Source of the DNA: Minisyncoccia bacterium | Lineage (GTDB): Bacteria > Patescibacteriota > Minisyncoccia > Phycocordibacterales > UBA918 | Length of the DNA stretch: 64,000 nt | Assembly: GCA_041742075.1 (NCBI GenBank) | Contig: JBGSJJ010000015.1 | Location: 1,132 to 65,131 of the forward strand | Direction: 5' to 3' | Shown here: in pieces, positions 1 through 64,000 of the stretch | Layout of the letters: the number at the start of each line of letters is the position of its first letter | How positions within the stretch are numbered: the first letter of the stretch is position 1 | Position numbers and translations under genes: made by a program | The notes under the pieces: model-generated | The model's input: the letters and a program-made list of their open reading frames with translations, nothing else | Database searches by the model: none | Told to the model about the DNA's origin: nothing

Positions 1-2808
1 CCAACCGCCTCTCCAATATCGACGAGATGGTTAGTTGTCAGGTCTACACCATAACACTGCTGACAGACACCTCGGAGGGTCTTACAGGTCATTGGTGAGC
101 GCACCACAACCGATTCGCACGTTGTACCTTCAATAGCAGTTGCGTCTCGACGACTGATCAAGTGTCCGCGCTTGAAAATAAGGTTACCCTTAGTATCTAC
201 CGCATCTTCGGCTAAGACGCGACCACGAATGGCTTTACTAAAGGCGATTTCAATACCTGAGGCACTGATTCGTCCGATCGTTACACCGTCTTTTGTTTTA
301 CAGTCTGCCTCCGTTACAATCGCGTCTTGCGCGACTACGAAGAGACGACGAGTAAGGTACCCGGCCTTTGCAGTTTGAAGGGCGGTGTCGGCTAGTCCTT
401 TTCGTGAACCGGTTGTTGTCGTGAAGTATTCAATTGGACTCATCCCTTCCTTCATTGAAGAAATTACGGGAAACTCTACCGTCTCACCTCGAGTGTTTAC
501 GATAAGTCCTTTCATACCGGCCATCTGAGCAATCTGTCCGAGTGAACCTCGAGCACCAGACTTCCACATATCGAAGGCTGAGCCTTGTGGGTCGAGCGTA
601 TCCGGGAGGATTTGTTCAAGTTCAGTCTTGGCTTTGTGCCATACTTCAACAATCATACGACGTCGTTCATCTCGTGAGAGAAGACCTTCGGCGAAGTGCT
701 CCGCAATGACTTTCTCTACATCGCGAGCTTTCGCTACAATGGAATCCTTTTCTTTTGGTACAACCACTTCGTCGATACCCCAAGTTGTTCCAGACACAGT
801 CGCGTACTTAAATCCAAATCGCTTGAGTTTGTCTACTACCGCTGGCACCGCATCAACCCCCTGGTCTTCAATCAAGTCCACAATCACGGTGAAGAGGTCT
901 CGCTGGGTCACCAGACTATTTACAAATGGGTGGTCACTTGGCAGAACGCTGTTGAACAGCAATCGTCCAACTGATGTTTCAAATACTTTTCCTTCATACT
1001 GTGCGTATTTCGGGGTATCAGTTGAGAGTACTTTAATCTTGGCTCTAAAGTCTACTACACCATAGTCGTACGCATTGATAGCATCGTTTGGACTAGAGAA
1101 GAATTTACCTTCACCATTTTTTCCTTCTACTATCTTGGTCATCCAAAATGCACCAAGCGCCATATCGAGAAGTTTTTCAGACACGACTGGTTCAGCTGAA
1201 CCCGGCTTCAAAACGTTCTTGTTGGCTGAGATGATCTCTCTCGCTTCCATTTGTGCTTCGTCTGAGAGTGGTACGTGGACCGCCATCTGGTCACCGTCGA
1301 AGTCGGCGTTAAAGGCGCGACACACGAGTGGGTGCACTTGGATAGCGTTACCTTCGATAAGGACCGGACGGAACGCCTGAATACCCTGACGGTGAAGAGT
1401 TGGAGCGCGGTTGAGGAGCACATACTTATGCTTAATCACGTCTTCAAGAATCGCCCACACTTCAGGCACCCCATCTTCAATCAATCGGCCAGCGCCACGG
1501 ATGTTGTAGGCAAGTTCTTGCTTCAAGAGTTGTGCGATAACGAACGGTCGGAAGAGTTCAAGGGCCATGTGCTTTGGCAGACCACACTGGTCAAGCTTAA
1601 GCTCAGGTCCAATCACGATTACTGAACGACCAGAGTAGTCGACTCGTTTTCCGAGTAGGTTCTGACGGAAGTAACCTTGCTTACTCTTAAGGTAATCAGA
1701 GAGTGACTTAAGTGGACGACGCTGCGCTTGACTCATCGCTGAGTACGCACCGTTACCATGTCGGATTGAGTTATCGATAAGCGCATCAACCGCTTCTTGG
1801 AGAATACGCTTTTCGTTACGCAAGATAACGTCTGGTGCCATAATGTCGATAAGCTTCTTCAGACGATTGTTTCGGTTGATAACACGCCTGTAGAGGTCAT
1901 TTAAGTCTGACGAAGCGTGTCGACCTCCTTCAAGCGCTACCATTGGCCGAAGGGCTGGAGGGATAACTGGCACTCGGTTGAGGAACATCCATTCTGGACG
2001 AACCCCTGAGTGAATCAAACCGCGGATGAGATTGAGACGTTTATCAAGCTTTGCTCGTTCTGCAATACCTGCTTTTTCACGCTCACTCTCGAGTCGATCC
2101 TTAAGCACCTTGAGGTCAAGGTTTTTAAAGATTTCGAAAATTGATTCAGCACCGATCTTAGCTTCAAAGAGATTTGAATATTTAACCGAATATTTATGGA
2201 ACGTTGTTTCATCAAGCACCACGCCTGGTTGAACGTTTTCAATTTCATGCTTCATTTCAGTCATGCGCACCTTGAGTGCATCTTTAGCATCTTCGTTTTG
2301 AAGTTCTTTCGTGCGTGACTTAAACTCAGTGTCGAGCTCTCGTAGGAGTCGGGCTCGTTCTTCTTCAGTTACTTTCGTAACAATATATCCAGCAAAGTAG
2401 ATGACTTTTTCAACTGATGCCGCAGTAATACCGAGAATAAGGGCAATTCGACTTGGCACACCACGGAGGAACCAAATGTGCGATACGGGTACACAAAGTT
2501 CAATGTGCCCCATTCGTTCACGTCGTACGATAGCGCGCGTGACTTCTACTCCACACTTCTCACAGACGATACCTTTATAGCGGATACCGCGATACTTCTT
2601 ACAAGAACATTCATAGTCCTCAACTGGTCCAAAGATACGTTCGTCGAAAAGACCGTGCTTTTCAGGGCGCTGGGTTCGGTAGTTGATGGTTTCCGGCTTG
2701 GTGACTTCACCAAATGACCAATCGAGAATACGTTCCGGTGAAGCGAGTTTTAAACTCACTTCCGTGAACTGTGTTGGGATTGCTCGTTTTTGTGTATGTG
2801 GATTCATA
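1..2808 (-). CDS. rpoC: DNA-directed RNA polymerase subunit beta-prime (RpoC), C-terminally truncated by the window edge. Start ATG at 2808-2806. Not in the ORF track because no stop lies inside the window.
   Basis: Manual minus-strand translation from 2808 gives [30 protein letters not shown]...[24 protein letters not shown] (Zn finger) ...[16 protein letters not shown] (catalytic NADFDGD). The frame stays open down to position 1. Confidence 0.9.
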
Positions 2809-2829
2809 TATTACGTAATACCAAGGCTA

Positions 2830-5800
2830 CTAAAAAGTGGTCATGTTATGTTGCTTGCCATCTTCACGAGTGAGGGTAACGTCAAGCGAGAGTCCACGAA
2901 GCTGATTAACGAGTACGTTAAAGGCTGCTGGGGTGTGTGGGTGACTGATTTTTTCACCTCGTACAATTGAGTCGAAAGCGGCGCTTCGTCCAATGATATC
3001 GTCTGACTTAATCGTGAGCATTTCACGGAGTGTATACGCAGCACCATACCCAAGGAGTGCCCACACTTCCATTTCTCCGAAGCGTTGACCTCCCACCTGT
3101 GCCTTACCACCAAGTGGCTGTTGCGTAATGAGTGAGTAGGGTCCAATCGAGCGCATGTGAATCTTGTCTTCCACCATGTGGTGAAGTTTAAGAATATACA
3201 TGTAGCCGACTGCTGTTCGTTGTTCAAACTTTTCACCAGTACGACCATCACGAAGTTGCATCTTGCCGTCAGTGGCAATTCCGGCTGCTGTAAGTTCTGT
3301 CTTGATTTCTTCTTCGGTAGCAGAAGCAAACGGTGGCACGATAGCTTGGTAGCCGAGTGTGTGAGCGGCCATTCCCAAGTGAAGCTCAAGAATCTGTCCG
3401 AGGTTCATACGACTTGGTACGCCAAGTGGTGTCAGGATGACGTCAATTGGTCGACCGTCTTCAGTGTATGGCATATCTTCTTCAGGCAAGATTCGTGAGA
3501 TAACACCCTTGTTACCGTGACGTCCCGCGAGCTTGTCACCCACTGAAACATTTCGGACCTGAGCAATCGTGATATGGATTCGCTTAATCACACCACTCTC
3601 GAGCTGATCACCTTGTTCACGAGAAAAGATTTTTACCCCAATCACGCGTCCACGCTTCCCTGCCTCAAGACGAAGTGACGTGTCTTTTACGTCTTTGGCT
3701 TTCTCACCGAAGATAGAACGAAGGAGTCGTTCTTCTGGAGTAAGTTGTGCTTCACCCTTTGGTGTTACTTTACCAACCAAGATATCTCCCGGACGCACTT
3801 CAGCTCCAATACGGATAATGCCGTTTTCATCGAGGTTGCGAAGCTTCATTTCACTTACGTTTGGGATGTCTGGCGTCGTGACTTCCGGCCCAAGCTTTGT
3901 GTCTCGAACTGATACATCCAATTCTTCAAGGTGAATTGATGAGAACTTACTTTGCTTAACGAGTCGTTCAGAAATAATAATCGCGTCTTCGTAGTTTGCA
4001 CCACTCCAACTCATGAACGCCACCATCGCATTTTGACCGACGGCAATCTGACCTTGGTCAGTTGAAGACACGTCAGCAATAATGTCACCTCGTTTTACGT
4101 TCTGGCCAATTGATACCGACACGCGGTGGTAAAAGGCTGAGAAGTCGTTTGTTCGTTGGAAGGTAGTAAGCGTGTATTCGTGCTTCTTTCCATCCTTACT
4201 CTTAATGACGATATGTCGTGCATCAGCTTCGATTACTTCACCAGCTTCGTGCGCAACAAGCACACGACCAGTGTCCTTGGCTGAAAGTTCTTCAATACCA
4301 GTAGCAACAATCGGTGCCTCAGGGATGAGACACGGCGTTGCCTGCTTCTGCATGTTACTACCCATAAGCGTACGGTTCGCGTCGTCATGGTTCAAAAATG
4401 GAATCATTGAGGTCGCTACAGAGAACGCTTGGTTGGTAGCAATATCCATGAAGTTCACGTCTTTCTTCAAAACCGTGCGTGGCTCTCCATTAATACGCGC
4501 CTCCACCATGTCTGGTACGATTTTGCCGTTTTTGTCTACTTCAACCGCTGCATGAGCAATCGTAAAACCTTCTTCTTCATGAGCGTTTAGGTACACTACC
4601 TCGTCAGTCAAAACACCCTTTTCTACCTTTACGTATGGAGTTTCGATAATACCGAATCGATTGACGCGAGCGTACATCGCGAGGCGAAGAATAAGACCAA
4701 TGTTTGGGCCTTCTGGCGTGTGAATAGGACAGAGACGGCCATAGTGACTTGGGTGTACGTCACGTACTTCAAAGCCAGCTCGTTCACGAGTAAGTCCACC
4801 CGGTCCAAGCGCTGAGAGAGTTCGAAGACCTTCAAGCTCACCAAGCACGTTTTGCTGTGGCATAAACTGTGAAAGTTGGTTGGTAGTGAAGAACTCCTTG
4901 ATAGCCGCCTGGAGTGGGCGGGGGTTGACGATTTGCATTGGGAGAGACGTCTCTGCTTCAATCGTCGACATTCGGTCTTGAATGTTTCGCTTCATGCGAG
5001 TCATACCTACTCGAACACGTTGCTGAATCATTTCACCAAAGTACCGTACACGACGGAACCCGAGGTGGTCGATATCATCAGCCGCTGAGCCCGCGGTGTG
5101 GTTAAGCTTAATGATGTGGCCAACAATTAACTTGAAGTCTTCCAGGGTAATAGTTCGTTCGTCAGTCGCTTTTTTATCGATTGGTCGATGAAAACGTTCA
5201 TTGAAGTGGTGGCGACCAATTTCAGATAGGTCGTATCGTTGTGGTGAAAAGAGTGAGTTGATGAATTCCTTAGCATTTTCTACAGTTGCTAGGTCACCAT
5301 CACGAAGACGCTTGTACATTTCGATGTACGCATCGTTCGTATTCTTCACTGGGTCTTTAAGGAGAGTCGCTTTGATGTAGTCAGGTCCACGCTCAACGTC
5401 CTTGAAGAATTTTTCCATCTCCTTGTCAGTTTCAAGACCAAGAATACGGAGGAGTGACGTAAGAGGAATCTTCTTCTTGCGGTCAATCTTGATATAGAGG
5501 AGTCCATCAGCTTCAGACTCAACTTCCATCCATGCGCCACGAGCAGGAATAAGCTTCGCACCGAAATGCGTCTTACCTTTTACGTCTTGTGAGGTAAAGA
5601 AGATACCGTAACTTCGAGCCAGCTGTGGGACAACGACTCGTTCTACACCGTTAATAATGAAGGTACCGTGTTCAGTCATGACTGGCACGTCAGCCATAAA
5701 GATCTCTTGATCTTTAGCACTATCAAACGTCTTGTTCTTAAGAACAACCGTTGCCCGAAGTGGGGCGTCATAGGTAAGCTTGTTTTCCTTAGCAAAAGCT

Positions 5801-6006
5801 GGCGTGCATTTCGGCGCACCCATTTCGTACTTTTTGAACTCAAGCTCGAACTTCTTTTCCGAGTAGTCGGTAATCGGAGAAAATTCTTTAAATACCTCTT
5901 TTAGACCAGTCTCAACAAACCACTGGTATGAAAGCCGTTGTGGTTCAATAAGGTCTGGTAGGTCAATAAGCGGCTTCTTAGCCAGCTTAAATGTCTTCTT
6001 TGGCAT
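2830..6006 (-). CDS. rpoB: DNA-directed RNA polymerase subunit beta (RpoB). Start taken at MPKKTF; the ORF extends to 6120 with upstream Mets at 6057 and 6120 as alternatives.
   Basis: 1096-aa ORF. KKPLIDLPDLIEPQ N-terminus and the beta subunit fork, flap and clamp motifs are conserved. Lies immediately upstream of rpoC. Confidence 0.93.
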   Translation of the reverse strand: MPKKTFKLAKKPLIDLPDLIEPQRLSYQWFVETGLKEVFKEFSPITDYSEKKFELEFKKYEMGAPKCTPAFAKENKLTYDAPLRATVVLKNKTFDSAKDQEIFMADVPVMTEHGTFIINGVERVVVPQLARSYGIFFTSQDVKGKTHFGAKLIPARGAWMEVESEADGLLYIKIDRKKKIPLTSLLRILGLETDKEMEKFFKDVERGPDYIKATLLKDPVKNTNDAYIEMYKRLRDGDLATVENAKEFINSLFSPQRYDLSEIGRHHFNERFHRPIDKKATDERTITLEDFKLIVGHIIKLNHTAGSAADDIDHLGFRRVRYFGEMIQQRVRVGMTRMKRNIQDRMSTIEAETSLPMQIVNPRPLQAAIKEFFTTNQLSQFMPQQNVLGELEGLRTLSALGPGGLTRERAGFEVRDVHPSHYGRLCPIHTPEGPNIGLILRLAMYARVNRFGIIETPYVKVEKGVLTDEVVYLNAHEEEGFTIAHAAVEVDKNGKIVPDMVEARINGEPRTVLKKDVNFMDIATNQAFSVATSMIPFLNHDDANRTLMGSNMQKQATPCLIPEAPIVATGIEELSAKDTGRVLVAHEAGEVIEADARHIVIKSKDGKKHEYTLTTFQRTNDFSAFYHRVSVSIGQNVKRGDIIADVSSTDQGQIAVGQNAMVAFMSWSGANYEDAIIISERLVKQSKFSSIHLEELDVSVRDTKLGPEVTTPDIPNVSEMKLRNLDENGIIRIGAEVRPGDILVGKVTPKGEAQLTPEERLLRSIFGEKAKDVKDTSLRLEAGKRGRVIGVKIFSREQGDQLESGVIKRIHITIAQVRNVSVGDKLAGRHGNKGVISRILPEEDMPYTEDGRPIDVILTPLGVPSRMNLGQILELHLGMAAHTLGYQAIVPPFASATEEEIKTELTAAGIATDGKMQLRDGRTGEKFEQRTAVGYMYILKLHHMVEDKIHMRSIGPYSLITQQPLGGKAQVGGQRFGEMEVWALLGYGAAYTLREMLTIKSDDIIGRSAAFDSIVRGEKISHPHTPAAFNVLVNQLRGLSLDVTLTREDGKQHNMTTF

Positions 6007-6412
6007 GGCGCCTACAGACGAATATTCGTCGGCCTTAGCAGTCTTATACATCGACATAAGTAAGAATGTTACGCGGTTTGTAAATCGCGATCTGCTTTGT
6101 CGTGCTTCGCAATTTGACACTCACCTTACACACAAAGTAAGGCTCGCACCAAATTCCTCACACTCCGCGCATCTCATCGATTTTCAACCCGCTTCGTTAG
6201 TAATGGAATGGGTTAGCAATGAAAACCGGCACATAAACGCACAAAAAGCACATCACCACTGACGTGTCCTTCTTGAGTATTTATTGTTGCACGATAACTA
6301 ATTGCATTCTGTGTGTTGTGGGGAAACACAGTGCTGTATATACACATTTCCCAGGTGTGCATACATCTACCTCCGCGACTTCACGTATCGTGACTCATCC
6401 GTGGTCGTTGGT

Positions 6413-6447
6413 GCGTTAGTGCCGGAGAGTATACTAGAGACCTTTTG
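6413..6447 (-). promoter_or_regulatory. Candidate sigma70-type promoter (TTGACT-N17-TATACT) for rpoBC, implying a 5' leader of about 400 nt.
   Basis: Minus strand reads ttgactttacaaaaggtctctagtatact. There is no ORF between it and the rpoB start. Confidence 0.35.
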
Positions 6448-6646
6448 TAAAGTCAACTTTTCCACTTGACAACAATACTACCAAGTAAGTGATATTTTCT
6501 GCAATATTCTTGACAAATTGACAAGAAAACACAATGTAATTCAATCTTGAGCGCGCTCCGCCTATTTTCTTGTCTAGACGACAGCGAAAATTCCTCACTC
6601 TCGTTCGTACCAGAGGAAAAGCACCACTAGGTACTTTTCCTCCATA

Positions 6647-6706
6647 CCCCAATTTTCTTATGGTCACCCTCGACAAGCACAGCGGGAACGCTGTGCTTTT
6701 TCTTTT
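6647..6706. repeat. Direct repeat copy 1 (52/52 with 1 mismatch, about 60 nt with looser flanks). A duplicated copy of the trmD 3' end lying just downstream of the mazF stop.
   Basis: ttcttatggtcaccctcgacaagcacagcgggaacgctgtgctttttctttt matches 7358-7409. It contains the hairpin AGCACAGCG-ggaa-CGCTGTGCT. Confidence 0.85.
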
Positions 6707-7040
6707 ATAACCCCAATTGCAGGCGCAACACATTCTCAACTGCTTGTAGATCACTAGCTGAGAGGTCAGCGATACGAGTGCCGAAACGCTGATGACTTAC
6801 GGTTCTAATCTGGTCAGTCATCGCTTTACTCCGCTGACGCTTAACAGTAACTAAACACTCACTTGGGTACACATGAGTGGTATTCGAAGTCAGCGGAACC
6901 ACCTGCACACGATTAAGATGCTTGTTAGCCATGTCATTACTGACTACAATCGCCGGTCGCTTCTTTTTCACTTCACTCCCTCGAGCAGGATTAAGATTGA
7001 CCCACCACACGGAGCCTCTCTTTGGTTTTAGAACCGCCAT
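6705..7040 (-). CDS. mazF: MazF/PemK/Kid-family endoribonuclease toxin (type II TA).
   Basis: 111 aa with VWWVNLNPARGSEVKKKRPAIVVSND...VVPLTS, typical of PemK/MazF. Overlaps the upstream antitoxin by 13 nt. Confidence 0.8.
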   Translation of the reverse strand: MAVLKPKRGSVWWVNLNPARGSEVKKKRPAIVVSNDMANKHLNRVQVVPLTSNTTHVYPSECLVTVKRQRSKAMTDQIRTVSHQRFGTRIADLSASDLQAVENVLRLQLGL

Positions 7041-7279
7041 ACATTTTCTGCTTCAAGCGTCTCATCAGTTCCATGTAGCCACTCACCCGCTTCGGCCTCA
7101 CGTGCGCTATCTTTAGCCATAGCTTTATACCCAGCTTCTATATCATCAACAATAACGTGCGGTCGAGCTAGTTGACTCAAGTACTCACCAACACCACGCG
7201 CACCGACTCGTGCTCGCAAACCTGCGTACACCTGCTCATCGAGCATTATTGTAATTTTCTTTTTTATGGCTGTTTTCAT
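7028..7279 (-). CDS. Antitoxin, probably leaderless, starting MKTAIKKKITIMLDEQVYAGLRAR (RHH/CopG-like). The ORF track extends it to 7306.
   Basis: Small ORF overlapping the toxin start. Operator palindromes sit immediately 5' of the ATG at 7279. Confidence 0.6.
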   Translation of the reverse strand: MKTAIKKKITIMLDEQVYAGLRARVGARGVGEYLSQLARPHVIVDDIEAGYKAMAKDSAREAEAGEWLHGTDETLEAENVWRF

Positions 7280-7316
7280 AATACGTATTATAATACGTAT
7301 TAGCATTTTGTGTCAA
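7280..7316 (-). promoter_or_regulatory. Promoter and operator of the TA cassette: TTGACA-N18-TATAAT, with two tandem 10-bp palindromes AATACGTATT overlapping the -10. The ATG lies about 7 nt after the -10.
   Basis: Plus strand 7280-7301 reads aatacgtattataatacgtatt (two perfect palindromes). The -35 tgtcaa is at 7311-7316 on plus. Confidence 0.55.
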
Positions 7317-7330
7317 TATACTGTTGTGCG

Positions 7331-8005
7331 CTACTCTTTCGCACGCCAAGCCTCAATCTTCTTATGGTCACCCTCGACGAGCACAGCGGGAACGCTGTGC
7401 TTTTTCTTTTTGTACTCCAGGACCTCAGGACGAGTGTACGTTTCCCCACTCGTTGCGCGTTCATCTTCAAGTGAGTCATGGGTACCAAGCACGCCTGGAA
7501 TATGCCGAACAACCGCGTCGATAATCGTGAGCGCCGGCAGTTCACCACCAGTGAGCACATAATCTCCAACTGAGATCTCTTCCGCCTTCAAAATACTTTT
7601 TACGCGACCATCAATCCCCTCGTAGCGACCTGAGATAAGGACCACGTGGTCGTACTTTTTGGCGTACTCTTTGGCAAGCGCTTGCGTGAATACCTGTCCC
7701 CGAGGCGACATAATCAGTGTCTTAATTTTCTTTGCATCTTTCTTCTTCCCTACTGCTTTCTCCCAAGCTCGCAAAATTGGTTCAGCAATCATCACCATAC
7801 CCGGCCCGCCACCATACGGCCGATCATCAACTTTCTTGTGCTTATCTTTCGTGAAGTCTCTTGGATTGTAGTAACTTACCGCTATTTTTTTTCCTCGCAC
7901 CTTAGCTCCCTTTCCCTTTTCAGTCTTCTGCGCACGACCAAGCACGCTGGCGCTCGTGTAAGCTTCGCAGACTTCTGGAAAAATTGTTATGACGTGAAAA
8001 TGCAT
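7331..8005 (-). CDS. trmD: tRNA (guanine37-N1)-methyltransferase TrmD.
   Basis: MHFHVITIFPE...PYGGGPGMVM...LTGGELPA. Canonical SPOUT TrmD motifs. Confidence 0.93.
   Translation of the reverse strand: MHFHVITIFPEVCEAYTSASVLGRAQKTEKGKGAKVRGKKIAVSYYNPRDFTKDKHKKVDDRPYGGGPGMVMIAEPILRAWEKAVGKKKDAKKIKTLIMSPRGQVFTQALAKEYAKKYDHVVLISGRYEGIDGRVKSILKAEEISVGDYVLTGGELPALTIIDAVVRHIPGVLGTHDSLEDERATSGETYTRPEVLEYKKKKHSVPAVLVEGDHKKIEAWRAKE
7350..7409. repeat. Direct repeat copy 2, lying inside the trmD 3' coding end. It encodes KKKHSVPAVLVEGDHKK.
   Basis: Near-identical to 6647-6706. Confidence 0.85.
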
Positions 8006-8068
8006 AGTAATAATAAAATCCTAGCATGGAAACAGGTAAGTAAGAACTCTTACAGAAACCACCCCAAC

Positions 8069-8106
8069 TAAACCTTTACCTATCATTAATGATAGGTAAA
8101 GGTTTA
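8069..8106. promoter_or_regulatory. 38-bp perfect palindrome taaacctttACCTATCATtaATGATAGGTaaaggttta overlapping the stop codon of the TrpR-like gene. Motif copy A. Either an operator or a bidirectional terminator hairpin.
   Basis: Perfect inverted repeat with 18-bp arms, followed by aaatttttt on plus. Confidence 0.6.
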
Positions 8107-8558
8107 AATTTTTTGAGTACAGCATCTGCCAGATTAAAAAGTAAAAAATGCATTGGGTATTGTTTGCGTAAATGACTGAACGTCAATGATTCTATATGCT
8201 CTTTTTGCTGTCGATTTTGGAGTGACTTTTTTGCTTGTCTATCCTCGACTTCTAATTGGTACGCTTTGAGTGAATCTTCGTAATGTGGCACCTGTCCCTG
8301 TAACCACTTCCGAGTTCGTGAGAAAGTGTTCGGACTTACATTAAAATTGTAGCTTATTTCTGCTTGTGATTTTCCGGCTAAAATGAGCTGTGCAATGAGT
8401 ATGCGTCTTCCGATTGTTATTCGCTCACTTTCAGTCAACAGTTCATTTATAAAGGTAACAACTCCATCCCTACTACTCATACACTCTGCAACAGACATAA
8501 GCGCATCGAGTGTGACCTGTTTCTCACTGTACTTTAATTTATTTATACTTTTACTCAT
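8076..8558 (-). CDS. TrpR-like / YerC-YecD family HTH DNA-binding protein. It occupies the position where rimM normally sits between the KH gene and trmD.
   Basis: 160 aa. LLTESERITIGRRILIAQLILAGKSQAEISYNFNVSPNTFSRTRKWL resembles the TrpR/YerC helix-turn-helix. Confidence 0.5.
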   Translation of the reverse strand: MSKSINKLKYSEKQVTLDALMSVAECMSSRDGVVTFINELLTESERITIGRRILIAQLILAGKSQAEISYNFNVSPNTFSRTRKWLQGQVPHYEDSLKAYQLEVEDRQAKKSLQNRQQKEHIESLTFSHLRKQYPMHFLLFNLADAVLKKFKPLPIINDR

Positions 8559-8572
8559 ATCACTCTATTTTA

Positions 8573-8588
8573 CTATCATCAATGATAG
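8573..8588. promoter_or_regulatory. Palindrome CTATCATcaATGATAG (motif copy B), 15-30 nt upstream of the TrpR-like start codon and overlapping its putative promoter.
   Basis: Shares the 15-nt core tatcatcaatgatag with copy C at 23501-23520. Confidence 0.5.
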
Positions 8589-8603
8589 ATAGAAATAGTA
8601 TGA

Positions 8604-8642
8604 AAATACCCTTCTTCGCTTACAAGCGAAGAAGGGTATTTT
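8604..8642. terminator. Bidirectional rho-independent terminator: 17-bp perfect stem AAAATACCCTTCTTCGC-ttacaa-GCGAAGAAGGGTATTTT.
   Basis: Perfect palindrome with A/T-tract flanks, between the KH gene stop and the TrpR-like gene start. Confidence 0.7.
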
Positions 8643-8659
8643 CAAGTCAGCTAAATAGT

Positions 8660-9013
8660 TTATATCTTCAAATCATCTATCGCCTCGTCGAGGGATTTTG
8701 GACTAACGCTCACCTCTTCAGTTGCTCCTCCGTAAGACTCAGTGGTGTCACTGTGCATAATCCGGCCACCTTCTGGCTCGTTAATCTTAAGGTTCACGCG
8801 GGCGTCGTGCTTCATACCGACGACTCGAAGTAGCGTACGGATCGCTTTCGCGGTATTGCCTGAACGACCAATAATTTTGCCCATATCTTCGGCATGTACG
8901 TCAAGCGTGAGTAACACTCCCATTTCATCAACGGTTCGATTTACTTTTACACTTTCTGGATGGTCCACAAGCGCCGTTACTACTGTTTCTAGAAATTGCT
9001 GATCTTCTTGCAT
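8660..9013 (-). CDS. KH-domain RNA-binding protein (YlqC/KhpA-like, UPF0109).
   Basis: GKIIGRSGNTAKAIRTLLRV KH motif. Conserved position after rpsP. Confidence 0.75.
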   Translation of the reverse strand: MQEDQQFLETVVTALVDHPESVKVNRTVDEMGVLLTLDVHAEDMGKIIGRSGNTAKAIRTLLRVVGMKHDARVNLKINEPEGGRIMHSDTTESYGGATEEVSVSPKSLDEAIDDLKI

Positions 9014-9110
9014 ATGCTTATGTTCGCTCTACTAAATTATGTCTAAGTGCTTAGAACTCATTAATGTTCTTAGCTCGTTATATAGTACGAGGCTCTTTAG
9101 CATACGTCAA

Positions 9111-9143
9111 CCGCCCCAACTTCACAAAGTGAAGTTGGGGCGG
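9111..9143. terminator. Perfect 15-bp palindromic hairpin CCGCCCCAACTTCAC-aaa-GTGAAGTTGGGGCGG downstream of rpsP.
   Basis: Perfect inverted repeat, but with weak T-tracts. Confidence 0.4.
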
Positions 9144-9158
9144 ACTAAAACGATATAG

Positions 9159-9638
9159 TTAGACTACTTTGGTTTCTTCCTCTGTCGGTACTACTTCAGC
9201 TGGAGTTTCCTCAACTACTGCAGTCGCAACTTCTTCAACCGGAGTGGCGGCGGCTTCTTCGGCTGCCTGCGCAACTGCGAGTGCCTCAGCTTCTGCCTTT
9301 GCCTTCGCGTCAGCTTCTGCTTTCTTAGCATCTTCCGCAGCCTTAATAGCGGCTTCGTCGATAATTGGAGACTTCTTAGAAAGCGCGTTTACTTTCTTGC
9401 CTTCAATCACTTTCTTCGTAATAAGAAGATTGTGTACGGTATCAGAAGGCTGTACTCCCTTACTCATCCAGTCAGTCACTTTCGCGCTGTCAATAATAAA
9501 ATGCTTTGTTTTTGGGTTGTATGAACCAACCTGATCCACGTGCTTATTGCTCTTTGGACCAGTTCGTTTATCAGTGACCACAATCCGGTACGACGGATCG
9601 TTTTTTCGGCCAACTCGTTGTAATCGCATCATTAACAT
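9159..9638 (-). CDS. rpsP: 30S ribosomal protein S16 with a long Ala/Glu/Lys-rich C-terminal extension. Start taken at MLMMRLQRVGR; the ORF track extends it to 9689.
   Basis: MRLQRVGRKNDPSYRIVVTDKRTGPKSNKHVDQVGSYNPKT matches bS16. Confidence 0.85.
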   Translation of the reverse strand: MLMMRLQRVGRKNDPSYRIVVTDKRTGPKSNKHVDQVGSYNPKTKHFIIDSAKVTDWMSKGVQPSDTVHNLLITKKVIEGKKVNALSKKSPIIDEAAIKAAEDAKKAEADAKAKAEAEALAVAQAAEEAAATPVEEVATAVVEETPAEVVPTEEETKVV

Positions 9639-9685
9639 ATAGTGGCCAGAAGAGTAACAGAAAGCACTGTTTTGGTCAATAGACA

Positions 9686-9720
9686 GCAAAATCCGCCCGA
9701 GTCAAAGCTGGCTCGGGCGG
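9686..9720 (-). terminator. Terminator hairpin CCGCCCGAG-N10-CTCGGGCGG followed by a T-tract on the minus strand. Terminates the islet-1 gene.
   Basis: GC-rich stem plus ATTTTGCTG on minus. Confidence 0.55.
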
Positions 9721-9751
9721 AGGAATGTGGGTGGTGGCGTGCTACAGGAAC

Positions 9752-10084
9752 TTACTGTTGGGGGAAGACTGTGAACAGTTCGGCTCGAGTACTCTCGTCC
9801 ATCTGACTAAGGATGTCTTCAGAAACCCAAACCGGGATAGTGCGCTTCGTGGGTCTCGGCGACTTCCAAACCGGTACATCGGGATCATCTGACCCCGTTA
9901 TGAGCCCAACGAGCTTATCGAGCGGTAATGGATCATCGTTCAGGGTATATGTTCGGCACAGATTAAGGAGCGGCGCACGGCCATATATTTCAGCGTCGAA
10001 ACCCAACCCCGATCTTTCGTGTACAACGATAGCCAAGTGCTGTTGTGCTGGTGGTACAGCACTGACGATGGTGACTTTCGGCAT
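9752..10084 (-). CDS. Hypothetical small protein (110 aa) in GC-rich islet 1. Paralog of the protein at 32078-32389.
   Basis: Local GC about 55-58% against a genome near 47%. Its own TTGACA...TATAAG-like promoter, an aaaagga RBS and a terminator. Shared motif CRxxxxx(D/E)D(P/Y)P...P(L/V)D...(L/I)VLI with the islet-2 protein. Confidence 0.5.
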   Translation of the reverse strand: MPKVTIVSAVPPAQQHLAIVVHERSGLGFDAEIYGRAPLLNLCRTYTLNDDPLPLDKLVGLITGSDDPDVPVWKSPRPTKRTIPVWVSEDILSQMDESTRAELFTVFPQQ

Positions 10085-10184
10085 GTTGGTTTTCCTTTTC
10101 CACGACTTGCAACTGAAGCCACCTTATAACAAATACACCGTTTGTCAATACTGAGCATTTCTGCTAAACTCAAGCCACTTATTT

Positions 10185-12143
10185 ATGACTACAGAAACAT
10201 ATACTGGACCACTCATGGTTCGTGGCAAAGGGGTCGGTTTTTTTAGAAGGCCAGAAGCACTCGAAGACGAAGAAGACATCGTTATTACTACCGAACAACT
10301 CGGGTTTGCACTTGATGGCGATATTGTTGAAATTACCCTTCTTCCGAAGGTAGCCGGCCGGCGGCGCGAAGGCAAAGTTACAAAAGTAGTAGAGTCCGCT
10401 CGGACTGAGTTTATTGGCGTGGTTCGGGCCCCTGAAGGGACCAGGACGACTCATTTCATGGTGTGTGATAATACCCGCATCCACATAAAGTTTTTGCTTC
10501 CTGAAGCCTCAAGTGACCTTGTAGGCATGAAAGTAGTGGTCACTATACGTGAGTGGAAAAATCCCCTGACTGAGCCAATTGCCACTATTATTGAAACTCT
10601 CGGCAAAGCAGGTGATCATGAAACTGAAATGCAGGCTATCATACGAGGTGGCGGTTTTTCGGAAAATTTCCTACCGCCGATTCAAGAAGCTGGGCAGGCA
10701 CTCTACGATAACCGCGAGCAGATATTTGCTGACGCGGTAACTGCCACACTCGGAGAAAACCCTACCAGGCGGGATATGCGTGATCGACTGACGATGACGA
10801 TTGACCCGAAAGACGCGAAAGACTTTGACGATGCGCTGTCGCTCCATGTACTTCCTGACGGTAACTACGAAATTGGTATCCACATTGCCGACGTCTCACA
10901 CTACGTTCGGGAAGGTGACGTAATTGACCAAGAAGCCCAGCATCGCGGAACTTCTATTTATTTAGTCGACCGGGTGATTCCGATGCTTCCTGAAGTCTTA
11001 AGTAACGACCTTTGTTCACTTCGGCCACACGAAGACCGACTGTCTTTTTCAGCCGTGTTCACCATGAACGATGACGCTCAGATAGTGAGTGAGTGGTACG
11101 GTCAAACCATCATCCACTCCAACCGACGCTTTAGCTATGAAGAGGCCCAAGAAGTTTTAGATACCCAAAGTGGCGACAATCTCGAAGAACTGAATACCAT
11201 GATGCGGCTCGGGCGACTGCTCCGCGCACGACGGTTTAAAGACGGCGCGATTGCCTTTGAGCAACCAGAGGTGCGTTTCGAACTCGATGAAAACGGCAAG
11301 CCAATCCGAGCATACACTAAGGTGCGTACCGAAACTATGCTCATGATTGAGGACTTTATGCTTCTTGCGAACCAAAAGGTTACTGAGTACATTTACACCC
11401 TCACTAAAAGTAAAAGCAAAGACGCCGCCTTTATCTATCGTATTCACGATTCACCGGACCCAGACAAAATTGAAGAGCTAGCGATTTTTATTCACGCGCT
11501 TGGGTATGAGTTTGAGACGAACAAAGGTCTCGTTACAGCCAAAAACATCAACAAGCTGTTGAAAGAAGTTGAGGGTAAGCCAGAAGAAAACCTCATCAAA
11601 ACCGCGACGATTCGATCAATGGCAAAAGCGGTGTACTCTACCCGCAACATCGGCCACTTTGGTCTCGCTTTTAAGTACTACACCCACTTCACCTCTCCGA
11701 TTCGTCGTTACCCCGACCTGATGGCTCATCGACTCCTCAGGAAACACCTAGACGGTGTCACGATTAGCAGTCGCGAGATGTCACACAATGAACGACTGGC
11801 TGTGCAGTGTTCAGAACGGGAGATGTACGCGGTGCGTGCCGAACGTGACTCCATCAAGTTTAAACAAGTGGAGTTCATGCTTGATAAAGTCGGACAGACT
11901 TTTAAAGGGATTGTTACCGGTGTGGCTGAATGGGGTATCTATGTGCAAGAGGTTGAATCGCAAGCTGAAGGGTTAGTTCGCCTTGCCTCAATTAAAGGTG
12001 ATTATTTCAATCACGAACCAAAGTCTTATCGCGTCAAAGGTGAGAAAACCGGTGCTGCTTTCGCACTTGGTGATGAGGTAACTATGAAGCTCACCCGCGC
12101 CTCACTTGAAGACAGGCAACTCGATTTTGAGCTCGTAAAATAG
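10185..12143 (+). CDS. rnr: Ribonuclease R / RNase II family 3'-5' exoribonuclease.
   Basis: 652 aa. RNB domain HIADVSHYV, N-terminal cold-shock/OB region, S1-like C-terminus. Confidence 0.9.
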   Translation: MTTETYTGPLMVRGKGVGFFRRPEALEDEEDIVITTEQLGFALDGDIVEITLLPKVAGRRREGKVTKVVESARTEFIGVVRAPEGTRTTHFMVCDNTRIHIKFLLPEASSDLVGMKVVVTIREWKNPLTEPIATIIETLGKAGDHETEMQAIIRGGGFSENFLPPIQEAGQALYDNREQIFADAVTATLGENPTRRDMRDRLTMTIDPKDAKDFDDALSLHVLPDGNYEIGIHIADVSHYVREGDVIDQEAQHRGTSIYLVDRVIPMLPEVLSNDLCSLRPHEDRLSFSAVFTMNDDAQIVSEWYGQTIIHSNRRFSYEEAQEVLDTQSGDNLEELNTMMRLGRLLRARRFKDGAIAFEQPEVRFELDENGKPIRAYTKVRTETMLMIEDFMLLANQKVTEYIYTLTKSKSKDAAFIYRIHDSPDPDKIEELAIFIHALGYEFETNKGLVTAKNINKLLKEVEGKPEENLIKTATIRSMAKAVYSTRNIGHFGLAFKYYTHFTSPIRRYPDLMAHRLLRKHLDGVTISSREMSHNERLAVQCSEREMYAVRAERDSIKFKQVEFMLDKVGQTFKGIVTGVAEWGIYVQEVESQAEGLVRLASIKGDYFNHEPKSYRVKGEKTGAAFALGDEVTMKLTRASLEDRQLDFELVK

Positions 12144-12150
12144 TCTATAT

Positions 12151-12196
12151 AAAAACAAAGAGCCGGCGCACTTCGTGCGCCGGCTCTTTGGTTTTG
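12151..12196. terminator. Bidirectional terminator AAAGAGCCGGCGCAC-ttc-GTGCGCCGGCTCTTT + GGTTTTG, between rnr(+) and smc(-).
   Basis: Perfect 15-bp GC-rich stem with flanking A/T tracts. Confidence 0.8.
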
Positions 12197-14470
12197 CTAT
12201 TTAGCCACTGTTGCAGCTTCGTCAAACTTTACCGACAAAAGCTTTGATACCCCATCACCTCCCATCGTCACGCCATAGAGTATGCCGGCCCGACTCATTG
12301 TCTCGCGATTGTGCGTAATTAAAATAAGTTGAGACTTTTGGGCTAACGCCTCAATCATGTCACCGTAGCGTCGACTATTAGCCTCATCAAGCGCTGCATC
12401 GGTTTCATCAAGAATAATAAACAGCGGCGGATTGACCTGACTCATAGCAAAAATAAGCGCGATTGAAGTCAGTGCTCGCTCCCCGCCTGAAAGCATCTCG
12501 AGACCGCGCACCCGCTTGTTTGGCAGTTTAACATCAAGCTCAATACCCTCTTCACCTTCCTCCTCCTCAGTCAGGTCAGTTTCTGTATCTTCTTCAAGTA
12601 CTGTCTCGTCTGCTTTTTTTCGTACTTTTGGCTTTACTCGCACCAGGTTAGCTTCCCCGCCACCAAACATAAGTATGAAAAAACGATTGAATTCTGTGCC
12701 GATTTTCTCAATACCAGTTATAAAATACCCACTCAGTTCGGCAGTGAGTTCAGCCATAAGTGTCTCTAGTTTCGTCACCGACTCTTCAAGGTCGGTAATT
12801 TCACGCACTAAAAACTCATCTCGTTCTTTGACTTCTTTGTATTCTTTTTCAATGTCAGCATTTACACCACCGAGTTCCTCTAGGCGAATTTTAATTTTTT
12901 CGAGCTCGCGTCTTCGTTCGTACTGTTTCGTTCTTTCCTCGCTTGCAATGTGCGCCAGGCTTAAAGAAGCACCATCTTGCATGACTTCAAGTTCATAATA
13001 CAGTGAGGCATCGCGACCAAGCAGGGTAACTGCTTCTTGCAGTTCACGCTTAAACTCTTCTCGCTCCCGTTCGAGAACGTTCCGCTCGTGATTTATTCTC
13101 GAGATAACTGCTTCGCATTCTCGCTGTGCTCCCATAACACGGAAAATTTCACGCTCTGCCTCCCGACTCTCAGACTGTTCCGACTCAATTGAAGCTCTCA
13201 GTTTTTTGTAGGCCTCTCTACGCTCTTCTTCTGATTTTTCACACTCGATTATTTGCTTAGCTAGTTCGGCGTGTTCTTTTTGTAACTCATCTAATTCCTT
13301 TTCTTCCGCATTGGTATTAGCGCTGACTGAACCGAGGGCAGTCTGAAGAAACTTCTTACCCAAATGCACCACATCAGACAAAGCTCGCTGAAGTAACGGA
13401 ACTTCAGTACTGATAAGTGAGCGGGTGGCCATATCTTCAAGCGCACTTATAAATCGCTTTACTTCACCCACTGGTATTGGAGCGTCGCTTTCGCTTTGAC
13501 TGACCCGCTCCATCTCGACAATTCTACGCTTGATATAGTCTACCTGCCCTTCAATGTTGCCACTTTTTCGAACCAGTCCTTGTCTTTTTTCTCGCACTTC
13601 TTTTGTCTCGCGCTCAAGCTGAAGCAACTCATCACTTTTAGCATCACGCTCGTGCATCTTGAGTAATTCTTTCGCTTGCGCCAGCTCACTCTCGAGCACT
13701 TCAAGTTGCTTAGTCGGTACCCGTATCTCTTTATCAAGTCTGTCATGATGCCAGGCAATATACGTATCCTCACGCTTGAGGTACTCAGCATAGACAGTAC
13801 CAAGTTCAGCCCGGAGCGAAATAGCTCGCTCAATTTTTTTAATTTGCCGTTCCAAAAATTGAATGTGGGGTGCGACCTCTCGCCTAAGAGACTGTACCTT
13901 TTCTATATTCTCCCTTGTCTTCACAAGCTTCTTATCAGCATCAGCAATCTTGTACTGATATACCTTGAGACCAAGGGCATCTTCGATCATTTCTCGGCGT
14001 TCCTTTGGACCAGCTGAGAGAATACGGTCGGCTTCACCTTGCGAAATAATATGGTGGCCAGTGGTACCAATGTTGGCGGCAGCTAGAAGCTCTTGGACGT
14101 CTTTCAGACGGACTTTTGAACCATTTATCAAGTACTCATTTTGACCATCGCGGTGAACTATACGCTCCACTACAATCTCATCAAAATCAACCCGAAACAC
14201 TCGACTGCGGTTATCGAGTACTACTACCACTGAAGCGCGGTTTGACCTTGAAACTGATTCTGAACCACCAAAAATAAGGTCTTCCCCTTTCTTCCCCCGC
14301 ATTGACTTAAGTGACTGTTCTCCAAGTACAAAGCGAAACGATTCGGCGACGTTACTCTTCCCGGAACCGTTTGGTCCCACTATGGCCGTAATCGGGGCAC
14401 TGAACTCAAGCTCGCCTTTCTTAGCGAATGATTTAAATCCTGAAATAGTAAGGTGCTTGAGGTACATCAA
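12197..14470 (-). CDS. smc: SMC-family chromosome segregation ATPase, short form (757 aa, no recognisable hinge).
   Basis: N-terminal Walker A GPNGSGKSN, extensive coiled coil, C-terminal LSGGERALTSIALIFA...ILDETDAALD signature and Walker B. The rnc-(pilin)-smc order recalls the rnc-smc synteny of Firmicutes. Confidence 0.7.
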   Translation of the reverse strand: MMYLKHLTISGFKSFAKKGELEFSAPITAIVGPNGSGKSNVAESFRFVLGEQSLKSMRGKKGEDLIFGGSESVSRSNRASVVVVLDNRSRVFRVDFDEIVVERIVHRDGQNEYLINGSKVRLKDVQELLAAANIGTTGHHIISQGEADRILSAGPKERREMIEDALGLKVYQYKIADADKKLVKTRENIEKVQSLRREVAPHIQFLERQIKKIERAISLRAELGTVYAEYLKREDTYIAWHHDRLDKEIRVPTKQLEVLESELAQAKELLKMHERDAKSDELLQLERETKEVREKRQGLVRKSGNIEGQVDYIKRRIVEMERVSQSESDAPIPVGEVKRFISALEDMATRSLISTEVPLLQRALSDVVHLGKKFLQTALGSVSANTNAEEKELDELQKEHAELAKQIIECEKSEEERREAYKKLRASIESEQSESREAEREIFRVMGAQRECEAVISRINHERNVLEREREEFKRELQEAVTLLGRDASLYYELEVMQDGASLSLAHIASEERTKQYERRRELEKIKIRLEELGGVNADIEKEYKEVKERDEFLVREITDLEESVTKLETLMAELTAELSGYFITGIEKIGTEFNRFFILMFGGGEANLVRVKPKVRKKADETVLEEDTETDLTEEEEGEEGIELDVKLPNKRVRGLEMLSGGERALTSIALIFAMSQVNPPLFIILDETDAALDEANSRRYGDMIEALAQKSQLILITHNRETMSRAGILYGVTMGGDGVSKLLSVKFDEAATVAK

Positions 14471-14485
14471 GGAGTAGGTTACGTT

Positions 14486-14947
14486 CTAGAAGTTTTCGCA
14501 CGGTATCACAGGCGCAGGGTAACTCGCATCAGCTGCTGGCGCCGAAACATTGAGGCTTTTAACATAACAACTACCAGTTCTTGATTCAAAACGTGCCCTG
14601 AGGGTGTATTCTGATTCGGAGACACTTGGGGTATATGAATACAAGTAGGGCGTCACATTGCGTGGATCTACCGGCATAGCGCCTAATACCCTTTGCTGTA
14701 CCAACCCACCAGTACCACTTGGGTTGGTAAATTCATTGCTAGTAGGGTAATCGCCATTTTTCTCACGATACAGAGCAAGGGCCAATTCGATGGTTTTCAA
14801 GTCTGAGACACGAGCCTTATCACGTGACTGCGTACGGGCGGAGCTTAAATTGGCAAAAACTACAGCGGCCAAGATACCAATAATTGCAATTACTACCAAG
14901 AGTTCAATAAGCGTAAAGCCGTTTTGGTACAAGCGATTATTTTTCAT
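14486..14947 (-). CDS. Type IV pilin / pseudopilin-like protein with a class III prepilin signal. Start taken at MKNNRLYQNG; the ORF track extends it to 15013.
   Basis: GFTLIELLVVIAIIGILAAV N-methylation motif and hydrophobic helix. Confidence 0.75.
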   Translation of the reverse strand: MKNNRLYQNGFTLIELLVVIAIIGILAAVVFANLSSARTQSRDKARVSDLKTIELALALYREKNGDYPTSNEFTNPSGTGGLVQQRVLGAMPVDPRNVTPYLYSYTPSVSESEYTLRARFESRTGSCYVKSLNVSAPAADASYPAPVIPCENF

Positions 14948-15069
14948 ATACCTTCTATAGTAACACGCACACAAACCCCAGGGACACTTCGCGTCCCTGG
15001 GGTTTGTTAACAAACTATCTTATGAAAGTGTGCGCCAAAACACATTTTTCTAAACAAGCAATTACGTAT

Positions 15070-15194
15070 AAAGCAAAGCAATTTTGAATAGAGTGCGCGG
15101 CGCTAACAAAAAATAATGAGAGGCGTACTTAGTGGTACGATGAAAATTATTTTTTGTGTAGCAACAAAGCAATCTGTCAAAATTGCTTTGCTTT
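15070..15194. repeat. 18-nt perfect inverted repeat AAAGCAAAGCAATTTTGA / TCAAAATTGCTTTGCTTT enclosing about 90 nt (with a nested 9-bp hairpin), immediately 3' of the rnc stop.
   Basis: Perfect complementarity read from the sequence. The right arm abuts the rnc stop codon. Confidence 0.6.
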
Positions 15195-15912
15195 ACCAAC
15201 CTTTGGCCTCAATGGCTTTAAGTGCCGCCTCCTGCTCCGCCTCCTGTTTTGCCCTTCCCTTACCTTCGGCTACTTTCGCTTTACCGATAAACACTCCGAC
15301 GGTAAAAATCCGGTCATGGTCAGGTCCTTCCTGTCCCAACGTCTCATAGGTAGGCGTTACGTTAGCATGTTCTTGTGCCAACTCTTGGAAGCGACTCTTC
15401 GGATCTTGCCACAAACGGCGCGCAATAATGTCTTCCGTCTTTTTAAAGAGTTGCTTAGAAATAAAATCCTTGGCTATTTCGTACCCTTGGTCTAAGTACA
15501 AAGCCCCAATAAACGCTTCAAACACATTCGCAAGAATGTACTGCCTAGCTCTACCAGTATCTTTTGCTTCCCCCTTCGACATAAGGAGATATTCGTTTAC
15601 CTCAAGTTTGAGGGCGGCTTCCGAAAGTGAGACGGTGTTTACGAGAGCTGCCCTGATAGCTGTCAATTCCCCTTCCGGTTTATCTGGGTAGGTACGATAC
15701 AGATAATCAGTCACGACTAATTCTAGTACCGCATCGCCAAGAAACTCCAGACGTTCGTTATGGTCTTGCTCTGCTTCACGGTGCTCATTTAGGTATGAAC
15801 GGTGGGTAATCGCAGTAAGCAAGAACGACTTATCAGTGAAGGTATACCCCAAAATAGCCTCAAGCGAGCTTAAGTCAGCGCTAATGTTTCTTTCGCCAAT
15901 GTCTTTTGTCAT
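15193..15912 (-). CDS. rnc: Ribonuclease III.
   Basis: ERLEFLGDAVL signature, C-terminal dsRBD. Confidence 0.92.
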   Translation of the reverse strand: MTKDIGERNISADLSSLEAILGYTFTDKSFLLTAITHRSYLNEHREAEQDHNERLEFLGDAVLELVVTDYLYRTYPDKPEGELTAIRAALVNTVSLSEAALKLEVNEYLLMSKGEAKDTGRARQYILANVFEAFIGALYLDQGYEIAKDFISKQLFKKTEDIIARRLWQDPKSRFQELAQEHANVTPTYETLGQEGPDHDRIFTVGVFIGKAKVAEGKGRAKQEAEQEAALKAIEAKGW

Positions 15913-15958
15913 AGCAAGTAGAGTCGATGCACACTAGCACATTTTTACAAATGTGCCA

Positions 15959-16861
15959 CTAGTTGCTCCCTCGACTCACCAAAATAGTGACTGCTTTTGT
16001 TACAATCGGTAGAATATCCTCATAGAAGTTAAGTTCGAGGATTTCGGACACTTTAAACCAGCGCGCGTCATCAAGACCACCCTTCTTCTCGAGCGTTAGT
16101 TCAGTATAGTCGCCTTTGGCGAGGAAGTAGGTCACTTGCTTGCGGACTTTTCCGAGTTCTGGATGCGACGCCACATATTCGTTCTTACCAAGCTCAGCTT
16201 CAATGGTGACCGTAAGACCAATTTCTTCACGGAGGGCCCGCCGTGCGCCATCTTCGATAGTTTCCTCATCAGCAATTTTACTTTTTGAAAGTGTCCAGTG
16301 ACCAAAAATGTCGTGCACGAGCGCAAAGTACATATTCCCTCCCTCTTGACTGTAGACGACCGCACCTGAGAGTCGCTGAATCGGCATTTGATCAAATGGG
16401 ATATCTCGCTTTGGCTTTTTACCTATCTCGTCTTTACCTGGTTCACCAATCTCCTTATAGACGGCACCTAAAACACCATTGACGAAGCGGCTGCTGTTTT
16501 CGCCACCAAACTGTTTGGCGAGTTCAATTGCTTCATTAATCGCTACCTTAGCCGGTACCTCTTTTCGGTCAGCAAACAACAGCTCATAGAGGCCTAATCT
16601 TAAAATATTCCTATCAACTGGTGAGATACGGTCAATCGGCCACTCAGGAGCAGCTTTCTCTATTACTTGGTCCAGTTCCGGTTGTTTACCCAAAACACCA
16701 TCGAGTAATTTTTCTATAAAAGGGTTGTCGGTCTTGTTGGGAGCAAACTCCTCAACGTTGCGTTCGAGTACTTCACCGACTTTTTTTCGGTCGATATCAT
16801 TTAAATCCCACTCAAAGAGGGTTTGAAGAACGATGGATCTTGATACGTGTCTATTTGCCAT
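15959..16861 (-). CDS. nusB: Fusion protein: N-terminal NusB antitermination domain plus C-terminal NUDIX hydrolase domain.
   Basis: N-terminus RSIVLQTLFEWDL...NILRLGLYELLF...AINEAIELAKQFGGENSSRFVNGVLGAV (NusB). C-terminus GHWTLSKSKIADEETIEDGARRALREEIGL (Nudix box, Ex7RxLxEExGL-like) within a Nudix-fold segment. Confidence 0.8.
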   Translation of the reverse strand: MANRHVSRSIVLQTLFEWDLNDIDRKKVGEVLERNVEEFAPNKTDNPFIEKLLDGVLGKQPELDQVIEKAAPEWPIDRISPVDRNILRLGLYELLFADRKEVPAKVAINEAIELAKQFGGENSSRFVNGVLGAVYKEIGEPGKDEIGKKPKRDIPFDQMPIQRLSGAVVYSQEGGNMYFALVHDIFGHWTLSKSKIADEETIEDGARRALREEIGLTVTIEAELGKNEYVASHPELGKVRKQVTYFLAKGDYTELTLEKKGGLDDARWFKVSEILELNFYEDILPIVTKAVTILVSRGSN

Positions 16862-16952
16862 AAAAATGTACTAACTGCTACTGTCTATCAGTATACAACC
16901 TATTTAAACAGCAAACACCAAGCATGGCTCGGTGTTTGGGGATACTGGGTTA

Positions 16953-17219
16953 TTACTTAGCTTCGGTAGGATTGTCTGGTGTACCAAGTTGAGACTTAAT
17001 TGCTTCTCGCTTCGCTTGCATACGCGCTTCCCTGGCTTCCTTCACTGCTGTGAGATTCATTACTTGTTTACCGTTGTAAAAACCACAACTAAGGCACATG
17101 TGGTGTGGTCGGTGATGCGCCTTACAGTTTGAACAAACAGCCATTTCTGGCGCAGTAAGAGCGTGGTGTGAACGGCGGTTCTTGGTGTGAGACCGCGTAT
17201 GTCGCATTCGGATTACCAT
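16953..17219 (-). CDS. rpmF: 50S ribosomal protein L32.
   Basis: RHTRSHTKNRRSHHALTAPEMAVCSNCKAHHRPHHMC matches bL32. Confidence 0.85.
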   Translation of the reverse strand: MVIRMRHTRSHTKNRRSHHALTAPEMAVCSNCKAHHRPHHMCLSCGFYNGKQVMNLTAVKEAREARMQAKREAIKSQLGTPDNPTEAK

Positions 17220-17289
17220 AATGGGCCAAACTATAGCAAATGTGGGTAAAAAAGCAAGCCTGCTTAGTAGATAGGCTCAAATAAGCTAT

Positions 17290-17730
17290 TTCGGGCCCAA
17301 AAGAAAAAGACCTCGGGAATCCGGGCCTTTACTACCCCTACTTCTGGGGCAGAGTACCGAGCGAACTCGGCTTGGTATGTCACGGGCCTTCGGCCACGTT
17401 TTGATAGTTTTTGGTCATTTTGAACCCATCCTCTTTTTTTTGCGATCAAGGTCCTTAAAGCGATTGCACTGCTCAAAGCTAGGTGCTGGCTGTGGCAGTC
17501 TCACTGCTGGATCGGTAGGGCAAGCGCCACAGCGCACCCTTACAGCGGGCTGTTTTTCGGCATTTCCCCCGAAAGAACCAGGGAGACCGACCGGCGGTGG
17601 CAGGACAGCGAAAGCAACAAAGTGAGGGCAAGTGCTCTCTGAATTAGGCTTACACGGAACCTTCCTTGACTTTAGAAGGTCAGTCACGACAGGGTCATTT
17701 ACCCTGAGTATAGCTAAACGCAAGACTTTT
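17290..17730. ncRNA. GC-rich noncoding gap, probably a structured RNA. RNase P RNA-like motifs are seen on the plus strand; the identity, strand and ends are unresolved.
   Basis: 570-bp gap between rpmF and rnhB with no plausible ORF and local GC near 58%. Plus-strand motifs: GGGAAUCCGGGCC (CR-I-like), GGGGCAGAG, GGGCCUUCGGCC (UUCG tetraloop), AGCGCACC...GCGGGCUG (P13/14-like), GCAACAAAG, CACGACAG. The minus strand ends in a hairpin followed by a T-tract near 17300. Confidence 0.25.
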
Positions 17731-17787
17731 CTCCCTTATCTTCACGTTTCTTGATTACTTCTTGTAATCAATCTTACTCTACTCCGG

Positions 17788-18453
17788 CTATATATTTTTG
17801 CAATAGCTGACCCGGTGGATATCTGTACAGCCATACTTTTTTATGGCCTGACGGTGGGCCGTCGTGCCATACCCTTTATGTACCCCAAGTGCATATTTCG
17901 AGTACTCTGGACGCTTCCCGACTCGCACCATATACCGGTCTCTGGTCACTTTTGCCATGATGGATGCCAGCCCAATTACCTTCTCTTTACTATCACCCTT
18001 AATTATTGTTTCTTGATGCACAAACTCTTTCGGTGCCCTTAGTCCCCCATCGAGCTTCACTAGCACCTCTTCCACCCCCATCTCTGCACCCATGCTTCCA
18101 GCTCGTTTCCCTAGGCCTTTCCTAGGGAAACTCCCTAGGAAAGGCCTAGGTTCAATTACTTTATAGAGGGCACGAGACATGGCCCTGGTGACAGACGGGA
18201 CGATACCAATCTGGTCGATTACTTTGGCAGACACCATTACTACGACATAATCGAGAGTACCTTCCCGCTTCAACATTTCTGCTTGTTTAAAAATTACTTC
18301 CCGCTTTAGCTCTGAAAGCTGCTTCGAATCATTCACTCCGGGTATAAGCGCCCAATCAAAATCACTTGGTACGAGCACTGCCCCAACCGCGACGGGTCCA
18401 GCCAAAGGCCCGCGCCCCGCTTCGTCTATCCCGATGAGCCATTTTTGATTCAT
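17788..18453 (-). CDS. rnhB: Ribonuclease HII, carrying an insertion of about 25 aa relative to E. coli RnhB that is encoded by a 41-nt perfect palindrome.
   Basis: GIDEAGRGPLAGPV...DSKQLS...KGDS...ASIMAKVTRD RNase HII motifs. Confidence 0.9.
   Translation of the reverse strand: MNQKWLIGIDEAGRGPLAGPVAVGAVLVPSDFDWALIPGVNDSKQLSELKREVIFKQAEMLKREGTLDYVVVMVSAKVIDQIGIVPSVTRAMSRALYKVIEPRPFLGSFPRKGLGKRAGSMGAEMGVEEVLVKLDGGLRAPKEFVHQETIIKGDSKEKVIGLASIMAKVTRDRYMVRVGKRPEYSKYALGVHKGYGTTAHRQAIKKYGCTDIHRVSYCKNI
18130..18170. repeat. 41-nt perfect palindrome CCTAGGCCTTTCCTAGGGA-aac-TCCCTAGGAAAGGCCTAGG lying in frame inside rnhB.
   Basis: 19-bp perfect arms. Encodes FPRKGLGKRAG within an insertion loop. Confidence 0.8.
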
Positions 18454-18537
18454 AGACTAAAGTATAGCAAAGATTGACAAATGCATTGAATATGTCATTA
18501 TTAAAACTGGCAAACGAACCTCAACAGGAGTTTGAGT

Positions 18538-18786
18538 ATGTCTGACCTCAGATTGGATCAAGAGAAAACTGCCCGAGAATTGGCGGACGAAGATTTCGCC
18601 TTGAACTACAAGTTCTATTCTATGATGATAGGGATCTTTCCTGTCATAGTGTCCGGCGTATCTTTTGGTGGTGCGGCCAGTGTAGGTGCCTTATTGGTGT
18701 TTAGTCTTTGCGCATACATATTATACCTACTAATTGTCGCCATCCGTTCCCTGTATCGTCTTATGCTCAGTTTCGTACCTCGCTAA
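18538..18786 (+). CDS. Hypothetical small membrane protein.
   Basis: caggag RBS 7 nt upstream of the ATG. Two predicted TM helices. Confidence 0.4.
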   Translation: MSDLRLDQEKTARELADEDFALNYKFYSMMIGIFPVIVSGVSFGGAASVGALLVFSLCAYILYLLIVAIRSLYRLMLSFVPR

Positions 18787-18807
18787 GAGCATTTATACAG
18801 AAAGCCC

Positions 18808-18846
18808 TGGCGCCTCCCTACTCTGGGGTGGCGCCACAATTTTTCT
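18808..18846 (+). terminator. Rho-independent terminator TGGCGCC-N15-GGCGCCA + caatttttctc.
   Basis: GC stem followed by a T-tract. Confidence 0.6.
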
Positions 18847-18872
18847 CACCAGCCTATCCAGCTGGTTTTATG

Positions 18873-18910
18873 TTGTCTAAACCTACCTGTTAACAGGTAG
18901 GTTTAGACAA
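18873..18910. promoter_or_regulatory. 38-bp perfect palindrome TTGTCTAAACCTACCTGT-ta-ACAGGTAGGTTTAGACAA about 60 nt upstream of dnaE. Candidate operator or hairpin.
   Basis: 18-bp perfect arms containing a CTGT/ACAG core reminiscent of LexA-type boxes. Confidence 0.45.
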
Positions 18911-18970
18911 CAGTGTAATTTGTCATGGAGGTGGGAGTAAAAAATTTGCTATACTGGTGTCTACTATCCT

Positions 18971-21900
18971 ATGCCAGAAAAGCTGTTACAGTCTGACTTT
19001 ATCCATTTGCATGTGCACTCGCACTATTCCCTCCTTAATGCCATCCCGACCCCTAAAGAGCTAGCTGGAGCCGCCAAAGCTGACAGGCAAGAGGCGCTCG
19101 CCTTAACTGACAACGGCGCTCTCTATGGCACCATCGACTTTATTAAAGCCTGCAAGAAACAAGACATAAAACCAATTATCGGGATTGACGCCTATATGGC
19201 ACCACGGACTCGGTTTGATACTGAAGGCAATCTCGACAAACCACGCGCACGGTTGGTCTTGCTCGCTAAGAATAATGACGGCTACAAAAACCTCATCCAG
19301 CTCGTCACTCTTAGTAACACGGAGGGTTTTTACTATCGTCCCCGTCTCGATCGTGAACTCTTAGCTCGATTTGCTAGCGACCTTATCTGCATCCTTCCTT
19401 CATTTGCCGGTGAGACGACACAGCATTTAAAAAACAATGATCTGGAGAAAGCGAGTGCCGACCTTGATTGGTACAAAAAAACTTTCGGAACAGACTCTTA
19501 CCTTGAGATTACCCATCACCCTGAAATGCTTGACCACACGGCCCTCCAGTCAAAAATAAAACAACTTGCTTCAAGTTCGAATACGCCACTCGTAGCCGCG
19601 CACGACGTGTACTATCTAGAGAAGACTGACGCGGTCGCCCGGGAAGCGATGATAAAAATCCAGAATGGTGGTGTGGTTGACATCCATGAGGAACGGTCAG
19701 AAGACTTCTCTTTTATTACTCAAGCACAAGCACGAGAATTTTTTAAAGACAACCCCGAGGCGCTTTTGAACACCGTCAAAATCGCTGAAGCGTGTACTAT
19801 CGATATTCCCGTTGGCACCAAGTGGTACTTCCCTGACTACATCATCCAAAGTGGTAAAGCTCCTGACGATGAGCTCAAGGAACTCGCCTACGCCGGTGTG
19901 CCGTGGCGTGGTCTTTCACTCGATGACGAACTTATAAAAACGCGACTCGATTACGAACTTGAAGTGATTAAGAACAAAGGCTACGCCAAATACTTTCTCG
20001 TGGTCGGTGACTTGCTTCGCGAAGCGCGCGAGCGCGGTATTCTCACCACCATTCGAGGTTCAGTGGCTGGTTCACTCACCACCTATGTACTCGGTATCAC
20101 CAACGTAGACCCGATTGAGTACAAACTCCCCTTCGAGCGTTTTCTCAACCCTGAGCGACCGTCTGCACCCGATATCGACATGGACTACGCCGATAACCGT
20201 CGTGACGAAATAATCGAGTACGCAAAGCAAAAATATGGCGAGGATAAGGTAGCGCAAATCGGCACCTTCGGTACCATGATGGCGCGCGCAGCCGTGCGCG
20301 ACGTCGCGCGTGCCCTTGGCCACCCCTATGGTACCGGCGACCGTATCGCCAAACTCATCCCGATGGGTAGCCAGGGCTTTCCAATGACGATTAAGCGTGC
20401 GCTCGAGCTAGAGCCCGAGCTTCAAAAACTCTATAAGCAAGACGAGGAGTCGCGTGACGTCATTGACTTAGCGAAAAAGATTGAAGGCCGGGTGCGTCAC
20501 TTAGGTGTACATGCAGCGGGAGTTGTTATTGCGCCTGCCCCACTCTCGGAATTCGTACCAATTCAGCTCGATTCTAAAACTGGCAAGTTTATTACGCAGT
20601 ACGAAATGCACAGTGTGGGTGAAGACGGTGTTGGACTTTTGAAGTTCGACTTCCTGGGTATAAAAAATCTTTCTATTTTGGCTGACGCCGTTGAGCGTGT
20701 AAAGAAGATTCAAAAAATTGATATCGATATTGAAAATATTCCACTTGACGACATAAAGACTTTCGCCATGCTGGCTGCCGGACAGACGATGGGTCTATTT
20801 CAATTGAACGGTTCAGGCATGACGTCGTTTTTAAAACAACTCAAACCATCTTCGATTCACGACATAAACGCGATGGTCGCCTTGTATCGTCCCGGACCAA
20901 TGGAATCTATCCCTCAGTATATTGAACGCAAAAATAATCCGTCACTTGTGACGTATCTCGATCCTCGCATGGAAACCATCCTCGACCGTTCGTACGGGGT
21001 GATTACCTACCAAGACGACGTTATGACCATTGCTCGCTTGCTCGCTGGGTACAGTTGGCTAGAGGCAGACATTTTACGAAAAGCGATGGGAAAGAAAATT
21101 CCCGAGGTCATGGCCGCCGAAAAAGACAAGCTCATAAACGGCTTCCGCGATTTTGGAAAGCTCACACCAGCGCTTGGAGAAAAAATCTGGAAACTGATTG
21201 AACCGTTTGCGGCCTATGGGTTTAACAAAGCGCACGCCGCCAGTTACGGGCGGGTTGCGTACCAAACAGCGTACATGAAGGCTAACTTCCCGGTTGAGTA
21301 CATGTCCGCGGTACTCACCGCTGACTCTGGTGATACTGAAAAGATAGCCGAAATCATCCACGAGTGTGAACGCATGGGTATTGAAGTACTGCCGCCAGAC
21401 ATCAATGAATCCTTCGCGCCATTTTCGGTAGTACCAGCAAGTGGTGACACGCCAGCGCGGATCCGTTTTGGTCTCACGACTATCAAAAACTTCGGTGAAG
21501 GGATTGCCCACGCCATCATTACAGAGCGTAAAGCGAATGGTCCGTTTGAATCACTGTCTGACCTCCTCACCCGCGTGCAAGACAAAAACCTCAACAAGAA
21601 ATCCCTCGAAGCACTGATTATGGTGGGAGCGCTTGATCGTTTTAACGAACGCGGACTGCTCCAGCAAAACTTAGAATCAATTCTGGCCTGGAGTAAAGAA
21701 AGTAGTGCTGGTAAAGAAGCTAACCAAACCTCCCTCTTCGGCTCAAGTAGTGAAGGTATCCACGCCCTTACGCTCGCTCCCGCTGACCCAGCCACCACTG
21801 AGCAAAAGCTACTCTGGGAAAAAGAACTCCTCGGCGTCTACGTGTCTGGACACCCGCTCCAGCAGTACGAAGCTGAACTCAAAGCCCGTGCTTCAATCAA

Positions 21901-22225
21901 GGCTATTAAGGAGGACATGCGAAATGGTATTCCAGTGGTGACTGCTGGTATGGTAGAAACTGTCCGCGAACTCCTGACGAAAAAAGGCGACAAGATGGCT
22001 TTTGTGCTTCTCACCAACGAAACTGACGCCATTGAGATGGTTGCCTTCCCAGAAGTCTACAGGGCTAGTCGTGAACTACTTATGCCTGGCCAATGTATCG
22101 CCGTCAAAGGAAAACTCACTATCCGAAACGACGAACCGAGCATTGCCCTTGAGAAAGTGAAGTCACTGGCTCCAGCGCAAGCGAGCTTAGCACCACTGGT
22201 TGACACCACAAGCCTAAAGACATAA
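18971..22225 (+). CDS. dnaE: DNA polymerase III alpha subunit.
   Basis: 1084 aa. N-terminal PHP domain HLHVHSHYSLL, polymerase core, OB fold. Confidence 0.93.
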   Translation: MPEKLLQSDFIHLHVHSHYSLLNAIPTPKELAGAAKADRQEALALTDNGALYGTIDFIKACKKQDIKPIIGIDAYMAPRTRFDTEGNLDKPRARLVLLAKNNDGYKNLIQLVTLSNTEGFYYRPRLDRELLARFASDLICILPSFAGETTQHLKNNDLEKASADLDWYKKTFGTDSYLEITHHPEMLDHTALQSKIKQLASSSNTPLVAAHDVYYLEKTDAVAREAMIKIQNGGVVDIHEERSEDFSFITQAQAREFFKDNPEALLNTVKIAEACTIDIPVGTKWYFPDYIIQSGKAPDDELKELAYAGVPWRGLSLDDELIKTRLDYELEVIKNKGYAKYFLVVGDLLREARERGILTTIRGSVAGSLTTYVLGITNVDPIEYKLPFERFLNPERPSAPDIDMDYADNRRDEIIEYAKQKYGEDKVAQIGTFGTMMARAAVRDVARALGHPYGTGDRIAKLIPMGSQGFPMTIKRALELEPELQKLYKQDEESRDVIDLAKKIEGRVRHLGVHAAGVVIAPAPLSEFVPIQLDSKTGKFITQYEMHSVGEDGVGLLKFDFLGIKNLSILADAVERVKKIQKIDIDIENIPLDDIKTFAMLAAGQTMGLFQLNGSGMTSFLKQLKPSSIHDINAMVALYRPGPMESIPQYIERKNNPSLVTYLDPRMETILDRSYGVITYQDDVMTIARLLAGYSWLEADILRKAMGKKIPEVMAAEKDKLINGFRDFGKLTPALGEKIWKLIEPFAAYGFNKAHAASYGRVAYQTAYMKANFPVEYMSAVLTADSGDTEKIAEIIHECERMGIEVLPPDINESFAPFSVVPASGDTPARIRFGLTTIKNFGEGIAHAIITERKANGPFESLSDLLTRVQDKNLNKKSLEALIMVGALDRFNERGLLQQNLESILAWSKESSAGKEANQTSLFGSSSEGIHALTLAPADPATTEQKLLWEKELLGVYVSGHPLQQYEAELKARASIKAIKEDMRNGIPVVTAGMVETVRELLTKKGDKMAFVLLTNETDAIEMVAFPEVYRASRELLMPGQCIAVKGKLTIRNDEPSIALEKVKSLAPAQASLAPLVDTTSLKT

Positions 22226-22264
22226 AGTGACATTAGGAAATCAAGAACTAGTGGAAAATGAACC

Positions 22265-22843
22265 ATGCTTCATGCCCATAGACTTATCTTGGCTTGGGGT
22301 GGTACTCCAGTGTTTCTGGAATTAGGTGACATACACCTACCATCTGATTCAAAAAAACAAGCACTTGTTGATCTTTCAGTAACACGCACTCACGATACTC
22401 ACCAAGTAGCGTTCAAGCCCCAAGCTGGCCCTTTGTCTTGGTTATATTTCATTATGTGTTCTAAAGTTCATTCCCCTATTATGGCTTCAGTCTCATTCAG
22501 GAGTGAAGAGTGCACTTTAAACAATCAGATGCGACTCTGGTTGGATGACTTCATCCGCGACCGGGTTGAAACAGCCTGGTCAAGGACTAAGTTTACTCTG
22601 GTAGCCACCAGCCCAATTGCACCTGAAATCTCAGGTGACTCAGAACACTTTGAGTTCAGTATTAGACTCAGCCAGCCGAACACTGGTTTGGTACAACTTA
22701 CTTCATTACCAAATCTCCAAATCCATTGGACTGAACTCCTCCCGAAAGGACCTTACCGAACGAGAATACATGAAGCTTTTCAAGAATACTACCGTCTTAG
22801 AAAGCAACTCAAGAAACGTCCACGATTGGTAGAAGTCACCTAA
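22265..22843 (+). CDS. Hypothetical protein (192 aa).
   Basis: ORF with its own downstream terminator. No recognisable motif. Confidence 0.4.
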   Translation: MLHAHRLILAWGGTPVFLELGDIHLPSDSKKQALVDLSVTRTHDTHQVAFKPQAGPLSWLYFIMCSKVHSPIMASVSFRSEECTLNNQMRLWLDDFIRDRVETAWSRTKFTLVATSPIAPEISGDSEHFEFSIRLSQPNTGLVQLTSLPNLQIHWTELLPKGPYRTRIHEAFQEYYRLRKQLKKRPRLVEVT

Positions 22844-22852
22844 TCTTATCTA

Positions 22853-22887
22853 TGCACCGACCTTCTCTCTTGGGTCGGTGCAATTTT
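22853..22887 (+). terminator. Rho-independent terminator GCACCGACC-N9-GGGTCGGTGC + aatttttg.
   Basis: Stem plus T-tract. Confidence 0.65.
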
Positions 22888-22957
22888 TGACATAATCTAT
22901 TTTAAATGCATAATATAAATCGAATACACGTACACTGTTCACCTGAAGGAGACTTAC

Positions 22958-23374
22958 ATGGACATCAAGTCGCTAGAATTGCTGGTTCGAACATGGGCAA
23001 ATGAACAATCTCTCCCCTCTGCGGGGGTAACTGTCACAGTCTCAATTGTCTGCGCCGGAGATGGTCTTTCCACCCAAGCCACCATTGAGAGTACCGACAA
23101 CAACATTCTTCTTATGGACTTTCTTTCTGAAGAAAACTTTGAAGCAGCCGGTGTGCCGGCAAAGATTAATTTAATCAGAATTAGGAACGTACTACGTAAC
23201 ACCGCTGGAGACACGTACAACGACTTCCCGGACATCCGCTACTGTACCGTAGATGAATTCGTCAATCGAGTTACTGAGCGATCACTGCTCATGCAGCCGA
23301 ACTTCAGTAGAAAGTCGTTGACCTGCCTTAACCAAGTTCTCAAGCACCACGGATACCCCCAATTTCGCCCATGA
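22958..23374 (+). CDS. Hypothetical protein with an RNA polymerase alpha-CTD-like helix-hairpin-helix C-terminus.
   Basis: aaggag RBS. C-terminal PNFSRKSLTCLNQVLKHHG resembles the RpoA alpha-CTD motif PNLGKKSLTEIK. Confidence 0.5.
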   Translation: MDIKSLELLVRTWANEQSLPSAGVTVTVSIVCAGDGLSTQATIESTDNNILLMDFLSEENFEAAGVPAKINLIRIRNVLRNTAGDTYNDFPDIRYCTVDEFVNRVTERSLLMQPNFSRKSLTCLNQVLKHHGYPQFRP

Positions 23375-23382
23375 CAATACCC

Positions 23383-23418
23383 GCGCCGACCCCCAAGGGG
23401 TCGGCGCGATTTCTTTTG
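23383..23418 (+). terminator. Rho-independent terminator CGCGCCGACCCC-caa-GGGGTCGGCGCG + atttcttttgtt.
   Basis: 12-bp GC stem plus T-tract. Confidence 0.8.
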
Positions 23419-23446
23419 TTGACAATCTACCTTGGCACGCTAGTAT
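23419..23446 (+). promoter_or_regulatory. Promoter TTGACA-N16-TAGTAT for the thrS leader.
   Basis: Consensus-like hexamers read from the sequence. Confidence 0.5.
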
Positions 23447-23452
23447 GTATAC

Positions 23453-23695
23453 ACATTCAGAGATTGCTTCGGCTACCAACCGAGGAGGTATACAGTCTCT
23501 ACCTATCATCAATGATAGGTAGAGACAACCTACGATATTAGTCTAATCTGACCCTTAAGTGCTGACGAGAAAACACTTGTCAGAAACTCGGTGGAACCGC
23601 GGTTACAAGTACCCTTTCGGTACTTAAAAATCGTCCGAGTGAGCACACGAACTTTCGTGTATTCACTCGGACGATTTTTCAGTTATTAGTTTTAA
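23453..23695 (+). promoter_or_regulatory. Candidate T-box riboswitch leader for thrS. T-box core AAACTCGGTGGAACCGCGG at 23584-23602, competing terminator at 23626-23680, and a candidate Thr specifier ACC(A) in a hairpin loop at about 23473-23476.
   Basis: GGTGGAACCGCGG matches 13/13 of the GGTGGNACCGCGG T-box core. ACTCGG just 5' of UGGA can pair with CCGAGT in the 5' strand of the terminator AAAAATCGTCCGAGTGA...TCACTCGGACGATTTTT, which is the antiterminator/terminator alternative. The N of UGGN is A, complementary to U73 of the tRNA-Thr in this window. Confidence 0.5.
23495..23526. promoter_or_regulatory. 32-nt perfect palindrome GTCTCTACCTATCATcaATGATAGGTAGAGAC (motif copy C) inside the thrS leader.
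   Basis: Shares a 20-nt core with copy A (8075-8098) and a 15-nt core with copy B. Confidence 0.6.
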
Positions 23696-23705
23696 TTACT
23701 CACCT

Positions 23706-25460
23706 ATGCCAGAACAATTAGAAAAGACTCGACACACCCTCGCCCACCTGCTTGCGAAAGCTGTGTTGGTAAACTTTCCGCACGCCAAGCCCACTATCGG
23801 TCCGGCTATCGAGACGGGTTTTTACTATGACTTTGACTTCAGTGGTGGCGCGAGCCCAAGTGATGCCGACCTCAAAGTCCTTCAGACCACTATGCGCAAA
23901 ATGCTGAGTTCATGGACAGAGTTCTCCCACCGGGAAGTCAGCCCAGACGAAGCCCGAGCGGTTTTTGTGGGGAATCAGTTCAAACTAGAACTGATTGAAG
24001 AATTGGCAGAGAAAGGTGAGACTATAACACTATATACCGTTGGGTCTGGCAAAACTGAGTTTACCGACCTCTGTCGTGGTGGACACAGCGCGAGCCCAGC
24101 GAATGAAATCAGCGCTGATAGTTTCAAGCTGGATAAAGTTGCTGGTGCCTACTGGCGAGGCGATGAGAAAAATCCAATGCTCGTGCGTATCTACGGACTC
24201 GCATTTGCTGACAAAGATGGACTTGAAGCCTACGAAACACAATTGGCCGAAGCTAAAAAACGCGACCATCGAAAACTTGGGAAAGAACACGACCTCTTCA
24301 CCTTTTCAGAACTTGTCGGTTCTGGTCTACCGCTCTGGACTCCAAAAGGCACCGTCATCCGTCACGAACTCGATACGTTCATCTGGAAACTCCGCGAAAA
24401 GCATGGCTACCAACGAGTAACCATTCCCCACATCACCAAGAAAGACCTGTATGTCACGTCCGGTCACTGGGAAAAATTTGCCGATGAGTTGTTCCGTATC
24501 ACCACTCGCGAAGGTAAAGAATACGCTCTTAAGCCAATGAACTGTCCGCACCACACGCAGATTTTTGACCGTCAACCACACAGCTACCGTGACATGCCGG
24601 CTCGCTACGCTGAGACCACTATGGTCTACCGCGATGAGCAATCAGGCGAGCTGGGTGGACTTACCCGGGTACTTTCCATCACCCAAGACGACTCACACGT
24701 ATTTTGCCGCCACTCTCAGATTAAGGAAGAGTTCTTCCGCGTTTGGGACATCATCGACACCTTCTATGGAACCTTCGGTTTCAATCTTCGCGTGCGTCTA
24801 TCTTTCCACGAACCGACAGAGATGGAAAAGTACCTTGGCACGAAAGAGATTTGGGAGAATGCTGAGAATGCCCTTAGAGACATAGCGATAGAGCGTAAAG
24901 CAGATTACTTTGAAGCACCAGGCGAAGCCGCTATGTACGGACCGAAGCTCGACTTCATGGCCAAAGACTCCATTGGTCGTGAGCACCAAGTGGCGACCAT
25001 TCAGCTTGATATGAACCTCCCAGAACGCTTTGACCTTACCTGCATCAATGAAAAAGGTGAGAAAGAGCGTATCGTGATGATGCACTGCGCTATTATGGGG
25101 TCTATCGAACGCTTTACCGCAGTCTTGATTGAGCACCTTGGTGGCAACTTCCCGCTTTGGCTCGCTCCAGTTCAGGTAGCCATCATCCCGGTATCTGAAG
25201 TTCACGATGCCTACGCCACGCAAGTACACCAGGCACTCCGGGCTATCGGCATTCGAGCTGACTACTACGGCGACAATGACTCGATGGGCAAAAAGATTCG
25301 GACTGCCAAGCAAGCCAAACTTCCCTACTTCGTCGTCATCGGTGACAAGGAAGTGGAAGCAAAGAATGTGACCCTTGAAAGTCGTGATGGTGAATCTAGG
25401 CAAATTGACCTACACGCGCTCGGCAATCATCTCCTCACTGAAATTGAGGTGAAGAAGTAG
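23706..25460 (+). CDS. thrS: Threonyl-tRNA synthetase, short form lacking the N-terminal TGS domain.
   Basis: HTLAHLLAKAV editing-domain HxxxH, class II motifs, C-terminal anticodon-binding domain. Confidence 0.92.
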   Translation: MPEQLEKTRHTLAHLLAKAVLVNFPHAKPTIGPAIETGFYYDFDFSGGASPSDADLKVLQTTMRKMLSSWTEFSHREVSPDEARAVFVGNQFKLELIEELAEKGETITLYTVGSGKTEFTDLCRGGHSASPANEISADSFKLDKVAGAYWRGDEKNPMLVRIYGLAFADKDGLEAYETQLAEAKKRDHRKLGKEHDLFTFSELVGSGLPLWTPKGTVIRHELDTFIWKLREKHGYQRVTIPHITKKDLYVTSGHWEKFADELFRITTREGKEYALKPMNCPHHTQIFDRQPHSYRDMPARYAETTMVYRDEQSGELGGLTRVLSITQDDSHVFCRHSQIKEEFFRVWDIIDTFYGTFGFNLRVRLSFHEPTEMEKYLGTKEIWENAENALRDIAIERKADYFEAPGEAAMYGPKLDFMAKDSIGREHQVATIQLDMNLPERFDLTCINEKGEKERIVMMHCAIMGSIERFTAVLIEHLGGNFPLWLAPVQVAIIPVSEVHDAYATQVHQALRAIGIRADYYGDNDSMGKKIRTAKQAKLPYFVVIGDKEVEAKNVTLESRDGESRQIDLHALGNHLLTEIEVKK

Positions 25461-25492
25461 AAATTACTTCATACTCATACCCTCTGTCGTAA

Positions 25493-25526
25493 AGCAAAAC
25501 CTTTCATTCGAATGAAAGGTTTTGCT
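25493..25526. terminator. Bidirectional terminator AGCAAAACCTTTCAT-tcga-ATGAAAGGTTTTGCT.
   Basis: Perfect 15-bp palindrome with A/T tracts, between thrS(+) and the convergent minus-strand gene. Confidence 0.75.
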
Positions 25527-25597
25527 GTCTAAGTTATGTGCATACACCACTACGTCAAAACATTTGTGGTGTCGCAATTTTCGCACCCTCGACAAAT

Positions 25598-26527
25598 CTA
25601 GAATGCGAGCTCCTTGCCATTCGGCAAAACAACCGTACTGTTATCTTTCCACACGATACCGGCATCCTGAAGTGCTTTTCTGAATTCCATTGCCATATCA
25701 TATCGCTCAGGACTTTCATTGAGGTCACTTTCAGAAAGTAACACTTGGGTTCTCCCCGTTGTTACATCAAAGCCATGCAACATTCCGTTTGGACAACCTT
25801 CACCGCAATTGAGCGTGGTAATTATCGCTTTGGTTCCAGACGCATTCCATGTCATATCGTCAAATCCGTAGTTAGCGACAGTTGTTTCAAAATCAGGCTT
25901 TAGAGGTATTTTAATGATTGCGCTTGAACTTACATCGATTACATGGGTTATGTACGTGTAATCCCAACACATACCATCAGGTGGAGTACACCTTCTATCA
26001 TTAGTGAGAATATGTAGTAGTGACTGGGAGCTGTTAGTTGAAGTTGCGTGTGTGAAATTTCCTTCATTAAAACCAACAGCTTCTAAAACAAAGGCTTTCT
26101 CAAATGTATCAGTATCAAATTCCTCAATAATGAGTAGCTCGTTATTCCACTCAAGTACGTACGCACCCTTACCCAAACAAACATCATTCTCACTCACATA
26201 ATAACCCCAACCACACACCTGATGCACAAAACCCGTTTTACCTTGCCTAGAAAAAGAACGCGAGCCGATAACGTTGCCCCATTCTAGCTCACGGTAATTA
26301 CCACTCTTATACGAGTCATCACTGTTTGTACCTGAAGGCTCCATCACTTTAGAAAGTCGTTCTTCTAATAAGCTAATCTGCTCATTCAATAAGCGGATAT
26401 TCTGGTCATACGTCGTTACTAACGTATTCTTGTTTTGGCTTTGCTCAGTAATAAATAACCCTCCACTGACGAGTATTACTACGAGTAAACTTATCAGTCC
26501 TAAAATTGCGTACCGCGTGTTTTGCAT
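25598..26527 (-). CDS. Hypothetical N-terminally membrane-anchored extracellular protein (309 aa).
   Basis: N-terminal TM helix, a coiled-coil segment, Cys-rich C-terminal region. Confidence 0.5.
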   Translation of the reverse strand: MQNTRYAILGLISLLVVILVSGGLFITEQSQNKNTLVTTYDQNIRLLNEQISLLEERLSKVMEPSGTNSDDSYKSGNYRELEWGNVIGSRSFSRQGKTGFVHQVCGWGYYVSENDVCLGKGAYVLEWNNELLIIEEFDTDTFEKAFVLEAVGFNEGNFTHATSTNSSQSLLHILTNDRRCTPPDGMCWDYTYITHVIDVSSSAIIKIPLKPDFETTVANYGFDDMTWNASGTKAIITTLNCGEGCPNGMLHGFDVTTGRTQVLLSESDLNESPERYDMAMEFRKALQDAGIVWKDNSTVVLPNGKELAF

Positions 26528-26539
26528 ATAAATATGTTA

Positions 26540-26580
26540 GCACGAAAAATCCCAGACAGTATGTCTGGGATTTTTCGTGC
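26540..26580. terminator. Bidirectional terminator GCACGAAAAATCCCAGACA-gta-TGTCTGGGATTTTTCGTGC.
   Basis: Perfect 19-bp arms. Confidence 0.75.
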
Positions 26581-26743
26581 TTAGCGTAGCCAAGTCAGAA
26601 GTGCAACTTTTATGCCTTAATCACAAGCGTAGGAAAATTTTCCGCTACGAGACGTACGAGGAAAATGGTACGAGTCGTATTCAATATACGATGAGAACCA
26701 TTTTACCGAAGTACAACGACGTAGAGGAAGATTTTAACAAGCT

Positions 26744-29545
26744 TTAGGCTAATTCTTTTACGGCCTTCATTATCGCCATCTTCACCGCCTCTGCTTCGTC
26801 GGTATAGGTACCGTCGATAGCTGAAGTAAGCGCTACTATCGCCTTCTCAAGTTGTACTGAAGTAATCTTTGCAGATTCTGCTTCAAGCATTTCTGAGACA
26901 GCTACTCGTTCACCTTTTCGTGAGCGATATACGGCATCAAGGTCAGATGCTGCATCAGCGAGCGCTACCATTGGTCGGTTAGAGATCATCGCGAAGGCTG
27001 CAACCACGTTTCCTGTTACCAGTGCTTCAGCGAGTGAACCACTCGTGGTTGGGGTTACGTCTGTCTCAACAGCTACAGATTCTCCTTCGTTTAGGTCGCC
27101 AAGAAGGGCTTCCATTCGAGAGAGGTTGAGTACGATCCAACCATCTTCAGTTGGGAAAGTAACTTTCGCTACTCGTACTACACCATCAAGCTTTTGTGCA
27201 CGCTTCTCTAGTGAGTTTTCTGTGTGCATGAGGTATCGCATAGCGTCACTTGAAAGAAGAGCCTTTTGTGCGTGCGCTCGGTTTTCGAGTTCAGACATTT
27301 CATTTTCTTCTTCTGTAAGGGCCTGAGTGTAGGCAGCTTGGTACCCAATCACCGCTGGAGTAGCAGATTCTGCTACTGGGAGATTTTCTGGTACTACGTT
27401 CTTTACTGGTGCTGCTGTTGCTTGTGCAAAGAGGATAGCTGAAGTTGGGAGTTCTGCACTAATGTCAGTTACTGTACTAGCGTCAGTGTAACTTCGAGCT
27501 GGGAACGCCCCTGGAAGACTTACTCCAGCAAACGTGTCGCGACGAATCACTAGTAGGTAGGCAACAAAGGCAGACCAAAGTGCGAGAAGTGCGTAGAAGA
27601 TAAATGTAAGGGTTGGTCCAGCTTCAAAACCTGTGTATGGCACTTGCGTAAGCGCAATACCAGCTACCAGTGGTTGATTTCGCTCTTCAGTTACTGTTAC
27701 AGCTGATTTAGCGACATCTACTGAAACTTTACAAGTTCGTTCTCGACTTCCTTTACTGGCAACGAGTGTGTAGGTAGTGTCCTTGGTTGGCTTTACGGTA
27801 ATACTTCCGTCATAGTAGTCACTTCGTTCACTACTCTTGTATTCGTTTGTATCAAGAAGTTCTTTCTTGAAACTATCTACGAGAGTCACTCGAGTTGCCC
27901 TTGATGTTTCCCAAGTAATCTTCACTGATTCACCAGCTTTGATAGACTTGTCAGAAATCTTGAGCTCACACTTCGGTGAAGAAGAACCTCCTCCGCCACC
28001 TCCGCCACCGTCTTCAGCTTGAATTGAAACTGGACAACTTCGTTCTGAGGTAGCGTTCTTAATAGTAAGGTTGTAGGTAATGTCGTCATTAACTTGTACC
28101 ACCCGGTTTCCATTGTTTGCTACAGCACCAATACCTTGGTCGATAGATGCGCTGGTTACTCGGTCATTATAGGTCCAAGCGAGCGTGACACTGTCACCTT
28201 CACGAACTGAACTGTCAGAAGTAGTAAAGGTTACGTCACTACAAGTAAGTGGTTCTGGTGTGTTTGGTACTGTTACCTTAGTTGAACAAGATACAGTTCC
28301 GCCTTCGCCAACTGCTGTTAGGGTGTAGGTCTTTGTAGAAGTAGTATTTACAGTCTTTGAACCATTCTTGTCTACTGCACCAACTCCTTCATTTATAGTA
28401 ACGGTATCAGCGTTCTTGGTAGTCCAAGCAAGCGCTACATCACCACCACCAACTGGAAGCTCATCTGGTGTACCATCAAGCGTACATTCTGGTTCAGGTA
28501 CTTCTTCTTCGATAATTTCATCAAGTGCGGCACAAAGTGGCTTAAGACTATTTGGTGAAGATGTGTCTGGATAGACAGCGTGTACACCAATAGCTGTAGT
28601 AATCACTTGCGATACTGACAATGAATCATTGACTTGAGTTTGTACTGAAGCTTCACGTACGTTGTCAGCAAGGTCAGCTGAAGCGTTAGAAGTTGCTACT
28701 GTGGTTGCTCCGTTCTTTAGAACGAGCTTCCACTGTTCGTTTGGCTGAGAAACATTGACACGGTCGTTGTACCCGTCCCAACTTCCTAGAGTTACTTTGT
28801 AGTTTCCGACTGGTAGCGCAACTGACTTTTCTGAAGTTACACTTTCACCTTGACTCTTATCACTTCGGATTTTGCGATCGTCAGACGTGAAGTCAATAAT
28901 TGTTCGTCCAGCCTGTGGGGCAAACGGACAATGGTCAGGTGTAGGTTCTTCTGGTTTCTTCGTAACAACTACTGATTTAGTACACTGAACTGTTCCGCCA
29001 GGACCAGTCGCTGTCAAAATAAAGTTAGTTGGTTGCGTAACAGTCTCTGTACGATTGTTATTTAGAGCAACGTTACCAATCGCATTGTTGAAAGATGCAG
29101 TGTCTGCATTCTTAGTTGTCCAGGTAAGGACAACTGGACCACCTCCTTCTGGTACTGAAGTCTTGTCAACTTCAAGTGTACATTCAGGTGCATGCACAAC
29201 TGGTGGCACTTTTACCGTTACCTTAGTTGAACACGTAAGTGTGTCGTGACGACCTTCCTTGTGCATGTGAGCAGTATAGGTAGTCGTTTCAGTAGGCTTT
29301 ACGATTGCAAAACCATCACGAGCAAATTGCTTGTTAGGAATCTTATCGATAGTGACATATGAAATGTCTGAGTATGGTGCATTCCACACAAGCTTTACCT
29401 CTTCACCAGCAAAAACTTCGCTTGGTGTAGCGGTAAGACCCTTGCAACTCCAAGCCTCTACTGCTGGTACTGCAACAGAGTTTACTGTTGCTACCACAAA
29501 AAAGAGGGCGAAAGCGATGCTGTAAATTCGAGTAATGTTGTTCAT
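26744..29545 (-). CDS. Large surface protein (933 aa): signal peptide, about five tandem Ig-like domains of about 100 aa, an internal LPXTG-like sorting signal (VPYTG, TM helix, RRD), then a 270-aa C-terminal cytoplasmic domain.
   Basis: Repeated (E/K)CTL...W(T/N)(T/A)KNADT...G.V......TY.LTA.G.GGTV.C pattern. GGGGGGGG linker. QVPYTGFEAGPTLTFIFYALLALWSAFVAYLLVIRRD. Adjacent to the sortase gene. Confidence 0.6.
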   Translation of the reverse strand: MNNITRIYSIAFALFFVVATVNSVAVPAVEAWSCKGLTATPSEVFAGEEVKLVWNAPYSDISYVTIDKIPNKQFARDGFAIVKPTETTTYTAHMHKEGRHDTLTCSTKVTVKVPPVVHAPECTLEVDKTSVPEGGGPVVLTWTTKNADTASFNNAIGNVALNNNRTETVTQPTNFILTATGPGGTVQCTKSVVVTKKPEEPTPDHCPFAPQAGRTIIDFTSDDRKIRSDKSQGESVTSEKSVALPVGNYKVTLGSWDGYNDRVNVSQPNEQWKLVLKNGATTVATSNASADLADNVREASVQTQVNDSLSVSQVITTAIGVHAVYPDTSSPNSLKPLCAALDEIIEEEVPEPECTLDGTPDELPVGGGDVALAWTTKNADTVTINEGVGAVDKNGSKTVNTTSTKTYTLTAVGEGGTVSCSTKVTVPNTPEPLTCSDVTFTTSDSSVREGDSVTLAWTYNDRVTSASIDQGIGAVANNGNRVVQVNDDITYNLTIKNATSERSCPVSIQAEDGGGGGGGGSSSPKCELKISDKSIKAGESVKITWETSRATRVTLVDSFKKELLDTNEYKSSERSDYYDGSITVKPTKDTTYTLVASKGSRERTCKVSVDVAKSAVTVTEERNQPLVAGIALTQVPYTGFEAGPTLTFIFYALLALWSAFVAYLLVIRRDTFAGVSLPGAFPARSYTDASTVTDISAELPTSAILFAQATAAPVKNVVPENLPVAESATPAVIGYQAAYTQALTEEENEMSELENRAHAQKALLSSDAMRYLMHTENSLEKRAQKLDGVVRVAKVTFPTEDGWIVLNLSRMEALLGDLNEGESVAVETDVTPTTSGSLAEALVTGNVVAAFAMISNRPMVALADAASDLDAVYRSRKGERVAVSEMLEAESAKITSVQLEKAIVALTSAIDGTYTDEAEAVKMAIMKAVKELA

Positions 29546-29801
29546 AATATTTTGTAAAGGTTATTAATATTTTACGTACTTCTAAATACTCTCACCTACA
29601 CCCTAGACGTTTAGTACGTCCCTTGTACGCGAGAATATGAAAAGCCATAAAGATGACGAATCTTTAGATCATAGTCAGTTTTCGATGAGCGTTTTTGGCA
29701 CTTTGCCTAGGAGGAACGAGTCTTAAAGTAAGACCACTCTATACAAGTATCATAGCAAATTTATTTGGTTTTGTCAAGTTTTCCCCTGACTTCCTATCAA
29801 A

Positions 29802-30464
29802 CTAGAGTGGACTTGAACCAATTAAAATTGCCTCCACCATAAAGCGGTCATCTTTAGAGCCAAAACTATTGCAGGTGGCCAAGGTAAGCCGTGCTTCACC
29901 CGGTGTAAACGGCACTACCACCTCCTCAGCCGACGCTTCATACACCTTTTCGACTCGGTAGGTATACTCAGTGTCGTCTGACTGCAAGCGAATCCGATCA
30001 CCCCATTTTAGGTTTTGGATTCCATTAAAGGCCTGGAAGTTGCGATTCAGAACGTTCGGTAGGTAGCTAGAATGACCTAAAATAAAGATATTTCCAGGTT
30101 CTTGAAAATCGGCTGAGTCTGGATGGCGAACCACTCCCTCAAGTAGAGCCTTATCGAGTTCAGCAATCTCTCGTGACTCGGGGTTTAAAACCACCACCTC
30201 TTTGTTGTTAAGGCTATCAAAGATGATTTTATTGGGTTTCGGAGAGTCTACCATGACGATTTCAGGTTCTTCTCCAACAATTTCAGCCATTTCTTCAAGG
30301 ACGGTCTCTTCTACCGCCTCAGTCACGACTGGTTCTGGGTAGAAATCAAGCGCGTAGAAGATGCCATAGGTAACGGTAACTACCACAAAAAAGACTACAA
30401 AAAAGGGTATTTTTCGCAGTTTAAATTGAGCGTATAGCTCGTTAAAGGTAGTAGGTGTCTTCAT
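29802..30464 (-). CDS. Sortase-family transpeptidase.
   Basis: N-terminal TM anchor. NIFILGHSSY (catalytic His region), TLATCNSFG (TLxTC catalytic Cys), and an Arg further downstream. Confidence 0.7.
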   Translation of the reverse strand: MKTPTTFNELYAQFKLRKIPFFVVFFVVVTVTYGIFYALDFYPEPVVTEAVEETVLEEMAEIVGEEPEIVMVDSPKPNKIIFDSLNNKEVVVLNPESREIAELDKALLEGVVRHPDSADFQEPGNIFILGHSSYLPNVLNRNFQAFNGIQNLKWGDRIRLQSDDTEYTYRVEKVYEASAEEVVVPFTPGEARLTLATCNSFGSKDDRFMVEAILIGSSPL

Positions 30465-30806
30465 AAGTTGCTGTATAATACACTATTTCTAATAAATGTC
30501 AAGTAGATAGTGCTTTTATCTTTGTCATTTGGGTATTCTGAGTAAATCCTGCCTACTACCGTAGCGCAAGCCAAGCCCCTTGTCCACTAAAGACAAATGT
30601 CATTTTCTGCAGTGATTACTTGACAATTTTCTACAATATGCTATTATAAAAGGGTACTCAGAGCGCTTCTCGCGCTTGCACGTTCTCCTCTTTGTAGTTC
30701 TATCACCCAAACTCGCTTCGGCGACTTGGGTGTCATTCCTACAAGCATTTCTGAACGTAGGTACGTCTTACTGCCCCAATCAATTTAGTAATTACAAATT
30801 TTATTT

Positions 30807-31919
30807 ATGAACGAAAACGAACAAGTTGTGGTTGAGGTACCGGAAGAAAAGAAAACCGCCCTCACAAAAGTGTTTGCGATTGTTGGTTTCATTGCCATCA
30901 TTGTTCTCATGGTCTGGCTCTCAGTCAAAATTGTTGCCTTTGTACCAAATGCCTTTTCTTCACTCGCGTCAATTGCAGACAGTGTCTACAACTACGACGA
31001 GGACGAGAAGCTTAGTGTGGCAACTGAGAAGAGTGTGATCAATGCTGGTGAGGCTTTTACCATCACCTTTGAAAAAATGACCATTCCAGGTACGTATACG
31101 TTTATGTATACGTGTACTGACGGTGTGTCGGTTGAAGTTCGTAACGAGGCTGGCTCAATTGTAGCGATTAGTTGCGATACCGTGTTTGACATTAGTGAGA
31201 TGGACTCACTTGACGTCCGCGTCGCTTCAGAAAAGAATCGCTTTACTGACGTTGCCTATGCTCTCACCTTTACTCCAGACAATACCGACAAAGATGCTAT
31301 TTCAGTGCAAGGTATGGTGACCATCGTGAATGCCAGCATGCCAACCGTGGCAGAAGGTACTCCGGACACTGAGGAAACACCAGTTACTCCAGAAGTAATT
31401 GAGGAAACGGAAGAGGAAGTAGTGGCTGAACCAGAAGCTGAAGTAGTAGAGGAAACTACCACCACCCCAAAACCTCCAGTTGTAACAAAGCCGACTACTC
31501 CAAAGCCACCTCAATACCAATACGTAGAAGAAGTGACGTACACCACTCCTGTCTCTAACCCAAATGGCAACATCGACCTTCAGGTTACCTACAAAGCGGT
31601 CGGTACCATGAACGGTAAAGTATTTAGCCCTCAGTCAAACATTGAGACTGACGAAACAGGGGGTATTCAGTTTGAGGTAAAAAACATTGGTACCAAAACC
31701 AGTAACAGTTGGACCTATGAAGCACTTCTTCCTTCTGGAATTGAATACACTTCAGGTGTCCAAAAGCCACTTAAGCCACAGGAGCGTGCTCTCATCACCA
31801 TTGGTTTTGATGGCATCTCAGAAACTGGCACTGAAAAGTTTGGCGTCGAGCTTGAAACCAAGCAAGACGTTAACGCTCGAAACGACTCCTTCACTTGGGC
31901 AGTAACCATCGTTAACTAA
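30807..31919 (+). CDS. Hypothetical membrane-anchored extracellular protein with an acidic Pro/Thr/Glu-rich linker (370 aa).
   Basis: N-terminal TM helix (FAIVGFIAIIVLMVWLSV), low-complexity linker, beta-rich C-terminal domain. Confidence 0.5.
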   Translation: MNENEQVVVEVPEEKKTALTKVFAIVGFIAIIVLMVWLSVKIVAFVPNAFSSLASIADSVYNYDEDEKLSVATEKSVINAGEAFTITFEKMTIPGTYTFMYTCTDGVSVEVRNEAGSIVAISCDTVFDISEMDSLDVRVASEKNRFTDVAYALTFTPDNTDKDAISVQGMVTIVNASMPTVAEGTPDTEETPVTPEVIEETEEEVVAEPEAEVVEETTTTPKPPVVTKPTTPKPPQYQYVEEVTYTTPVSNPNGNIDLQVTYKAVGTMNGKVFSPQSNIETDETGGIQFEVKNIGTKTSNSWTYEALLPSGIEYTSGVQKPLKPQERALITIGFDGISETGTEKFGVELETKQDVNARNDSFTWAVTIVN

Positions 31920-31949
31920 ATTACTCCAGAGACTAGTAAGACGGCTCTA

Positions 31950-31995
31950 CAAAAACACCCGCCCCGAGGCCTTTGGCCTCGGGGCGGGTGTTTTA
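31950..31995 (+). terminator. Terminator AAAACACCCGCCCCGAGGCC-ttt-GGCCTCGGGGCGGGTGTTTT. Coordinates are +/-1.
   Basis: Long GC-rich palindrome with a T-tract, after the 30807-31919 gene. Confidence 0.7.
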
Positions 31996-32011
31996 TTTCT
32001 ACCTCAGGTAT

Positions 32012-32040
32012 GTTGACAATTCACTTATTTATACTATAAT
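32012..32040 (+). promoter_or_regulatory. Near-consensus sigma70 promoter TTGACA-N16-TATAAT driving the islet-2 gene.
   Basis: Read directly from the sequence. An aagagg RBS lies 6 nt before the ATG. Confidence 0.6.
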
Positions 32041-32077
32041 ACTACTGATACCCTGTCCCTCAAATCAAGAGGCCACC

Positions 32078-32389
32078 ATGACCAAGATCCCCTCGTACTG
32101 CAATCAGCTGGACTTTCCGTTGTTCGCAACGGAAAGCGGGAGCGTCGTTACCCCACGCCGCGCTGGGAACAAAGTCGCACTCGCCTACGTCGACGTCCGT
32201 CCGGCAGACCAGGCCTTCGGTATTCAGCCCAAGCAACCGGTCGCCCTCGCCGAGGTACTGATCCCGGCAAACGAACATGCCACCGCGTTCTGCCGCCAGC
32301 AAATGGTCGGCGAGGACTATCCGGGACCGACCTACCCGGTCGACCTCGAAGGTGAAATCGTCTTGATCACCCTTCAGCCCCAGGGCTGA
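32078..32389 (+). CDS. Hypothetical small protein (103 aa) in GC-rich islet 2 (about 62% GC). Paralog of the protein at 9752-10084.
   Basis: Strong promoter, RBS and downstream terminator. GC-rich third codon positions unlike neighbouring genes. Motif similarity with the islet-1 protein (FCRQQMVGEDYPGPTYPVDLEGEIVLI vs LCRTYTLNDDPLPLDKLVGLI). Confidence 0.55.
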   Translation: MTKIPSYCNQLDFPLFATESGSVVTPRRAGNKVALAYVDVRPADQAFGIQPKQPVALAEVLIPANEHATAFCRQQMVGEDYPGPTYPVDLEGEIVLITLQPQG

Positions 32390-32416
32390 GAAGTACAGGA
32401 CGAGAGCCTCAATCTG

Positions 32417-32446
32417 GAGCCCGCGACACTCGCGGGCTCTTATTTT
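32417..32446 (+). terminator. Terminator GAGCCCGCGA-cac-TCGCGGGCTC + ttatttt.
   Basis: GC stem plus T-tract. Confidence 0.75.
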
Positions 32447-32751
32447 ATATAGCGATTAATCGCTATATAAAAATGACTCGTCTATTTATCTAAGTTTCAT
32501 TTTTTGGAAGAGAAACGAAGGAATTGAAAAAATGTAAACAAGTAGTCTCTCTCGGCATATTAAATTAGATGAAATGCAAGATGTGGTAAGAAAATAATCT
32601 GAGGCGTATTCAAAAATTTACGTTATTTGTCACAGGTGGATATTTCAAAATTTTGATGAAGTACGAGGCGTGCAAAGCGTGTGAAGCGAAGCGTACTTGA
32701 TGTACGATGAGCTTCGCACGACTGCAGCACAACGAAGTAATTCGCAAAATT

Positions 32752-34935
<2,184 letters not shown>

Positions 34936-35017
34936 TTAGGGAAACAACAGTACGGACAACGACGACGAAGAACTGCCCCTTGTACCATTCAAGCCGGCAA
35001 GTCCGTGCCAACTATTT

Positions 35018-36943
35018 TTAGCGTACTTCCCAACCTTTTTTGGAAACCGCTTCGTAGACCGTCTCCATCACAGTGTTTACTTCTCCGTCAGTGAGCGTGC
35101 GCTCGCCAGCTTGGAAAACGAGTCTAAAGGCAAAAGAAGTCCGACCGTCTTTGGTAAACTCGTCAAACAACGTCGTACGTACTCGGAGAGGTCCGGCTGA
35201 AGGATTGAGGATAGACTCGATTGCTTCTGCGCTCGTGCCTTCCGGCACCCACAAAGCAATGTCACGACTCATCGCTGGGTAGACTGAAAACGGCACGTAC
35301 GAAATAGGCAGTGCTTTTGAAACAGCCTCGTAGGCCAGAGGAAGCGGTAATGACAAATAGAGATTTGTAAACTGCACCTCAGCGACACCTTGCGTGATAG
35401 TTTCATGAAGTGGTACACCCAAACACGTAGCGACTTCAGTGACCACTGAGGCCAAAAGAGCATCATCCTTAGGCGTGTACCCCGCTACCTTAGTCCGCAC
35501 TCCAAAAGCGAGGGCGACATGCTCCACGACACCAGCATCAGTTTTAGAAAAAACCGTCCCAATTTCAAAGATGCGGGTATCAGGCATTCCCAGCAGGTCA
35601 GTAAACGGTGTGTTCTTTGCCAGGACTTCAAGGAGGTTCGTGGCTAATGTGGAGCGTAGGTACGACTTATCACTGGCTAGAGCGTTTTGCAGTTGTACCT
35701 CATCCTTCGCCCGAAACGAAGAAGTTATTACTTCCGAAAAACCAAGCTGAAGAAGACAGGCTCGCACTTTTTCACTATAGTAATGTCGTACGTTAATATG
35801 CGTAAGCGGTACCGTTTCTGGCATCACCGAGGTAACTTTGTCGTAGCCAATAATACGACCAATCTCTTCAATCACATCCTCTTCAATTAAAATGTCAGTC
35901 CGTTCAAACGGAGCGGTTACTTCAAAGACGCCATCGTCTTTTTTAGCATAGCCAAAACCGAGTCCAGTAAATATCCCCTCGATGGTTTCAGTCTGCAGAC
36001 TAATTCCGAGCAAAGCCTCAGCATTTCGTTTCTTAATTGTAACCGCCGTGTTTTCCATAGTCTTTGGCCGAGCGTGTGCAAAGCCTTCTACATTTCCACC
36101 GGCAATTTTTATAATCAACGCTACTACTTCGGTTAAGGCATACGGAACAACTTTTGAAGCGACGTTGTTTTCAAATCGTTTTGAAGCGTCAGTTGAAAGC
36201 TTCAGCTTTTGCGACGCTTTTCTGGTTACTACTGGGTCAAAGTTCCCGGCTTCGAGAATGATGTTTTTGGTCTCAGCATCAACAATCGCGTACTGACCAC
36301 CCTTAATGCCTGCAATACCGGCCGGAGAATCGTCAGCCCCATTCACGATTAGTTGAATACTGGGATCAAGTTCATAGCGCACTCCGCCGAGGGTATCAAT
36401 CGCCTCCCCCACTTTTGCCATCCTGACACCAAAATGCCACGCATTATTTTCATCTTTCTTAAACTTATCGGCGTCATAGGCATGGAGAGGTTGCCCGAGA
36501 GCAAACATGACGTAGTTCGTCGCGTCAACAATATTGTTTATTGAACGTTGCCCGAGCGCTTCGAGCCTTGAAGCCAGCCACTCTGGGGACGGTCCAACAG
36601 TGATGCCGGTAACTAGTGCTAAGTCAAAGTGTCGACAATACTCACCATTTTCGATTGATATGACTAGGCGGTCTGTTTCCGGCATGATTGGAGTGAGTGA
36701 AAAAGGATCATGACTAAGCGGTGTCCCGGTGAGTGTGGAGAGTTCCCTGGCAATCCCCCGGTGACACAAACAATCAGACGACCGGTTCGGCAAAATCTTT
36801 ATATCGATAACAGCATCAGCGACGCCAACGGGCTCTATGCCGTCTATCTCAAAAGCTGAGAACGTCATTATACGCTCCACTTCCTGAACTGAAGGAGTAG
36901 CGTCACCCATGTAGTCTTTAAGCCAGCTGTGGAGTATTTTCAT
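35018..36943 (-). CDS. pheT: Phenylalanyl-tRNA synthetase beta subunit, short form (641 aa).
   Basis: N-terminus MKILHSWLKDYM...; B3/B4, B5 and FDX-ACB-like regions. Confidence 0.9.
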   Translation of the reverse strand: MKILHSWLKDYMGDATPSVQEVERIMTFSAFEIDGIEPVGVADAVIDIKILPNRSSDCLCHRGIARELSTLTGTPLSHDPFSLTPIMPETDRLVISIENGEYCRHFDLALVTGITVGPSPEWLASRLEALGQRSINNIVDATNYVMFALGQPLHAYDADKFKKDENNAWHFGVRMAKVGEAIDTLGGVRYELDPSIQLIVNGADDSPAGIAGIKGGQYAIVDAETKNIILEAGNFDPVVTRKASQKLKLSTDASKRFENNVASKVVPYALTEVVALIIKIAGGNVEGFAHARPKTMENTAVTIKKRNAEALLGISLQTETIEGIFTGLGFGYAKKDDGVFEVTAPFERTDILIEEDVIEEIGRIIGYDKVTSVMPETVPLTHINVRHYYSEKVRACLLQLGFSEVITSSFRAKDEVQLQNALASDKSYLRSTLATNLLEVLAKNTPFTDLLGMPDTRIFEIGTVFSKTDAGVVEHVALAFGVRTKVAGYTPKDDALLASVVTEVATCLGVPLHETITQGVAEVQFTNLYLSLPLPLAYEAVSKALPISYVPFSVYPAMSRDIALWVPEGTSAEAIESILNPSAGPLRVRTTLFDEFTKDGRTSFAFRLVFQAGERTLTDGEVNTVMETVYEAVSKKGWEVR

Positions 36944-36951
36944 AGGTACAA

Positions 36952-37674
36952 TTAAAACTGGCTAACAAAGCGCAAATCACCACTATATAAATTTCGAATA
37001 TCATCAATCCCATACTTCATAACAGCCAACCGGTCGATACCCATCCCAAACGCAAAACCAGAAAATTCTTCAGGGTCAATCCCCGCGTCACGAAGTACAT
37101 GCGGATGGACCATACCAGCTCCCATAATTTCTATCCAACGATTGGCCAGTTTGCTTTCACTTCCTCGTAGCATCATGTCTATCTCTACCCCCGGTTCAAC
37201 AAACGGAAAAAAACTTGGTCTAAACCGTACTTCGACATCTCCAGCAAAAAACTTTGAGAAGAAGTATTCAATCGTTCCCTTGAGGTGTCCCATGTGAACT
37301 CCCCGGTCGACATACAAACCTTCAAGCTGATGGAATTGGGCTTCGTGCGTGGCATCGGTAGCTTCGTTTCGAAATACTTTCCCCGGGACAATAACTCTGA
37401 TTGGCGGTTTGTTTGTTTCCATAAAGCGAGCTTGCACTGGACTGGTGTGCGTACGAAGTACCATTGGCTCTTGCGCATCAGTTGGTTTAAAGTAAAACGT
37501 GTCCTGCATGTCGCGCGACGGATGATCTTTTGGCACATTGAGACGGTCAAAGTTGTATTTTTCAAGCTCTGCTTCCGGTCCCTCCGCAAACACAAAACCT
37601 ATTTCAGCAAAAATACTATTGATTTCTGCAATCATCGTGGAAAGTGGATGTTGATGCCCGGCTGGAATTTTCAT
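36952..37674 (-). CDS. pheS: Phenylalanyl-tRNA synthetase alpha subunit, short form. Start taken at MKIPAGHQHPL.
   Basis: Class II core motifs. Gene order pheS-pheT. Confidence 0.9.
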   Translation of the reverse strand: MKIPAGHQHPLSTMIAEINSIFAEIGFVFAEGPEAELEKYNFDRLNVPKDHPSRDMQDTFYFKPTDAQEPMVLRTHTSPVQARFMETNKPPIRVIVPGKVFRNEATDATHEAQFHQLEGLYVDRGVHMGHLKGTIEYFFSKFFAGDVEVRFRPSFFPFVEPGVEIDMMLRGSESKLANRWIEIMGAGMVHPHVLRDAGIDPEEFSGFAFGMGIDRLAVMKYGIDDIRNLYSGDLRFVSQF

Positions 37675-37686
37675 ACTAAAACACAC

Positions 37687-38835
37687 CTACCTACTAATAT
37701 CGGCATATACCTGAAGGAAATACTCATCTTGCTTGACGTAGATGGTTTGTCCATCAATCACCACCTCGATGTCCGTACCAGGATACAGCAGTTGCACATT
37801 TTGCCATGACCGATCGTCTACCTCAACAACATACAACCCGTCACTCAGGTGCATAAGGACGAGGTCAGTTGTACCTGGCACAAAGTCAAACATTTTTACG
37901 TCTTGCCATTTTCGGTCAATCCGAATAGTGCTTCTACAGAGTGTTTGATTCTCAAGTTCACTATTGCCAAAATCGGTCGTACTCGCGAGTTGTGTATAGA
38001 GCTGAGCGAACACATGTTCACCATAGAGCTGAGCGGTCGTTGTGGCATCTTGATAATTTACACAGTAGTAGTATGGACGTCGTCTATCTTCACCCACCCA
38101 CTGCGCAAATACTTCTCCTTCACTTTCATACAACACAACGTCTTGTGTTCGTTTGGTGGTAGTGGCGAGTATGGGTGTAGTGCTCGGTGTGGTAAGAACA
38201 GGCGAGTTATTTCCGCTTGGCTTCTGAGTGGCAGTACTCGTCGCTGTAGTAGTCGGAGTTGCAAAAAGACTTCGTACGAACACATACTCACTGTTTACTG
38301 CGTACGTACTAGTAGCGGTACTGGTAGTAGATACAAGAAGACTCGTCGTGGTAGCACCTCTAAATGGTGTCGTGGTGGCTGGTTCAAAAAGTACCCCCGC
38401 CGAAACTCGCGGGTCAACCCAGTTGGTTATAACCCGAACCTGCGGAATAACCGGAAGATTAAAACTTCGCGCTTCGGTCACCAGCTGGGCAAAGACTGGT
38501 AGGTTTTTAACCCATGTCCGTACTCCCTCCCCTTCCACATACACTTCATGCAGTCCGGCTGGAACGTTTTGAATGTACGCTGCTTGCTGAAAGATACGCA
38601 TATTTTGTACCGGCTCACCATTAACGATAATTTCCGTCTCTTCGGCAGAGTTGGTGATATACATCCCGCCAACAATACGAAAACTCGTTTCTGAACTCAT
38701 CCAATTAAAACGGTAGCCAGTTGCATACAGCACGAGAAGTGGTACAAGGACCGTAAACATACCTAGCATCGACAAAAAAACTAACCGACGACTCGATTGT
38801 GACAAAGGCTTTAGCTGAGGTTGAGTGGGAGACAT
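37687..38835 (-). CDS. Hypothetical N-terminally anchored membrane protein with a Thr/Ser-rich linker (382 aa), adjacent to the GT2 gene and in an operon with pheS.
   Basis: TM helix near the N-terminus. TTTATSTATQKPSGNNSPVLTTPSTTPILATTTK low-complexity region. Confidence 0.5.
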   Translation of the reverse strand: MSPTQPQLKPLSQSSRRLVFLSMLGMFTVLVPLLVLYATGYRFNWMSSETSFRIVGGMYITNSAEETEIIVNGEPVQNMRIFQQAAYIQNVPAGLHEVYVEGEGVRTWVKNLPVFAQLVTEARSFNLPVIPQVRVITNWVDPRVSAGVLFEPATTTPFRGATTTSLLVSTTSTATSTYAVNSEYVFVRSLFATPTTTATSTATQKPSGNNSPVLTTPSTTPILATTTKRTQDVVLYESEGEVFAQWVGEDRRRPYYYCVNYQDATTTAQLYGEHVFAQLYTQLASTTDFGNSELENQTLCRSTIRIDRKWQDVKMFDFVPGTTDLVLMHLSDGLYVVEVDDRSWQNVQLLYPGTDIEVVIDGQTIYVKQDEYFLQVYADISR

Positions 38836-38840
38836 AGTGG

Positions 38841-40481
38841 TTAGTTACGTGCCTTTGGAGTGACCCAGAAGCCCATGTATTTTCCGAGCATTAGTCTCGT
38901 CTGAGCATCGAGTCCAGGGATCGCGCTGAAAATAATCATGGTAGCCGGCACGAGTATCCATTGTACCGCAAGTACCACGTAGCGAAGGCGACTCTTGTCC
39001 TTTGGACGCGGTGGAAGCATGGTGAGAGAAATAACAGAAGATACCACCAGACCAAACATCGCAATAATTAAGAGGTCACGGACCATGAGTGGCAGCTGAT
39101 AGCTGAGCACCGTCTGGTGAAACTCGTAGGTACCGAGAAAAATCGGGGCCCAGCCGAGGATGAAAAGCATAATTGGGTTAGTTACCAGTGCCCAGTACCC
39201 TTCCGCTTGCTGAAAGGCAATGATGATTCTTTTTCGGCGTGAGATCTTTGAATTTTTAGTAAAGTGGTACATCACATAGGCAAAGTTCTCGACGCCATAC
39301 GTCCACCGCCTATGTTGTCTATAAATATTCTTAACCGTTCCCCAGAGCGTCCCCGCTGCATTGGCGTCCATAGAAACCGGATACGAGAGTGGCACGACGT
39401 CGTATTCCCCGTCGTTTGCTATAAAAAGATTCCAAAAAATTCGTGAGTCTTCACTGACCATATTGGTTTGCCAATACCCAACTTCGTACAGGGCTTGAAA
39501 CGAAACTGAGTGTGAAGAAAACGTCGCCATCCGCTCTGGTCTCTCTTGCTGTACCATTTCCCAAAATGTCGAAGACATGGCTACTACGCGAGCAATCGCT
39601 GGCGCCTCCCAGATGTTGTTATTAAAAATCGGAACAGGTTGAAACGAAGACTTCAGTGGTCGCTTCGCCGTCATAAAATGCCAAATCAAACAGTTAAAGT
39701 AGTCAGGGTAGAGTACGGTATCAATATCGAAGATAGAGACCAGGGTATGGTTATACCGTATGCCGTGCGGGTCAAGAATCTCAACCCGGGCTCGCTCGAT
39801 AGCATAGGTAGCGTTTGACCCTTTACCCGCCATCTCTCCCGGCACATTGGCTGGGTGCGTCGTCACAAGAAACGCACCGAAAGTGTCTCCCCACTTCTCT
39901 TTCATCTTGCGCGCAATTTCTTCAGCCGGTAATCCAGCTCGTTCTTCCGTTGCTAAGACAACGATGATATTTTTTTTATCGTACTTAACGTTCGCGAGCG
40001 ACGTAAGTGTCTGCTCAATGATTGATTCTGGTTCTTTATAAAACGGCAACACCACAACCTGATGGATGTGGTCAAATGAAAATCGTTCAATGAGTACTCC
40101 CCAATCGAGTGAGAGGTGATGCCGAAGGCGTCGCCAGTTATAGCGAAGGTGGTACGAAAGAAAAGCCGTCTTAAGAACCCAGTAGATAGCAAACGCAATG
40201 ATGAAGTAGGCAGCCACAAACGGAGCAAAGTTTGAAAGCGCCAACACACCGATAAGTGTAATCCACGAAAAAGCACCCGGAAATATTTCTAGTAAACGAT
40301 ACAGCCGACGGTCACGACCAGTGAGTTCAGTGGCTCGACCGACTTTAAAGTCAGACCGGGTAGCATACGGCAAAAGCGATTGGGGTTCCTCCATATAGTC
40401 ATTAGTATAGCGCTTTCTCAGTATAAAAAAAGGTGCCAAAAGTACTATGTGTGGTGCGATTATGTTGCCATCTGTAAGCAA
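38841..40481 (-). CDS. Family 2 glycosyltransferase, processive type (cellulose/chitin/hyaluronan synthase-like) integral membrane protein.
   Basis: D, DxD (FDIDT) and QHRRW motifs. Multiple TM helices at both ends. Confidence 0.7.
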   Translation of the reverse strand: MLTDGNIIAPHIVLLAPFFILRKRYTNDYMEEPQSLLPYATRSDFKVGRATELTGRDRRLYRLLEIFPGAFSWITLIGVLALSNFAPFVAAYFIIAFAIYWVLKTAFLSYHLRYNWRRLRHHLSLDWGVLIERFSFDHIHQVVVLPFYKEPESIIEQTLTSLANVKYDKKNIIVVLATEERAGLPAEEIARKMKEKWGDTFGAFLVTTHPANVPGEMAGKGSNATYAIERARVEILDPHGIRYNHTLVSIFDIDTVLYPDYFNCLIWHFMTAKRPLKSSFQPVPIFNNNIWEAPAIARVVAMSSTFWEMVQQERPERMATFSSHSVSFQALYEVGYWQTNMVSEDSRIFWNLFIANDGEYDVVPLSYPVSMDANAAGTLWGTVKNIYRQHRRWTYGVENFAYVMYHFTKNSKISRRKRIIIAFQQAEGYWALVTNPIMLFILGWAPIFLGTYEFHQTVLSYQLPLMVRDLLIIAMFGLVVSSVISLTMLPPRPKDKSRLRYVVLAVQWILVPATMIIFSAIPGLDAQTRLMLGKYMGFWVTPKARN

Positions 40482-40542
40482 AGCATACGGATGGCCTCAC
40501 TCGGGTGTATGGACGTCTGGTCTACGACCAGACGGGAATGAC

Positions 40543-40587
40543 AAAAAAGTACCCGAAGAACACGAGTGTTCCTCTGGTACTTTTTTT
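40543..40587. terminator. Bidirectional terminator AAAAAAGTACC-N24-GGTACTTTTTTT, downstream of tRNA-Thr.
   Basis: Stem plus A/T tracts. A nested hairpin lies in the loop. Confidence 0.6.
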
Positions 40588-40629
40588 CATTCCCTACTCG
40601 CTTCACTCGTACTACACCTCTCGTATCGG

Positions 40630-40702
40630 AGCCATCTGTCAGATTCGAACTGACGACCTACTCATTACAAGTGAGTTGCTCTACCGACTGAGCTAAGATG
40701 GC
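40630..40702 (-). tRNA. tRNA-Thr (anticodon UGU). No encoded CCA. Discriminator U.
   Basis: Clean cloverleaf: acceptor GCCATCT/AGATGGC, D arm GCTC-AGTCGGTA-GAGC, anticodon arm ACTCA-CTTGTAA-TGAGT, T arm GTCAG-TTCGAAT-CTGAC. Confidence 0.9.
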
Positions 40703-40754
40703 AATCTATTTCCCTGCACTATCGTACATTCATCGACTCACTTGTAAAGGTTAC

Positions 40755-40830
40755 AAGTGGTTCGAAAGTGTCCCACACTTTCTTCACCTCTACCGACTGA
40801 GCTTTGTCCAGCGATTTTCTCTGGGGAGAA
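40755..40830 (-). pseudogene. Degenerate tRNA-like fragment: a D-arm-like AAAGCTCAGTCGGTAGAGG followed by a 9-bp hairpin containing CACTTGTAA, which is shared with the tRNA-Thr anticodon stem-loop.
   Basis: Sequence similarity to the 5' half of tRNA-Thr. No complete cloverleaf can be drawn. Confidence 0.3.
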
Positions 40831-41067
40831 AAAATCGGGACATACATTCACAATGGTCACTACGTTCCCTTGCTCATTTAAGATGGCAATTGTGCAAATC
40901 ACAGAGCGAAGCGACAATGATTTTCATACATAGAATTTTCTATTCCTAATGAAAATTCTATGCTTCTCTGGTTTCGTACCATCATTATATCCAGTGGTAC
41001 GGTCTGGAAGGATGCAAGTCGCACCATTATCACAATTTCTGCTCAAATTGCAACCTGAACAGTATGA

Positions 41068-41478
41068 TTAGTGTGATTTCCGTTCTGCCCGCTCTTCCTC
41101 AGTAAGCGCTACTTTTTCTTTATGGGCCGATATCTCTTCAAAATGAGAATGCGTCCTCGCTTTTCGTATTTCTTTAGCTACTTCCTTGTTACGCTTCAAT
41201 GCTCCATCTGACCACGTCTCTAATCTTAGCAGTACCAATTTAATGCGCTTGAGGAGCGTATGAATCAGGTAGTGCCAGGAAAGCCGAATATAGTTAAAGG
41301 TGCCTTGCTTTTTTCTCGTAGCCAAGCTGGCTTTAAAGCGAATTACTTTTCTATCAAGCCACGTACGAAGACCCGAGAGGAGTAGTCTGTCCCCATACGA
41401 ATCCTCTACCTTAAAAAGAACCGTGAGCGTAGTTAGAAGAAAGACACTCCCACCAAAGTAGATGAGTGCGCTGGCCAT
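41068..41478 (-). CDS. Hypothetical small membrane protein (136 aa).
   Basis: N-terminal TM helix, basic C-terminal half. Confidence 0.4.
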   Translation of the reverse strand: MASALIYFGGSVFLLTTLTVLFKVEDSYGDRLLLSGLRTWLDRKVIRFKASLATRKKQGTFNYIRLSWHYLIHTLLKRIKLVLLRLETWSDGALKRNKEVAKEIRKARTHSHFEEISAHKEKVALTEEERAERKSH

Positions 41479-41481
41479 ACT

Positions 41482-42066
41482 TTATTTAATTGAAACGCGA
41501 CTGACTGACACAATGGTCACGTTTTCTCCAAACTTTTGCACTGCGCCATTTACGAGTTCACCGATAGTTGTCTCAGGGTTCTTGATGAAAGGTTGCTCAA
41601 GGAGAATTTGCTCTTGGAAATATGAATTGAGCTTACCAGCCATAATCTTTTCTTGCATTTCGGCTGGCTTACCGACAATCTCCCCCGCGAAGACCTCCTT
41701 TGCTTTCTCAATACTTTCAGCACTTACTTCGTCGCGAGAAATAAACTTAGGAGCGAGTGCAGCTACGTGCATAGCAATCTCCCGAGCGAGCGCTACGAAC
41801 TCCGCATTTTTTGCTACGAAGTCTGTCTCACAGCCGAGGTGCACGAGTGCTGCTACTTCGTTTGTGTTGTGCACGTAGGCACCGATAGAACCAGCTCCGA
41901 GTACTCGGTCTGCTTTCTTGTCCGCTGCTTCACTACGCTTTTTCTTCAAAATGATAAGCGCCTTCTCCATGTCGCCACCTGCTTCTTCAAGCGCTTTTTT
42001 ACACTGCATTACTGAAATACCAGTCTGATCACGGAGGGCCTTAATCTGTGCTGATGTAATTTCCAT
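41482..42066 (-). CDS. tsf: Elongation factor Ts (short form).
   Basis: N-terminal UBA-like ITSAQIKALRDQTGISVMQCKKALEEAGGDMEKA. Confidence 0.9.
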   Translation of the reverse strand: MEITSAQIKALRDQTGISVMQCKKALEEAGGDMEKALIILKKKRSEAADKKADRVLGAGSIGAYVHNTNEVAALVHLGCETDFVAKNAEFVALAREIAMHVAALAPKFISRDEVSAESIEKAKEVFAGEIVGKPAEMQEKIMAGKLNSYFQEQILLEQPFIKNPETTIGELVNGAVQKFGENVTIVSVSRVSIK

Positions 42067-42118
42067 AAAATAAATCTAAGAACTAAATAATATGACTTCA
42101 CTCCCCTCTTGGATTAGC

Positions 42119-42901
42119 TTAGGCGCGGCGGTCAGCTGGCCTTGGACGACGAGTGTGTTCAGTTCGAACTGGTCGAGGTCGTTGCGTAACAGGCGCTGTG
42201 TAGTTTTTGCGACCTTCTTGGTACGCTGTCGCAAGTTCTTCAAGGGCGAGGATGATACTGGCCTTCAGTGCGTCATTAACTACAATTGGGTAGGTAATTT
42301 TCTTTGCATCACAGTCAGAGCTCATGATACCGATCACTGGTACTTTCATGTCGAGCGCTTCTTGCACAGCGATAGAGTCATGACGAGGGTCTACTACCAC
42401 CATAAAGTGTGGTGTTCGGTCCATGGCAATAATGCCACCAAAATTGAATTCAAGCTTGGTTATTTCACGACCAATTACCACTCGTTCTTTCTTGATATAC
42501 TTTCGTTCCATTTCACCTGATTCACGTTCAAGGACGAGTGCCTTGTAGCGTTCGATTCTTTTTCGAATCTCACTGTAGTTTGTCAAAATACCACCAATCC
42601 ACCGGTTTGTTACGTACGGCATTTCAATCCGCTTTGCAACTTCAGTTACATACGCTGAGGCTTCAGGCTTGGTACTCACAAAAAGTACGGTCTTGCCTTG
42701 TGCTCCCGCTTCAGACAGCAATGCTGATACTGCTTCAATTTGCGCTGATGTCTGTTCGAGGTCGATAATGTCGGTTCCCTCTTTGTTGGTAAAGATATAC
42801 TTAGCAACAGAAGGATGACGGCGACTCTTTGAAAAACCAAAATGAGCGCCGGCATTGAAGAGACGTTTGATGAGTGGTGTTGATGATTGTAATGTTGACA
42901 T
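42119..42901 (-). CDS. rpsB: 30S ribosomal protein S2.
   Basis: LFNAGAHFGFSKSRRHP...; gene order rpsB-tsf. Confidence 0.92.
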   Translation of the reverse strand: MSTLQSSTPLIKRLFNAGAHFGFSKSRRHPSVAKYIFTNKEGTDIIDLEQTSAQIEAVSALLSEAGAQGKTVLFVSTKPEASAYVTEVAKRIEMPYVTNRWIGGILTNYSEIRKRIERYKALVLERESGEMERKYIKKERVVIGREITKLEFNFGGIIAMDRTPHFMVVVDPRHDSIAVQEALDMKVPVIGIMSSDCDAKKITYPIVVNDALKASIILALEELATAYQEGRKNYTAPVTQRPRPVRTEHTRRPRPADRRA

Positions 42902-42950
42902 ATATAAGAAAAAGCGCGATAGCGCAACGTGGATGATGCTATCACATTAC

Positions 42951-43928
42951 TTAGGTCTCTGCAATAGCGGTCTCCGCCACCCCGATAGCCTCCACCACGA
43001 CGTCGAGCTCGCCTCTCCCGAGGATACCTTCGATATTGTGCCACGACTCTTTAATCCGGTGATCGGTAATTCGATTCTGGGGAAAGTTATAAGTACGGAT
43101 TTTTTCTGACCGGTCACCCGTTCCAATCTGATTTTTACGAACACTGGCGTGCTTTTTAGCCTCTTCTTCTTCGTGGAGCGACTCCAGCTTCGCAATAAGC
43201 ATGGTCATGGCCATTTCGCGGTTCTTAAGCTGAGAGCGTCCGGTCTGACAACGCACATCGATACCCGTCGGTCGGTGTATCAAACGCACGGCTGTTTCAA
43301 CCTTGTTGACGTTCTGCCCACCAGCGCCCCCGGAGCGAGAAAACTCCATATCGATATCGCTTTGGTTTATCTCAATGGTTGGCTTCCGGCGAAGGGGCAA
43401 AATAGCCACCGACGCGGTTGAGGTATGAATACGTCCCGCTTTTTCGGTCACCGGAATACGTTGCACCCGGTGCACACCGGTTTCGAACCGCAGTGCGTCA
43501 TAGACCGGAGCCCCAATTATTTCAAACACCCCTTCCTTGTACCCACCTGAAGACGACCTAGCTTCGTCTGAAACGGTCACCTGCCAGCCTTTTCGTTCTG
43601 AAAAAAGTCGGTACATTTGAGCTAATTCTTCAGCAAACAGCGCGGCTTCGTCCCCACCCACGCCAGCGCGCACTTCGAGGATTACCCCATACGGCTTCGC
43701 GTCTTCTTCTTTAGAAGATTCAATGATGCGTTCCATCTCAGCAAACATGACCTTGAGTTCGGCGGTAAGCGAGGTAATCTCCTCCTTGGCCATCTCGGCC
43801 ATTTCTGGGTCGAGAGCGAGCGCTTGTGCTTCTTCTAGCTTTTTATGGTACGTCTCAAACTGACTCGCCAAAAATTGCGTTTTAGGATGTTCTTTATATT
43901 CTTGCAATTTGTCGGGTGGAAAATCCAT
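42951..43928 (-). CDS. prfA: Peptide chain release factor 1. Start taken at [11 protein letters not shown]; the ORF track extends it to 43988.
   Basis: GGQ motif [11 protein letters not shown] and the RF1-type PxT tripeptide (RIPVTE). Confidence 0.88.
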
Positions 43929-44119
43929 AGGTAGGTAACTACTGTACTGTAAATTCATCGTTTTTACCAACGGTACCAAGAATTTCAAAAGGTGTTCTTA
44001 AGTATCTCTACAAAAGCGCAAAGCTCAGAAATAGGATGAAGGACGAAAACAGGAAAAAAGCCAAGCGGTATGTAGTTTTAAAAAAGAACATGAAGTGGCC
44101 TAGATACGAGGAGGGCAAG

Positions 44120-44167
44120 AAAAAATACCCGACCGGGACTTGAGTTGGTCCAGGGAGGGTATTTTTT
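44120..44167. terminator. Bidirectional terminator AAAAATACCC-N26-GGGTATTTTTT, downstream of rpmE.
   Basis: Stem plus A/T tracts. Confidence 0.6.
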
Positions 44168-44190
44168 CGTAGCTCGACAAAGTAGATAGG

Positions 44191-44448
44191 CTAGTTCTTG
44201 GTCTTTTTCGCTGCTCGGGCCTTGAAACGCTCTACCCGTCCAGCAGTATCCATCACCTTTTCTTGACCGGTATAGAATGGGTGCGAAGCACTTGAAACGT
44301 CTACATACGCAATCGGATATTCAACACCGTCAGTCCATTTCGCTTTGTCAGTTGCTTCTACGGTTGAACCCACGAGAAATCGTGTTCCACTTGAGTTATC
44401 GTGGAAAATGACCGCTCGGAAGCCTTTTGGATGAATATCTTTTTTCAT
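44191..44448 (-). CDS. rpmE: 50S ribosomal protein L31 (type B, lacking the zinc-binding cysteines).
   Basis: MKKDIHPK...HPFYTGQ...GRVERF. Confidence 0.88.
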   Translation of the reverse strand: MKKDIHPKGFRAVIFHDNSSGTRFLVGSTVEATDKAKWTDGVEYPIAYVDVSSASHPFYTGQEKVMDTAGRVERFKARAAKKTKN

Positions 44449-44500
44449 AAGCCACCACTATAGCAGAAAACCCTTACTTGGCAAGAGTATCTAACTACCT

Positions 44501-44600
44501 GGACTTTTTACGCCCGAGGTACCTGGGTCAATAATCAACTTCGTATGCGAGGCAAACAAGGAAAAATCGCCGAGGTGAACTCTATCCTTCAGTGAGGCGA
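44501..44600. repeat. Repeat unit R1 (about 95 nt): a terminator-like hairpin plus a TTGACC-containing module. About 90% identical to R2.
   Basis: ccgaggtacctgggtcaataatcaacttcgtatgcgaggcaaacaaggaaaaatcgccgaggtgaac...ttcagtgaggcgattttt. Confidence 0.8.
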
Positions 44601-44736
44601 TTTTTATTGGCCTGGAGAGCCTCGGGTAAAGAATTGCTTCAAAGACAAGGAATGGGTAACGGGGTTCAGGAGACGTATTTCTATACGGTGACTGAGCACC
44701 GTGGGACCCATGACGCAGTATTTGAAGCAATTATTG

Positions 44737-44835
44737 CCCGAGGTACCTGGGTCAATAATCGACTTCGTATGCAAGGCAAACAAGGAAAAAGCGCCGAGGT
44801 GAACTTTTTCGTTCAGTGAGGCGCTTTTTCCGCTG
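44737..44835. repeat. Repeat unit R2, a direct repeat of R1. The partial inverted copy GATTATTGACCCAGG at 44863-44880 can pair with its 5' end.
   Basis: Direct alignment with R1 shows 5 substitutions and a variable loop. Confidence 0.8.
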
Positions 44836-44857
44836 TTTAACGAAGCAGACGTGTTGA

Positions 44858-46204
44858 TTATTGACCCAGGATGCGGATTTCGTTCTCTAAGCGCTGCATC
44901 CGACTAACCACCTGATCCCCATAAAACTGGTTCTCCGGACGACTGGCTCCTCCCCAACCGGCATAGTACCGAAGAGCTGCCAGGCGTGGACTTGAGGCGG
45001 CGCCGTTGTCACGAAGCAAGAGAGCGGTCGCGAGAAAGGCATCTTGGTTATTGAAAGGATTGGCGGGAGTGCTTTTACCGATCAGTGAACGGATGGCATC
45101 AGAAGACGCGTTATACTGCCAGCCACTACCTGAATTGGTGTACCCGCCGTAAATCGCCCAGGTGCTTGGTATAAACTGTGATGGCCCCATTGCCCCTCCC
45201 CAGCCATACGGAACGCCACCGCGAATAAGCGGACAGGAAACTTGCTGACGATTGGTATCAAAACCGAGCGCTGTGCCAATCGCTTTAAAGACTGGAGCGT
45301 CGCGCTCAGGGTGCATCACAGGTCTACCACCGCGTATTTCACTGTATATACAACTGCCGAGGTTCGAACCGTAATTAGTCTCTTGCTCAAGAATTGACAA
45401 AATCAGTGTTGGGGGAATACCGGCTAGCCTGCCAGCAGTTTGAGCCAGGGTAACTGCTTGGGGAAACGGAATGGCGCCGCCACCGCCGAGGAGATCAAAC
45501 AGCTGAGCTCGCAGTTGCGCCGCTGATTTTTCTTGCGTCTGCAGAAGTTGCTGGTACGCCTGCTCCTCTCCTTTAGTGACACGTAAAATACGTTGCTTCT
45601 CCGCTTCTTGCTTTTCAATCCGTTCGCGCTCCAACTCTTGGATTACTTTCATCTCAGCCTCAGTCAGTTGCTTTATCTCAAGCGACTCCTTCTCAAATTG
45701 TGCATCAGACCGAATCTCCTGAAGCGCACTAAGAGAATTATTGAGCGACTCTTTCACGGCATGAAAACTATCTACTTCGGAAAAGAAATCGGAGAAGTTT
45801 TTGTTACTGAGGAGTATCTCAACCAAGGTGAAGTCATCGGCCGAACGTGTCTCTCGCATAATTTTGGCTAGTGACTGCTTTTGCTTAACCAGTCTATCGT
45901 TTAAGACTTCAATCACCTCTGCCTTGTCGCCGATTTGGGTAGTGAGAGAATCAATCGCGAGTTCGCGAGCTTGTACGCCGAGCTCGGCTTTTTTTATCTC
46001 ACCAGAAATAATAGTAATGTCACGTTCGAGTGAGCGACGTTCACTTTGCTTGTCTTCAACCAGCAGTCTCTGTTGAAGAATTTCGCGTTCTACTATTTGT
46101 AGCTGAGCCTCAATCCGAGCCCGCCTTTCTGCGTCAGTTTCGGCATACCCAAACTGCGGAAAGAGCATAGTAAAACTAAGTACGAAAAATAGTATCGCTT
46201 TCAT
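44858..46204 (-). CDS. Secreted coiled-coil protein with a C-terminal lytic transglycosylase (MltB/Slt35-like) domain.
   Basis: Signal peptide. Long heptad-rich region. C-terminal motifs GPSQFIPSTW and YGGYTNSGSGW typical of the MltB family. Confidence 0.6.
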   Translation of the reverse strand: MKAILFFVLSFTMLFPQFGYAETDAERRARIEAQLQIVEREILQQRLLVEDKQSERRSLERDITIISGEIKKAELGVQARELAIDSLTTQIGDKAEVIEVLNDRLVKQKQSLAKIMRETRSADDFTLVEILLSNKNFSDFFSEVDSFHAVKESLNNSLSALQEIRSDAQFEKESLEIKQLTEAEMKVIQELERERIEKQEAEKQRILRVTKGEEQAYQQLLQTQEKSAAQLRAQLFDLLGGGGAIPFPQAVTLAQTAGRLAGIPPTLILSILEQETNYGSNLGSCIYSEIRGGRPVMHPERDAPVFKAIGTALGFDTNRQQVSCPLIRGGVPYGWGGAMGPSQFIPSTWAIYGGYTNSGSGWQYNASSDAIRSLIGKSTPANPFNNQDAFLATALLLRDNGAASSPRLAALRYYAGWGGASRPENQFYGDQVVSRMQRLENEIRILGQ

Positions 46205-46224
46205 AGCAGGTACAGTATACCACT

Positions 46225-46270
46225 ATAAAAACACTGCACGTATGGGTATCCATACGTGCAGTATTTTTAT
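46225..46270. terminator. Bidirectional terminator: 21-bp arms ATAAAAACACTGCACGTATGG-gtat-CCATACGTGCAGTATTTTTAT with 1 mismatch.
   Basis: Near-perfect palindrome downstream of rplY. Confidence 0.75.
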
Positions 46271-46284
46271 AGGTCTCCTATAGT

Positions 46285-46902
46285 TTATTCAGCAACCTCC
46301 TCCTTACCCTTCTTGGCCACGACAACCGCTGCCATATCGACTACAGCTACTTCTTCTGGCTCTTCTTCTGCTTCACTGACGAGTGCTACTACTTCCTCAG
46401 GATCGGTCTCGACAGTTACCCCTTTCGGAAGTACCAAGTCTTTCACCTTAATCTGTACTTCAAAGTCAACGAGTCCAGATACATCAACATCGATGTGCTG
46501 TGGCAAATCGGCTGGCTTACACGTCACTTCAATGTCATGGAGAACTTTTGTGAGTGAACCACCAAGCTTTACCGCTGGTGCTTCACCGATAAATTCAAGT
46601 GGTACATTGGTTGTGAGTTCCTTTCCGGCTTCGATAGCGTAAAAGTCGACGTGTTCAATACCACCTCGCTCTGGGCTAAAAGCAACATCGTGAATCAAAA
46701 CTTCAACGGCTGTTGGCAAGCCCTCAAGCACAATTACGGTCGATTCTCCTGCTTCGCGTACCATTTTTTCGAGTACTACTTTTGGCACACTAATTGAAAC
46801 CGGTGCTTGTTTCGGGCCATATACTACACCAGGCACGTTACCGAGCGCTCTATCTTTTAAAGCGGATACGGTACGTACGGCAACTGCTAGTTTTACTGTC
46901 AT
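46285..46902 (-). CDS. rplY: 50S ribosomal protein L25 / general stress protein Ctc, with an acidic C-terminal tail.
   Basis: RALGNVPGVVYG and a two-domain bL25 architecture. Confidence 0.85.
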   Translation of the reverse strand: MTVKLAVAVRTVSALKDRALGNVPGVVYGPKQAPVSISVPKVVLEKMVREAGESTVIVLEGLPTAVEVLIHDVAFSPERGGIEHVDFYAIEAGKELTTNVPLEFIGEAPAVKLGGSLTKVLHDIEVTCKPADLPQHIDVDVSGLVDFEVQIKVKDLVLPKGVTVETDPEEVVALVSEAEEEPEEVAVVDMAAVVVAKKGKEEVAE

Positions 46903-46985
46903 ATGACACACACCTTACCATACTCCACAAAAAGCTCAATGGAGGCCGGCAGAATAGAGAGTAGTGCGTGCTATACTTTTTTTAT

Positions 46986-47990
46986 ATGTCACAACAATAT
47001 GATTTTGTAGCCATCGGCGATATTCTCGTTGATGCTTTTATAGAGCTCGATAAAGATGAAGCCGATGTCTCAATAGACATGGATACTGGTCGCAAAACCC
47101 TGCAAATTCCGTTTGGTGGCAAGCTCCCTTATAAAGACGCGGTTGTCATTAGTGGTGTAGGTAACTCGCCAAACGCCGCTGTAGGCGCGCATCGCCTTGG
47201 ACTAACCTCCGCCATCGTGACCAACCTCGGAAGTGATAGAAACGGAAGCGACTGTCTTGATGCGCTTCGGACCGAAGGGGTTCATACCGACTTTGTTAAG
47301 GTTCACGAAGGGATGCTCACCAACTATCATTACGTCCTTCGCTATGGTGCCGAACGCACGATTCTTATTAAACACGAGCAATACCCGTACTCCCTGCCCC
47401 ACTTTGATACTCCACCGCGCTTTCTCTACTTTTCTTCTGTTGGCGAACACGGGGTAGAATTTCATTTTGAGTTGGCACGCTACGTAAGCGAAAACCCGAC
47501 GTGCAAACTCGTGTTCCAACCAGGCACCTTCCAGATTAAGCTTGGTACTGAAAAATTGAAATCTCTCTACGAAGTAACCGAGATTTTCTTTTGTAACTTG
47601 GAAGAATCACAAGAAATTCTAAACACTAAAGAACGGGATCTCCCTACCCTACTCAAAGGAATTAAAGCGCTCGGGCCAAAACTACCGGTTATTACTGACG
47701 GCCCAAATGGTGCCTACGTCCTTGATGGTGAAGGCCAAGCCTGGCACATGCCAATGTACCCAGACCCAGCTCCCCCAGTAGACCGAACTGGTGCTGGTGA
47801 CTCATTCTCAGCTACGTTTACCACCGCGATAGCGCTCGGCTTTACTCCTGAAGTAGCGCTCGCCTGGGGACCAATCAACTCCATGAGCGTGGTGCAAAAA
47901 ATCGGCGCCCAGGCTGGACTCCTCAGTCGTGCTGAGTTAGAAGAATTGCTTAAAAATGCTCCCGAAGACTACCGCGCCCGAAAAATATAA
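46986..47990 (+). CDS. PfkB-family carbohydrate kinase (ribokinase-like).
   Basis: N-terminal GG motif region and C-terminal DRTGAGDSF PfkB signature. Confidence 0.8.
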   Translation: MSQQYDFVAIGDILVDAFIELDKDEADVSIDMDTGRKTLQIPFGGKLPYKDAVVISGVGNSPNAAVGAHRLGLTSAIVTNLGSDRNGSDCLDALRTEGVHTDFVKVHEGMLTNYHYVLRYGAERTILIKHEQYPYSLPHFDTPPRFLYFSSVGEHGVEFHFELARYVSENPTCKLVFQPGTFQIKLGTEKLKSLYEVTEIFFCNLEESQEILNTKERDLPTLLKGIKALGPKLPVITDGPNGAYVLDGEGQAWHMPMYPDPAPPVDRTGAGDSFSATFTTAIALGFTPEVALAWGPINSMSVVQKIGAQAGLLSRAELEELLKNAPEDYRARKI

Positions 47991-48008
47991 TTTATTCCTT
48001 TCCGTACT

Positions 48009-48039
48009 AAAAAACACTCTCACTCTGAGCGTGTTTTTT
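48009..48039. terminator. Bidirectional terminator AAAAAACAC-N13-GTGTTTTTT between pfkB(+) and the pilin gene(-).
   Basis: Stem plus A/T tracts. Confidence 0.6.
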
Positions 48040-48661
48040 AACTATTGTTACCGAGTCGACACAAGGTAAAGTTGTTCCCTGGAAGAGCGGTGTTTATGAC
48101 TTGTGCCTTGCCACAATTTTGATTCGTCCCTTCTAGTACAAACCAGAGGCTGTATTCTTGAAAACCGGCATTGCAGGTTGCGCCCGTTTGGTTACAGGCA
48201 CTATAGGCTGGTGAAGAGTACGTTTGACCACCTTTTGACACGGTAAAATTCTGGAGTACAGAGATATATGTTGGTACCAAGGCTGTCTCGACATGCGAGG
48301 TGATGTTGCCACTTTGCAAACCAGGCACAACACCAAGAGAAACCGCCGAAGCCGGGGTACCTGCGGTTGGTATACACTGAGCTGGTGTACCCGTATAGGT
48401 GTCACCAATACAGTACGCCCGCTCTCGAAAGTTATTGGCGCTCGAGTGTCCATTCGGGTACCGCCGATTGTCTGAGTAGTAAAGCTCAAGCGCCTTACTG
48501 TATTGATCGACTTGCTGGAGTATCTGTGCGTTCCGACTTTTTTCTCGCGACTGACCAGTCGCAACGACCACAATCGAAGCCAGTACGCCGATAATAGCGA
48601 TTACGACTAAGAGCTCAATCAAGGTGAACCCCTTTGTGTAGTAAGCACGCATACCATGCAT
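48038..48661 (-). CDS. Type IV pilin-like protein, paralog of 14486-14947. Start taken at MHGMRAYYTKGFTLIELL.
   Basis: KGFTLIELLVVIAIIGVLASIV prepilin motif. Cys pairs in the C-terminal region. Confidence 0.7.
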   Translation of the reverse strand: MHGMRAYYTKGFTLIELLVVIAIIGVLASIVVVATGQSREKSRNAQILQQVDQYSKALELYYSDNRRYPNGHSSANNFRERAYCIGDTYTGTPAQCIPTAGTPASAVSLGVVPGLQSGNITSHVETALVPTYISVLQNFTVSKGGQTYSSPAYSACNQTGATCNAGFQEYSLWFVLEGTNQNCGKAQVINTALPGNNFTLCRLGNNS

Positions 48662-48662
48662 T

Positions 48663-49643
48663 TTAAATTCCCCTGATTCGCTCAAGAATACTTGCTACAT
48701 CGAGCCCAAGGTGGGCGTTCAGTTCCTGTGCGGTTCCCGACTCACCAAAACGGTCTTGGACTCCGACTTTAATAACGCGCTTTGGCATGTATTCACTATA
48801 GTACTCAGAAATGGCTCCGCCTAACCCACCAATCACCTGATGCTCTTCGATAGTTACAATCACTTCGTGCTTGGCACCAAAATCATTGAGCGCTTCGGTA
48901 TCAAGTGGTTTGATGGTTGGCATATGCAACACCGACACACCGACGCCTTCGGCATTCATAGTCTCTGCCACCTTAAGCGCAGTATGAACAAGCGTTCCCG
49001 TCACAATAATCCCAACAGTCTTTACGTGGGATGGATCTTTTTCATAAAAAACTTCAGCTACTCCAATCGCAAAGGGTGAGGCTTCCGTGGTCACGACCGG
49101 AGTTTTTTCTCGAGCAATCCGAATGTAGACTGGGCCTTCGTATTTGGCCGCAGCCAAAACGGCTTTCCGGGCTTCAATCGCATCTACCGGGGCAATCACC
49201 ACCATTTTGGGAATGACACGCATAATAGCGATATCCTCAATCGCTTGATGGGTTGCTCCGTCTGGGCCAACTGACACGCCTGCGTGTGCTCCGATTATTT
49301 TTACGTTTGATTCGTTATAGGCAATCGTGGTCCGCACCTGTTCCCAACTTCGGCCTGGTGAAAACATAGCGTAGGAAGCAATAAAAGGTATCTTCCCCAT
49401 CGCTGCCATACCAGAAGCGACTGAAGCCATGTTTTGTTCGGCTATCCCTACCTGCACAAACCGTTCTGGAAACGCTTCCGCAAACAGATTGGTTCTGGTC
49501 GACTCGGTTAAGTCAGCCGACAGCGCGACGACTCGCTCGTCACGCTCACCAGCCAACCGTAAACCCTCGCCATACCCTTCACGGTTTGGCGTCTCTGTTA
49601 CGTTGTCGGTACATACATTTTTATCTAGGTGTTTTGCAAACAT
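48663..49643 (-). CDS. tktB: Transketolase C-terminal section (split transketolase, subunit B).
   Basis: Pyrimidine-binding and C-terminal transketolase domains. Follows the N-terminal section. Confidence 0.9.
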   Translation of the reverse strand: MFAKHLDKNVCTDNVTETPNREGYGEGLRLAGERDERVVALSADLTESTRTNLFAEAFPERFVQVGIAEQNMASVASGMAAMGKIPFIASYAMFSPGRSWEQVRTTIAYNESNVKIIGAHAGVSVGPDGATHQAIEDIAIMRVIPKMVVIAPVDAIEARKAVLAAAKYEGPVYIRIAREKTPVVTTEASPFAIGVAEVFYEKDPSHVKTVGIIVTGTLVHTALKVAETMNAEGVGVSVLHMPTIKPLDTEALNDFGAKHEVIVTIEEHQVIGGLGGAISEYYSEYMPKRVIKVGVQDRFGESGTAQELNAHLGLDVASILERIRGI

Positions 49644-49652
49644 ACTACATTA

Positions 49653-50549
49653 TTATGAGTCAGCTTTAGGAATGGTGCCGGCCAAAGTTCGCAATTTTTG
49701 AAGTGCTACACTTGCTTGCTCACTTTTTGGAACCCGGTCTTCCGGCCCCTTACCCGGCGGATTACCATGCCACCTAAAGTCTCTTTCAAACACATCAACC
49801 CCCTTAGACGGAATGGTGTGGGCGATAATCACTGAAGGCTTTCCATACAAAGACTGTGCTTTGCCGATAGCGTCGTTCACCATACGGATATTGTGTCCAT
49901 CGACTTCTTGCACGTCAAAATTGAAAGCTTCAAACTTATTTCGCAATGACTCAAGTGGCATCACGTCCATGGTGTAACCGTCTATCTGGATACCGTTTCT
50001 ATCAACAATCACAATCAAGTTGTGGAGTTTTTCTTTACCCGCAAGCATCGCCGCCTCCCAGATTTGCCCTTCGTTGAGTTCGCCGTCACCCGTAATGCAG
50101 TAGATGTACTTTGAGGAATACTCATTATTCATACGTTCCGCTATCGCCATACCGACTGCTTGTGAGAGTCCACTACCTAAGGGGCCAGAGCTCGTCTCAA
50201 GTCCAGGCAGTGCTACCCGATGTGGGTGGCCTTGGAGTCTTGATCCAAACTTACGCAGTGTGAGTAGTTCTTCAACCGGGAAGTACCCGCTATGAGCAAG
50301 CGTGGCATACAGAACCGGGCAAATATGCCCCGCCGATAACACGAGTCTATCGCGGTCTTCCCAGGCGGGATCTTTTGGGTTATGGCGAAGCACACGAAAA
50401 TACAGGAGCGCAAATATATCTGCCATATCAAGCGGACCAGCGGTGTGACCACTGCCAGCCGCCACGAGCATTTCAATAATGCTTTGCCTGATGGTGTTAG
50501 CAGTCAGCTCAAGCGAGTGAACCTCAGTTTCAGTAAGATAATGCATCAT
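49653..50549 (-). CDS. tktA: Transketolase N-terminal section (thiamine-diphosphate-binding subunit).
   Basis: GSGHTAGPLDMADIF...ITGDGELNEGQIWEA TPP-binding motif. Confidence 0.9.
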   Translation of the reverse strand: MMHYLTETEVHSLELTANTIRQSIIEMLVAAGSGHTAGPLDMADIFALLYFRVLRHNPKDPAWEDRDRLVLSAGHICPVLYATLAHSGYFPVEELLTLRKFGSRLQGHPHRVALPGLETSSGPLGSGLSQAVGMAIAERMNNEYSSKYIYCITGDGELNEGQIWEAAMLAGKEKLHNLIVIVDRNGIQIDGYTMDVMPLESLRNKFEAFNFDVQEVDGHNIRMVNDAIGKAQSLYGKPSVIIAHTIPSKGVDVFERDFRWHGNPPGKGPEDRVPKSEQASVALQKLRTLAGTIPKADS

Positions 50550-50567
50550 GACTGTAGTATACCGTAC

Positions 50568-51239
50568 CTACACACCAATCAGGGCACAAAGTTGTTTATA
50601 GGCTTCGGCCGGACTATCGGCTTTCGCTACCGCCGAGCCGGGCGCAAAGCGATTCACTCCAGCCTCTTTGAGTGGGAGAATAGTGTGTTCGTTTACCGCA
50701 CCGTCGACACTTATCGGAAGGTTTGGGTAAGTAGTGCGAAGCCTTGAAACAGTGGCCAAGGTTCGCTCATCAAACGGGAGTCCTTGCTTCCCCACTGTTT
50801 TAATTCCCATCACTTGGACAAAGTCTACTTGAGGGAGGTACTTTTCAACATCGCTCAGATCGACGTCGTTCGTGAATGCAAGCCCGAGCGTGTAGCCGTG
50901 CTCACGGGCGTGACTAATTATTTCTTCGTAGGCTGTTGTGCTCCCGTAGTGAATAATGATTCTTCGCACGCCACAACTAAGCAGTGTTCCAAAATACTGT
51001 TCTGGTGCTGTGACCATGCAGTCAACTTCAAGTTCAAAGTCAACCGAGAGCTCTTTGAGCTTGAGCAACTCATGATGGACATCGGTCGGCTCGGTAAATG
51101 GCCACGAGGTACTTGTGACAAACTCACCATCAACGATGTCTACCTGGAGGCTTTTAGCGGTACCCAGAAGAGCTGTAGCAAGTGCCTGTAGTTCAGCAAA
51201 CGAACTCGCTGGCAGTGATGGAATGACGGTATACTCCAT
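50568..51239 (-). CDS. rpe: Ribulose-phosphate 3-epimerase.
   Basis: TIM-barrel epimerase motifs DIVDGEFV...VMGIKTVGKQGLPFDE...SVDGAVN. Confidence 0.75.
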   Translation of the reverse strand: MEYTVIPSLPASSFAELQALATALLGTAKSLQVDIVDGEFVTSTSWPFTEPTDVHHELLKLKELSVDFELEVDCMVTAPEQYFGTLLSCGVRRIIIHYGSTTAYEEIISHAREHGYTLGLAFTNDVDLSDVEKYLPQVDFVQVMGIKTVGKQGLPFDERTLATVSRLRTTYPNLPISVDGAVNEHTILPLKEAGVNRFAPGSAVAKADSPAEAYKQLCALIGV

Positions 51240-51242
51240 GAG

Positions 51243-51698
51243 TTATTCTAACGCATCAATTTTATTAATCCGACGCGTATGGCGCTCCTCCCCGGTAAAC
51301 GATGTCGTGAGCCACTCTGCTACCGCTTCTTTGGCCTCCTCCTCCGAAACAAACCTGGCACCGAGCGAAAGCACATTGGCGTCGTTGTGCTCACGTGAGA
51401 GCGCAATAATCTCTCGAACACCCCCGTAGTAAACGGTTGCACGTATTCCCTTAAAGCGATTGGCTACCATGGCTTCACCCTGACCAGAACCACCCAGAAT
51501 AATCCCAAGACTGCCTGACGCCTTCTGCACCCGCTCGATTGCCAGCTTTATAAAATCTGGGTAATCATCAGTTTCGTTAAACCCTGTTGCGCCACAGTCA
51601 ACGACAGTAAAACCGAGCTCCGTACTCACGAACGGCACTAACACATTCTTCAGTTCAAAACCGGCATGGTCAGTCGCAAAGTAAATGGTCGGTTTCAT
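51243..51698 (-). CDS. rpiB: Ribose-5-phosphate isomerase B.
   Basis: FATDHAGFELK...GILGGSGQGEAM RpiB/LacAB motifs. Confidence 0.88.
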   Translation of the reverse strand: MKPTIYFATDHAGFELKNVLVPFVSTELGFTVVDCGATGFNETDDYPDFIKLAIERVQKASGSLGIILGGSGQGEAMVANRFKGIRATVYYGGVREIIALSREHNDANVLSLGARFVSEEEAKEAVAEWLTTSFTGEERHTRRINKIDALE

Positions 51699-51712
51699 GA
51701 GTTGTTTTAAAT

Positions 51713-52753
51713 CTAGCGTCCCCCTTTTTGGTTAAAAAACCGAGCCAGTGCTCCCACCTGTTCAACAAGCGTGTGTGTGTAGCTTGTTTCGTTGTCATAC
51801 CAAGCCAGCACCTTCACTAAGTTACCGTCAACCACTCGCGTCATCTCAAGGTCGGCGATAGAGGCGTAGCGGGCTCCTATGATGTCAGAGGAAACAATCT
51901 GCTCGTTCGTCACTGCAAAAATATTACCCCACTGTTTACTACTTGCCCCAGCCGTGAGCGCACCATTTACTTCCTCAACGGTAGTTGGTCGTGATGCAAT
52001 AAAGGTAACGTCAACCAGTGAACCGACCACCACCGGCACCCGGACCGCAATCCCATCGAACTTGCCCGCGAGTTCAGTGTGGACAAGCGTAGTAGCCACT
52101 GCCGCTCCGGTTGAAGACGGGATAATGTTCTGAGCCGCTGCACGCCCGCCTCGAAAATCTTTTTTACTTGGACCGTCAACGAGTGACTGTGAAGCCGTAT
52201 ACGCGTGAGTGGTGTTGAGAACAGCCTTTTCAATACCGATGGCTTCTTTAAGGATACCGATGAGTGGACTGGTGGCGTTCGTGGTACATGACGCGTTACT
52301 CACAATATCGCAGGTGGTCAAAATTTCGTCGTTGGCTCCCATGAGCACCGTCGCTCCAGTTATACCGACAGCGGTCGGATCGTCTTTTACTGGCGCTGAG
52401 ATAACAACTCGTTTTGCTCCCGCGGTAAGGTGAGCTTTTGACTTTTCATAGCTCGTGAAGAAGCCGGTAGATTCTACCACCACGTCGATATCCATATCCT
52501 TCCACGGAAGCAAAAGCGGATCACGTTCACTAATCACCCGTACCTCTTTGCCGTTTATAATGAGGGCTGAGTCACTAAAACTCACCTCAAAATCTGCCCG
52601 CCCATACGCAGTATCGTACTTCATCAGGTACGCAATGTTCTCTATATCACCGAGGTCATTGACTGCGACTACCTCAAAGTCAGGATTATCAAAAGCCATC
52701 CGAAAAAAAGTCCGGCCAATTCTTCCAAAACCATTAATTGCTACTCGTGCCAT
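51713..52753 (-). CDS. gap: Glyceraldehyde-3-phosphate dehydrogenase.
   Basis: INGFGRIGR NAD-binding motif and ASCTTN catalytic motif. Confidence 0.93.
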   Translation of the reverse strand: MARVAINGFGRIGRTFFRMAFDNPDFEVVAVNDLGDIENIAYLMKYDTAYGRADFEVSFSDSALIINGKEVRVISERDPLLLPWKDMDIDVVVESTGFFTSYEKSKAHLTAGAKRVVISAPVKDDPTAVGITGATVLMGANDEILTTCDIVSNASCTTNATSPLIGILKEAIGIEKAVLNTTHAYTASQSLVDGPSKKDFRGGRAAAQNIIPSSTGAAVATTLVHTELAGKFDGIAVRVPVVVGSLVDVTFIASRPTTVEEVNGALTAGASSKQWGNIFAVTNEQIVSSDIIGARYASIADLEMTRVVDGNLVKVLAWYDNETSYTHTLVEQVGALARFFNQKGGR

Positions 52754-52801
52754 ATAAATATACTGCTTATTACTAACTACCGCTTAGTATACGGCACCAG
52801 G

Positions 52802-54373
52802 TTACTTTTCTACAGCCTCGTTATCCTCACGACGACGCCGGCCGAAAAGTATAAAGCGGAGCGTTATAAGTGCCAAAATAATTAAGAGTAGCCACAGCAG
52901 GATGCGGAGCAACACTTCCCTCTCTTCGGTTGGCACCACTGGTTCACTCAGCGGAGTTGCTTTCGATACTTCAACCAGGCCCGCAAAATTCATTATTTCA
53001 TTCGCAAAGACATTGAACACACTAAAGGTAACCTCGTACTCGCCCGCTTCAGGCAACGCCGCTAACGTAGCTTCGTAGTAGGTAAAATCCTGGTTGGCGC
53101 GCAGGAGAAATGAGAAGACTTGTTGCTTGAGAGTTGGGTGTGTAAGCGTGACGGTAATCACTTTGAGTTGTTGGGGAAATAGCTCATACGGGATACGTAC
53201 GGTAAACGGATTATTTTGAGCTATCTGGAGAGCACCGTCTTTGAGAGGCATCACTTTACCATTTTGTACTATTTCTACTTGCGTAAAATCAATCCCCGGC
53301 ACACCCGGTGTGGTACTCGCTACGGGTAAACCGTCAGGTTCTTCGCTTGGCACAACACCTGCCTTACGAGCAATCGCGATGGCTCCAGAAGAACGGTTTC
53401 CTGACGAGTCGTAGGAAAATATAGTGTAGTACTGGGTACCGTGCTTAGACAGTGCCTCCATGTCTCTAAAAGAAGACGCTCTTCCTTCATACACTAAATA
53501 GCCATCATTTGGATCTACTGGGAAAAACAAGTGGTTACGGAGGATTCGTACATAGGAAAAATCGTTTTCAGTCGGAAGCGTCCAGTTTAAAAATACATCG
53601 TCAGTAATCGGTTGAGCAGTAAAAAAAGAAACGTTCGCTGGTGCGTCTGTATCAACCTCATCGCTCGTAGTAAAAGAGTCCCGTTTGAGTAAGACTTCTC
53701 TACCAAAGCGGTCATAGCCAAAAAGTTCATACTCATACCGAGTGCCCGGGGTAAGACCAGTCAACATGGTTTCGTGAGACTTAGCAAAGACGTTACTTTT
53801 GATTGAGCTCCCATCATAGACACTCGCTTCCCCGTACCTAAGCAAATACTGTACAGCTGAACTGGTTTCAAAAACAACCCTTGCTCCATTGGTACTTGGT
53901 GTGAGAGAAAAACTCGTCAGTGAAGCCGGAACTCGCGTACTGGGGTTTTGTGTGTCGGTAGAAGTTGCAGTAGGAGTTGGCGGGGGTAACGCAAACGTAC
54001 TCGTCGCCGAAGCCAGCGAGGAGCTTGAAAAATTAGAAAAACCGTCAAAGGCGACGACCGTATAACTATAGGTCGTACTTGCCGTTAGTCCGGTATCGGA
54101 AAAATTCAAAAGGGCTGTGGTAGTAATTAAGACCGCGTCACGATACAGCTGGTAGCCCGTCACTCCAGTGTCATCGGTTGAACTCGCCCATACTATATCT
54201 ATCTGGCTAGTCGCTATCGGAGTAGTCACCACGCCGGTTGGCGTGGTTGGTGCACCGGTATCAGTACCAATCAGCGTCCGCATGATTACGTTTGCATCGC
54301 TTGATGCCGCGAAAACCGGTACGGCCAGAAGTATACCGAGAGTAATTATGCTAATTCTAAAACACTGACTCAT
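52802..54373 (-). CDS. Secreted protein with fibronectin type III-like domains and a C-terminal TM anchor plus an RRRRE tail.
   Basis: Signal peptide. ...IDIVWASSTDDTGVTGYQLYRD... and ...TRYEYELFGYDRFG... FN3-like signatures. C-terminal hydrophobic helix. Confidence 0.55.
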   Translation of the reverse strand: MSQCFRISIITLGILLAVPVFAASSDANVIMRTLIGTDTGAPTTPTGVVTTPIATSQIDIVWASSTDDTGVTGYQLYRDAVLITTTALLNFSDTGLTASTTYSYTVVAFDGFSNFSSSSLASATSTFALPPPTPTATSTDTQNPSTRVPASLTSFSLTPSTNGARVVFETSSAVQYLLRYGEASVYDGSSIKSNVFAKSHETMLTGLTPGTRYEYELFGYDRFGREVLLKRDSFTTSDEVDTDAPANVSFFTAQPITDDVFLNWTLPTENDFSYVRILRNHLFFPVDPNDGYLVYEGRASSFRDMEALSKHGTQYYTIFSYDSSGNRSSGAIAIARKAGVVPSEEPDGLPVASTTPGVPGIDFTQVEIVQNGKVMPLKDGALQIAQNNPFTVRIPYELFPQQLKVITVTLTHPTLKQQVFSFLLRANQDFTYYEATLAALPEAGEYEVTFSVFNVFANEIMNFAGLVEVSKATPLSEPVVPTEEREVLLRILLWLLLIILALITLRFILFGRRRREDNEAVEK

Positions 54374-55134
54374 AGGGCGATAGCGGTGAGGGTGGTGGTG
54401 GCGATATATGTTCCCGGCGCCTGGTTTACACTCCCTCCTATCCCGACTCTAAACAGAATCGTTGTTGTAGCGCCAAGCGGGTGGTTCGAGCCATTTTTGG
54501 TGGCAATGACTTTAGTCGTTGTCGCTAGACCATCCCAACAGGTACTCGCTGAATTACCCGTACCACTGTTACAGTTGCCGGCTAAATCGAGGTAACGACT
54601 CGCAACATCTGCCCCCTCAGGCGAAAACCCGAGTTGAGAATCCGTTGCGTCAGTCGTAAAGGTGAAGTCAGGATTAGCTCCGGTCGGTACATAATCTAAA
54701 ATAGTGTTGGCGCCACTTTGGAGTGCCGGCGTAGTGGCAGACTGAATCATCAAAGCATAGCCCGCTGGGCTATCGGTAATCACGGTCACGGTCGTTGAAC
54801 CATTGGCTGTACCGCCACTAATACCTCCAATACTTGGTGAAAGTACGGTGGTCGTAGCCCCGGAAATAGAAATAAACACCTCTTGCATTTGCTGGTAACC
54901 AGCCCGGAGTTGGTAGTTCGTACTACCAGAATCGCCACTCCCTATCTCACCACCAGTCGATTCAAGAGAGTAGTTTGAAGAATTACTGAGTCCCCCGCTC
55001 GCATTGATACTATCACTCTGTATCGAGTAGTTGGTGCTCTGCATCACCGCGCCGTGGGCCACACTAATGAGTAGCGCAAAAATGAACGCTGTGCCGATTC
55101 CCTGAAAAATTGTACGAAAAGAACTAGTCCACAT
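54370..55134 (-). CDS. Secreted Thr/Ser/Gly-rich beta protein (254 aa), paralog of 56224-56928. Possibly WxL-like.
   Basis: Signal peptide. Shared motifs with its paralog: G(L/I)SGGT(A/S)NG.TTV(T/A)V, N...G...(A/G)S(T/C)W, GTY.ATTTLTA at the C-terminus. Confidence 0.5.
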   Translation of the reverse strand: MWTSSFRTIFQGIGTAFIFALLISVAHGAVMQSTNYSIQSDSINASGGLSNSSNYSLESTGGEIGSGDSGSTNYQLRAGYQQMQEVFISISGATTTVLSPSIGGISGGTANGSTTVTVITDSPAGYALMIQSATTPALQSGANTILDYVPTGANPDFTFTTDATDSQLGFSPEGADVASRYLDLAGNCNSGTGNSASTCWDGLATTTKVIATKNGSNHPLGATTTILFRVGIGGSVNQAPGTYIATTTLTAIAL

Positions 55135-55142
55135 GCTATTTC

Positions 55143-56204
55143 TTACGATTTACGTTTAAACTCGAAGCGAGAGAAAATAAACCGTATAAAAATAAAGAGA
55201 AAGACGAAAGACGCAAAAATGAGCGCAATTATTTTGAGAGGCAGAACGTAAAATACCACTGAGGCTTCATCAATAGCGTTATTATACCCTCGATTGACAT
55301 AGGCTTTGGCGACGTACCGACCCATCAGTAAATCTCGATTCCAGGTTATTTCACGAAGCCGAAGAGAGGCTGGCATAGCAAACCACGGATCAAGCACCTC
55401 AAAGCCAACCTCATCGCCCAGCATGTTAAAAATACGAATCTCTCCGTATGGATTAAGGTGAACTGAGCCAGTGTTTTCATACACTAGTCCAAAGGAAATC
55501 GGACCCTTCCCGTAAAACTTTTTATTTCCCAAGGTCGTAAAGGATTCAAGCTGACCAGAACGCTCAATATCACCAGGTGTGGTGACAAAGAAGAGTGTCC
55601 CAACACGGCTCACAATCGCTGAGGCCGCTGCCGCTCCACTGCTTCCATCGAGATCTGCTTCTCGACTTACCGTTGACACCACCACACTACCATAACGACC
55701 ACCCGGTTCAGCGTCAGCTGGTAAACTCACCGTCACAGGGATTCGTGCCCGCACTCCATGTTCAAGTTCAAACTCCGTTTTAGAAATCTGTATGTAGTCA
55801 CGCAAGGTATACGGACCTCGTTCTGACCCTAAGAGAGTAATGGCAGATGAACCATCAGTTGAACCAGCAGTGTCTTCTATGTCGAGCTTAAACCGCTTTG
55901 GTTCACTCATTCGGTTGGTGACCACAAGTTCGACGGTGCGTGACTGGCCAGGCGCAAGTTCAAGCTCTACTTTGCCAGGACCAACGACGAAGTCATTAAA
56001 AACCTCTTGGTTAGGTAGTACATCACGAGCATACGGGTCAGAGGTTGCTACAGCTACTTCGGACGAAGTACTGACTTCTGTCTCTAGCGGAGTATTTTCT
56101 CCTTCAGTTTCACTCTGGGCTAGGCCAAGAAGCGGAAAGAACGTCAGCGTTAGTACAACCAAAAGTAGTAGCGCAACTGCGCGGTTATGGAGCGAAGTTG
56201 TCAT
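55143..56204 (-). CDS. Cell-surface protein with DUF916/CscA-like architecture: signal peptide, beta-rich ectodomain, C-terminal TM helix, KRKS tail.
   Basis: FVVGPGKVELELAPGQSRTVELVVTN...C-terminal IIALIFASFVFLFIFIRFIFSRFEFKRKS. Confidence 0.45.
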   Translation of the reverse strand: MTTSLHNRAVALLLLVVLTLTFFPLLGLAQSETEGENTPLETEVSTSSEVAVATSDPYARDVLPNQEVFNDFVVGPGKVELELAPGQSRTVELVVTNRMSEPKRFKLDIEDTAGSTDGSSAITLLGSERGPYTLRDYIQISKTEFELEHGVRARIPVTVSLPADAEPGGRYGSVVVSTVSREADLDGSSGAAAASAIVSRVGTLFFVTTPGDIERSGQLESFTTLGNKKFYGKGPISFGLVYENTGSVHLNPYGEIRIFNMLGDEVGFEVLDPWFAMPASLRLREITWNRDLLMGRYVAKAYVNRGYNNAIDEASVVFYVLPLKIIALIFASFVFLFIFIRFIFSRFEFKRKS

Positions 56205-56223
56205 AAGTAACTAGAATTGTAGT

Positions 56224-56928
56224 TTAGTTTTCAGTCGCGGTCAACGTAGCTGTTGCAGTGTAAAAACCAGTCGGAAGTGCTGGAATTGGGTTGGCATCTA
56301 CACCCACCTTAAAAGTCAGAGTGGTAGTCGCTGAACCCACCGTTGCATCAGGGCGGTTTATGATTGTGACCGCGGTAGAGCTTGCATCCGGAACATTGTA
56401 CCAGCAACTTCCAGCAGTTGGAGTACCAGCACCGTTGTTACAGGTGGTATTTACTTCGAACAAAGCTACAGAATCGTCAGCGTCCGTAGGAAATACTGAG
56501 TAGGCAAACTCAGCTGTGCCGGTTGGTATGGCAAACGCAAGGTCTGGTGTACCTGGAGTAACCGGTGTGTAGTTAGAAATAAATCCTCCCCCTGAGCCTT
56601 CACGGTTCATGGCAGTGGAACTAGAAAATCGGATGGTCATGTTGTATCCCGTTGGATTGTTGGCGCGTACTGCTACGGTCGCTGTTCCGTTACTGATACC
56701 TCCCGTAAGCCCAGAGATGTTTGGTGTCATAGCTACGTCTGTAGCGGTAGTAACAAACGCAATTTCACCAAGAATTTGTTGACGCACGGTGAATGTGTCC
56801 ACATCAGAATCTTGAGCAATCATTACTTGTGGCTCAAAGAGGAAGTACGACGCGAGGACCAGTGTCGTGGCAATAAGACCAGCCAGTACAGCCGGAAATA
56901 GGTGTGAGCGTTGTAGTAATGATTTCAT
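56224..56928 (-). CDS. Secreted Thr/Ser/Gly-rich beta protein (234 aa), paralog of 54370-55134.
   Basis: Signal peptide plus the motifs shared with its paralog. Confidence 0.5.
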   Translation of the reverse strand: MKSLLQRSHLFPAVLAGLIATTLVLASYFLFEPQVMIAQDSDVDTFTVRQQILGEIAFVTTATDVAMTPNISGLTGGISNGTATVAVRANNPTGYNMTIRFSSSTAMNREGSGGGFISNYTPVTPGTPDLAFAIPTGTAEFAYSVFPTDADDSVALFEVNTTCNNGAGTPTAGSCWYNVPDASSTAVTIINRPDATVGSATTTLTFKVGVDANPIPALPTGFYTATATLTATEN

Positions 56929-57018
56929 AATGATGTTTAATTTGTTTTATTAATTGTACCTTCTTTTAACTATGATTTTTAACGTATTTTAGCGATACCT
57001 GTGGACAATCTACCGACT

Positions 57019-60000
57019 CTAGATGGCTCCCCCGCCGCCGCCACCCCCGCCCGTGGCCTGGTGGTAGACCCTGACTTCGATACCATCGAGCTGTAGGTCT
57101 GCAATGCTCGAGAGCACCCGGACCCGGAGGGTGGCGTCACTAAACTCGGCTGGCGTCCATGAGTGGCCCCAGGCATCGGTTGGGCCACCGAGCGTATAGA
57201 CTGCATCAGTGTTAGCTAGCGTTGGGGTGAGTTTGGTACTCGTGTAGTTTGAACCAGTGTTCCAAGATAGGTCAACCGCAATCGTCCCGGCTTGGTTTGA
57301 GTAGCGACTATCAAGCTTTACTTCGATACCGACAATCGTATTCGTGACCGGTATCGCAAAACCAAAACCGTTAAAGACATGGGTAGTTGCGCTTGGTGCT
57401 TGGGCGCGGGTGTTGTCTGAAACAAGCGCATTGCCCCCGTTTGTCCAACCACCGCTCTGGGCTGAGGGCCTAAGGAAGTTTGGGTTAGGTGCAATATTTT
57501 CTCCATCAGTTTCTTGGCCGGCTTCCCCGCCTCCTTCCTCTCCCCCGCCCGTTTGTACGCCCTGGCCGGCTGGTGGAGCACCACCAATAGACGCACTACT
57601 GCCTCCTCCACTACTACCAGTATTAGACTCACGGTTATGGTAGACCTGCGAGACTGCTCCACTCACGTTCGCTGAACCTATAATGTCTGCTGGGTAGAGC
57701 TTAAGCACTAAGGCTTCTCGCTTGTCGATATCGACGGTGTCACTCGTTACAATGAAGTTTTGCGTGGTTGAAGAAATAAACGAGGTGCTGAAGACAATTG
57801 TCCCCTGGGTCGCCGATGAAGTTGCAAACACACCGGTGCCCCCTACCTGCACGTCTCCTCCATCAAGCAGGCTATTGCTGTTGATGTCACGATAGAGTCT
57901 CAGGTCGGGAATAGAGCTGGTACTCACTCGATTGCTTATATCAGAGACTCGTAGTGTGAGTGAACTAATGGTGGTCGTGGCTGACGGCGTCAGCGAGAAA
58001 GCAAAGATTGCCACATCATTTTGGTTTTGAAAGCTAAAGACGTTACTCGGTTGCCCATCTTCATGTTCACCTAAGACGAGGTCGGGCACTGCGACATACG
58101 ACCAGTTAGTGGTATTGCCGCTATCAACGCAGCCGGTGAGGCAGCTAATCGGCGTCGTCGTAACACTAATGTTGCGTGAGTCCTGCACGTTCAAGTACGA
58201 AACCGTTGCGGTGGCGTACGGGTCAATGTAGTACTGCGTACCTGGGCTGGTCGAACGGAGAGAAAGTAGATTACCGGCGGTGCCGTTTAGCGTAAGCGTG
58301 CCTCTGGTTTCAAACTCATCACCAGCTCCAAACGTGAGGGTTGAAGAGCTGGTGACATTCTTGGTAAGGTTGAAAAAGCTCGTGGTAGCGTTGTTCTGTA
58401 TGGTCTGAGTGGTACCAGTAAGATAGACCGTACTTGTGGCAGCTCTAAAATTGCCATTAATAGTAAAGTCCCCACTGACACCAAGTGAGCTGGAAGCGAT
58501 TAAGGTCGCTCCACTATTTATGGTTAGGTTGGTAGTCGACGCATTCATTGGTAACGTGGTAGTACCGGCACTCGCTATGATAGTACCGAGGTCGCTAGTG
58601 CCGGTGAGAGTACCCGCGAGTTCCCCTGATACCCTGTACTCGTTAATCTCGACACCTGATACCCCGATAACGTATAAATTCGTACCGTCGGGATTAAAAG
58701 CAAGGCCGGTAGGAGCACCTTCTTGACTTGATACACTGAGGTTTCTTACGAAACTACCCGTCGAAACGTCCCAAGGAGTAGCAAGTGTGTACTTCACAAC
58801 CCTAGCAAACTCAACCCCTGAGACATAAAGTTCTGTGCCCAAAGCATTAAAGGCTATGCCCGATGGATATGAGTCCTGCGCCGCCACCGAGAAGGTATCA
58901 ACAAACGAACCGGTTGATACGTCCCACGGGGTACTGAGGTTGTATTCGTTAATGTCGAAGCCAGCTTCTCCAGAAACATACAACTTAGTACCATCGGGAT
59001 TAAAGGCAAGGTCCATTGGAAAAGTTTCCTGCGCCGCCACCGAGAAAGTATCAACAAACGAACCGGTTGATACGTCCCACGGGGTACTGAGGTTGTATTC
59101 GTTTATATCATTACCGAAATCACCGAGCACATAAAGTTTAGTTCCATTGGGATTGAAAGCTAAGCCGGACGGAGCAGTGTCTTGCCCCGCTACCGAGAAA
59201 GTATCAACAAACGAACCAGTTGATACGTCCCATGGGGTACTGAGGTTGTATTCAGTGATGTCGTCACCCGAAGAACCTATGACATATAACTTTGTACCGT
59301 CGGAATTAAATTCTAGGCCCATAGGAGAAGTCTCTTGTCCAGACACACTGAAAGTGTCCACAGGAGTTACTTGGTTACTGAAATACCCTTGCCCGCTTAG
59401 ATTTAGCGTACCACCATTATCACTGAAAGTTCCAGAGTTGGTCAGGTCACCGGTCGTGAGTGCTGTAGCGGGTGCGGTGAAGGAACCACCAGAAGCAATC
59501 GTAAGTTCGGAGGTCGAAGCGACGGTACTGCTTGAAACATATGAACCAATAATAGTAACACTACCGAGACTGGAAGAGCCCGTTAACGTACCATCGAGTC
59601 CCCTACCTGTTCCCGTGAGAAAAGCGAACTGTCCCGAGGTGGCGTTGTAGATACCGTCGTTGTCAAAAGAGCCACTGAAGGTAGACGAGGCAGCTGCCCT
59701 TAGGCTCGTCCCCGGCCAAACGTAGAAGGTTTGGTTACCTCGAATGTTGAGCTGGTCTTGGTTGGTACTAGTCGAAGTAGTAGTAGCACTGAACTGCAAG
59801 TCACTGTCGTTTTCAAAATCATACAAGGCAAATGGCGTCATGGTCATTTGGCTCGTAGTGGCACTTCTCGCAATCACGTGATCTTTATAGAGATTGAGTC
59901 CCGAGACACTGTTAGTTGAGGACGCTTGGTAGACCAAGGCGGCACGAACCGTGGTCGAGGCGTCTACGAAGAAGGTGTAGGTGGTCGAAGAGAGAAGCGA

Positions 60001-63000
60001 AGTCGTGTCCACACTGAAACTAAAAGCTCCGTTCGCGCTCACCGTGGTGGTTGACTGCGTACTTGGAGTAGTCGTACCGACAGCCAGTGTAATCGTATGG
60101 ACGCCAGTCCGCGGTGTCACACCCTGATCGTTGTACAGTGTTCCAGATAGAAGTATGGTCGGGGCAGCTGGTGGCGCGCCGATAGTCCACTGCGGGGTCT
60201 CTAGGTATTCGGTTAGAGCGGTGACACTACTGGTACCAAACCCCACCCGGAAGTCGTAGACTTCCCCATTGCTGGCGGTTCCGGTCGCGACCAAGCTCCA
60301 CTCAAGCTCGGTGTAGTCATCAGTTGAAATAGCAATACTGTCGGTCGGGTTTTCGTCGTCCTGAATTCGACCTTGATCGAAGTCACCAGTATTCTTACCA
60401 GTCGGTGCACTAAGTTGCGCCGTGGTTGACGCCCCCGAGGCAGCAATGTTGCTTGAGGCTCCAAACTCAATCGATGATGGAATCGTGTAGTAGACATGAG
60501 CCACAATCTGGTCAACGCGGGCAATCCGGTTAGCTCCGTTTGCTACTCCTTGCACCGCAAAGGCAAAGCCAAAGTTACCATTATTGAAGTCGGCTGGGGT
60601 CCAGGTCGTATTCCACAACGCCGTACTACTTCCATACTGCATCTGCCGATCACCAGTACCCCAGTTCGTGGTCACCGCTATGTTTGAACCCACGAGCGCA
60701 CCGTTGCGCATTAACTGCGCCGTGTTGTCACGAATTTCTCCCGCCGAACCCCCAAATCTGTGTCGCTCGATATGGACCTCAATACCAGTAATAGTAGCGG
60801 ACGTCGGAATATTGAGTCCGCCACTGGTTGACGCCACCAGATAGTTTGAAGCAGTGGTACTCGAAACCGTTAATTGCGCAAATACATTGTCCGAGCTGCT
60901 GCTATTGCCTGGATTAGTCCACGCAATCGAGCCAGCGCTGGTATTGTTGTTCCCTGTAAGCGCTGTTTGATAACTTGCTCGAACAGTGTTGGTGGTTGGT
61001 GTCTCAGCTGGTGGAATAGCGATAGTATAAGAAACCCACTGTTCAGTCGCACTGGTAAAGGTGGCTGGGTCGTGGGTACTTGACGCCGTAATGTAACGAT
61101 GAGCGGTGTTTGAGTTGGCACCATTGGTGGTACTGGCAAACTGCGTTATAAGCCCACTATATCCAGACGGTGCCACTGTCGCGGCGGTGTTGGTGCCAGC
61201 TGAAGTGTCCCCCGAACGAGTCACAATCGATAAGTAGTCACGGGCCCCGCTGGTAACTAAGTTTGGTGGATTGCTGTTTGTACCACTACCGTCAGCCGAG
61301 AAAGCGACGGGTGTACCGGCGCCACTGATGCGATACACAATATGCGTACTTTCTTCCGAAGTACCACTGGTGATGGTGAGTACTGGCGAGGTCGTGGTCG
61401 CTATCTGCCAATACACTGCTCCCGTTGTAAGATCACCGTTATAATCAACAGCAAACCTCTCCCAACCCGCTGGTTGATTAAGTGTGCTGGTACCAGCTGC
61501 TGTGTCGAGACTTATGAGTACCATCAGCAAATCCCCTACTTGTACCCCTGACGGCATAGTAATAACGTGCGCGGTTGTGTTTACATTTGACCGACCGCTT
61601 GACGTAGCTTGGATAACCGGAAATGCATCGTCAACCCCGACCGACTTCCACACGCTTGAAGAAGAAATCTTGTATTGGAGACCGAGTTGACTTACTGTGC
61701 TCGTGCTCGTGAGATCAACCAAGGTACGGAGGCGCACGTTTTGATTTACATCAGCGGTGATACTGGTATCTTGTGCTGCTTTCCAGGTTGCTGTCGTTTC
61801 TGAGCCGTCATCGTTACGGAAGCGAAAGCCTTCTTGTGCAATTGAAGACGGGGCACTATACGTACCGATGGTAAACGAAGCACTCGTATCATACGAGCTT
61901 AACGCTGTACTACTCGACTGACCAAGTCTGACTTGATAGACCTCACTTGTCGTCGCGGTACCGGTCGCCATAATACTCCACTCAAACTCGGAGTAGTCGC
62001 TCTCGGAAATAGTCACGGTGTCAGCTGGGTTCTCGTCGTCCTGGATTCGTCCAACGTCAAAGTCACTCGTACTCTTTCCGGACGGGGCGGTGAGCTTAGC
62101 GGTAGTGTTTTCTCCGGACGCAGTAATATTGCTACTTGGCGCCAGCACGATTGGTGGCGGGAGCGTGTAGTAGACCTTGAGGTAGAGATGGTCAACATTC
62201 CCAATTCGGTTGGCGCCTGAAGCTACTCCTTTGGCTGAGAACATCAAACCAAAGTCACTAGCGTTTATTTCGGCCGGTGTCCAGGTGGTTCCCCAGAGCG
62301 CTGTGCTACTTCCGTAGTTTATGTACTGCGGATTATTAAAGATAGTTCCCGCTGCTAAGTTACTACCAATCACACTGCCCGCTTTAACTAGTCGAACTGA
62401 TGAATCTTGAATTTCTCCTGTAGTACCACCATTTGAATACGTTTTTACAGCTGCCTCAATACCTACAATAGTTGCTTGCAGTGGTATAGAAAAACCAAAA
62501 GCATTAGCTTCAAGGTAGCGTGAACTAGTGACACCTGACGCAGTGAAACTAGCATAGCTCGCATCTTCATCAATAATGTTTGTCACACCACTCCAGGCGA
62601 GAGTGCCAAATGAATTGTCTTCACTTCCGACCGGATTGCTATCGAACTGGGTTCGAAGCGAACCTTTAGTTGGTGTCTCTTTCGGCGGAATCGCCATTGT
62701 GTACGTTATCCAAAATGAAGCGAGCGCAGGTACTGACTCCGGCTGTTCACTCACAGCCTCAAGATACCGATGCATAGTCTCGACACCATGTTCACCATTT
62801 ACACCATCTGCTTGTTTAAGAATAAGACCACTGTAGCCTGCTGATGGTCTCCGCAAAAGACCTACTGCACCAGAAGCGTCATAGGACCTTGCTGCTATCC
62901 ATAAATACTTTCTCTGTCCATCAGTCGTAAGCAGTGGAAAATCAGGATCAGCAGTCGTGCCTTCAAGAGCCTGCAGTACCGGATCACCCGCACCACTCAC

Positions 63001-64000
63001 TCGGTAAGCTACATACGCTGACGTATCAGCGGCCAGAGTAGTAAATGTAACAGAAGCATCAGACGTAGTTGCTCGTTTCCAATACACATCAGTGTTGTGA
63101 CTATTGGATTCTGCCTGGTCGTGCCACTTATTCCAACCAGCGCTTGATGGCGTAGTGTTACAGTTTATTGACAAGCAACTAAAAATAACAATTAACAGAT
63201 CATCTTCAACCACACCGCTCGGTAAGGTTATAGTGTGGTTAGTAACCGCGCCGACAGACGCACCACTACTCGTGGCCATGATAGTTGGAAACGAATCATC
63301 CTCAGCTAGAGTATGCCATGAACCGTCGGTTGATTTTTTGTACTGCAGGGCAAGTTGTTCAGTACGCGCTGTGCTGGAACTATTAACCAGGCCACGAAAA
63401 CGCAGGTTGCTGTTAGTTGGCCACGTGACATTAGTGTCTTGCAAGCCTAACCATGTCGCAGAGCTTTCTGAACCATTATCATTGCGGAAGCGGTGACCTT
63501 CTTGAGCAAATGGTGGTTGATACGTACCGATTGTCACCTGCGGATTAACCGCATAAGACGCCAAGGCGGTACTCGTACCAATTCCCATACGCAAGTCATA
63601 AACCTCGCCGCGGGTGGCACCTGAAAACTCAATACTCCATTCCATTTCTGCATAATCATCATTCGATATAACAATTGTATCACTTGGGTTTTCGTCATCT
63701 TGAATCCGGCCAGCATCGAAATCGCCTGAGTTTTTACCGGCTGGTGAAGTTAACTGCACAGTGGTTGAAGCTCCTGAGGCGGTTATGTTTGAGCTTGCAG
63801 AAAGTACGACTGGGCCATCTACAGTGTAGTAGACGTTCATTTGCATATAGTCAATATTAGCTTGCCTATCTGCACCACCCACATTTCCCTGAACAGCCAA
63901 TCCAATACCAAAATTATTACTATTTACCATTGCTGGTGTAAGCGCTGTACCCCAAGTGTCCGTAATTCCCCCATATTCATAATTTAGATAAACGGTATCC
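57019..64000 (-). CDS. Giant extracellular repeat protein (more than 2300 aa), N-terminally truncated by the window edge. At least three copies of a repeat module of about 570 aa, a 5-bladed beta-propeller-like segment (blades of about 50 aa, FNPDGTKLYV...EYNLSTPWDVSTGS), and Gly-rich linkers.
   Basis: The ORF frame stays open upstream of the listed Met (63930) to position 64000. The repeat boundary motif YG..T.LWGTTWTPAE(I/F)N...FG continues upstream. Long internal repeats are visible at both protein and DNA level. Confidence 0.7.
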   Translation of the reverse strand, partial: DTVYLNYEYGGITDTWGTALTPAMVNSNNFGIGLAVQGNVGGADRQANIDYMQMNVYYTVDGPVVLSASSNITASGASTTVQLTSPAGKNSGDFDAGRIQDDENPSDTIVISNDDYAEMEWSIEFSGATRGEVYDLRMGIGTSTALASYAVNPQVTIGTYQPPFAQEGHRFRNDNGSESSATWLGLQDTNVTWPTNSNLRFRGLVNSSSTARTEQLALQYKKSTDGSWHTLAEDDSFPTIMATSSGASVGAVTNHTITLPSGVVEDDLLIVIFSCLSINCNTTPSSAGWNKWHDQAESNSHNTDVYWKRATTSDASVTFTTLAADTSAYVAYRVSGAGDPVLQALEGTTADPDFPLLTTDGQRKYLWIAARSYDASGAVGLLRRPSAGYSGLILKQADGVNGEHGVETMHRYLEAVSEQPESVPALASFWITYTMAIPPKETPTKGSLRTQFDSNPVGSEDNSFGTLAWSGVTNIIDEDASYASFTASGVTSSRYLEANAFGFSIPLQATIVGIEAAVKTYSNGGTTGEIQDSSVRLVKAGSVIGSNLAAGTIFNNPQYINYGSSTALWGTTWTPAEINASDFGLMFSAKGVASGANRIGNVDHLYLKVYYTLPPPIVLAPSSNITASGENTTAKLTAPSGKSTSDFDVGRIQDDENPADTVTISESDYSEFEWSIMATGTATTSEVYQVRLGQSSSTALSSYDTSASFTIGTYSAPSSIAQEGFRFRNDDGSETTATWKAAQDTSITADVNQNVRLRTLVDLTSTSTVSQLGLQYKISSSSVWKSVGVDDAFPVIQATSSGRSNVNTTAHVITMPSGVQVGDLLMVLISLDTAAGTSTLNQPAGWERFAVDYNGDLTTGAVYWQIATTTSPVLTITSGTSEESTHIVYRISGAGTPVAFSADGSGTNSNPPNLVTSGARDYLSIVTRSGDTSAGTNTAATVAPSGYSGLITQFASTTNGANSNTAHRYITASSTHDPATFTSATEQWVSYTIAIPPAETPTTNTVRASYQTALTGNNNTSAGSIAWTNPGNSSSSDNVFAQLTVSSTTASNYLVASTSGGLNIPTSATITGIEVHIERHRFGGSAGEIRDNTAQLMRNGALVGSNIAVTTNWGTGDRQMQYGSSTALWNTTWTPADFNNGNFGFAFAVQGVANGANRIARVDQIVAHVYYTIPSSIEFGASSNIAASGASTTAQLSAPTGKNTGDFDQGRIQDDENPTDSIAISTDDYTELEWSLVATGTASNGEVYDFRVGFGTSSVTALTEYLETPQWTIGAPPAAPTILLSGTLYNDQGVTPRTGVHTITLAVGTTTPSTQSTTTVSANGAFSFSVDTTSLLSSTTYTFFVDASTTVRAALVYQASSTNSVSGLNLYKDHVIARSATTSQMTMTPFALYDFENDSDLQFSATTTSTSTNQDQLNIRGNQTFYVWPGTSLRAAASSTFSGSFDNDGIYNATSGQFAFLTGTGRGLDGTLTGSSSLGSVTIIGSYVSSSTVASTSELTIASGGSFTAPATALTTGDLTNSGTFSDNGGTLNLSGQGYFSNQVTPVDTFSVSGQETSPMGLEFNSDGTKLYVIGSSGDDITEYNLSTPWDVSTGSFVDTFSVAGQDTAPSGLAFNPNGTKLYVLGDFGNDINEYNLSTPWDVSTGSFVDTFSVAAQETFPMDLAFNPDGTKLYVSGEAGFDINEYNLSTPWDVSTGSFVDTFSVAAQDSYPSGIAFNALGTELYVSGVEFARVVKYTLATPWDVSTGSFVRNLSVSSQEGAPTGLAFNPDGTNLYVIGVSGVEINEYRVSGELAGTLTGTSDLGTIIASAGTTTLPMNASTTNLTINSGATLIASSSLGVSGDFTINGNFRAATSTVYLTGTTQTIQNNATTSFFNLTKNVTSSSTLTFGAGDEFETRGTLTLNGTAGNLLSLRSTSPGTQYYIDPYATATVSYLNVQDSRNISVTTTPISCLTGCVDSGNTTNWSYVAVPDLVLGEHEDGQPSNVFSFQNQNDVAIFAFSLTPSATTTISSLTLRVSDISNRVSTSSIPDLRLYRDINSNSLLDGGDVQVGGTGVFATSSATQGTIVFSTSFISSTTQNFIVTSDTVDIDKREALVLKLYPADIIGSANVSGAVSQVYHNRESNTGSSGGGSSASIGGAPPAGQGVQTGGGEEGGGEAGQETDGENIAPNPNFLRPSAQSGGWTNGGNALVSDNTRAQAPSATTHVFNGFGFAIPVTNTIVGIEVKLDSRYSNQAGTIAVDLSWNTGSNYTSTKLTPTLANTDAVYTLGGPTDAWGHSWTPAEFSDATLRVRVLSSIADLQLDGIEVRVYHQATGGGGGGGGAI

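Follow-up and report, generated by a model that had tools for sequence, protein, structure and literature searches.

In an uncultured member of the Paceibacteria (candidate phyla radiation), the 3' end of trmD probably bears a real insertion scar, left by a small toxin–antitoxin cassette that encodes no recombinase and that would have entered by a Campbell-type event. The window from which we argue, the whole stretch of DNA that was analyzed, is 64,000 nt long, and its relevant features are collected in Table 1. In the mechanism that we favor, the incoming DNA would have comprised a look-alike of the trmD 3' end, the antitoxin gene and mazF, and the promoter and operators that serve them, and a single crossover over the ~52–62-nt stretch common to this DNA and trmD would have placed it at the 3' end of the gene. 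The gene would thereby have acquired the cassette's own tail, IEAWRAKE-stop, and the original tail with its stem-loop would have been pushed 704 nt downstream as a pseudo-end. We infer a circular or donor intermediate and an enzyme for this step and, for the inserted genes, toxin–antitoxin activity.

Table 1. Features of the trmD–rpoB region, in window positions
Feature	Position	Strand	Basis or remark
rpoB promoter, then conserved leader	6428..6456	-	downstream edge of insertion slot
13-bp hairpin, old trmD stop codon in loop	6613..6642	-	z = -6.1 for 6600-6720
Putative displaced original trmD 3' end (pseudo-end), KKKHSVPAVLVEGDHKKIGVWRKST-stop	6627..6704	-	in-frame reading; tail and hairpin resemble L001 distal copy
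Distal repeat (attR-like)	6642..6715, core 6655-6706	-	begins at mazF stop codon
mazF (MazF/PemK-family toxin), 111 aa, intact	6705..7040	-	PF02452 (PemK_toxin) 1.6e-28, residues 7-108/111
Antitoxin, 83 aa	7028..7279	-	ORF; overlaps mazF by 13 nt
Two tandem AATACGTATT palindromes, putative operators	7280..7301 (7280-7289, 7292-7301)		0.07 expected by chance
Cassette promoter, TTGACA-N18-TATAAT	7287..7316	-	12/12 consensus positions
trmD (tRNA m1G37 methyltransferase), 224 aa	7331..8005	-	PF01746 3.3e-44
Current TrmD tail, IEAWRAKE-stop, probably cassette-derived	7331..7358	-	low divergence versus L161, as toxin–antitoxin block
Proximal repeat (attL-like)	7346..7419, core 7359-7410	-	codes KKKHSVPAVLVEGDHKK of TrmD

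The direct repeat that bounds the unit spans 74 nt in its best register, with 88% identity and a spacing of 704, and within it lies a 52-nt core that is identical at 51 positions. A sequence-only reading of this DNA had already recognized the pair, with coordinates correct to within a few bases. The core occurs twice in the window and never in 100 shuffles of it; among 172 fetched loci, it is present twice in the sister genome L161 and in none of the other 171. That the repeat might be a common dispersed terminator, the case in which that reading would have given up its own interpretation, does not hold, because the core is limited to the two window copies and L161. An assembly artefact can also be rejected because L161, an independent assembly ~90% identical to the window, encloses the same cassette in the same two repeats. 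As in att-flanked elements, there are direct repeats at both ends, one of them within the target gene, and trmD is still intact.

Comparison with relatives provides both states of the site. In five related genomes (L162–165 and L171; TrmD ~91% and 85% identical, and so not the same species) the site is empty, with one trmD end and the rpoB promoter directly behind it, which is the comparison that the sequence-only reading had proposed as its check. In the tree, these empty sites are nested among occupied ones. An insertion at the trmD 3' end that carried a copy of its target, as first proposed, is thus backed by the empty and occupied sites together with the repeat. Homology between the window and L161 ends where the distal core ends, and homology with both L161 and L162 picks up again at the rpoB promoter. 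The accompanying claim that trmD and rpoBC are not normally neighbors is wrong for this clade, where the order S16–KH–trmD–rpoB is conserved; trmD and rpoB are adjacent in most relatives, and the cassette therefore does not join genes that are otherwise apart.

The two trmD ends can be told apart by their tails. The window TrmD is 92% identical to P0001, and its last ~27 codons lie within the repeat and the putatively imported tail. In L161, the distal copy reads IEEWRS, matching the native IEEWRSS-stop of the empty-site genome L162, and in L019 the distal copy, VLVEGNHKEIEKYRSK-stop, matches the native tail of L016. Distal copies thus have native-type TrmD tails, encoded by different codons; in L001, the proximal and distal copies differ over 25 codons by 14 synonymous and 6 non-synonymous changes, only 3 of the 6 falling within the first 22 codons. 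Judged by its match to the native tails of empty-site relatives, the downstream copy is the displaced original end of trmD, and the tail that trmD now uses would have arrived with the cassette. The sequence-only reading was right that one copy ends trmD and the other abuts the mazF stop, but it reversed their evolutionary roles: what it called an out-of-context copy (6647–6706) runs on into the original trmD tail, and the tail in use is the cassette's. The 13-bp hairpin that holds the old stop codon in its loop is probably the former trmD 3' stem-loop; its equivalent in L001 has a different stem sequence.

Divergence between the window and L161 is discordant along the locus. Codon identity is 42% over trmD codons 101–197 and, starting at the repeat edge, 79% (Fisher p = 0.002), the jump occurring exactly at the upstream edge of the proximal repeat, near window position 7414. 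The toxin–antitoxin genes are likewise at 75–79%, and rpoB is at 53%. Upstream of the repeat, synonymous sites of trmD are saturated even between these two genomes. The repeat-bounded block is therefore less diverged than the flanking trmD and rpoB, which points to horizontal movement of the unit; as a unit bounded by its repeats, it would have moved between lineages. One observation counts against the simplest form of this mechanism. A simple Campbell event expects one core in each genome to be host-derived and diverged, but both are near-identical between the window and L161 (0–3 differences in 62 nt; the distal core differs at only 2 of 62 positions although it is non-coding). Under a simple Campbell event, additional gene conversion or selection would thus be needed.

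The cassette itself has the organization of a type II toxin–antitoxin system. The PemK/MazF fold covers the full length of the toxin, whose nearest solved relative is Mycobacterium tuberculosis MazF9 (1.4e-19, residues 1–110, full length). Because it scores under the cut-offs of the NCBIfam MazF equivalog models, we describe it as a member of the MazF family and not as an equivalog of Escherichia coli MazF; an exact look-up of its sequence returned no match on record. The small, co-oriented upstream antitoxin gene overlaps mazF, and the pair is kept in L161 (where the antitoxin gene, called at 83 aa, is 91.5% identical), L081, and L085–89. The family match and the overlap bear out the complete operon that had been proposed from the letters alone, as the full consensus match does for its promoter; its two palindromes we could place exactly. 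The module shares with MazEF/PemIK a PemK-fold toxin of 111 aa, a small overlapping upstream antitoxin gene, and promoter palindromes. Unlike in those systems, the antitoxin belongs to no known antitoxin or DNA-binding family, with no match in Pfam above cut-off (DUF7240 at 0.0055), NCBIfam, or the PDB, and the transcript is probably leaderless. The promoter is conserved in L161, L081, L004, and L086, and the putative operators, which overlap the -10 hexamer and the transcription start, are conserved in homologous cassettes as TAATACGTA..AATACGTATT. As the antitoxin ATG, at 7279, lies 7 nt past the -10 hexamer, a leaderless start is plausible. In place, the module would be expected to act as an ordinary type II system, in which the antitoxin, with or without the toxin, represses the leaderless operon at the predicted operators. 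MazF is an mRNA endoribonuclease, and loss of the cassette would therefore be costly. The composition of the cassette shows no anomaly, its GC content (0.46–0.48) being the same as that of its neighbors.

The trmD end has been used more than once. A distal trmD copy is found in 6 of 97 trmD loci, with differing cargo, and similar duplications of the trmD 3' end with other cargo occur in at least three further lineages. Across events, the left edges of the duplications cluster ~20–29 codons before the stop, the repeats are about 66–118 nt long, and the cargo of the other events measures 0.08–2.1 kb. In L001, unrelated content lies between two trmD ends. The sequence-only reading had said that such a finding would speak against it, and the finding was indeed made; we read it as a sign of a reusable slot and not of the lack of an insertion. 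L081, L085–89, and L004 also have homologous cassettes in this slot but lack a distal copy, the cassette of L004 being an internally deleted remnant. It follows that the cassette does not always include the repeat, and the duplication may have arisen secondarily within one sublineage. What might be a trace of the distal tail was seen by eye after mazF in L081 but is too weak to claim. At equal TrmD distance from the window, MazF is 81% identical in L081 and 56% in L086. Incongruence between cassette and host trees is already suggested.

Both copies of the repeat can form a hairpin (stem AGCACAGCG/CGCTGTGCT; -15.4 and -16.7 kcal/mol), whose stem in the 52-mer is a perfect 10 bp. It had been put forward as a possible recombination core. 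Its stem is strong in the window and L161 alone; in L162, L166, and L081 it is weaker, and L026, L067, L019, and the L001 proximal copy lack it. A conserved, general recombination core is therefore not supported, the stem being missing in other duplications. Rfam gave no match for the repeat, the hairpins, or the rpoB leader.

A search for mobility genes produced no candidate. The 704-bp unit encodes no recombinase, only the two toxin–antitoxin genes. Pfam identified none in ten integrase-sized window ORFs, none among the first 25 families listed for 39 window ORFs of at least 138 aa, and none among the first 25 listed for 49 large ORFs in the trmD–rpoB gaps of relatives. The unit therefore differs from att-flanked elements that have an integrase or recombinase of their own, and the earlier phrase that it integrated "as integrases do" is an analogy, not a demonstrated mechanism. 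It does not resemble an insertion sequence, transposon, or MITE either, having no inverted repeats at its ends, no transposase, and a direct duplication of 52–74 nt. Viral contigs contain neither a copy of the core nor a relative of the MazF, and there is thus no evidence for a phage or plasmid carrier. Without its own recombinase, the cassette would need either an integrase supplied from elsewhere or homologous recombination by the host between its two repeats; candidate agents are a trans-acting integrase, RecA working on the repeats, and one-sided recombination following DNA uptake. Some proteins encoded in the window have a type IV pilin N-terminal methylation motif, which is compatible with DNA uptake.

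The last of these agents would need neither an element-borne recombinase nor an att site. A fragment containing the 3' part of trmD and the toxin–antitoxin genes, from a relative in which the cassette already followed trmD, would have been anchored in trmD by homology. An illegitimate joint at an A-rich microhomology would have attached its far end just upstream of the trmD end of the recipient, duplicating that end. The repeat-free cassettes after trmD in L081, L085–89, and L004 are plausible donors, and the literature accepts that toxin–antitoxin islets spread by recombination at flanking core genes (PMC13617665). The differing repeat lengths among events, the failure to find an integrase among the matches listed, and the pilin-like motifs of window proteins also agree with this route. 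We nevertheless think it rather unlikely, as the anchor needs near-identical DNA whereas trmD upstream of the repeat is synonymously saturated. Moreover, one would not expect joints made at random to lie within ~10 codons of each other in independent events, nor to coincide exactly with the mazF stop codon in the window as well as in L161.

It is less likely still that the unit is the remnant of a larger integrase-bearing element (a prophage, ICE, or IME) at the trmD 3' end, reduced to its addiction module and surviving as an att-flanked, cis-mobilizable relic. Such integrase-less relics are known in Streptococcus thermophilus. The e14/icd/icdC layout is alike (PMC13626634), and toxin–antitoxin modules commonly stabilize integrated elements (PMC11062541). 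The cassette, however, is compact: 14 nt lie between the trmD stop and the -35 hexamer, the mazF stop abuts the core, and gene fragments are lacking. No large element with an integrase was seen at this site in the 97 trmD loci, and the cargo of the other events is small too. A history with no mobility at all, in which an old resident toxin–antitoxin pair in the trmD–rpoB spacer gained its second trmD end by local duplication or template switching, with gene conversion keeping the copies alike, we regard as very improbable. It would agree with occupation of the same slot in distant relatives and, through gene conversion, with cores that are closer within and between genomes than neutral DNA. 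Against this, the distal tails are native-type and have diverged mainly synonymously, like orthologues of different lineages, the block is younger than its flanks, the empty sites lie within the occupied part of the tree, and toxin–antitoxin similarity does not track host similarity, as L081 and L086 illustrate.

As an event, the insertion is of a familiar kind and an unusually clean example of it. CIMEs, the cis-mobilizable elements of S. thermophilus, are flanked by att sites and have no mobility genes inside, and their mobility would need the integrase of a related element. There, as here, direct repeats of a gene 3' end flank the cargo; here, no partner element or integrase is known, and the 52–62-nt identity block is long enough for RecA alone. 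In E. coli, e14 or phage 21 in icd leaves a pseudo-3' end, icdC, and excision recreates a chimeric gene (PMC13626634). As at trmD, the element inserts in the 3' part of an essential or housekeeping protein gene and supplies a new 3' end, the original is displaced as a pseudogene fragment, and most differences between the two ends are conservative or synonymous (PMC13626634). However, e14, a prophage remnant of 15 kb, has an integrase of its own and is excised upon SOS induction, in contrast to a 0.7-kb unit without a recombinase that targets trmD in a CPR host. SGI1, at trmE, is a genomic island at the 3' end of a tRNA-modification gene (PMC8409611), where direct repeats of the gene end likewise flank the cargo, but islands of this type extend over tens of kilobases and carry int and xis. 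For integron cassettes, a preprint describes toxin–antitoxin pairs as frequent cargo and a compact ORF unit followed by a palindromic, recombination-site-like sequence (bioRxiv 10.1101/2022.08.03.502626), the latter arrangement being shared by our unit. Here, in contrast, there is no IntI, attI, or array, the cassette has its own promoter, and the repeat is host gene coding sequence; the 52-mer, present in two copies only, shows no GTTRRRY/RYYYAAC pair on inspection. With toxin–antitoxin islets the unit shares a lone type II pair between core genes, no mobile signature genes, patchy presence, and erosion, as in L004, in agreement with a published model (PMC13617665). Those islets are usually described without an insertion scar, whereas here the target duplication and the replaced gene end are kept and an empty site is there for comparison.

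The origin of lone toxin–antitoxin pairs between core genes is still called poorly characterized (PMC13617665). Most such islets have lost the trace of their arrival; at this locus the duplicated target, the replaced end, the displaced end, a sister insertion, and the empty site are all kept, in a lineage, the Paceibacteria of the CPR, for which little is known of mobile elements and gene flow. It thus offers a concrete system for asking whether a trans-acting integrase or host recombination acts on a captured piece of an essential gene. The trmD–rpoB spacer is a recurrent insertion hot spot beside two essential genes. More tentatively, and as a possibility that we think less likely than not, the trmD 3' end could be a dedicated docking site in the Paceibacteria for a family of recombinase-free micro-cassettes, each with a trmD-end look-alike, which lineages would swap via the ~60-nt repeats, either through host recombination once DNA has been taken up or through an unrecognized recombinase; the cargo observed to date comprises toxin–antitoxin pairs, small regulators, and membrane or surface proteins. 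If this is true, these bacteria, in which very few mobile elements are known, would have an integron-like cassette slot that lacks an integron integrase.

The repeat claimed by the sequence-only reading is real. In its best register it spans 74 nt, with a nearly perfect 52-nt core that occurs twice in the window and never in 100 shuffles; further core copies are absent from 171 of the 172 relatives' loci that we fetched (L001-L172). The proximal copy lies within the working trmD gene, and the distal copy lies beyond the mazF stop, where the trmD end is still open. Every gene at the site, from S16 to rpoB, is on the - strand. MazF matches the PemK_toxin profile (1.6e-28) and gives a full-length alignment to M. 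tuberculosis MazF9 (1.4e-19); a family search with the antitoxin recognised none. The cassette promoter agrees with consensus at 12 of 12 positions, and because the antitoxin ATG (7279) lies 7 nt past the -10 hexamer, a leaderless antitoxin mRNA is plausible. On the - strand, the distal region folds into a pair of strong stem-loops that close the mazEF message at its 3' end (z = -6.1). In + strand orientation, the repeat hairpin and the TTTTTCTTTT behind it receive the score of a canonical intrinsic terminator, antisense to both trmD and mazF; no + strand gene lies nearby.

Features of the trmD locus and of other regions, in window positions
Feature	Positions	Strand	Remarks
Ribosomal S16	9159-9638	-	
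KH-domain protein	8660-9013	-	
TrpR/YerC-like regulator	8076-8558	-	
TrpR/YerC-like block	7940-8610		
CTATCATNNATGATAG palindromes	8080-8095, 8573-8588, 23503-23518		
trmD	7331-8005	-	
Cassette promoter	7316-7287		TTGACA-N18-TATAAT
Palindromes AATACGTATT	7280-7289, 7292-7301		overlap -10 hexamer
Antitoxin	7028-7279	-	83 aa
mazF	6705-7040	-	
Direct repeat	6642-6715, 7346-7419		88% identity
Repeat core	6655-6706, 7359-7410		one mismatch
Terminator-like repeat hairpin	6675-6698, 7379-7402	+	
Open distal trmD end	6704-6627	-	reads KKKHSVPAVLVEGDHKKIGVWRKST, then stop
13-bp hairpin	6613-6642		loop contains stop codon of distal trmD end
rpoB promoter	6456-6428	-	TTGACT-N17-TATACT
rpoB promoter and leader	6055-6456	-	
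Hairpin in rpoB leader	6266-6249		with T-run
rpoB	2830-6057	-	
rpmE	44191-44448		
94-nt direct repeat	44512-44605, 44736-44829		93% identity, spacing 224
448-aa gene	44858-46204		
2303-aa ORF	57019-63930	-	
153-nt tandem repeats	58823-59281		within 2303-aa ORF

The same layout (trmD, promoter and operators, antitoxin, mazF, second trmD end) is found in L161 (JGI 3300071567), the closest genome found, which is identical to the window at 96.5% in the RpoB N-terminus, 97% in KH, 91.5% in TrmD, 91.5% in the antitoxin and 92.8% in MazF. Because L161 was assembled independently, an assembly artefact is excluded. The next relatives, L162-165 (TrmD 91%) and L171 (85%), have the predicted empty site, in which only a short spacer separates a single trmD end from the rpoB promoter. 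A neighbour-joining tree of the TrmD body and RpoB N-terminus places the window and L161 as sister to a group with L001, L168, L166 and L162-165; L004 and L171 fall outside that group.

The distal copies resemble native trmD ends. That of L161 ends IEEWRS..., and the native TrmD of the empty-site L162 ends IEEWRSS-stop, the same residues in different codons (gaa/gag, cgg/aga, agt/tca). Similarly, the distal copy in L019 reads VLVEGNHKEIEKYRSK and a stop, exactly the native end of L016, and the working trmD end of L019 is of another type. In L001, 25 codons of the two copies contain 14 synonymous and 6 non-synonymous differences, only 3 of the 6 in the first 22 codons. The copies in L067 show the same synonymous bias (9 versus 7), and those in L026 differ by 5 and 5. 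The bias in L001 and L067 argues that both copies evolved as coding trmD ends in separate lineages before coming to lie side by side. Together, the native-type distal tails and the pattern of codon differences indicate that the distal copy is the original trmD end, displaced, and that the working tail (the codons from the core to the stop; IEAWRAKE in the window, IEAWRANK in L161) came in with the cargo.

Divergence between the window and L161 shows that the unit bounded by the repeats has its own history. Identical codons make up 42% of trmD codons 101-197 and 79% from codon 198, the repeat edge (window ~7414), onward (Fisher p = 0.002); at the edge, 8 of the 9 preceding codons differ and the next 12 are identical. 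The values are 75% for the antitoxin and 79% for mazF, against 53% for the rpoB N-terminus, and four-fold sites are identical at 0.66-0.68 in the toxin-antitoxin genes versus 0.50-0.52 in trmD and rpoB. Downstream, homology stops at the distal core end and resumes only at the rpoB promoter. From this contrast, the block of core, tail, toxin-antitoxin genes and second core is younger than its flanks, which indicates that it moved horizontally or was exchanged after the window and L161 split. At wider distances, toxin-antitoxin similarity does not track host similarity: MazF identity is 81% for L081 and 56% for L086, and TrmD identity is ~77-78% for both.

The four cores of these two genomes differ pairwise at 0-3 of 62 positions, against ~20 expected even at the cassette's synonymous divergence (~33%), and the proximal core of the window is identical to the distal core of L161. 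The distal core is non-coding, and the distal tails next to it have diverged strongly. After a plain single crossover, moreover, one of the two cores in each genome should be host-derived and diverged. The cores are kept alike either by gene conversion between copies, which would naturally be confined to the shared core, or by selection on the sequence, whose target could be a recombination site or an RNA or DNA structure.

Of the 97 trmD loci whose 3' flank could be read (the window and 96 fetched ones), six have another trmD end further downstream, on the strand of trmD itself. The window and L161 carry the toxin-antitoxin cassette; L026 a different antitoxin/MazF pair (36% identical), in repeats of ~90 nt that include the stop and hairpin; L067 a 289-aa ORF that fits no family (repeat ~118 nt); L019 a stretch of 2.1 kb that codes for a DUF5122 protein; and L001 a 75-nt spacer containing two CTATCATnnATGATAG palindromes. 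In the distal copies, the left edge lies ~20-29 codons ahead of the stop, around KKK..VP. In L081, L085-89 and L096, trmD is directly followed by a homologous cassette with the same operators. In L004, an internal deletion has left a remnant that joins the N-terminus of the antitoxin to the C-terminus of mazF. A distal copy is absent from all of these loci. The palindromes of the L001 spacer (L001:3557-3633) are 20 bp each, and the spacer is bounded by a 7-nt direct repeat, TGTAGGC; it may represent a very small insertion of palindromes or else the operators of a cassette since lost. At L026:6573-8112, two different antitoxin/MazF pairs stand in tandem after trmD, the first bracketed by the trmD-end repeats and the second just past the distal copy, which suggests serial insertions at one site.

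The trmD-rpoB spacer is an insertion hot spot. TrmD relatives are without exception Patescibacteria, labelled mostly as Paceibacteria or Parcubacteria-type MAGs, and because most fetched genome loci conserve the order S16-KH-trmD-rpoB, the earlier claim that trmD and rpoB are not usual neighbours is wrong here. From the trmD stop to rpoB is ~190 bp to 5.6 kb, and the contents include toxin-antitoxin pairs, UppP, a 360-aa membrane ORF (L166/167), a 139-aa ORF (L170), DUF2335 (L169), a DUF4870-like protein (L172) and, in L019, the DUF5122 protein (664 aa). Small family-less ORFs of close relatives lie in this spacer at L161:6440-6754 (104 aa, reverse), L166:4683-5765 (the membrane-like ORF, which overlaps the trmD end) and L170:1194-1613, with no second trmD end detectable at any of them.

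The structure has the form of a Campbell-type insertion of DNA with a trmD-end look-alike. Insertion with a replaced gene end is very likely; the narrower reading, in which the repeats let a minimal cassette move as one unit, is somewhat more likely than not. The agent could be an integrase acting in trans, host RecA acting on 52-62 nt of identity or, after DNA uptake, homologous recombination on one side with an illegitimate joint on the other. No integrase was found in the 704-bp unit or, among the first 25 families listed for each batch scan, in the window ORFs (all ten of integrase size covered) or 49 large gap ORFs of relatives, and neither core nor toxin was found in viral contigs. The clustered edges, and a mazF stop that exactly abuts the core in both the window and L161, tend to favor a defined site; repeats of variable length, the lack of any recombinase and homologues without repeats tend to favor host recombination.

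Other elements lie nearby or elsewhere in the window. rpoB is preceded by a promoter of its own and by a long, conserved leader, whose 5' part (CCGGCACTAACGCA...GGATGAGTCACGA...) is 97% identical to L161, against ~83% for neighboring genes. At least 15 Paceibacteria loci have the motif TATAAT-N-CAC(T/A)AACGCA...GATCTCG.GTGAGT upstream of rpoB, and their leaders measure 96-380 nt, mostly 145-380. The leader contains a terminator-like hairpin, whose stem sequence differs in relatives, and has no match in Rfam; possibly it regulates or attenuates rpoBC and has yet to be described. The TrpR/YerC-like gene is flanked by two CTATCATNNATGATAG palindromes, with a third 15 kb off (0.13 expected by chance). 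Its block shares 92-98% identity with L161 (0.89 at four-fold sites), versus ~83% for its neighbors, and neither L001 nor L162-166 has it. This looks like another small cassette beside trmD, one that carries a regulator and was exchanged recently. The 94-nt repeat between rpmE and the 448-aa gene, each copy ending in a hairpin and T-run, has no Rfam match; a small RNA or a terminator module may have been duplicated there. The 2303-aa ORF probably encodes a giant surface protein.

Integrase-less att-flanked elements are among the closest analogues of the trmD unit. So are e14 and phage 21 in icd; e14 leaves an icdC pseudo-end, and the window has that same layout (PMC13626634). Another is the kind of island that sits at the 3' end of a tRNA-modification gene, SGI1 at trmE being an example (PMC8409611). 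An integron cassette was rejected for lack of an attC core, an intI and an array, and a transposon because the ends are not inverted and the duplication is far too long. Lone toxin-antitoxin islets between core genes are a further close analogue, and their acquisition route has been called "poorly characterised" (PMC13617665). The principle seen here is already known; the novelty lies in trmD as target, in the host group and in a minimal form that lacks a recombinase.

Follow-up and report, generated by a model that had tools for sequence, protein, structure and literature searches.

Palindromes of 20 bp are the binding sites of both TrpR and HisR, and autoregulation is common among these repressors; the HisR (YerC) proteins of Firmicutes have a lineage-specific consensus, with a site before about half of the hisR genes (PMC9413887). 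The locus described here lies in a 64-kb stretch of a Minisyncoccia genome (the window, by which we mean the whole of the DNA analyzed) and encodes a predicted repressor of the TrpR family, to which HisR also belongs; the closest solved structures to the encoded protein (3FRW, 3KOR and 3G1C) are of the HisR type. The window motif nevertheless differs from the cacTTTAnnnnnnTAAAgtg of HisR, his genes are not involved, and flanking copies both upstream and downstream of the gene are not reported for HisR in PMC9413887. Compared with E. coli TrpR, the protein likewise belongs to PF01371, is a small all-helical HTH protein and has a predicted palindromic operator of ~20 bp, centred on TTAA or TA, that would overlap the regulator's own promoter, as at E. 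coli trpR. Unlike TrpR, the protein from Patescibacteria (CPR) has 140–160 aa and three extra C-terminal helices, its half-site sequence is unrelated, and its gene carries a second predicted operator at the 3′ end. CPR genomes generally contain little amino-acid biosynthesis to regulate.

Other described systems resemble parts of the locus. In lambda, OR and OL, with three sites per side, flank cI-rexAB and loop over ~2.4 kb, and this looping sharpens autoregulation. Here, too, a repressor gene appears to be enclosed by operators on both sides, and looping may be hypothesized by analogy, but the fold of the CPR regulator is unrelated to that of CI and its gene is chromosomal and absent from viral contigs. 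RAYT proteins are HUH tyrosine transposases, and REPs occur in hundreds per genome; in both cases a gene is flanked by a palindromic repeat with more copies in intergenic regions, whereas the CPR protein is an HTH regulator and its palindromes usually number 2–5 per genome region. Finally, short-Stem-I T-boxes, for example those of actinobacterial ileS, combine a specifier placed in a small terminal loop with a UGGN bulge and alternative terminator and antiterminator structures. The thrS leader in the window similarly has a loop specifier, a Stem II and IIA/B region, a T-box and a terminator/antiterminator but, unlike the usual T-box, its Stem II is a perfect palindrome without the internal loop (S-turn) usual there.

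Three copies of a palindrome in the window

The palindrome CTATCAT-YA-ATGATAG, which an initial annotation had reported at three sites, occurs in exactly three copies in the 64-kb window, compared with 0 expected by chance. Searching the window with the 20-mer at up to three mismatches recovered copies A, B and C alone (0 expected in 100 shuffles), and weak sites at 4–7 mismatches were found at chance frequency with no excess, so the window contains three copies and no tail of weak sites. These copies and the gene that lies between the first two are as follows:

8069 to 8106, no strand: copy A, predicted downstream operator, a 38-bp perfect palindrome TAAACCTTTACCTATCAT-TA-ATGATAGGTAAAGGTTTA
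8076 to 8558, minus strand: open reading frame for the TrpR-family HTH protein (160 aa; PF01371)
8573 to 8588, no strand: copy B, predicted promoter-proximal operator core, CTATCATCAATGATAG, 15–30 nt from the ATG at 8558–8556
23495 to 23526, no strand: copy C, GTCTCTACCTATCAT-CA-ATGATAGGTAGAGAC, two 15-bp arms around a CA centre, located in the thrS T-box leader at the position of Stem II

Copy A is, as claimed, a 38-bp perfect palindrome over the stop of the TrpR-like gene; its 19-nt arms adjoin without a spacer. The palindrome encodes the last 8–10 codons of the minus-strand regulator open reading frame, covers its stop, and is situated ~70 nt upstream of the trmD start; the same position is also occupied in orthologues L002, L003, L005, L007, L032, L044 and L116. 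The placement of copy B at 15–30 nt from the start codon was likewise confirmed. Its perfect arms are only 7 bp, with an imperfect outer extension (8565–8598), and copy B of L116 is identical to that of the window. For copy C, described as a 32-bp perfect palindrome, the coordinates held but strict perfection did not, because the 15-nt perfect arms enclose a 2-nt centre. Similarly, copies A and C do have a core in common (ACCTATCAT-YA-ATGATAGGT), although 19 of its 20 positions are identical rather than all of them as had been stated, while the sequence said to be shared by copies B and C was found to extend over 16 nt.

The regulator represents a separate TrpR subfamily

The 160-aa protein matched PF01371 (Trp_repressor) over residues 17–99 with 45.2 bits against a Pfam cut-off of 27, and the same domain is present in all homologues listed. 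A PDB profile search returned 3FRW, 3KOR and 3G1C at E-values of 1e-9 to 1e-7 and TrpR at ~1e-4. Based on an AF2 model (pLDDT 89), the protein is predicted to adopt a TrpR-like all-helical fold in which helices D and E form the HTH; the top Foldseek matches of the model all belonged to the TrpR family (probability up to 0.97), with E-values of only 0.2–1 and a high rmsd, as is to be expected when a single chain of an intertwined dimer is compared. The protein scored below the NCBIfam equivalog cut-offs for both TrpR (TIGR01321; 29.9 versus 67.25 bits) and YerC/YecD, or HisR (TIGR02531; 19.8 versus 42.2 bits), and the regulator is therefore assigned to a separate, CPR-specific subfamily that has a C-terminal extension of ~50 aa with three extra helices. 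No paralogue of the regulator was found in the window.

The regulator gene is on the minus strand between a KH-domain gene and trmD, downstream of rpsP, and its neighborhood includes the following features:

7331 to 8005, minus strand: trmD, the co-directional downstream neighbour (Pfam PF01746)
8567 to 8572, minus strand: −10-like hexamer TAAAAT, read from the sequence, 8 nt before the ATG and without a Shine-Dalgarno motif
8601 to 8644, minus strand: canonical intrinsic terminator of the upstream KH-domain gene, with compensatory changes in the stem in L116

The initial annotation was correct in describing this position as the rimM slot of the rpsP-KH-rimM-trmD cluster, but the position says nothing about function; in relatives the same slot contains NADAR, an exonuclease or NUDIX, or is empty. 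The terminator at 8601–8644 separates the KH-domain gene from the regulator's own promoter, and trmD has its own conserved −10-like TAGGAT (8023–8018; alignment with L002 and L118).

A weak −35-like TTCTAT (8594–8589) and the −10-like TAAAAT are 16 nt apart, and copy B takes up all of this spacer. Because TAAAAT lies so close to the ATG, with no Shine-Dalgarno motif, the regulator mRNA may be leaderless or have a very short leader; we only infer this, since a consensus promoter scan did not call the window's regulator promoter. In L003 and L005, the right half of the operator coincides with extended −10 elements (TGATATAGT and TGATATAAT) located 6 nt before the ATG. Across the family, motifs resembling Shine-Dalgarno sequences were depleted before regulators (1 of 64, versus 57 of 362 other open reading frames; p = 0.001) and −10-like hexamers showed borderline enrichment (p = 0.05), which together lend modest support to leaderless transcription.

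Flanking palindromes change together with the recognition helix

The regulator subfamily comprises ~555 clusters at 50% identity, with proteins of ~140–160 aa, in Patescibacteria (CPR). All of the orthologous loci first examined (~nine independent genomes) contained 2–5 TATCA-N4-TGATA palindromes around the gene. Overall, 41 of 65 non-redundant Patescibacteria loci had the same perfect palindrome on both sides of the regulator, upstream and downstream, at a distance of no more than 200 nt, compared with only 1 of 332 other open reading frames of the same loci. Site positions varied little: the centre of the nearest upstream site generally fell −12 to −60 nt from the ATG, and the centre of the nearest downstream site was mostly +10 to +45 nt from the stop (45 loci). 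The downstream neighbour was convergent in 31 of 51 loci, and the downstream site is thus not simply the operator of the next gene, a candidate role that we rejected for co-directional neighbours on the same ground.

The palindrome differs between lineages, changing together with the recognition helix. For example, helix VSPNTFsRTRKWL is paired with TATCAT-TA-ATGATA, VGRDTxWRVQ with nTTGATATATCAAn, VGRDTxGRVQ with GGATTGATATATCAATCC and VGYDTIyRV with TATGATATATCATA, and six more helix/palindrome classes obey the same pairing rule. This co-variation argues for sequence-specific recognition by the protein, and the check proposed at the outset, whether motif and regulator co-occur, had a supportive outcome in that lineage-specific flanking palindromes track the helix. 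The subfamily was found to be undescribed in the literature searched, as was, for this subfamily, an arrangement in which a single-gene unit has operators at its 5′ end and its 3′ end; searches for CPR, Parcubacteria or Patescibacteria together with YerC or TrpR revealed nothing relevant apart from the HisR paper (PMC9413887).

Sites away from the regulator were rare and intergenic within 10 kb on either side, and most 20-kb loci had sites confined to the regulator gene itself. In the complete 995-kb genome CP060229, strict matches to the 20-mer ACCTATCATNNATGATAGGT occurred solely at the regulator locus, where four core copies are clustered. On this evidence, the regulon may be tiny or absent in many lineages. 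High-copy exceptions were the Paceibacterota MAG JAYVBM01 (at least 13 strict copies on 10 contigs), CAJWTE01 (6 copies) and L099 (8 copies in 20 kb). In several genomes, extra sites were located upstream of housekeeping genes, including thrS, leuS, rpmE, rplJ and rpsB. Pfam annotation of genes beside extra sites revealed no clear functional theme and no trp or his genes beside sites. Aminoacyl-tRNA synthetase genes recurred as neighbours (L063, L098, L107, L114 and L115).

A palindrome in the T-box leader of thrS

Copy C is located in the leader of thrS, the features of which are listed here:

23382 to 23408: canonical terminator near the thrS leader
23419 to 23446, plus strand: leader promoter TTGACA-16-TAGTAT, conserved in L048 and L050
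23467 to 23485, plus strand: short T-box Stem I, CUUCGG-CUACCAA-CCGAGG, with the Thr codon ACC (23475–23477) in the terminal loop
23585 to 23603, plus strand: T-box sequence AACUCGGUGGAACCGCGGU including the UGGA bulge, conserved
23626 to 23684, plus strand: leader terminator, a ~24-bp stem followed by a T run, the 5′ side of which can pair with the T-box sequence instead
23706 to 25460, plus strand: thrS, threonyl-tRNA synthetase (Pfam PF00587 and PF03129 in homologues)

The leader has the specifier codon ACC appropriate to thrS, a UGGN bulge and competition between terminator and antiterminator, as in a T-box. The loop of Stem I is invariant while its stem co-varies (GGCAG/CUGCC in L049 and CUUCGC/GCGAAG in L050), CUCGGUGGAACCGCGGUU is invariant in four relatives, the UGGA bulge matches the discriminator U of tRNA-Thr (40628–40702), and ACUCGG could form the antiterminator by pairing with CCGAGU from the 5′ side of the terminator. 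The Rfam T-box model aligns copy C to Stem II, although the leader scored below the RF00230 gathering threshold (19.1 versus 93 bits; E 0.016 in a 189-nt search). At gathering thresholds, Rfam detected one tRNA and nothing else in the window, and permissive scans of both palindrome regions yielded hairpin-type noise (miRNA models) and a weak T-box match. A literature search for T-box together with Patescibacteria found nothing relevant. Counted from the leader promoter, copy C lies ~45–75 nt into the thrS transcript.

The thrS site tracks the regulator among relatives. L048 has the same site in its thrS leader with a compensatory C-G to T-A change, and its contig also encodes a regulator at least 90% identical to that of the window; because L048 and the window are closely related, these cases of regulator plus thrS site are not independent. 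L117 has no regulator between KH and trmD, and in the thrS leader of that contig (L049) the hairpin is degenerate. Regulator and motif are both absent from L118–L120, and the L050 leader has a T-box without the palindrome; L050 and L118–L120 probably come from one population, judging from their shared study and top hits. In L126, an operator of the L002 type is found 29 nt before the thrS ATG, at a position different from that of copy C. Together, these comparisons make thrS look like a lineage-specific extra target of the regulator. The proposal of thrS as a target therefore stands insofar as the site is present with the regulator and degenerate or absent without it, and is qualified in that the site is confined to one lineage and also lies at the Stem II position of the T-box leader.

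A model of autoregulation

We consider it probable that the TrpR-family protein encoded at 8076–8558 uses the palindrome as its operator, based on three copies where none were expected, the TrpR-family assignment of the protein, the flanking palindromes and the co-variation of helix and palindrome. The flanking palindromes and the helix co-variation also indirectly support dimer binding of a two-fold symmetric operator of ~20 bp. The initial proposal of an autoregulated TrpR-like protein with a flanking operator and thrS as an extra target is thus supported by comparative co-occurrence, with binding itself predicted from sequence.

In this model, a dimer would bind a two-fold symmetric core of ~20–24 bp, as TrpR and HisR do. 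Occupation of copy B in the spacer between −35 and −10 would repress the regulator's own transcription, and in relatives the promoter-proximal copy would overlap the −10 of a leaderless or short-leader promoter. Copy A would be a second operator at the stop codon, which may cooperate with copy B by looping over ~480 bp, perhaps via the extra C-terminal helices. It may also stop transcripts of the regulator gene from reading through into trmD, or outside transcripts from entering the regulator gene. A repressor bound to copy C in the transcribed thrS leader could block RNA polymerase, adding a protein-dependent layer to a T-box that senses tRNA-Thr, while the same copy as RNA would form a hairpin at the Stem II position. 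The effector of characterized TrpR-family members is an amino acid.

Alternative explanations

Many copies in the family have perfect outer arms of up to 25 bp that are unconserved between copies and end sharply, and such arms are not predicted by a protein site alone. One explanation, which we judge unlikely, is that regulator and palindrome form a partly autonomous module, in which palindromes are extended, homogenized and occasionally copied to intergenic positions by DNA-level hairpin or template-switch events, and adjacent genes are captured (thrS twice, leuS and ribosomal-protein genes). In that case, the protein may recognize or tolerate cruciform DNA.

It is distinctly unlikely that the protein binds the palindromes in a mainly architectural role, either as an insulator or roadblock at its own gene or by cruciform or hairpin binding, with the thrS copy being incidental. 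Such a role would accommodate sites that in most lineages flank the regulator gene only, in a layout that is conserved despite variable and frequently convergent neighbours; cruciforms could be extruded from the long perfect palindromes, and the extra C-terminal helices could mediate higher-order assembly. However, a protein with targets only around its own gene has no obvious selective value, and the extra sites before housekeeping genes, the recurrent aminoacyl-tRNA synthetase neighbours and the acquisition of a thrS operator at two separate positions all count against it.

The initial annotation had offered a miniature mobile element as its alternative. A small REP/MITE-type element spreading intergenically at the DNA level, with the TrpR-like protein as its partner (compare RAYT) or unrelated to it, fits poorly and is very unlikely, surviving in part because a few genomes have 6 to at least 13 copies and the long perfect arms are unexplained. 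These arms lack G-U bias and resemble DNA-level copying rather than slow decay, copies are nearly perfect or absent with no continuum of weak sites, and new copies occur at non-homologous places in close relatives (thrS Stem II in the window; before the ATG in L126). Assemblies also break at palindromes (L001, L016, L024, L045 and L046). On the other hand, no more than 3 copies occur in the 64 kb of the window, strict matches in CP060229 are confined to the regulator locus, as are the sites in most 20-kb loci, and the co-variation with the recognition helix indicates a sequence-specific protein site. The copies have no shared flanks, target-site duplication, transposase or HUH domain (by Pfam, the protein is a small HTH), no solo palindrome is found where the module is absent, and homologues were not detected in 2.9 million viral contigs. 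By comparison, REP, RAYT and MITE systems are recognized by high intergenic copy number and by an associated transposase (HUH/Y1 or DDE) or TIR plus target-site duplication. Neither feature was found here, apart from the higher copy numbers of JAYVBM01, CAJWTE01 and L099.

Also highly improbable is an account in which the palindromes are RNA hairpins (a 3′ stabilizer or terminator, translation occlusion at the start and T-box Stem II) shared via an RNA-binding factor or by descent. At the Stem II position, copy C does fold into a hairpin with perfect pairing, the C-G to U-A change in L048 keeps this pairing and L049 retains a hairpin despite motif loss, but the L050 T-box leader has no such hairpin, and the T-box therefore does not need the palindrome sequence. 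Terminator-like contexts with A runs and T runs occur as well (for example, L032 upstream copy 1, L058, L077 and L003 downstream copy 1), and copy A resembles a terminator, but only on the plus strand, antisense to the regulator gene; on the gene's strand, a T run follows only 5 of 45 downstream copies, and we rejected intrinsic terminators as their function for this reason. Nor is selection on an RNA stem supported, as the arms have no G-U pairs, interior mismatches or interruptions, and G-U at the first mismatches is not biased towards the sense strand (26 sense versus 21 antisense, with ~20 expected for each). Promoter-proximal copies abut or overlap the ATG and would be untranscribed in the case of a leaderless mRNA, double-stranded DNA is what proteins of the TrpR family bind, and the co-variation with the DNA-recognition helix would remain to be accounted for.

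A phage or mobile origin is unsupported, with no homologue in viral contigs and five viral motif matches that are A/T-flanked terminators in AT-rich phages, and so is excision by recombination between flanking copies, with no solo palindrome at the regulator-free sites of L117 and L118–L120.

Implications for Patescibacteria

Patescibacteria (CPR) encode very few regulators and, to our knowledge, the control of their transcription is almost uncharted. The operator model is accompanied here by the definition of a large, CPR-wide TrpR-like subfamily, the predicted operators of which are directly visible in genome sequence, as the palindrome belonging to each gene lies on either side of it; nature thus supplies many combinations of a recognition helix with its putative operator, a ready-made specificity code. 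The flanking arrangement points to looping or insulation, and an operator in a T-box leader would join protein-based and tRNA-based control of an aminoacyl-tRNA synthetase. Finally, the perfect arms with their sharp ends may shed light on palindrome evolution in small genomes and, if true, the partly autonomous module would amount to bacterial regulatory rewiring by a self-propagating binding site.

Three palindrome copies and a TrpR-like regulator

The three palindrome copies in the window lie exactly where the initial annotation had placed them.

Palindrome copies in the window
Copy A, 8069-8106: 38-bp perfect palindrome overlapping the final codons and stop of the minus-strand ORF 8076..8558
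Copy B, 8573-8588: CTATCATCAATGATAG, 15-30 nt from the ATG of ORF 8076..8558
Copy C, 23495-23526: perfect 15-nt arms flanking a CA centre that is not symmetric

Copy C had been called a perfect 32-bp palindrome, a slight overstatement in that its arms are perfect but its centre is not symmetric. Searching the window with ACCTATCATYAATGATAGGT at up to three mismatches returned copies A, B and C only (0 expected, 100 shuffles), while sites with 4-7 mismatches to the 20-mer occurred at chance frequency, without excess, so that the window contains three near-perfect copies without a tail of weaker sites. The TrpR-like gene was also placed correctly, on the minus strand downstream of rpsP, with the KH-domain gene on one side and trmD on the other. 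At 8076-8105 its ORF runs into palindrome A, gaining the C terminus ...KPLPIINDR, both here and in L116 (L numbers denote homologous loci or contigs from other genomes and metagenomes), unlike in L002, where the stop codon precedes the palindrome. As a by-product of the palindrome, an ORF on the opposite strand of 8076-8105 likewise terminates in ...IINDR.

The product of ORF 8076..8558 is a PF01371 (Trp_repressor) protein according to Pfam. Its family profile matched the YerC/HisR-like structures 3FRW, 3KOR and 3G1C (E 1e-9 to 1e-7) and E. coli TrpR (E about 1e-4). The AlphaFold model (pLDDT 89) is all-helical, with top structural matches to the TrpR family in every case; the model adds to the TrpR core a long helix spanning residues 93-121 and another two C-terminal helices, which carry the conserved motif YPxHFLLF. 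Since the protein falls short of the NCBIfam cut-off for TrpR and of that for YerC/YecD, we place it in a separate subfamily, comprising 555 clusters at 50% identity (E 1e-10 or better) and with named sources in Patescibacteria (Paceibacteria, Nomurabacteria). No homologues were found among 2.9 million viral contigs. HisR (YerC) and TrpR are amino-acid-sensing repressors that target lineage-specific 20-bp palindromes, often regulating their own genes (PMC9413887); this was the only relevant paper in the searches made.

Palindromes flank the regulator gene in other genomes

The orthologue in L002 (64% identical, same gene order) has CATCTTACTATCATTAATGATAGTAAGATG 5 nt upstream of the ATG and TCTCTACCTATCATTAATGATAGGTAGAGA directly past its stop. 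Orthologues of 41-52% identity in other gene neighbourhoods (L003, L005, L007, L029, L032, L044 and L046) are each surrounded by two to five TATCA-N4-TGATA palindromes. Scanning metagenomes added 64 regulator loci at 27-52% identity. We then asked whether the gene had the same perfect palindrome on both sides, no more than 200 nt away in each direction. This was the case at 45 of 73 regulator loci (41 of 65 with duplicates removed) and for 1 of 332 other ORFs in the same loci, the one positive among these controls being a 223-aa minus-strand ORF in L093 (1887-2558). The nearest upstream copy is mostly centered at -12 to -60 nt relative to the ATG, and the nearest downstream copy at +10 to +45 nt relative to the stop.

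In one regulator lineage (L110 and L111; 1773-1808, 2253-2282) the upstream TCCATACTACAATATAAGCTTATATTGTAGTATGGA and downstream TCACTATCATATTTGCAAATATGATAGTGA are different palindromes, a hint of cross-regulation by another member of the family. Several short-read contigs end in or beside palindromes (L001, at 1542; L016, L024, L045 and L046). Palindromes appear to break assemblies, and regulators and their sites may be under-counted in fragmented MAGs.

Palindrome sequence varies by lineage in step with the recognition helix, and additional helix classes obey the same pairing. Of the arguments that the protein recognises the palindrome, this co-variation is the strongest.

Recognition helices and their palindromes
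VSPNTFsRTRKWL: TATCAT-TA-ATGATA
ISPNTFTQxKxWL: GTATCAT..ATGATAC
VGRDTxWRVQ: nTTGATATATCAAn
VGRDTxGRVQ: GGATTGATATATCAATCC
VGYDTIyRV: TATGATATATCATA
TSYVT: ACTATACT..AGTATAGT
VGKATxAQVD: CAGTATACTAGTATACTG

Putative autoregulation

A weak -35-like TTCTAT and a -10-like TAAAAT flank copy B, which exactly fills the 16 nt that separate them; the TAAAAT ends 8 nt upstream of the regulator ATG, and no Shine-Dalgarno sequence is present. A consensus promoter scan made no call for the regulator promoter in the window. In L003 and L005, the extended -10 elements TGATATAGT and TGATATAAT consist of the right half of the nearest upstream copy and lie 6 nt ahead of the ATG; at several loci the palindrome adjoins or overlaps the ATG. 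Shine-Dalgarno-like motifs precede 1 of 64 regulator genes, as against 57 of 362 other ORFs. Together, these spacer-filling or ATG-proximal sites and scarce ribosome-binding motifs suggest a leaderless or near-leaderless regulator mRNA whose promoter would be occluded by bound repressor.

Only 5 of 45 downstream copies are followed by a T run, so this copy is no canonical terminator; nor is it simply the operator of the next gene, as that neighbor is convergent at 31 of 51 loci. It could serve as another operator, acting cooperatively with the promoter copy through looping, or, alternatively, could block transcription over the gene boundary.

The thrS leader as a probable lineage-specific target

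The thrS leader (23419-23705) is an atypical T-box, which the Rfam model matched weakly (19 bits versus a 93-bit threshold).

Features of the thrS leader
23419-23446: conserved promoter
Stem I: short, with a 7-nt terminal loop CUACCAA presenting the Thr codon ACC
T-box sequence: invariant CUCGGUGGAACCGCGGUU, including the UGGA bulge
Terminator: stem of about 24 bp, capable of alternative pairing with the T-box sequence

The UGGA bulge fits the discriminator U of the window tRNA-Thr, and the leader is conserved in L048, L049 and L050, with stem co-variation. The Rfam alignment puts copy C at Stem II, so that it is transcribed, about 45-75 nt into the leader.

Regulator and thrS sites in relatives
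L048 and L116 (one contig): regulator at least 90% identical to that of the window, copies A and B identical; thrS leader retaining the site, with a C-G pair replaced by T-A through compensatory change
L049 and L117 (one contig): TrmD 82% identical; KH-trmD gap without regulator, no motifs in 40 kb; thrS leader with only TTTGCGTATCATATAAGATACGCAAA, the hairpin minus the operator centre
L118-L120: TrmD 91% identical; KH directly joined to trmD, without regulator or motif
L050: T-box in the thrS leader, no palindrome; probably from the same population as L118-L120 (same study)
L126: ThrS 87% identical; CTTACTATCATTAATGATAGTAAG, an L002-type operator, between leader terminator and ATG, centered at -29

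Presence and absence of the regulator and of the thrS site run parallel across L048/L116, L049/L117 and L118-L120 with L050, and the operator was gained at thrS at two separate positions; both observations indicate that thrS is genuinely targeted in this lineage. The sequence of copy C is dispensable for the T-box itself. A repressor bound there would act as a roadblock, and the RNA form of the site would provide the Stem II hairpin.

In the KH-trmD gap of L117, the 5' end of trmD occurs a second time as a truncated copy (9800-9890, MQFHVITLFPEICQAYTDASVLGRAQKK*) about 200 nt upstream of the intact gene (10001-10678). This copy may be the scar of a rearrangement at the position that holds the regulator in other genomes. 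Between trmD and rpoB, the window encodes a PemK/MazF-like toxin ORF (6705..7040, minus strand) with a small ORF upstream (7028..7306, minus strand). The pair recurs in L116, where the toxin is annotated PF02452, and no PemK/MazF gene was called between trmD and rpoB in L002, L117 or L118; it looks like a lineage-specific toxin-antitoxin insertion.

Dispersed copies and perfect outer arms

A scan of 185,579 species genomes with the pattern ACCTATCATNNATGATAGGT gave 40 loci, 21 of them in Patescibacteria, several being regulator loci again; the remainder were A/T-flanked, terminator-like hairpins from unrelated taxa. The complete 995-kb genome CP060229 contains the strict pattern at the regulator locus only. 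In the high-copy cases, one MAG carries at least 13 copies on 10 contigs, another MAG has 6, and L099 has 8 in 20 kb. The extra copies lie between genes, some past a terminator and 90-450 nt upstream of leuS, rpmE, rplJ, rpsB, a peptidase S49 gene or a glycosyltransferase gene, others between convergent 3' ends. Aminoacyl-tRNA synthetase genes are repeat neighbors of the regulator (L063, L098, L107, L114 and L115), a modest enrichment on which we do not rely. That the palindrome is a dispersed repeat element is a weak reading, since no transposase, shared flank or solo copy at empty sites was found at the loci checked, but a site-copying mechanism is still required because a 20-bp perfect match is unlikely to arise from point mutation.

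Many copies are perfect well past the lineage-conserved core, with arms of up to 25 bp, and 18 of 121 extend at least 6 bp past the shortest copy of the same locus. These outer arms vary between copies and between orthologous positions; in the second downstream copy, four arm positions differ between L003 and L005, all four compensated. Pairing past the first mismatch continues no further than chance, and first mismatches have no G-U bias. Such features are more readily explained by a process at the DNA level than by selection for an RNA stem. One candidate is the correction of quasi-palindromes through template switching, a possible source of the perfect outer arms.

A second palindrome family has the same outer-arm behavior. 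Upstream of dnaE, a 42-bp perfect palindrome (18871-18912) with the core TACCTGTTAACAGGTA recurs in the close relative L048/L116 (L048 5697-5736; L116 about 202-241) with entirely different perfect outer arms, and is absent from L049 and L050. The palindrome has the outer TACCT and central TTAA in common with the TrpR-like operator, but its half-sites lie 6 bp closer together; another factor may bind it, or it may exemplify rapid palindrome turnover. Two more long perfect palindromes did not recur in the loci fetched: AGCAAAACCTTTCATTC/GAATGAAAGGTTTTGCT (25493-25526), between thrS and a convergent gene, with A and T runs within its stem ends that resemble a bidirectional terminator, and TTTTATATAGCGATT/AATCGCTATATAAAA (32443-32472), directly past a canonical terminator.

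Orthologue flanks, helix co-variation and the thrS comparisons all support what was initially proposed, that the TrpR-like protein uses the palindrome as its operator, with thrS as an extra target. The palindrome is best explained as the predicted operator of a previously undescribed TrpR-like repressor subfamily of Patescibacteria, whose genes are flanked by their own operators, and thrS as a probable lineage-specific extra target, with its site inside an atypical T-box leader.

Follow-up and report, generated by a model that had tools for sequence, protein, structure and literature searches.

A probable lineage-specific accessory cassette between the divergent rpsP and rnr genes of a Kaiserbacteria-like Parcubacteria genome

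Introduction

The 64,000-nt stretch of DNA analyzed here (hereafter the window) carries a compact unit, islet 1, between rpsP and rnr, two core genes in divergent orientation, and the question it raises is whether this unit is an imported foreign module or an accessory gene of a site whose content turns over. The first-pass annotation, made from the sequence alone, described islet 1 as a GC-rich, self-contained module with a small ORF and its own promoter and terminator, and likened it, together with a second islet thought to encode a paralog, to phage morons or mobile cargo. In this study, the composition, coding potential, homologs and signals of islet 1 were analyzed together with the corresponding loci of related genomes. 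The host is a Parcubacteria/Paceibacteria genome and Kaiserbacteria-like. The best explanation, with a probability of roughly 60%, regards islet 1 as an accessory cassette specific to this lineage, located in a replacement hotspot between rpsP and rnr.

Results

Anatomy of the module

Islet 1 is a 452-base unit of promoter, small gene and terminator between rpsP and rnr (Table 1). Its earlier description as a compact unit holds at the level of sequence signals, as a promoter, a Shine-Dalgarno (SD) motif, an ORF and a terminator are all present, and its placement between the rnr promoter and rpsP was likewise confirmed. The 110-aa ORF is found on the minus strand as annotated, and the ribosome-binding site claimed for it corresponds to the purine tract aaaaggaaaacc. 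The GC-rich terminator also stood: the predicted hairpin lies 30 nt past the ORF stop, has arms at 9692-9704 and 9709-9721 with 9 perfect pairs and 2 inner pairs (92% complementary), folds at -25.6 kcal/mol (z = -3.29; 0 of 200 shuffles equally stable), and is directly followed by AUUUUG (9691-9686, minus strand). The rpsP promoter, which aligns with scores of 65 and 50 to those of the related loci L005 and L004, begins 7 nt beyond the U-tract of this terminator. On the other side, the rnr promoter, kept in both L004 and L005, ends 14 nt before the rnr ATG (10185).

Independent assemblies from three sequencing runs contain this DNA (Logan contigs, 100% identical to the window), so the arrangement is not a chimera; all four copies of the islet 1 DNA are identical, with no variation among them. 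A repeat search at the ends of the insert, 9686 and 10137, found no inverted repeats and only an imperfect 17-27-nt direct repeat of promoter sequence. No ncRNA or riboswitch was detected in the spacer by Rfam at E up to 1, and the hairpin was rejected as a member of a dispersed repeat family, its match count being equal to the chance expectation.

Table 1. Features of islet 1 and its borders, in positions of the window.
Feature	Position	Strand	Basis
Insert, no counterpart in closest relatives	9686..10137		BLASTN of window vs. L005 and L004
ORF, 110 aa (P0001), TAA stop	9752..10084	-	ORF list; best of six frames
SD-like AAAGGA, 8 nt 5' of ATG	10093..10098	-	Read from sequence; SD survey
Putative extended -10 TGtTATAAG of cassette promoter	10123..10131	-	Sequence
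TATAAG hexamer preceded by TGT	10128-10123	-	Sequence
TTGACA hexamer, 14 nt upstream of TATAAG	10143..10148	-	Sequence; consensus scan
rnr promoter TTGTCA (10142-10147), 17-nt spacer, TGcTAAACT	10142..10170	+	Consensus scan
Predicted intrinsic terminator hairpin of cassette	9692..9721	-	Inverted repeat I1; RNA fold
rpsP core promoter TTGACC (9679-9674), 17-nt spacer, TACTCT (9656-9651)	9651..9679	-	Near-identical in L005 and L004
Imperfect direct repeat, left copy (rpsP promoter)	9655..9681	-	Local alignment; repeat family D3
Imperfect direct repeat, right copy (cassette promoter)	10127..10150	-	Local alignment

Other atypical genes lie in the surroundings. A MazF/PemK-family toxin gene (6705-7306, minus strand; Pfam E = 1.6e-28), which overlaps with a 92-aa ORF upstream that may encode an antitoxin, sits directly downstream of trmD, and this pair is another accessory insertion beside the rpsP-trmD cluster. 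A gene for a TrpR-like HTH protein (8076-8558, minus strand), with an unusually low GC of 37%, is located between a KH-domain (KhpA-like) gene and trmD. Further away, a 116-aa ORF (1275-1625, plus strand) has a GC3 of 0.70 and no Pfam match, and may be a spurious frame or an atypical small gene.

Base composition and coding potential

A local GC content of 55-58% with GC-rich third codon positions had been reported for islet 1. The calculated GC was 50.9% for the span 9686-10184, 52.3% for the ORF and 54.7% for the richest 333-nt segment, the window having a mean of 47.4% (sd 3.6%). In a comparison with 131 chunks of 330 nt taken in frame from host genes, the ORF lay at the 93rd percentile for GC and only at the 85th for GC3 (0.536), and its GC by codon position (0.61/0.42/0.53) followed the host-like pattern GC1>GC3>GC2. 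Islet 1 is no statistical outlier in GC or GC3, which both fall inside the host distribution, and neither of the two compositional claims survived calculation. In contrast, the synonymous codon usage of the ORF was atypical, at the 3rd percentile among the host gene chunks.

The ORF frame scored a codon log-likelihood of 0.04 bits per codon, the best of the six frames; its coding score was higher than that of 99.5% of off-frame host chunks, but lower than that of 98.5% of true gene chunks. Since 3-8% of 499-nt sequences simulated with a Markov model contained an ORF of at least 110 aa by chance, the ORF length alone is weak evidence. An antisense 113-aa ORF in the islet had no Pfam match and poor coding scores. 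A decayed copy of the rnr 5' end on the plus strand of the islet (MSSETQTG vs. MTTETYTG) was considered and rejected as a chance likeness (blastx E = 0.13 in a single comparison).

The 110-aa protein has no homolog

The 110-aa protein has a pI of 4.96, is proline-rich (12 prolines) and shows, by inspection only, no evident signal peptide or transmembrane segment; the product is probably a small, mildly acidic, cytoplasmic protein. A word-seeded search of 5.8 billion clusters returned only the protein itself, and an exhaustive phmmer/HMMER scan of 1.84 billion representatives returned itself and two repeat proteins at E ~8e-4. These two, P0003 with Calx-beta repeats and P0004 with GLGxDAE repeats, were rejected as relatives because scores summed over 6-8 near-identical repeats mimic significance. 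Residues 75-98 do resemble the PGE..KTI.V.v.DD motif of P0003 (11/24 identical), with a score inflated by eight identical repeats; a Calx-beta domain was rejected as well, as no Pfam Calx-beta match was obtained at E up to 1 and the likeness is limited to these residues. Comparison with Pfam, NCBIfam, PHROGs, PADLOC and PDB sequences gave no credible match, a Pfam RabGGT_insert hit (E = 0.077) being below its cut-off and ignored. The proposed search of phages and plasmids was also negative, as neither tblastn of 50,697 phage records and 72,556 plasmids nor a scan of IMG/VR found a homolog. Across about 15 billion proteins overall no homolog of the 110-aa protein was found, and it is an ORFan.

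A type II toxin-antitoxin module was rejected for islet 1, which has a single ORF without Pfam, NCBIfam or PADLOC match. The structural comparison that had been suggested for the two islet proteins was uninformative: the single-sequence AlphaFold2 model of the 110-aa protein reached a pLDDT of 43 and that of the islet 2 protein 48, too poor to compare.

Islet 2 is an unrelated ORFan

The second islet (31950-32446) contains an ORF at 32078-32389 on the plus strand, and its protein had been regarded as a paralog of the 110-aa protein. This relationship was not borne out, as BLASTP between the two gave E = 1.9 over 19 residues; the islet 2 ORF is a singleton ORFan unrelated to islet 1, and the predicted secondary-structure class of its protein, mostly beta in the AlphaFold2 model, differs from that of islet 1. 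With 61.5% GC and 75% GC3, the 100th percentile for both among host gene chunks, islet 2 is the real compositional outlier and the strongest GC outlier of the window. Its own signals comprise a perfect 12/12 promoter (TTGACA, 16 nt, TATAAT; 32013-32040), an AAGAGG SD and a terminator at 32416-32440.

The rpsP-rnr slot in related genomes

With RNase R as anchor, 80 genome loci and 80 metagenome loci were collected, whose RNase R proteins were 63-76% identical to that of the window; the fetched loci belong to Parcubacteria/Paceibacteria, many being labelled Kaiserbacteria. rpsP and rnr were divergent neighbors in 142 of the 142 loci where both genes were located, and the gap between them had a median of 236 bp (range 58-1909 bp; ≤250 bp in 76 loci, >450 bp in 32). 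In a neighbor-joining RNase R tree, the window grouped with L004 and L005. These nearest relatives are distant (RNase R 75-76% identical), and no closer ones were found in metagenomes, where the best RNase R identity was 73%.

The gaps of L004 and L005, 135 and 80 bp, are empty, that is, without an ORF. BLASTN of the window against these loci showed that homology stops at ~9685 on the rpsP side and resumes at ~10138 on the rnr side, which delimits the insert. The comparison of insertion points called for by the first-pass annotation thus showed that the cassette is absent from the closest relatives. Further, neither islet 1 nor islet 2 had a relative encoded in any of the 160 related loci, and the insert, searched by BLASTN in all 163 loci, matched only the three identical Logan contigs.

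The slot was variable even among closely related genomes. In the pairs L084/L086, L089/L008 and L027/L096, RNase R is 89-92% identical, yet the slot ORFs are without detectable similarity; the flanking DNA is 95-97% identical on the rpsP side and 77-84% on the rnr side, with an abrupt end of homology at the slot edges. Unrelated slot DNA between rpsP flanks of 95-97% identity indicates replacement, not gradual divergence. The slot ORFs of relatives are diverse and lie preferentially on the rpsP strand. One slot family is common to L027, L089, L107 (three tandem copies) and L108, and pairs of slot ORFs with related sequence occur in L009 and L128 and in L030 and L052; other cargo includes a ParE toxin with an RHH antitoxin (L068), an IS200-like transposase (L042) and QueA (L131). 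With different ORFs, a recurring layout was found in L008, L012, L027, L083, L084, L086 and L089, in the stereotyped order of a promoter back-to-back with the rnr extended -10, an SD leader, the ORF, a GC-stem/U-tract terminator and the rpsP -35. As to function, our best guess for the 110-aa protein, of low confidence, is that it acts in conflict or interaction (immunity, antitoxin-like or anti-defence), suggested only because such hotspots carry such cargo, for example the ParE/RHH pair.

Some features of individual loci were also observed. In L107, three tandem paralogous ORFs (149, 120 and 120 aa; 1563-2878, minus in the locus) fill the rpsP-rnr gap. About 50 nt upstream of rpsP (9633-9685; GGCCACTATATGTTA... 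back to TTGACC) are strongly conserved (L004-L163), the proteins being only ~70% identical. The interval between rnr and the convergent smc also varies by kilobases (L004-L083), measuring 54 bp in the window but >3 kb in L013; the rpsP-rnr gap is thus not the only variable slot.

The relatives also bear on the idea that islet 1 is a fast-evolving or de novo gene native to the slot, the cassettes being homologous beyond recognition or the ORF having arisen from spacer DNA. Homologous slot proteins do diverge far more than RNase R (52% vs. 88.7% identity in L107/L108, 44% vs. 72.6% in L009/L128), one slot family spans four loci, and the ORFan status and intermediate coding score of islet 1 would fit a young gene. 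By eye, islet 1 also shows a weak collinear likeness to the L009/L128 proteins (MPKVT..VP near the N-terminus; PVWVSEDILSQM vs. PIFMSESVFDTM). However, hhalign gave no significant match to the L009/L128 profile (P = 0.059, probability 0.9%), a phmmer search with islet 1 of the 5153 ORFs from all loci found nothing, iterative HMM searches of the slot families did not recruit it, and a diverged family joining it with the slot ORFs of L009/L128, L083, L059, L036 and L027 was rejected at BLASTP E values of 0.37 or worse. The assignment of islet 1 to the L009/L128 family, of which the large database contains only two members, is therefore unsupported as far as these sequences go. The lack of any DNA similarity inside the slots of the sister genomes, and the absence from the closest relatives of a spacer able to yield 452 bp, further speak against a native gene, which we regard as quite unlikely.

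The predicted cassette promoter is built on host elements

The first-pass annotation had assigned the ORF a near-consensus promoter of its own. The two hexamers, TTGACA and TATAAG, do exist, but the distance between them is 14 nt, and the -35 belongs to the host bidirectional rnr/rpsP element. Owing to the 14-nt spacing, the pair was unreported by a consensus scan for spacers of 16-18 nt; the TTGACA uses the same base pairs as the -35 of the rnr promoter. The cassette promoter may be better read as an extended -10, TGtTATAAG, a motif that aligns with TGTTACTCT / TGTTAGTCT, the -10 of the rpsP promoter in the window and in L005.

In L005, the same back-to-back geometry exists as a single copy, namely GTTTGGTCAATAG, then 17 nt, then TACAAT, with one GGTCAA/TTGACC element serving as the -35 of both divergent genes. 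The region from -35 to -10 of the cassette aligns with both the rpsP promoter of the window and this single L005 promoter, and an 18-nt stretch of L005 aligns to both insert edges, that is, to both repeat copies. The direct-repeat alignment (TATTGACCAAAACAGTGCTTTCTGTTA vs. TATTGAC--AAACGGTG-TATTTGTTA) has a score of 21, with a shuffle P of 0.0035, but 22 of 2556 genomic 100-nt windows (~0.9%) score as high. A promoter duplication is moderately supported by these alignments, in which case the cassette promoter would probably be a degenerate duplicate of the rpsP promoter with its spacer shortened to 14 nt. We conclude that promoter elements of the host, and not a consensus promoter brought in from outside, would drive the cassette.

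Translation signals of islet 1 and of its host

In the host, an SD 4-mer preceded 5 of 43 genes, which is the random rate (11.9% expected), and an SD 5-mer preceded 1 of 43. The islet 1 ORF has an SD 5-mer at the right spacing, and only 4% of random positions have one; SD-like motifs are present in both islet 1 and islet 2. Similarly, across the related loci an SD 4-mer was found before rnr in 5 of 142 and before rpsP in 0 of 142. In contrast, 18 of 29 slot ORFs had an SD 5-mer vs. 3 of 19 antisense control ORFs. The scarcity of SD motifs in host genes fits the published absence of the anti-SD in many Parcubacteria, of which only 48% were reported to have it (PMC9297842). As some Parcubacteria are without an anti-SD (PMC9297842), the SD-like motif of islet 1 may be nonfunctional. 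A 16S rRNA gene was not found within the window.

The rpsP leader is very short, ~10-15 nt. Besides, an extended -10 (TGnTAnnnT) ending 3-20 nt before the start codon was found in 8 of 43 host genes vs. 1.8% of random positions, short-leader examples being 10162-10184 and the regions upstream of 17788-18453 and of 18971. This pattern suggests that leaderless or very short-leader mRNAs may be widespread in this Parcubacteria genome.

These signals and the coding scores also bear on whether the ORF is nonfunctional, a chance or decaying frame in an expanded spacer, where the hairpin and hexamers would serve only rpsP and rnr regulation. The chance rate of such ORFs, a coding score below that of nearly all real gene chunks, the lack of homologs, the low-confidence structure prediction and the general absence of SD use in host genes are all in line with it. 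However, the frame beats the five others and nearly all off-frame chunks, the SD 5-mer is correctly spaced, a terminator follows shortly past the stop, and the same architecture surrounds other ORFs in relatives, 18 of 29 of them with SD, which indicates that the slot normally holds expressed genes. A nonfunctional ORF is therefore very unlikely.

Origin and expression of the cassette

Taken as a lineage-specific accessory cassette, islet 1 would be transcribed from the extended -10, back-to-back with the rnr promoter, with a leader of ~32 nt, and the 110-aa ORF would be translated from its SD, unlike most host genes. The hairpin would end this transcription just before the rpsP -35, so that rpsP keeps its own promoter. 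Most likely, the cassette was gained in this lineage after the split from the nearest sampled relatives, and recombination via the conserved rpsP/rnr flanks or via promoter sequence would be a likely route; a loss of the cassette in those relatives, at 75-76% RNase R identity, is a possible alternative to gain. The cassette contains no mobility gene, inverted repeats or att-like core. As no donor sequence was found anywhere, horizontal acquisition is inferred solely from the absence of the cassette in relatives.

The foreign origin proposed earlier stood in part. A moron-like or mobile cargo that recently arrived from a phage, a plasmid or a GC-richer donor with its own promoter and terminator would account for the absence of islet 1 from all 160 loci, its self-contained form, its atypical synonymous codon usage and mildly raised GC, and its SD motif in a genome where SD motifs otherwise occur at the random rate. 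In contrast, no phage or plasmid source was found in the collections searched, nor any homolog among the proteins; the flanks are core genes and not prophage genes, GC and GC3 lie inside the host distribution, the -35 is the host bidirectional element within a promoter resembling that of rpsP, and transposase, integrase and terminal inverted repeats are all lacking. We consider such an arrival unlikely. The idea of a foreign module was right in one limited sense, that islet 1 lies outside the core genome, is specific to its lineage and occupies a slot with changing content; islet 1 is a fairly ordinary strain-specific accessory gene, and not clearly a GC-rich foreign island.

Comparison with known systems

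Phage morons are units of promoter, ORF and terminator inserted between phage genes. Islet 1 resembles them in that, judged by its signals, it would form a compact autonomous transcription unit with atypical codon usage that is absent from relatives. It differs from them in lying outside any prophage, in having no phage homolog and in a promoter built on host elements; the genes around it encode S16, a KH-domain protein, TrmD, RNase R and SMC, and no PHROG, phage or IMG/VR match was obtained, so the moron label was not sustained. An insertion of an IS, MITE or transposon was rejected too, as neither a transposase nor terminal inverted repeats were found and the only direct repeat was the imperfect one of promoter sequence.

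Integron cassettes are similar to the slot occupants in being single variable ORFs, each with a 3' hairpin inverted repeat, at a fixed site with a conserved resident promoter, and tandem occupants also occur, up to three in L107. Unlike in integrons, no intI was called by the slot, the ORF list of 7000-13000 contains no recombinase-sized ORF, and no integrase match was returned when six rpsP-side ORFs were scanned with Pfam. Nor were attC R/L core motifs seen when the hairpins of the window and its relatives were read by eye, these being dissimilar, plain GC-stem/U-tract terminators without a common core. A bolder and doubtful reading is that in this Parcubacteria clade the rpsP/rnr bidirectional promoter region acts as a dedicated expression slot in which cassettes of an SD-led orphan ORF and terminator would be swapped without an integrase, the exchange proceeding by recombination via the conserved promoter or the flanking core genes. 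If true, it would constitute an integron-like reservoir of fast-turnover small proteins in reduced symbiont genomes, with islet 1 as one cassette.

A close parallel is given by the core-gene-flanked integration/replacement hotspots of E. coli, the "genomic islets" (Touchon et al., 2009; PMC2617782). Like these, the rpsP-rnr slot has constant core flanks (142/142 loci) and a content that differs even among close relatives with sharp homology breaks; its cargo includes toxin-antitoxin and IS genes and many ORFans, and exchange is possible via the homologous flanks, with no dedicated mobility gene needed. Unlike them, the slot is very small, usually with one gene of 80-240 aa, and lies inside a bidirectional promoter region where the occupants have a stereotyped SD-ORF-terminator layout; further, its host belongs to the candidate-phyla bacteria with reduced genomes, and recombination is here a putative mechanism. 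By itself, islet 1 is one more hypothetical ORFan, and such genes are abundant in the phylum. The useful result is its context, a tiny stereotyped slot in the promoter region of core genes, with turnover of single-gene cargo between flanking genes whose proteins are ~90% identical, and with SD leaders on the cargo but none on the housekeeping genes of the same genomes. If this pattern holds, the slot would provide a natural marker for gene flow and orphan-gene turnover in uncultivated Patescibacteria, and a place to seek host-interaction or defence factors.

What the first reader, a model, noticed from the sequence alone, without database searches (positions are those of the whole stretch)
15959..16861. 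NusB fused to a NUDIX hydrolase domain
The N-terminal 140 aa are an unmistakable NusB. The C-terminal 150 aa carry a Nudix fold with a Nudix box, EETIEDGARRALREEIGL. A covalent fusion of the antitermination factor with a pyrophosphohydrolase suggests coupling of the transcription elongation complex to hydrolysis of a nucleotide-derived substrate. Candidates are 5' cap-like NAD or ppp-RNA ends as in RppH/NudC, or (p)ppGpp or Ap4A housekeeping. This architecture is not a standard bacterial one.
Basis: partly seen in the sequence, partly recalled or inferred. Interest (0 to 1): 0.6.

Follow-up and report, generated by a model that had tools for sequence, protein, structure and literature searches.

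The report
NusB fused to degenerate Ap4A-hydrolase-like domain
The gene really does join the transcription factor NusB to a Nudix domain, and this is the normal form of NusB in a large group of ultra-small (CPR) bacteria, but here the Nudix half has lost a key catalytic residue and probably binds a nucleotide instead of cutting it.

Summary
Observation confirmed. Window 15959..16861 (minus strand) is one uninterrupted 300-aa ORF. Residues 7-136 are NusB (Pfam E 1.4e-38; TIGR01951 above its cutoff). Residues 167-282 are NUDIX (E 1e-11). A disordered linker joins the two domains.

The fusion is not an artefact. It recurs at full length in 80 of 80 fetched species genomes of Patescibacteria (511 relatives found), in the same rpmF-nusB::nudix-rnc gene order, down to about 30% identity.

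The Nudix half belongs to the Ap4A/ApnA-hydrolase (NUDT2-like) subfamily. Its Nudix box is degenerate: S194 replaces the first Gly and A209 replaces the Glu of 'RE'. A209 is the same change as the engineered, inactive human NUDT2 E58A mutant.

Across 130 family members only 39 keep all three box glutamates, with at least 19 switches on a tree. The equivalents of the NUDT2 substrate-contact residues (K193, Y229, K241, Y280) are kept in 81-90 of the 91 degenerate members, and dN/dS is about 0.04-0.05.

Best reading: a genuine NusB carrying a nucleotide-polyphosphate-binding pseudo-hydrolase module. I found no paper describing the fusion. The function remains inferred.

The parts
15959..16861 (-). 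Complete nusB::nudix ORF, 300 aa plus the stop codon
   Evidence: ORF list and sequence. Both Pfam domains lie in one frame. An identical protein is in public collections (P0001).
16442..16861 (-). NusB domain, aa 1-140, all helical
   Evidence: PF01029 E 1.4e-38 and TIGR01951 at 135.5 bits, above the 88.35 cutoff. PDB NusB sequences match at E 3e-21 to 8e-15. The model has seven helices and gives TM 0.85-0.87 (normalised to the target) against the NusB-S10 and NusB-NusE-RNA structures 3imq and 3r2d.
16367..16441 (-). Flexible linker, aa 141-165, with a conserved GEPGKDE motif followed by a K/R cluster (GKKPKR)
   Evidence: pLDDT is below 50 for aa 142-150 and pTM is only 0.61 although the mean pLDDT is 90. 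Mean pairwise identity is 63% among 79 species, and the length varies in distant members.
15962..16366 (-). Nudix-fold domain, aa 166-300, of the ApnA-hydrolase (NUDT2 / aq_158 / Ndx1 / CT771) type
   Evidence: PF00293 E 1e-11. Foldseek best hit is 3i7u, the Aquifex Ap4A hydrolase, with target TM 0.88-0.90 and rmsd 1.9-2.2 A. The family profile against PDB gives 3i7u 6e-21, CT771 6e-16, Ndx1 3.5e-14 and NUDT2 5e-13.
16214..16282 (-). Degenerate Nudix box, aa 194-216, SKIADEETIEDGARRALREEIGL. S194 stands where the consensus has Gly and A209 (codon GCC at 16235..16237) where it has the Glu of 'RE'.
   Evidence: Direct reading and a pattern scan. A209 aligns to NUDT2 E58. E58A is inactive.
16953..17219 (-). 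rpmF (ribosomal protein L32), the gene upstream on the same strand
   Evidence: ORF. Found at the same relative position in 76 of 80 related loci. Called as PF01783 in L083 and L088.
15193..15912 (-). rnc (RNase III), 46 nt downstream on the same strand
   Evidence: ORF. Found at the same relative position in 78 of 80 related loci. Ribonuclease_3 and dsrm domains are called in L088.

Best explanation
This is the organism's NusB, the BoxA-binding partner of S10 in antitermination. In one large lineage of Patescibacteria (Kaiserbacteria, Adlerbacteria and other Paceibacteria) it carries, on a flexible linker of about 25 residues, a domain derived from an Ap4A/ApnA hydrolase of the NUDT2 type.

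In this genome the Nudix domain has lost the metal-binding Glu of the 'RE' dipeptide (A209) and the first Gly of the box (S194). It keeps the lysines and aromatic residues that hold the polyphosphate and the adenine ring in Ap4A hydrolases.

I therefore read it as a pseudo-hydrolase. It would be a module that binds an adenine-nucleotide polyphosphate and brings that ligand to the NusB-S10-BoxA complex without cleaving it, or while cleaving it only very slowly. The ligand could be free ApnA or ATP-type molecules, or the 5' polyphosphate or Np4-capped end of the nascent transcript.

Shown here: the fusion, NusB orthology, the ApnA-hydrolase ancestry, loss of the catalytic residue, retention of the binding residues, and purifying selection on the domain. 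Inferred: that the ligand is still bound, what the ligand is, and that binding modulates rRNA antitermination or processing.
For: - Single ORF with both domains.
- NusB orthology. TIGR01951 scores above its cutoff. The fold matches NusB-S10 complexes. No second NusB lies in the 64-kb window. The fusion sits in the same rpmF-nusB-rnc slot where a related lineage has an unfused 144-aa NusB (L083).
- Conservation of the fusion. 80 of 80 fetched loci are full length out of 511 relatives. About 57 representatives of 50%-identity clusters, at 32-58% identity, are full length. The same synteny holds in a distant member, P0240/L088.
- Subfamily. Sequence-profile and fold matches are to Ap4A/Ap6A hydrolases.
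- Catalytic loss. A209 aligns to NUDT2 E58. The PDB chains of the engineered E58A mutant read LRATQEE. E58A releases no phosphate (PMC8616924). The RExxEE motif binds the required metal (PMC5526541).
- Family pattern. Only 39 of 130 members keep the three box Glu, with at least 19 state switches and at least 48 residue changes at the E16 position on a neighbour-joining tree. Even at 80% identity or more, 49 of 120 are canonical and 71 are not.
- Binding site kept. The NUDT2 contacts K42, Y82, K89 and F128 (PMC4734340) align to K193, Y229, K241 and Y280. In the 91 members that lack the full glutamate triad these are kept in 90, 85, 81 and 89 respectively.
- The domain is under purifying selection. 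Mean identity is 71% against 81% for NusB, with no stops in 79 species. dN/dS is about 0.04-0.05, including in pairs that both lack the Glu.
- Precedent. The Nudix domain fused to the TRPM2 channel binds its ligand but is inactive because of Nudix-box substitutions, while ancient TRPM2 channels had enzyme activity that was lost in early vertebrates (PMC4974056; PMC6461439).
Against: - No biochemical data exist for any member.
- Some Nudix enzymes tolerate non-canonical boxes or use a base outside the box, so residual or altered activity cannot be excluded. E212, E213, E200 and R208 are still present here.
- About 30% of family members keep a perfect box and may be true enzymes, so the ancestral and perhaps main role could be catalytic.
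- The conserved Trp, Tyr and Lys residues could be conserved partly for fold stability and not for ligand contact. I could not inspect the model coordinates.
- dS is close to saturation (about 1.8) and the Nudix dN/dS rests on only 7-12 pairs.
- Nothing here shows that the Nudix domain talks to NusB function. The model gives no fixed interdomain contact (pTM 0.61).
Confidence: 0.55

Rival explanations
1. Active hydrolase tethered to the antitermination complex. The domain would cleave Ap4A-type dinucleotides, or remove 5' phosphates or Np4 caps from nascent RNA near BoxA, as NUDT2 and RppH do.
For: The domain belongs to the ApnA-hydrolase subfamily, and NUDT2 also dephosphorylates ppp-RNA. 28 of 79 species and 9 of 57 distant representatives keep a perfect box. 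E200, R208, E212, E213 and G215 are retained in the window protein. The neighbouring genes rnc and rnhB and the nearby RNase R-like gene give an RNA-processing context.
Against: The window protein has Ala at the position whose E-to-A change inactivates NUDT2, and it also lacks the first Gly. The catalytic positions change freely, with at least 19 switches, while the rest of the domain stays constrained. The RppH and NudC NCBIfam models score 12-18 bits against cutoffs of 118-158.
Confidence: 0.15
2. A purely structural or protein-interaction module. The Nudix fold would serve as an extra subunit-like surface in the rRNA antitermination complex, with no small-molecule ligand. The analogy is the inositol monophosphatase SuhB, which is part of the E. 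coli complex.
For: SuhB, which has an enzyme fold, is an integral component of the E. coli rRNA antitermination complex (PMC6614797 and PMC6614801). The catalytic residues of the Nudix domain are dispensable in most members while the domain is under purifying selection. The domain is acidic, with net charge -6 here and a family mean of -8, which argues against general RNA binding.
Against: The best-conserved positions are exactly the equivalents of the phosphate-contacting and adenine-stacking residues of Ap4A hydrolases. That pattern is more simply explained by a retained ligand pocket. No partner was identified. I could not check whether SuhB is present or absent in these genomes.
Confidence: 0.15
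3. A fusion with no functional coupling. Two neighbouring housekeeping genes merged, and the Nudix part is slowly decaying or acts independently of NusB.
For: The linker is disordered and no interdomain packing is predicted. The catalytic motif has decayed repeatedly. Related lineages manage with an unfused NusB of 144-152 aa.
Against: The fusion persists from about 30% to 100% identity with stable length and synteny. There were no stop codons or frameshifts in 79 species. dN/dS is about 0.04-0.05. The apparent Nudix-only representatives proved to be a frameshifted contig and a contig-end fragment, so I found no free-standing or re-split version.
Confidence: 0.1
4. An artefact: two genes joined by a sequencing or assembly error, or by a missed stop codon.
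For: None found.
Against: The ORF is continuous. The same architecture appears in hundreds of independent assemblies.
Confidence: 0.01

Closest known systems
NusB (E. coli, Aquifex, Thermotoga, Mycobacterium; PF01029 / TIGR01951)
   Same: The N-terminal 140 aa score above the equivalog cutoff, have the all-helical NusB fold (target TM 0.85-0.87 to the NusB-S10 and NusB-NusE-RNA structures) and carry the conserved VPxKVAINEAIELAKxFG...FVNGVL core.
   Different: Classical NusB is a single-domain protein of about 140 aa. This one has a 160-aa extension made of a linker and a Nudix domain. Binding to S10 and to BoxA was not tested.
Asymmetric Ap4A/ApnA hydrolases of the Nudix superfamily (human NUDT2, Aquifex aq_158, T. 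thermophilus Ndx1, Chlamydia CT771)
   Same: These are the best sequence-profile and fold matches. The W-T-x-P/S-K-G motif is shared. The equivalents of the NUDT2 substrate contacts K42, Y82, K89 and F128 are conserved.
   Different: The Nudix box is degenerate in the window protein: Gly to Ser, and the 'RE' Glu to Ala, which equals the inactive NUDT2 E58A. The domain is fused to NusB and not free-standing. The catalytic glutamates are not conserved across the fusion family.
NUDT9-homology domain of the TRPM2 channel (a fused Nudix domain that became a ligand sensor)
   Same: A Nudix domain covalently fused to a non-enzyme host protein. Nudix-box substitutions abolish hydrolysis while ligand binding is kept. 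Ancient TRPM2 channels had enzyme activity that was later lost, so active and inactive versions occur in different lineages (PMC4974056; PMC6461439).
   Different: It belongs to a different Nudix subfamily (ADP-ribose pyrophosphatase), a different host protein (an ion channel) and a different kingdom. The comparison is an analogy of logic, not homology of the fusion.
RsmB/Sun, a NusB-like N-terminal domain fused to a 16S rRNA m5C967 methyltransferase
   Same: It is a precedent for a NusB-fold domain covalently joined to an enzyme-fold domain that acts on rRNA. The RsmB models hit the NusB half at E 1e-17 to 5e-5.
   Different: Those scores are far below the RsmB cutoffs (61 bits against 319), there is no methyltransferase domain, and the partner domain here is a Nudix fold.
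SuhB in the E. coli rRNA antitermination complex
   Same: A protein with an enzyme fold acts as a component of the Nus-factor complex (PMC6614797 and PMC6614801).
   Different: It is a separate polypeptide with a different fold (inositol monophosphatase). No evidence here places the Nudix domain in an equivalent position.

Membership tests
NusB (TIGR01951 / PF01029) | Sequence profile score above the curated cutoff | tested here: met
   TIGR01951 scores 135.5 bits against a cutoff of 88.35. PF01029 scores 132.7 bits against 23.1.
NusB (TIGR01951 / PF01029) | All-helical NusB fold | tested here: met
   The model has seven helices over aa 4-138, with block pLDDT 83-98 (mostly above 90). Target TM is 0.85-0.87 with rmsd 1.7-2.0 A to 3imq, 3r2d and 4eya.
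NusB (TIGR01951 / PF01029) | It is the genome's nusB orthologue: conserved position and no paralogue | tested here: inconclusive
   The rpmF-nusB-rnc slot is shared with an unfused NusB in a related lineage. No second NusB lies in the 64-kb window. The rest of the genome could not be searched.
NusB (TIGR01951 / PF01029) | Binds S10 (NusE) and BoxA RNA | not testable with these tools
   There is no rRNA leader in the window and no complex prediction tool was available.
Nudix superfamily (PF00293) | Profile score above the gathering threshold, and the alpha/beta/alpha Nudix fold | tested here: met
   PF00293 scores 45.4 bits against 21.1. Fold matches reach target TM 0.90.
Nudix hydrolases (catalytically competent) | Intact Nudix box Gx5Ex7REUxEExGU, in which the RExxEE glutamates bind the metal | tested here: not met
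   The box reads S194...E200...R208-A209-L-R-E212-E213-I-G215-L, so the first Gly and the 'RE' Glu are replaced. The role of the motif is taken from PMC5526541.
Nudix hydrolases (catalytically competent) | Pyrophosphohydrolase activity | not testable with these tools
   This needs an enzyme assay. The equivalent NUDT2 E58A mutant is inactive.
Ap4A/ApnA hydrolase subfamily (NUDT2-like) | Closest relatives by sequence profile and by fold | tested here: met
   Profile E-values are 6e-21 (aq_158), 6e-16 (CT771), 3.5e-14 (Ndx1) and 5e-13 (NUDT2). The top Foldseek hits are the same proteins.
Ap4A/ApnA hydrolase subfamily (NUDT2-like) | Phosphate-contacting Lys and Tyr residues and adenine-stacking aromatic residues (NUDT2 K42, Y82, K89, F128) | tested here: met
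   They align to K193, Y229, K241 and Y280 (residue roles from PMC4734340). They are conserved in 81-90 of the 91 members lacking the full glutamate triad and in 36-39 of the 39 canonical members. The correspondence rests on sequence alignment and was not checked on coordinates.
Ap4A/ApnA hydrolase subfamily (NUDT2-like) | Catalytic Glu equivalent to NUDT2 E58 | tested here: not met
   The window protein has A209 there. The PDB E58A chains read LRATQEE and the window protein reads RRALREE.
   The RppH models score 11.8-13.3 bits against cutoffs of 118-139. NudC scores 18.1 bits against 158. The only extra domain in the ORF is NusB.

The most novel reading that the evidence does not exclude
In a major clade of CPR bacteria, NusB is a ligand-gated or 5'-end-capturing antitermination factor. 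Its Ap4A-hydrolase-derived pseudo-enzyme domain would sense dinucleoside-polyphosphate alarmones, or grip the 5' polyphosphate or Np4A-capped end of the nascent pre-rRNA. That would couple stress-nucleotide or cap status directly to rRNA antitermination and RNase III processing. The family would contain both enzyme and sensor versions that have interconverted many times.
Probability: 0.2. Interest if true: 0.75.

Novelty: new variant of a known kind. Interest (0 to 1): 0.5.

Why it matters
NusB is one of the most conserved and best-studied bacterial transcription factors, and it is normally a bare RNA-binding domain of about 140 residues. Here a whole clade of reduced-genome bacteria has kept an Ap4A-hydrolase-type domain attached to it, over deep divergence and under purifying selection, while letting the catalytic residues drift.

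If the domain is a ligand or 5'-end sensor, it would be a direct link between the Nus antitermination machinery and dinucleoside-polyphosphate or RNA-cap biology. The physiological targets of Ap4A are still debated. It would also be a bacterial example of a Nudix enzyme turning into a sensor, as in TRPM2.

In practice, the natural mix of canonical and degenerate boxes among close relatives gives ready-made active and inactive pairs for experiments. For annotation, these proteins are currently labelled only 'NusB', or occasionally '8-oxo-dGTP diphosphatase'. Both labels miss the architecture.

Tried and rejected
- Split-gene versions. The representatives that looked like Nudix alone (P0145, P0184) were artefacts: a frameshifted 1-kb contig that still encodes the NusB part, and a contig-end fragment. 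I therefore have no evidence for a free-standing precursor.
- Literature. Full-text searches for NusB with Nudix, NusB with Candidate Phyla Radiation, and Nudix with Patescibacteria found nothing that describes the fusion. The CT771 paper (PMC3956076) is not held.
- AlphaFold database search, intended to give the taxonomic spread. The library was unavailable.
- rRNA leader or BoxA in the window. Rfam finds only one tRNA.
- Promoter and terminator scan of 14400..18600. The counts are no higher than in shuffled sequence, and nothing separates rpmF, nusB::nudix and rnc. This is compatible with co-transcription but does not prove it.
- The 10-bp hairpin between the nusB::nudix stop and the rnc start. 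It is not conserved in related loci, where the spacer ranges from 6 to 378 nt.
- General RNA binding by the Nudix domain. I consider it unlikely, because the domain is acidic, with net charge -6 here and a family mean of -8.
- A second NusB or Nudix gene in the window. None found.
- Names of distant members. Cluster look-ups gave almost no taxonomy.

Full report
**1. The observation**

Window 15959..16861 on the minus strand is one ORF of 300 codons, from ATG to TAG with no interruption.
- Pfam finds NusB at residues 7-136 (E 1.4e-38) and NUDIX at residues 167-282 (E 1e-11). Both are well above their gathering scores.
- The NCBIfam equivalog for NusB, TIGR01951, scores 135.5 bits against a cutoff of 88.35.
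- The fusion is real and not a local error. A protein search returned more than 120 clusters at 80-100% identity, all about 300 aa and all carrying both Pfam domains.
- A scan of one genome per species found 511 relatives. The 80 loci that were fetched all encode the full-length protein. From 79 of them I extracted intact coding sequences with no stop codon or frameshift.

**2. Where it occurs**

All named records are Patescibacteria (CPR): Kaiserbacteria, Adlerbacteria, Nomurabacteria, Paceibacteria and similar. The window looks like housekeeping DNA of such a genome. It carries rpoB, an RNase R/II-like gene, smc, a type IV pilin-like gene, rnc, rpmF, rnhB, dnaE, gyrB and pheT.

An exhaustive search of representatives of 50%-identity clusters gave 151 hits at E of 1e-30 or better. 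About 57 of them are full-length fusions at 32-58% identity.

The gene order rnhB-rpmF-nusB::nudix-rnc-(pilin)-smc, all on one strand, is present in 76-78 of 80 loci. The core rpmF-nusB::nudix-rnc is also found in a distant member at about 30% identity (L088).

A related lineage has an unfused 144-aa NusB in the same rpmF-nusB-rnc slot (L083). Another has an unfused 152-aa NusB elsewhere (L084). The Nudix domain was therefore added to the resident nusB of one lineage, and the fusion protein is most likely that lineage's only NusB. No second NusB or Nudix gene lies in this window, but I could not search the rest of the genome.

Two representatives that looked like Nudix-only genes turned out to be a frameshifted contig and a contig-end fragment.

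**3. Anatomy**

The AlphaFold model, built on 71 sequences, has mean pLDDT 90.4.
- A seven-helix NusB domain spans aa 4-138.
- The segment 142-150 is disordered (pLDDT below 50).
- An alpha/beta/alpha Nudix domain spans aa 161-298.
- pTM is only 0.61, so no fixed packing between the domains is predicted.

The NusB half superposes on the NusB-S10 and NusB-NusE-RNA structures with target TM 0.85-0.87, and it matches PDB NusB sequences at E 3e-21 to 8e-15.

The Nudix half is closest to the Aquifex Ap4A hydrolase (3i7u, target TM 0.88-0.90, rmsd about 2 A). Next come CT771, the Ap6A hydrolase Ndx1, the MutT1-type diadenosine polyphosphatases, and the human and C. elegans Ap4A hydrolases. A profile built from the Nudix halves of 36 diverse fusion proteins gives the same ranking by sequence: aq_158 6e-21, CT771 6e-16, Ndx1 3.5e-14, NUDT2 5e-13.

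**4. The Nudix box is degenerate**

Aligned to Gx5Ex7REUxEExGU, residues 194-216 read S-KIADE-E-TIEDGAR-R-A-L-R-E-E-I-G-L. The first Gly is Ser (S194), and the Glu of 'RE' is Ala (A209, codon GCC at 16235..16237).

The RExxEE motif binds the essential metal (PMC5526541). In the profile alignment A209 falls on human NUDT2 E58. The PDB chains of the engineered E58A mutant read LRATQEE. That mutant is used as the catalytically dead control and releases no phosphate from ppp-RNA or pppGpA (PMC8616924). So the window protein naturally carries the substitution that inactivates its closest characterised relative.

**5. The family pattern**

Conservation of the catalytic box:

| Set | Size | Fully canonical box (GEREEEG) | Other states |
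|---|---|---|---|
| Clusters at 80% identity or more | 120 | 49 | 46 SERAEEG like the window; the rest have G, C, S or A at the 'RE' position |
| Distant full-length representatives | 57 | 9 | the 'RE' Glu is present in only 14 |
| Combined set on a neighbour-joining tree | 130 | 39 keep all three box Glu | at least 19 switches of that state; at least 48 residue changes at the 'RE' position |

The rest of the domain is constrained.
- Mean pairwise identity among 79 species is 71% for the Nudix domain, 81% for NusB and 63% for the linker.
- Nei-Gojobori dN/dS is about 0.04 for the Nudix domain.
- It is about 0.05 in pairs that both lack the Glu.
- dS is near saturation and only 7-12 pairs were usable, so these ratios are rough.

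The best-conserved Nudix positions are G166, D184, W189, T190, K193, Y229, K241, Y245, W268, Y280 and D282. Four of them align to residues reported to hold the P1 phosphate and stack the adenine ring in human Ap4A hydrolase (PMC4734340; alignment):

| NUDT2 residue | Window residue | Kept among the 91 members lacking the full Glu triad |
|---|---|---|
| K42 | K193 | 90 |
| Y82 | Y229 | 85 |
| K89 | K241 | 81 |
| F128 | Y280 | 89 |

The ligand pocket is therefore conserved whether or not the catalytic residues are.

**6. Interpretation**

The simplest account is a genuine NusB that carries an ApnA-hydrolase-derived module. The conserved property of that module is binding, not hydrolysis. In this genome it is very probably inactive or strongly impaired.

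The ligand is most likely an adenine-nucleotide polyphosphate. That could be free ApnA or ATP-type molecules. It could also be the 5' polyphosphate or Np4-capped end of a transcript, because NUDT2 acts on ppp-RNA and NusB-S10 sits on BoxA near the 5' end of pre-rRNA (established knowledge of Nus factors; abstracts). General RNA binding is unlikely, because the domain is acidic, with net charge -6.

The TRPM2 NUDT9-homology domain is a close precedent in logic. It is a fused Nudix domain that binds its ligand but is inactive because of box substitutions, while ancient TRPM2 channels had enzyme activity that was lost in early vertebrates (PMC4974056; PMC6461439).

Rival readings, each scored separately in the report:
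- An active tethered hydrolase. This is possible for the members with a canonical box.
- A ligand-free structural module, in the manner of SuhB.
- A fusion with no functional coupling.

**7. Novelty and score**

The architecture is already in public databases, named simply NusB. I found no paper that describes it. It is the normal NusB of a large CPR clade, so it is not a rarity of this window.

What this analysis adds:
- the assignment of the Nudix half to the ApnA-hydrolase subfamily;
- the finding that catalytic residues are repeatedly lost while the pocket is kept;
- the equivalence of A209 to the inactive NUDT2 E58A mutant.

I rate it a new variant of known kinds (NusB with an accessory domain; a Nudix pseudo-enzyme) with interest 0.5. 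The anatomy and evolution are well supported. The function is inferred only.

Noticed in passing
window ~15935..15958 (minus strand), between the nusB::nudix stop and the rnc start: A perfect 10-bp hairpin with a 4-nt loop (-15 kcal/mol, z = -2.0 against shuffles) lies immediately after the stop codon and about 25 nt before the RNase III start codon. It is not conserved in related loci.
   Followed up: partly
L006, L010, L014, L028, L049 (spacer between nusB::nudix and rnc): In several related genomes the nusB-rnc spacer has grown to 200-380 nt and folds into long, very stable stems (MFE -70 to -118 kcal/mol). In other genomes the spacer is only 6-40 nt. A short motif UAGUG[GCA]UA[GC]UGU recurs at or just after the stop codon in many loci.
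   Followed up: no
window 57019..63930 (-) and 26744..29545 (-): Two very large ORFs, 2303 aa and 933 aa, have no Pfam hit at E of 1e-5 or better.
   Followed up: no
window 14486..15013 (-): A 175-aa ORF with a type IV pilin-like N-terminus (FTLIELLVVIAIIGILAA) sits between rnc and smc. Its position is kept in only 44 of 80 related loci, so this slot is variable.
   Followed up: partly
window 16214..16282 (aa 194 and 209) and homologues: The Gly-to-Ser change at the first box position and the Glu-to-Ala change at the 'RE' position co-occur strongly among close relatives. 55 of 120 clusters have both (SERA...), 49 have neither (GERE...), and mixed states are rare. This suggests a coupled change in one subclade.
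   Followed up: partly
P0192 (a distant fused homologue, JGI): One fused family member is annotated by its source as '8-oxo-dGTP diphosphatase', while the others are annotated as NusB. Public annotation of this architecture is inconsistent.
   Followed up: no
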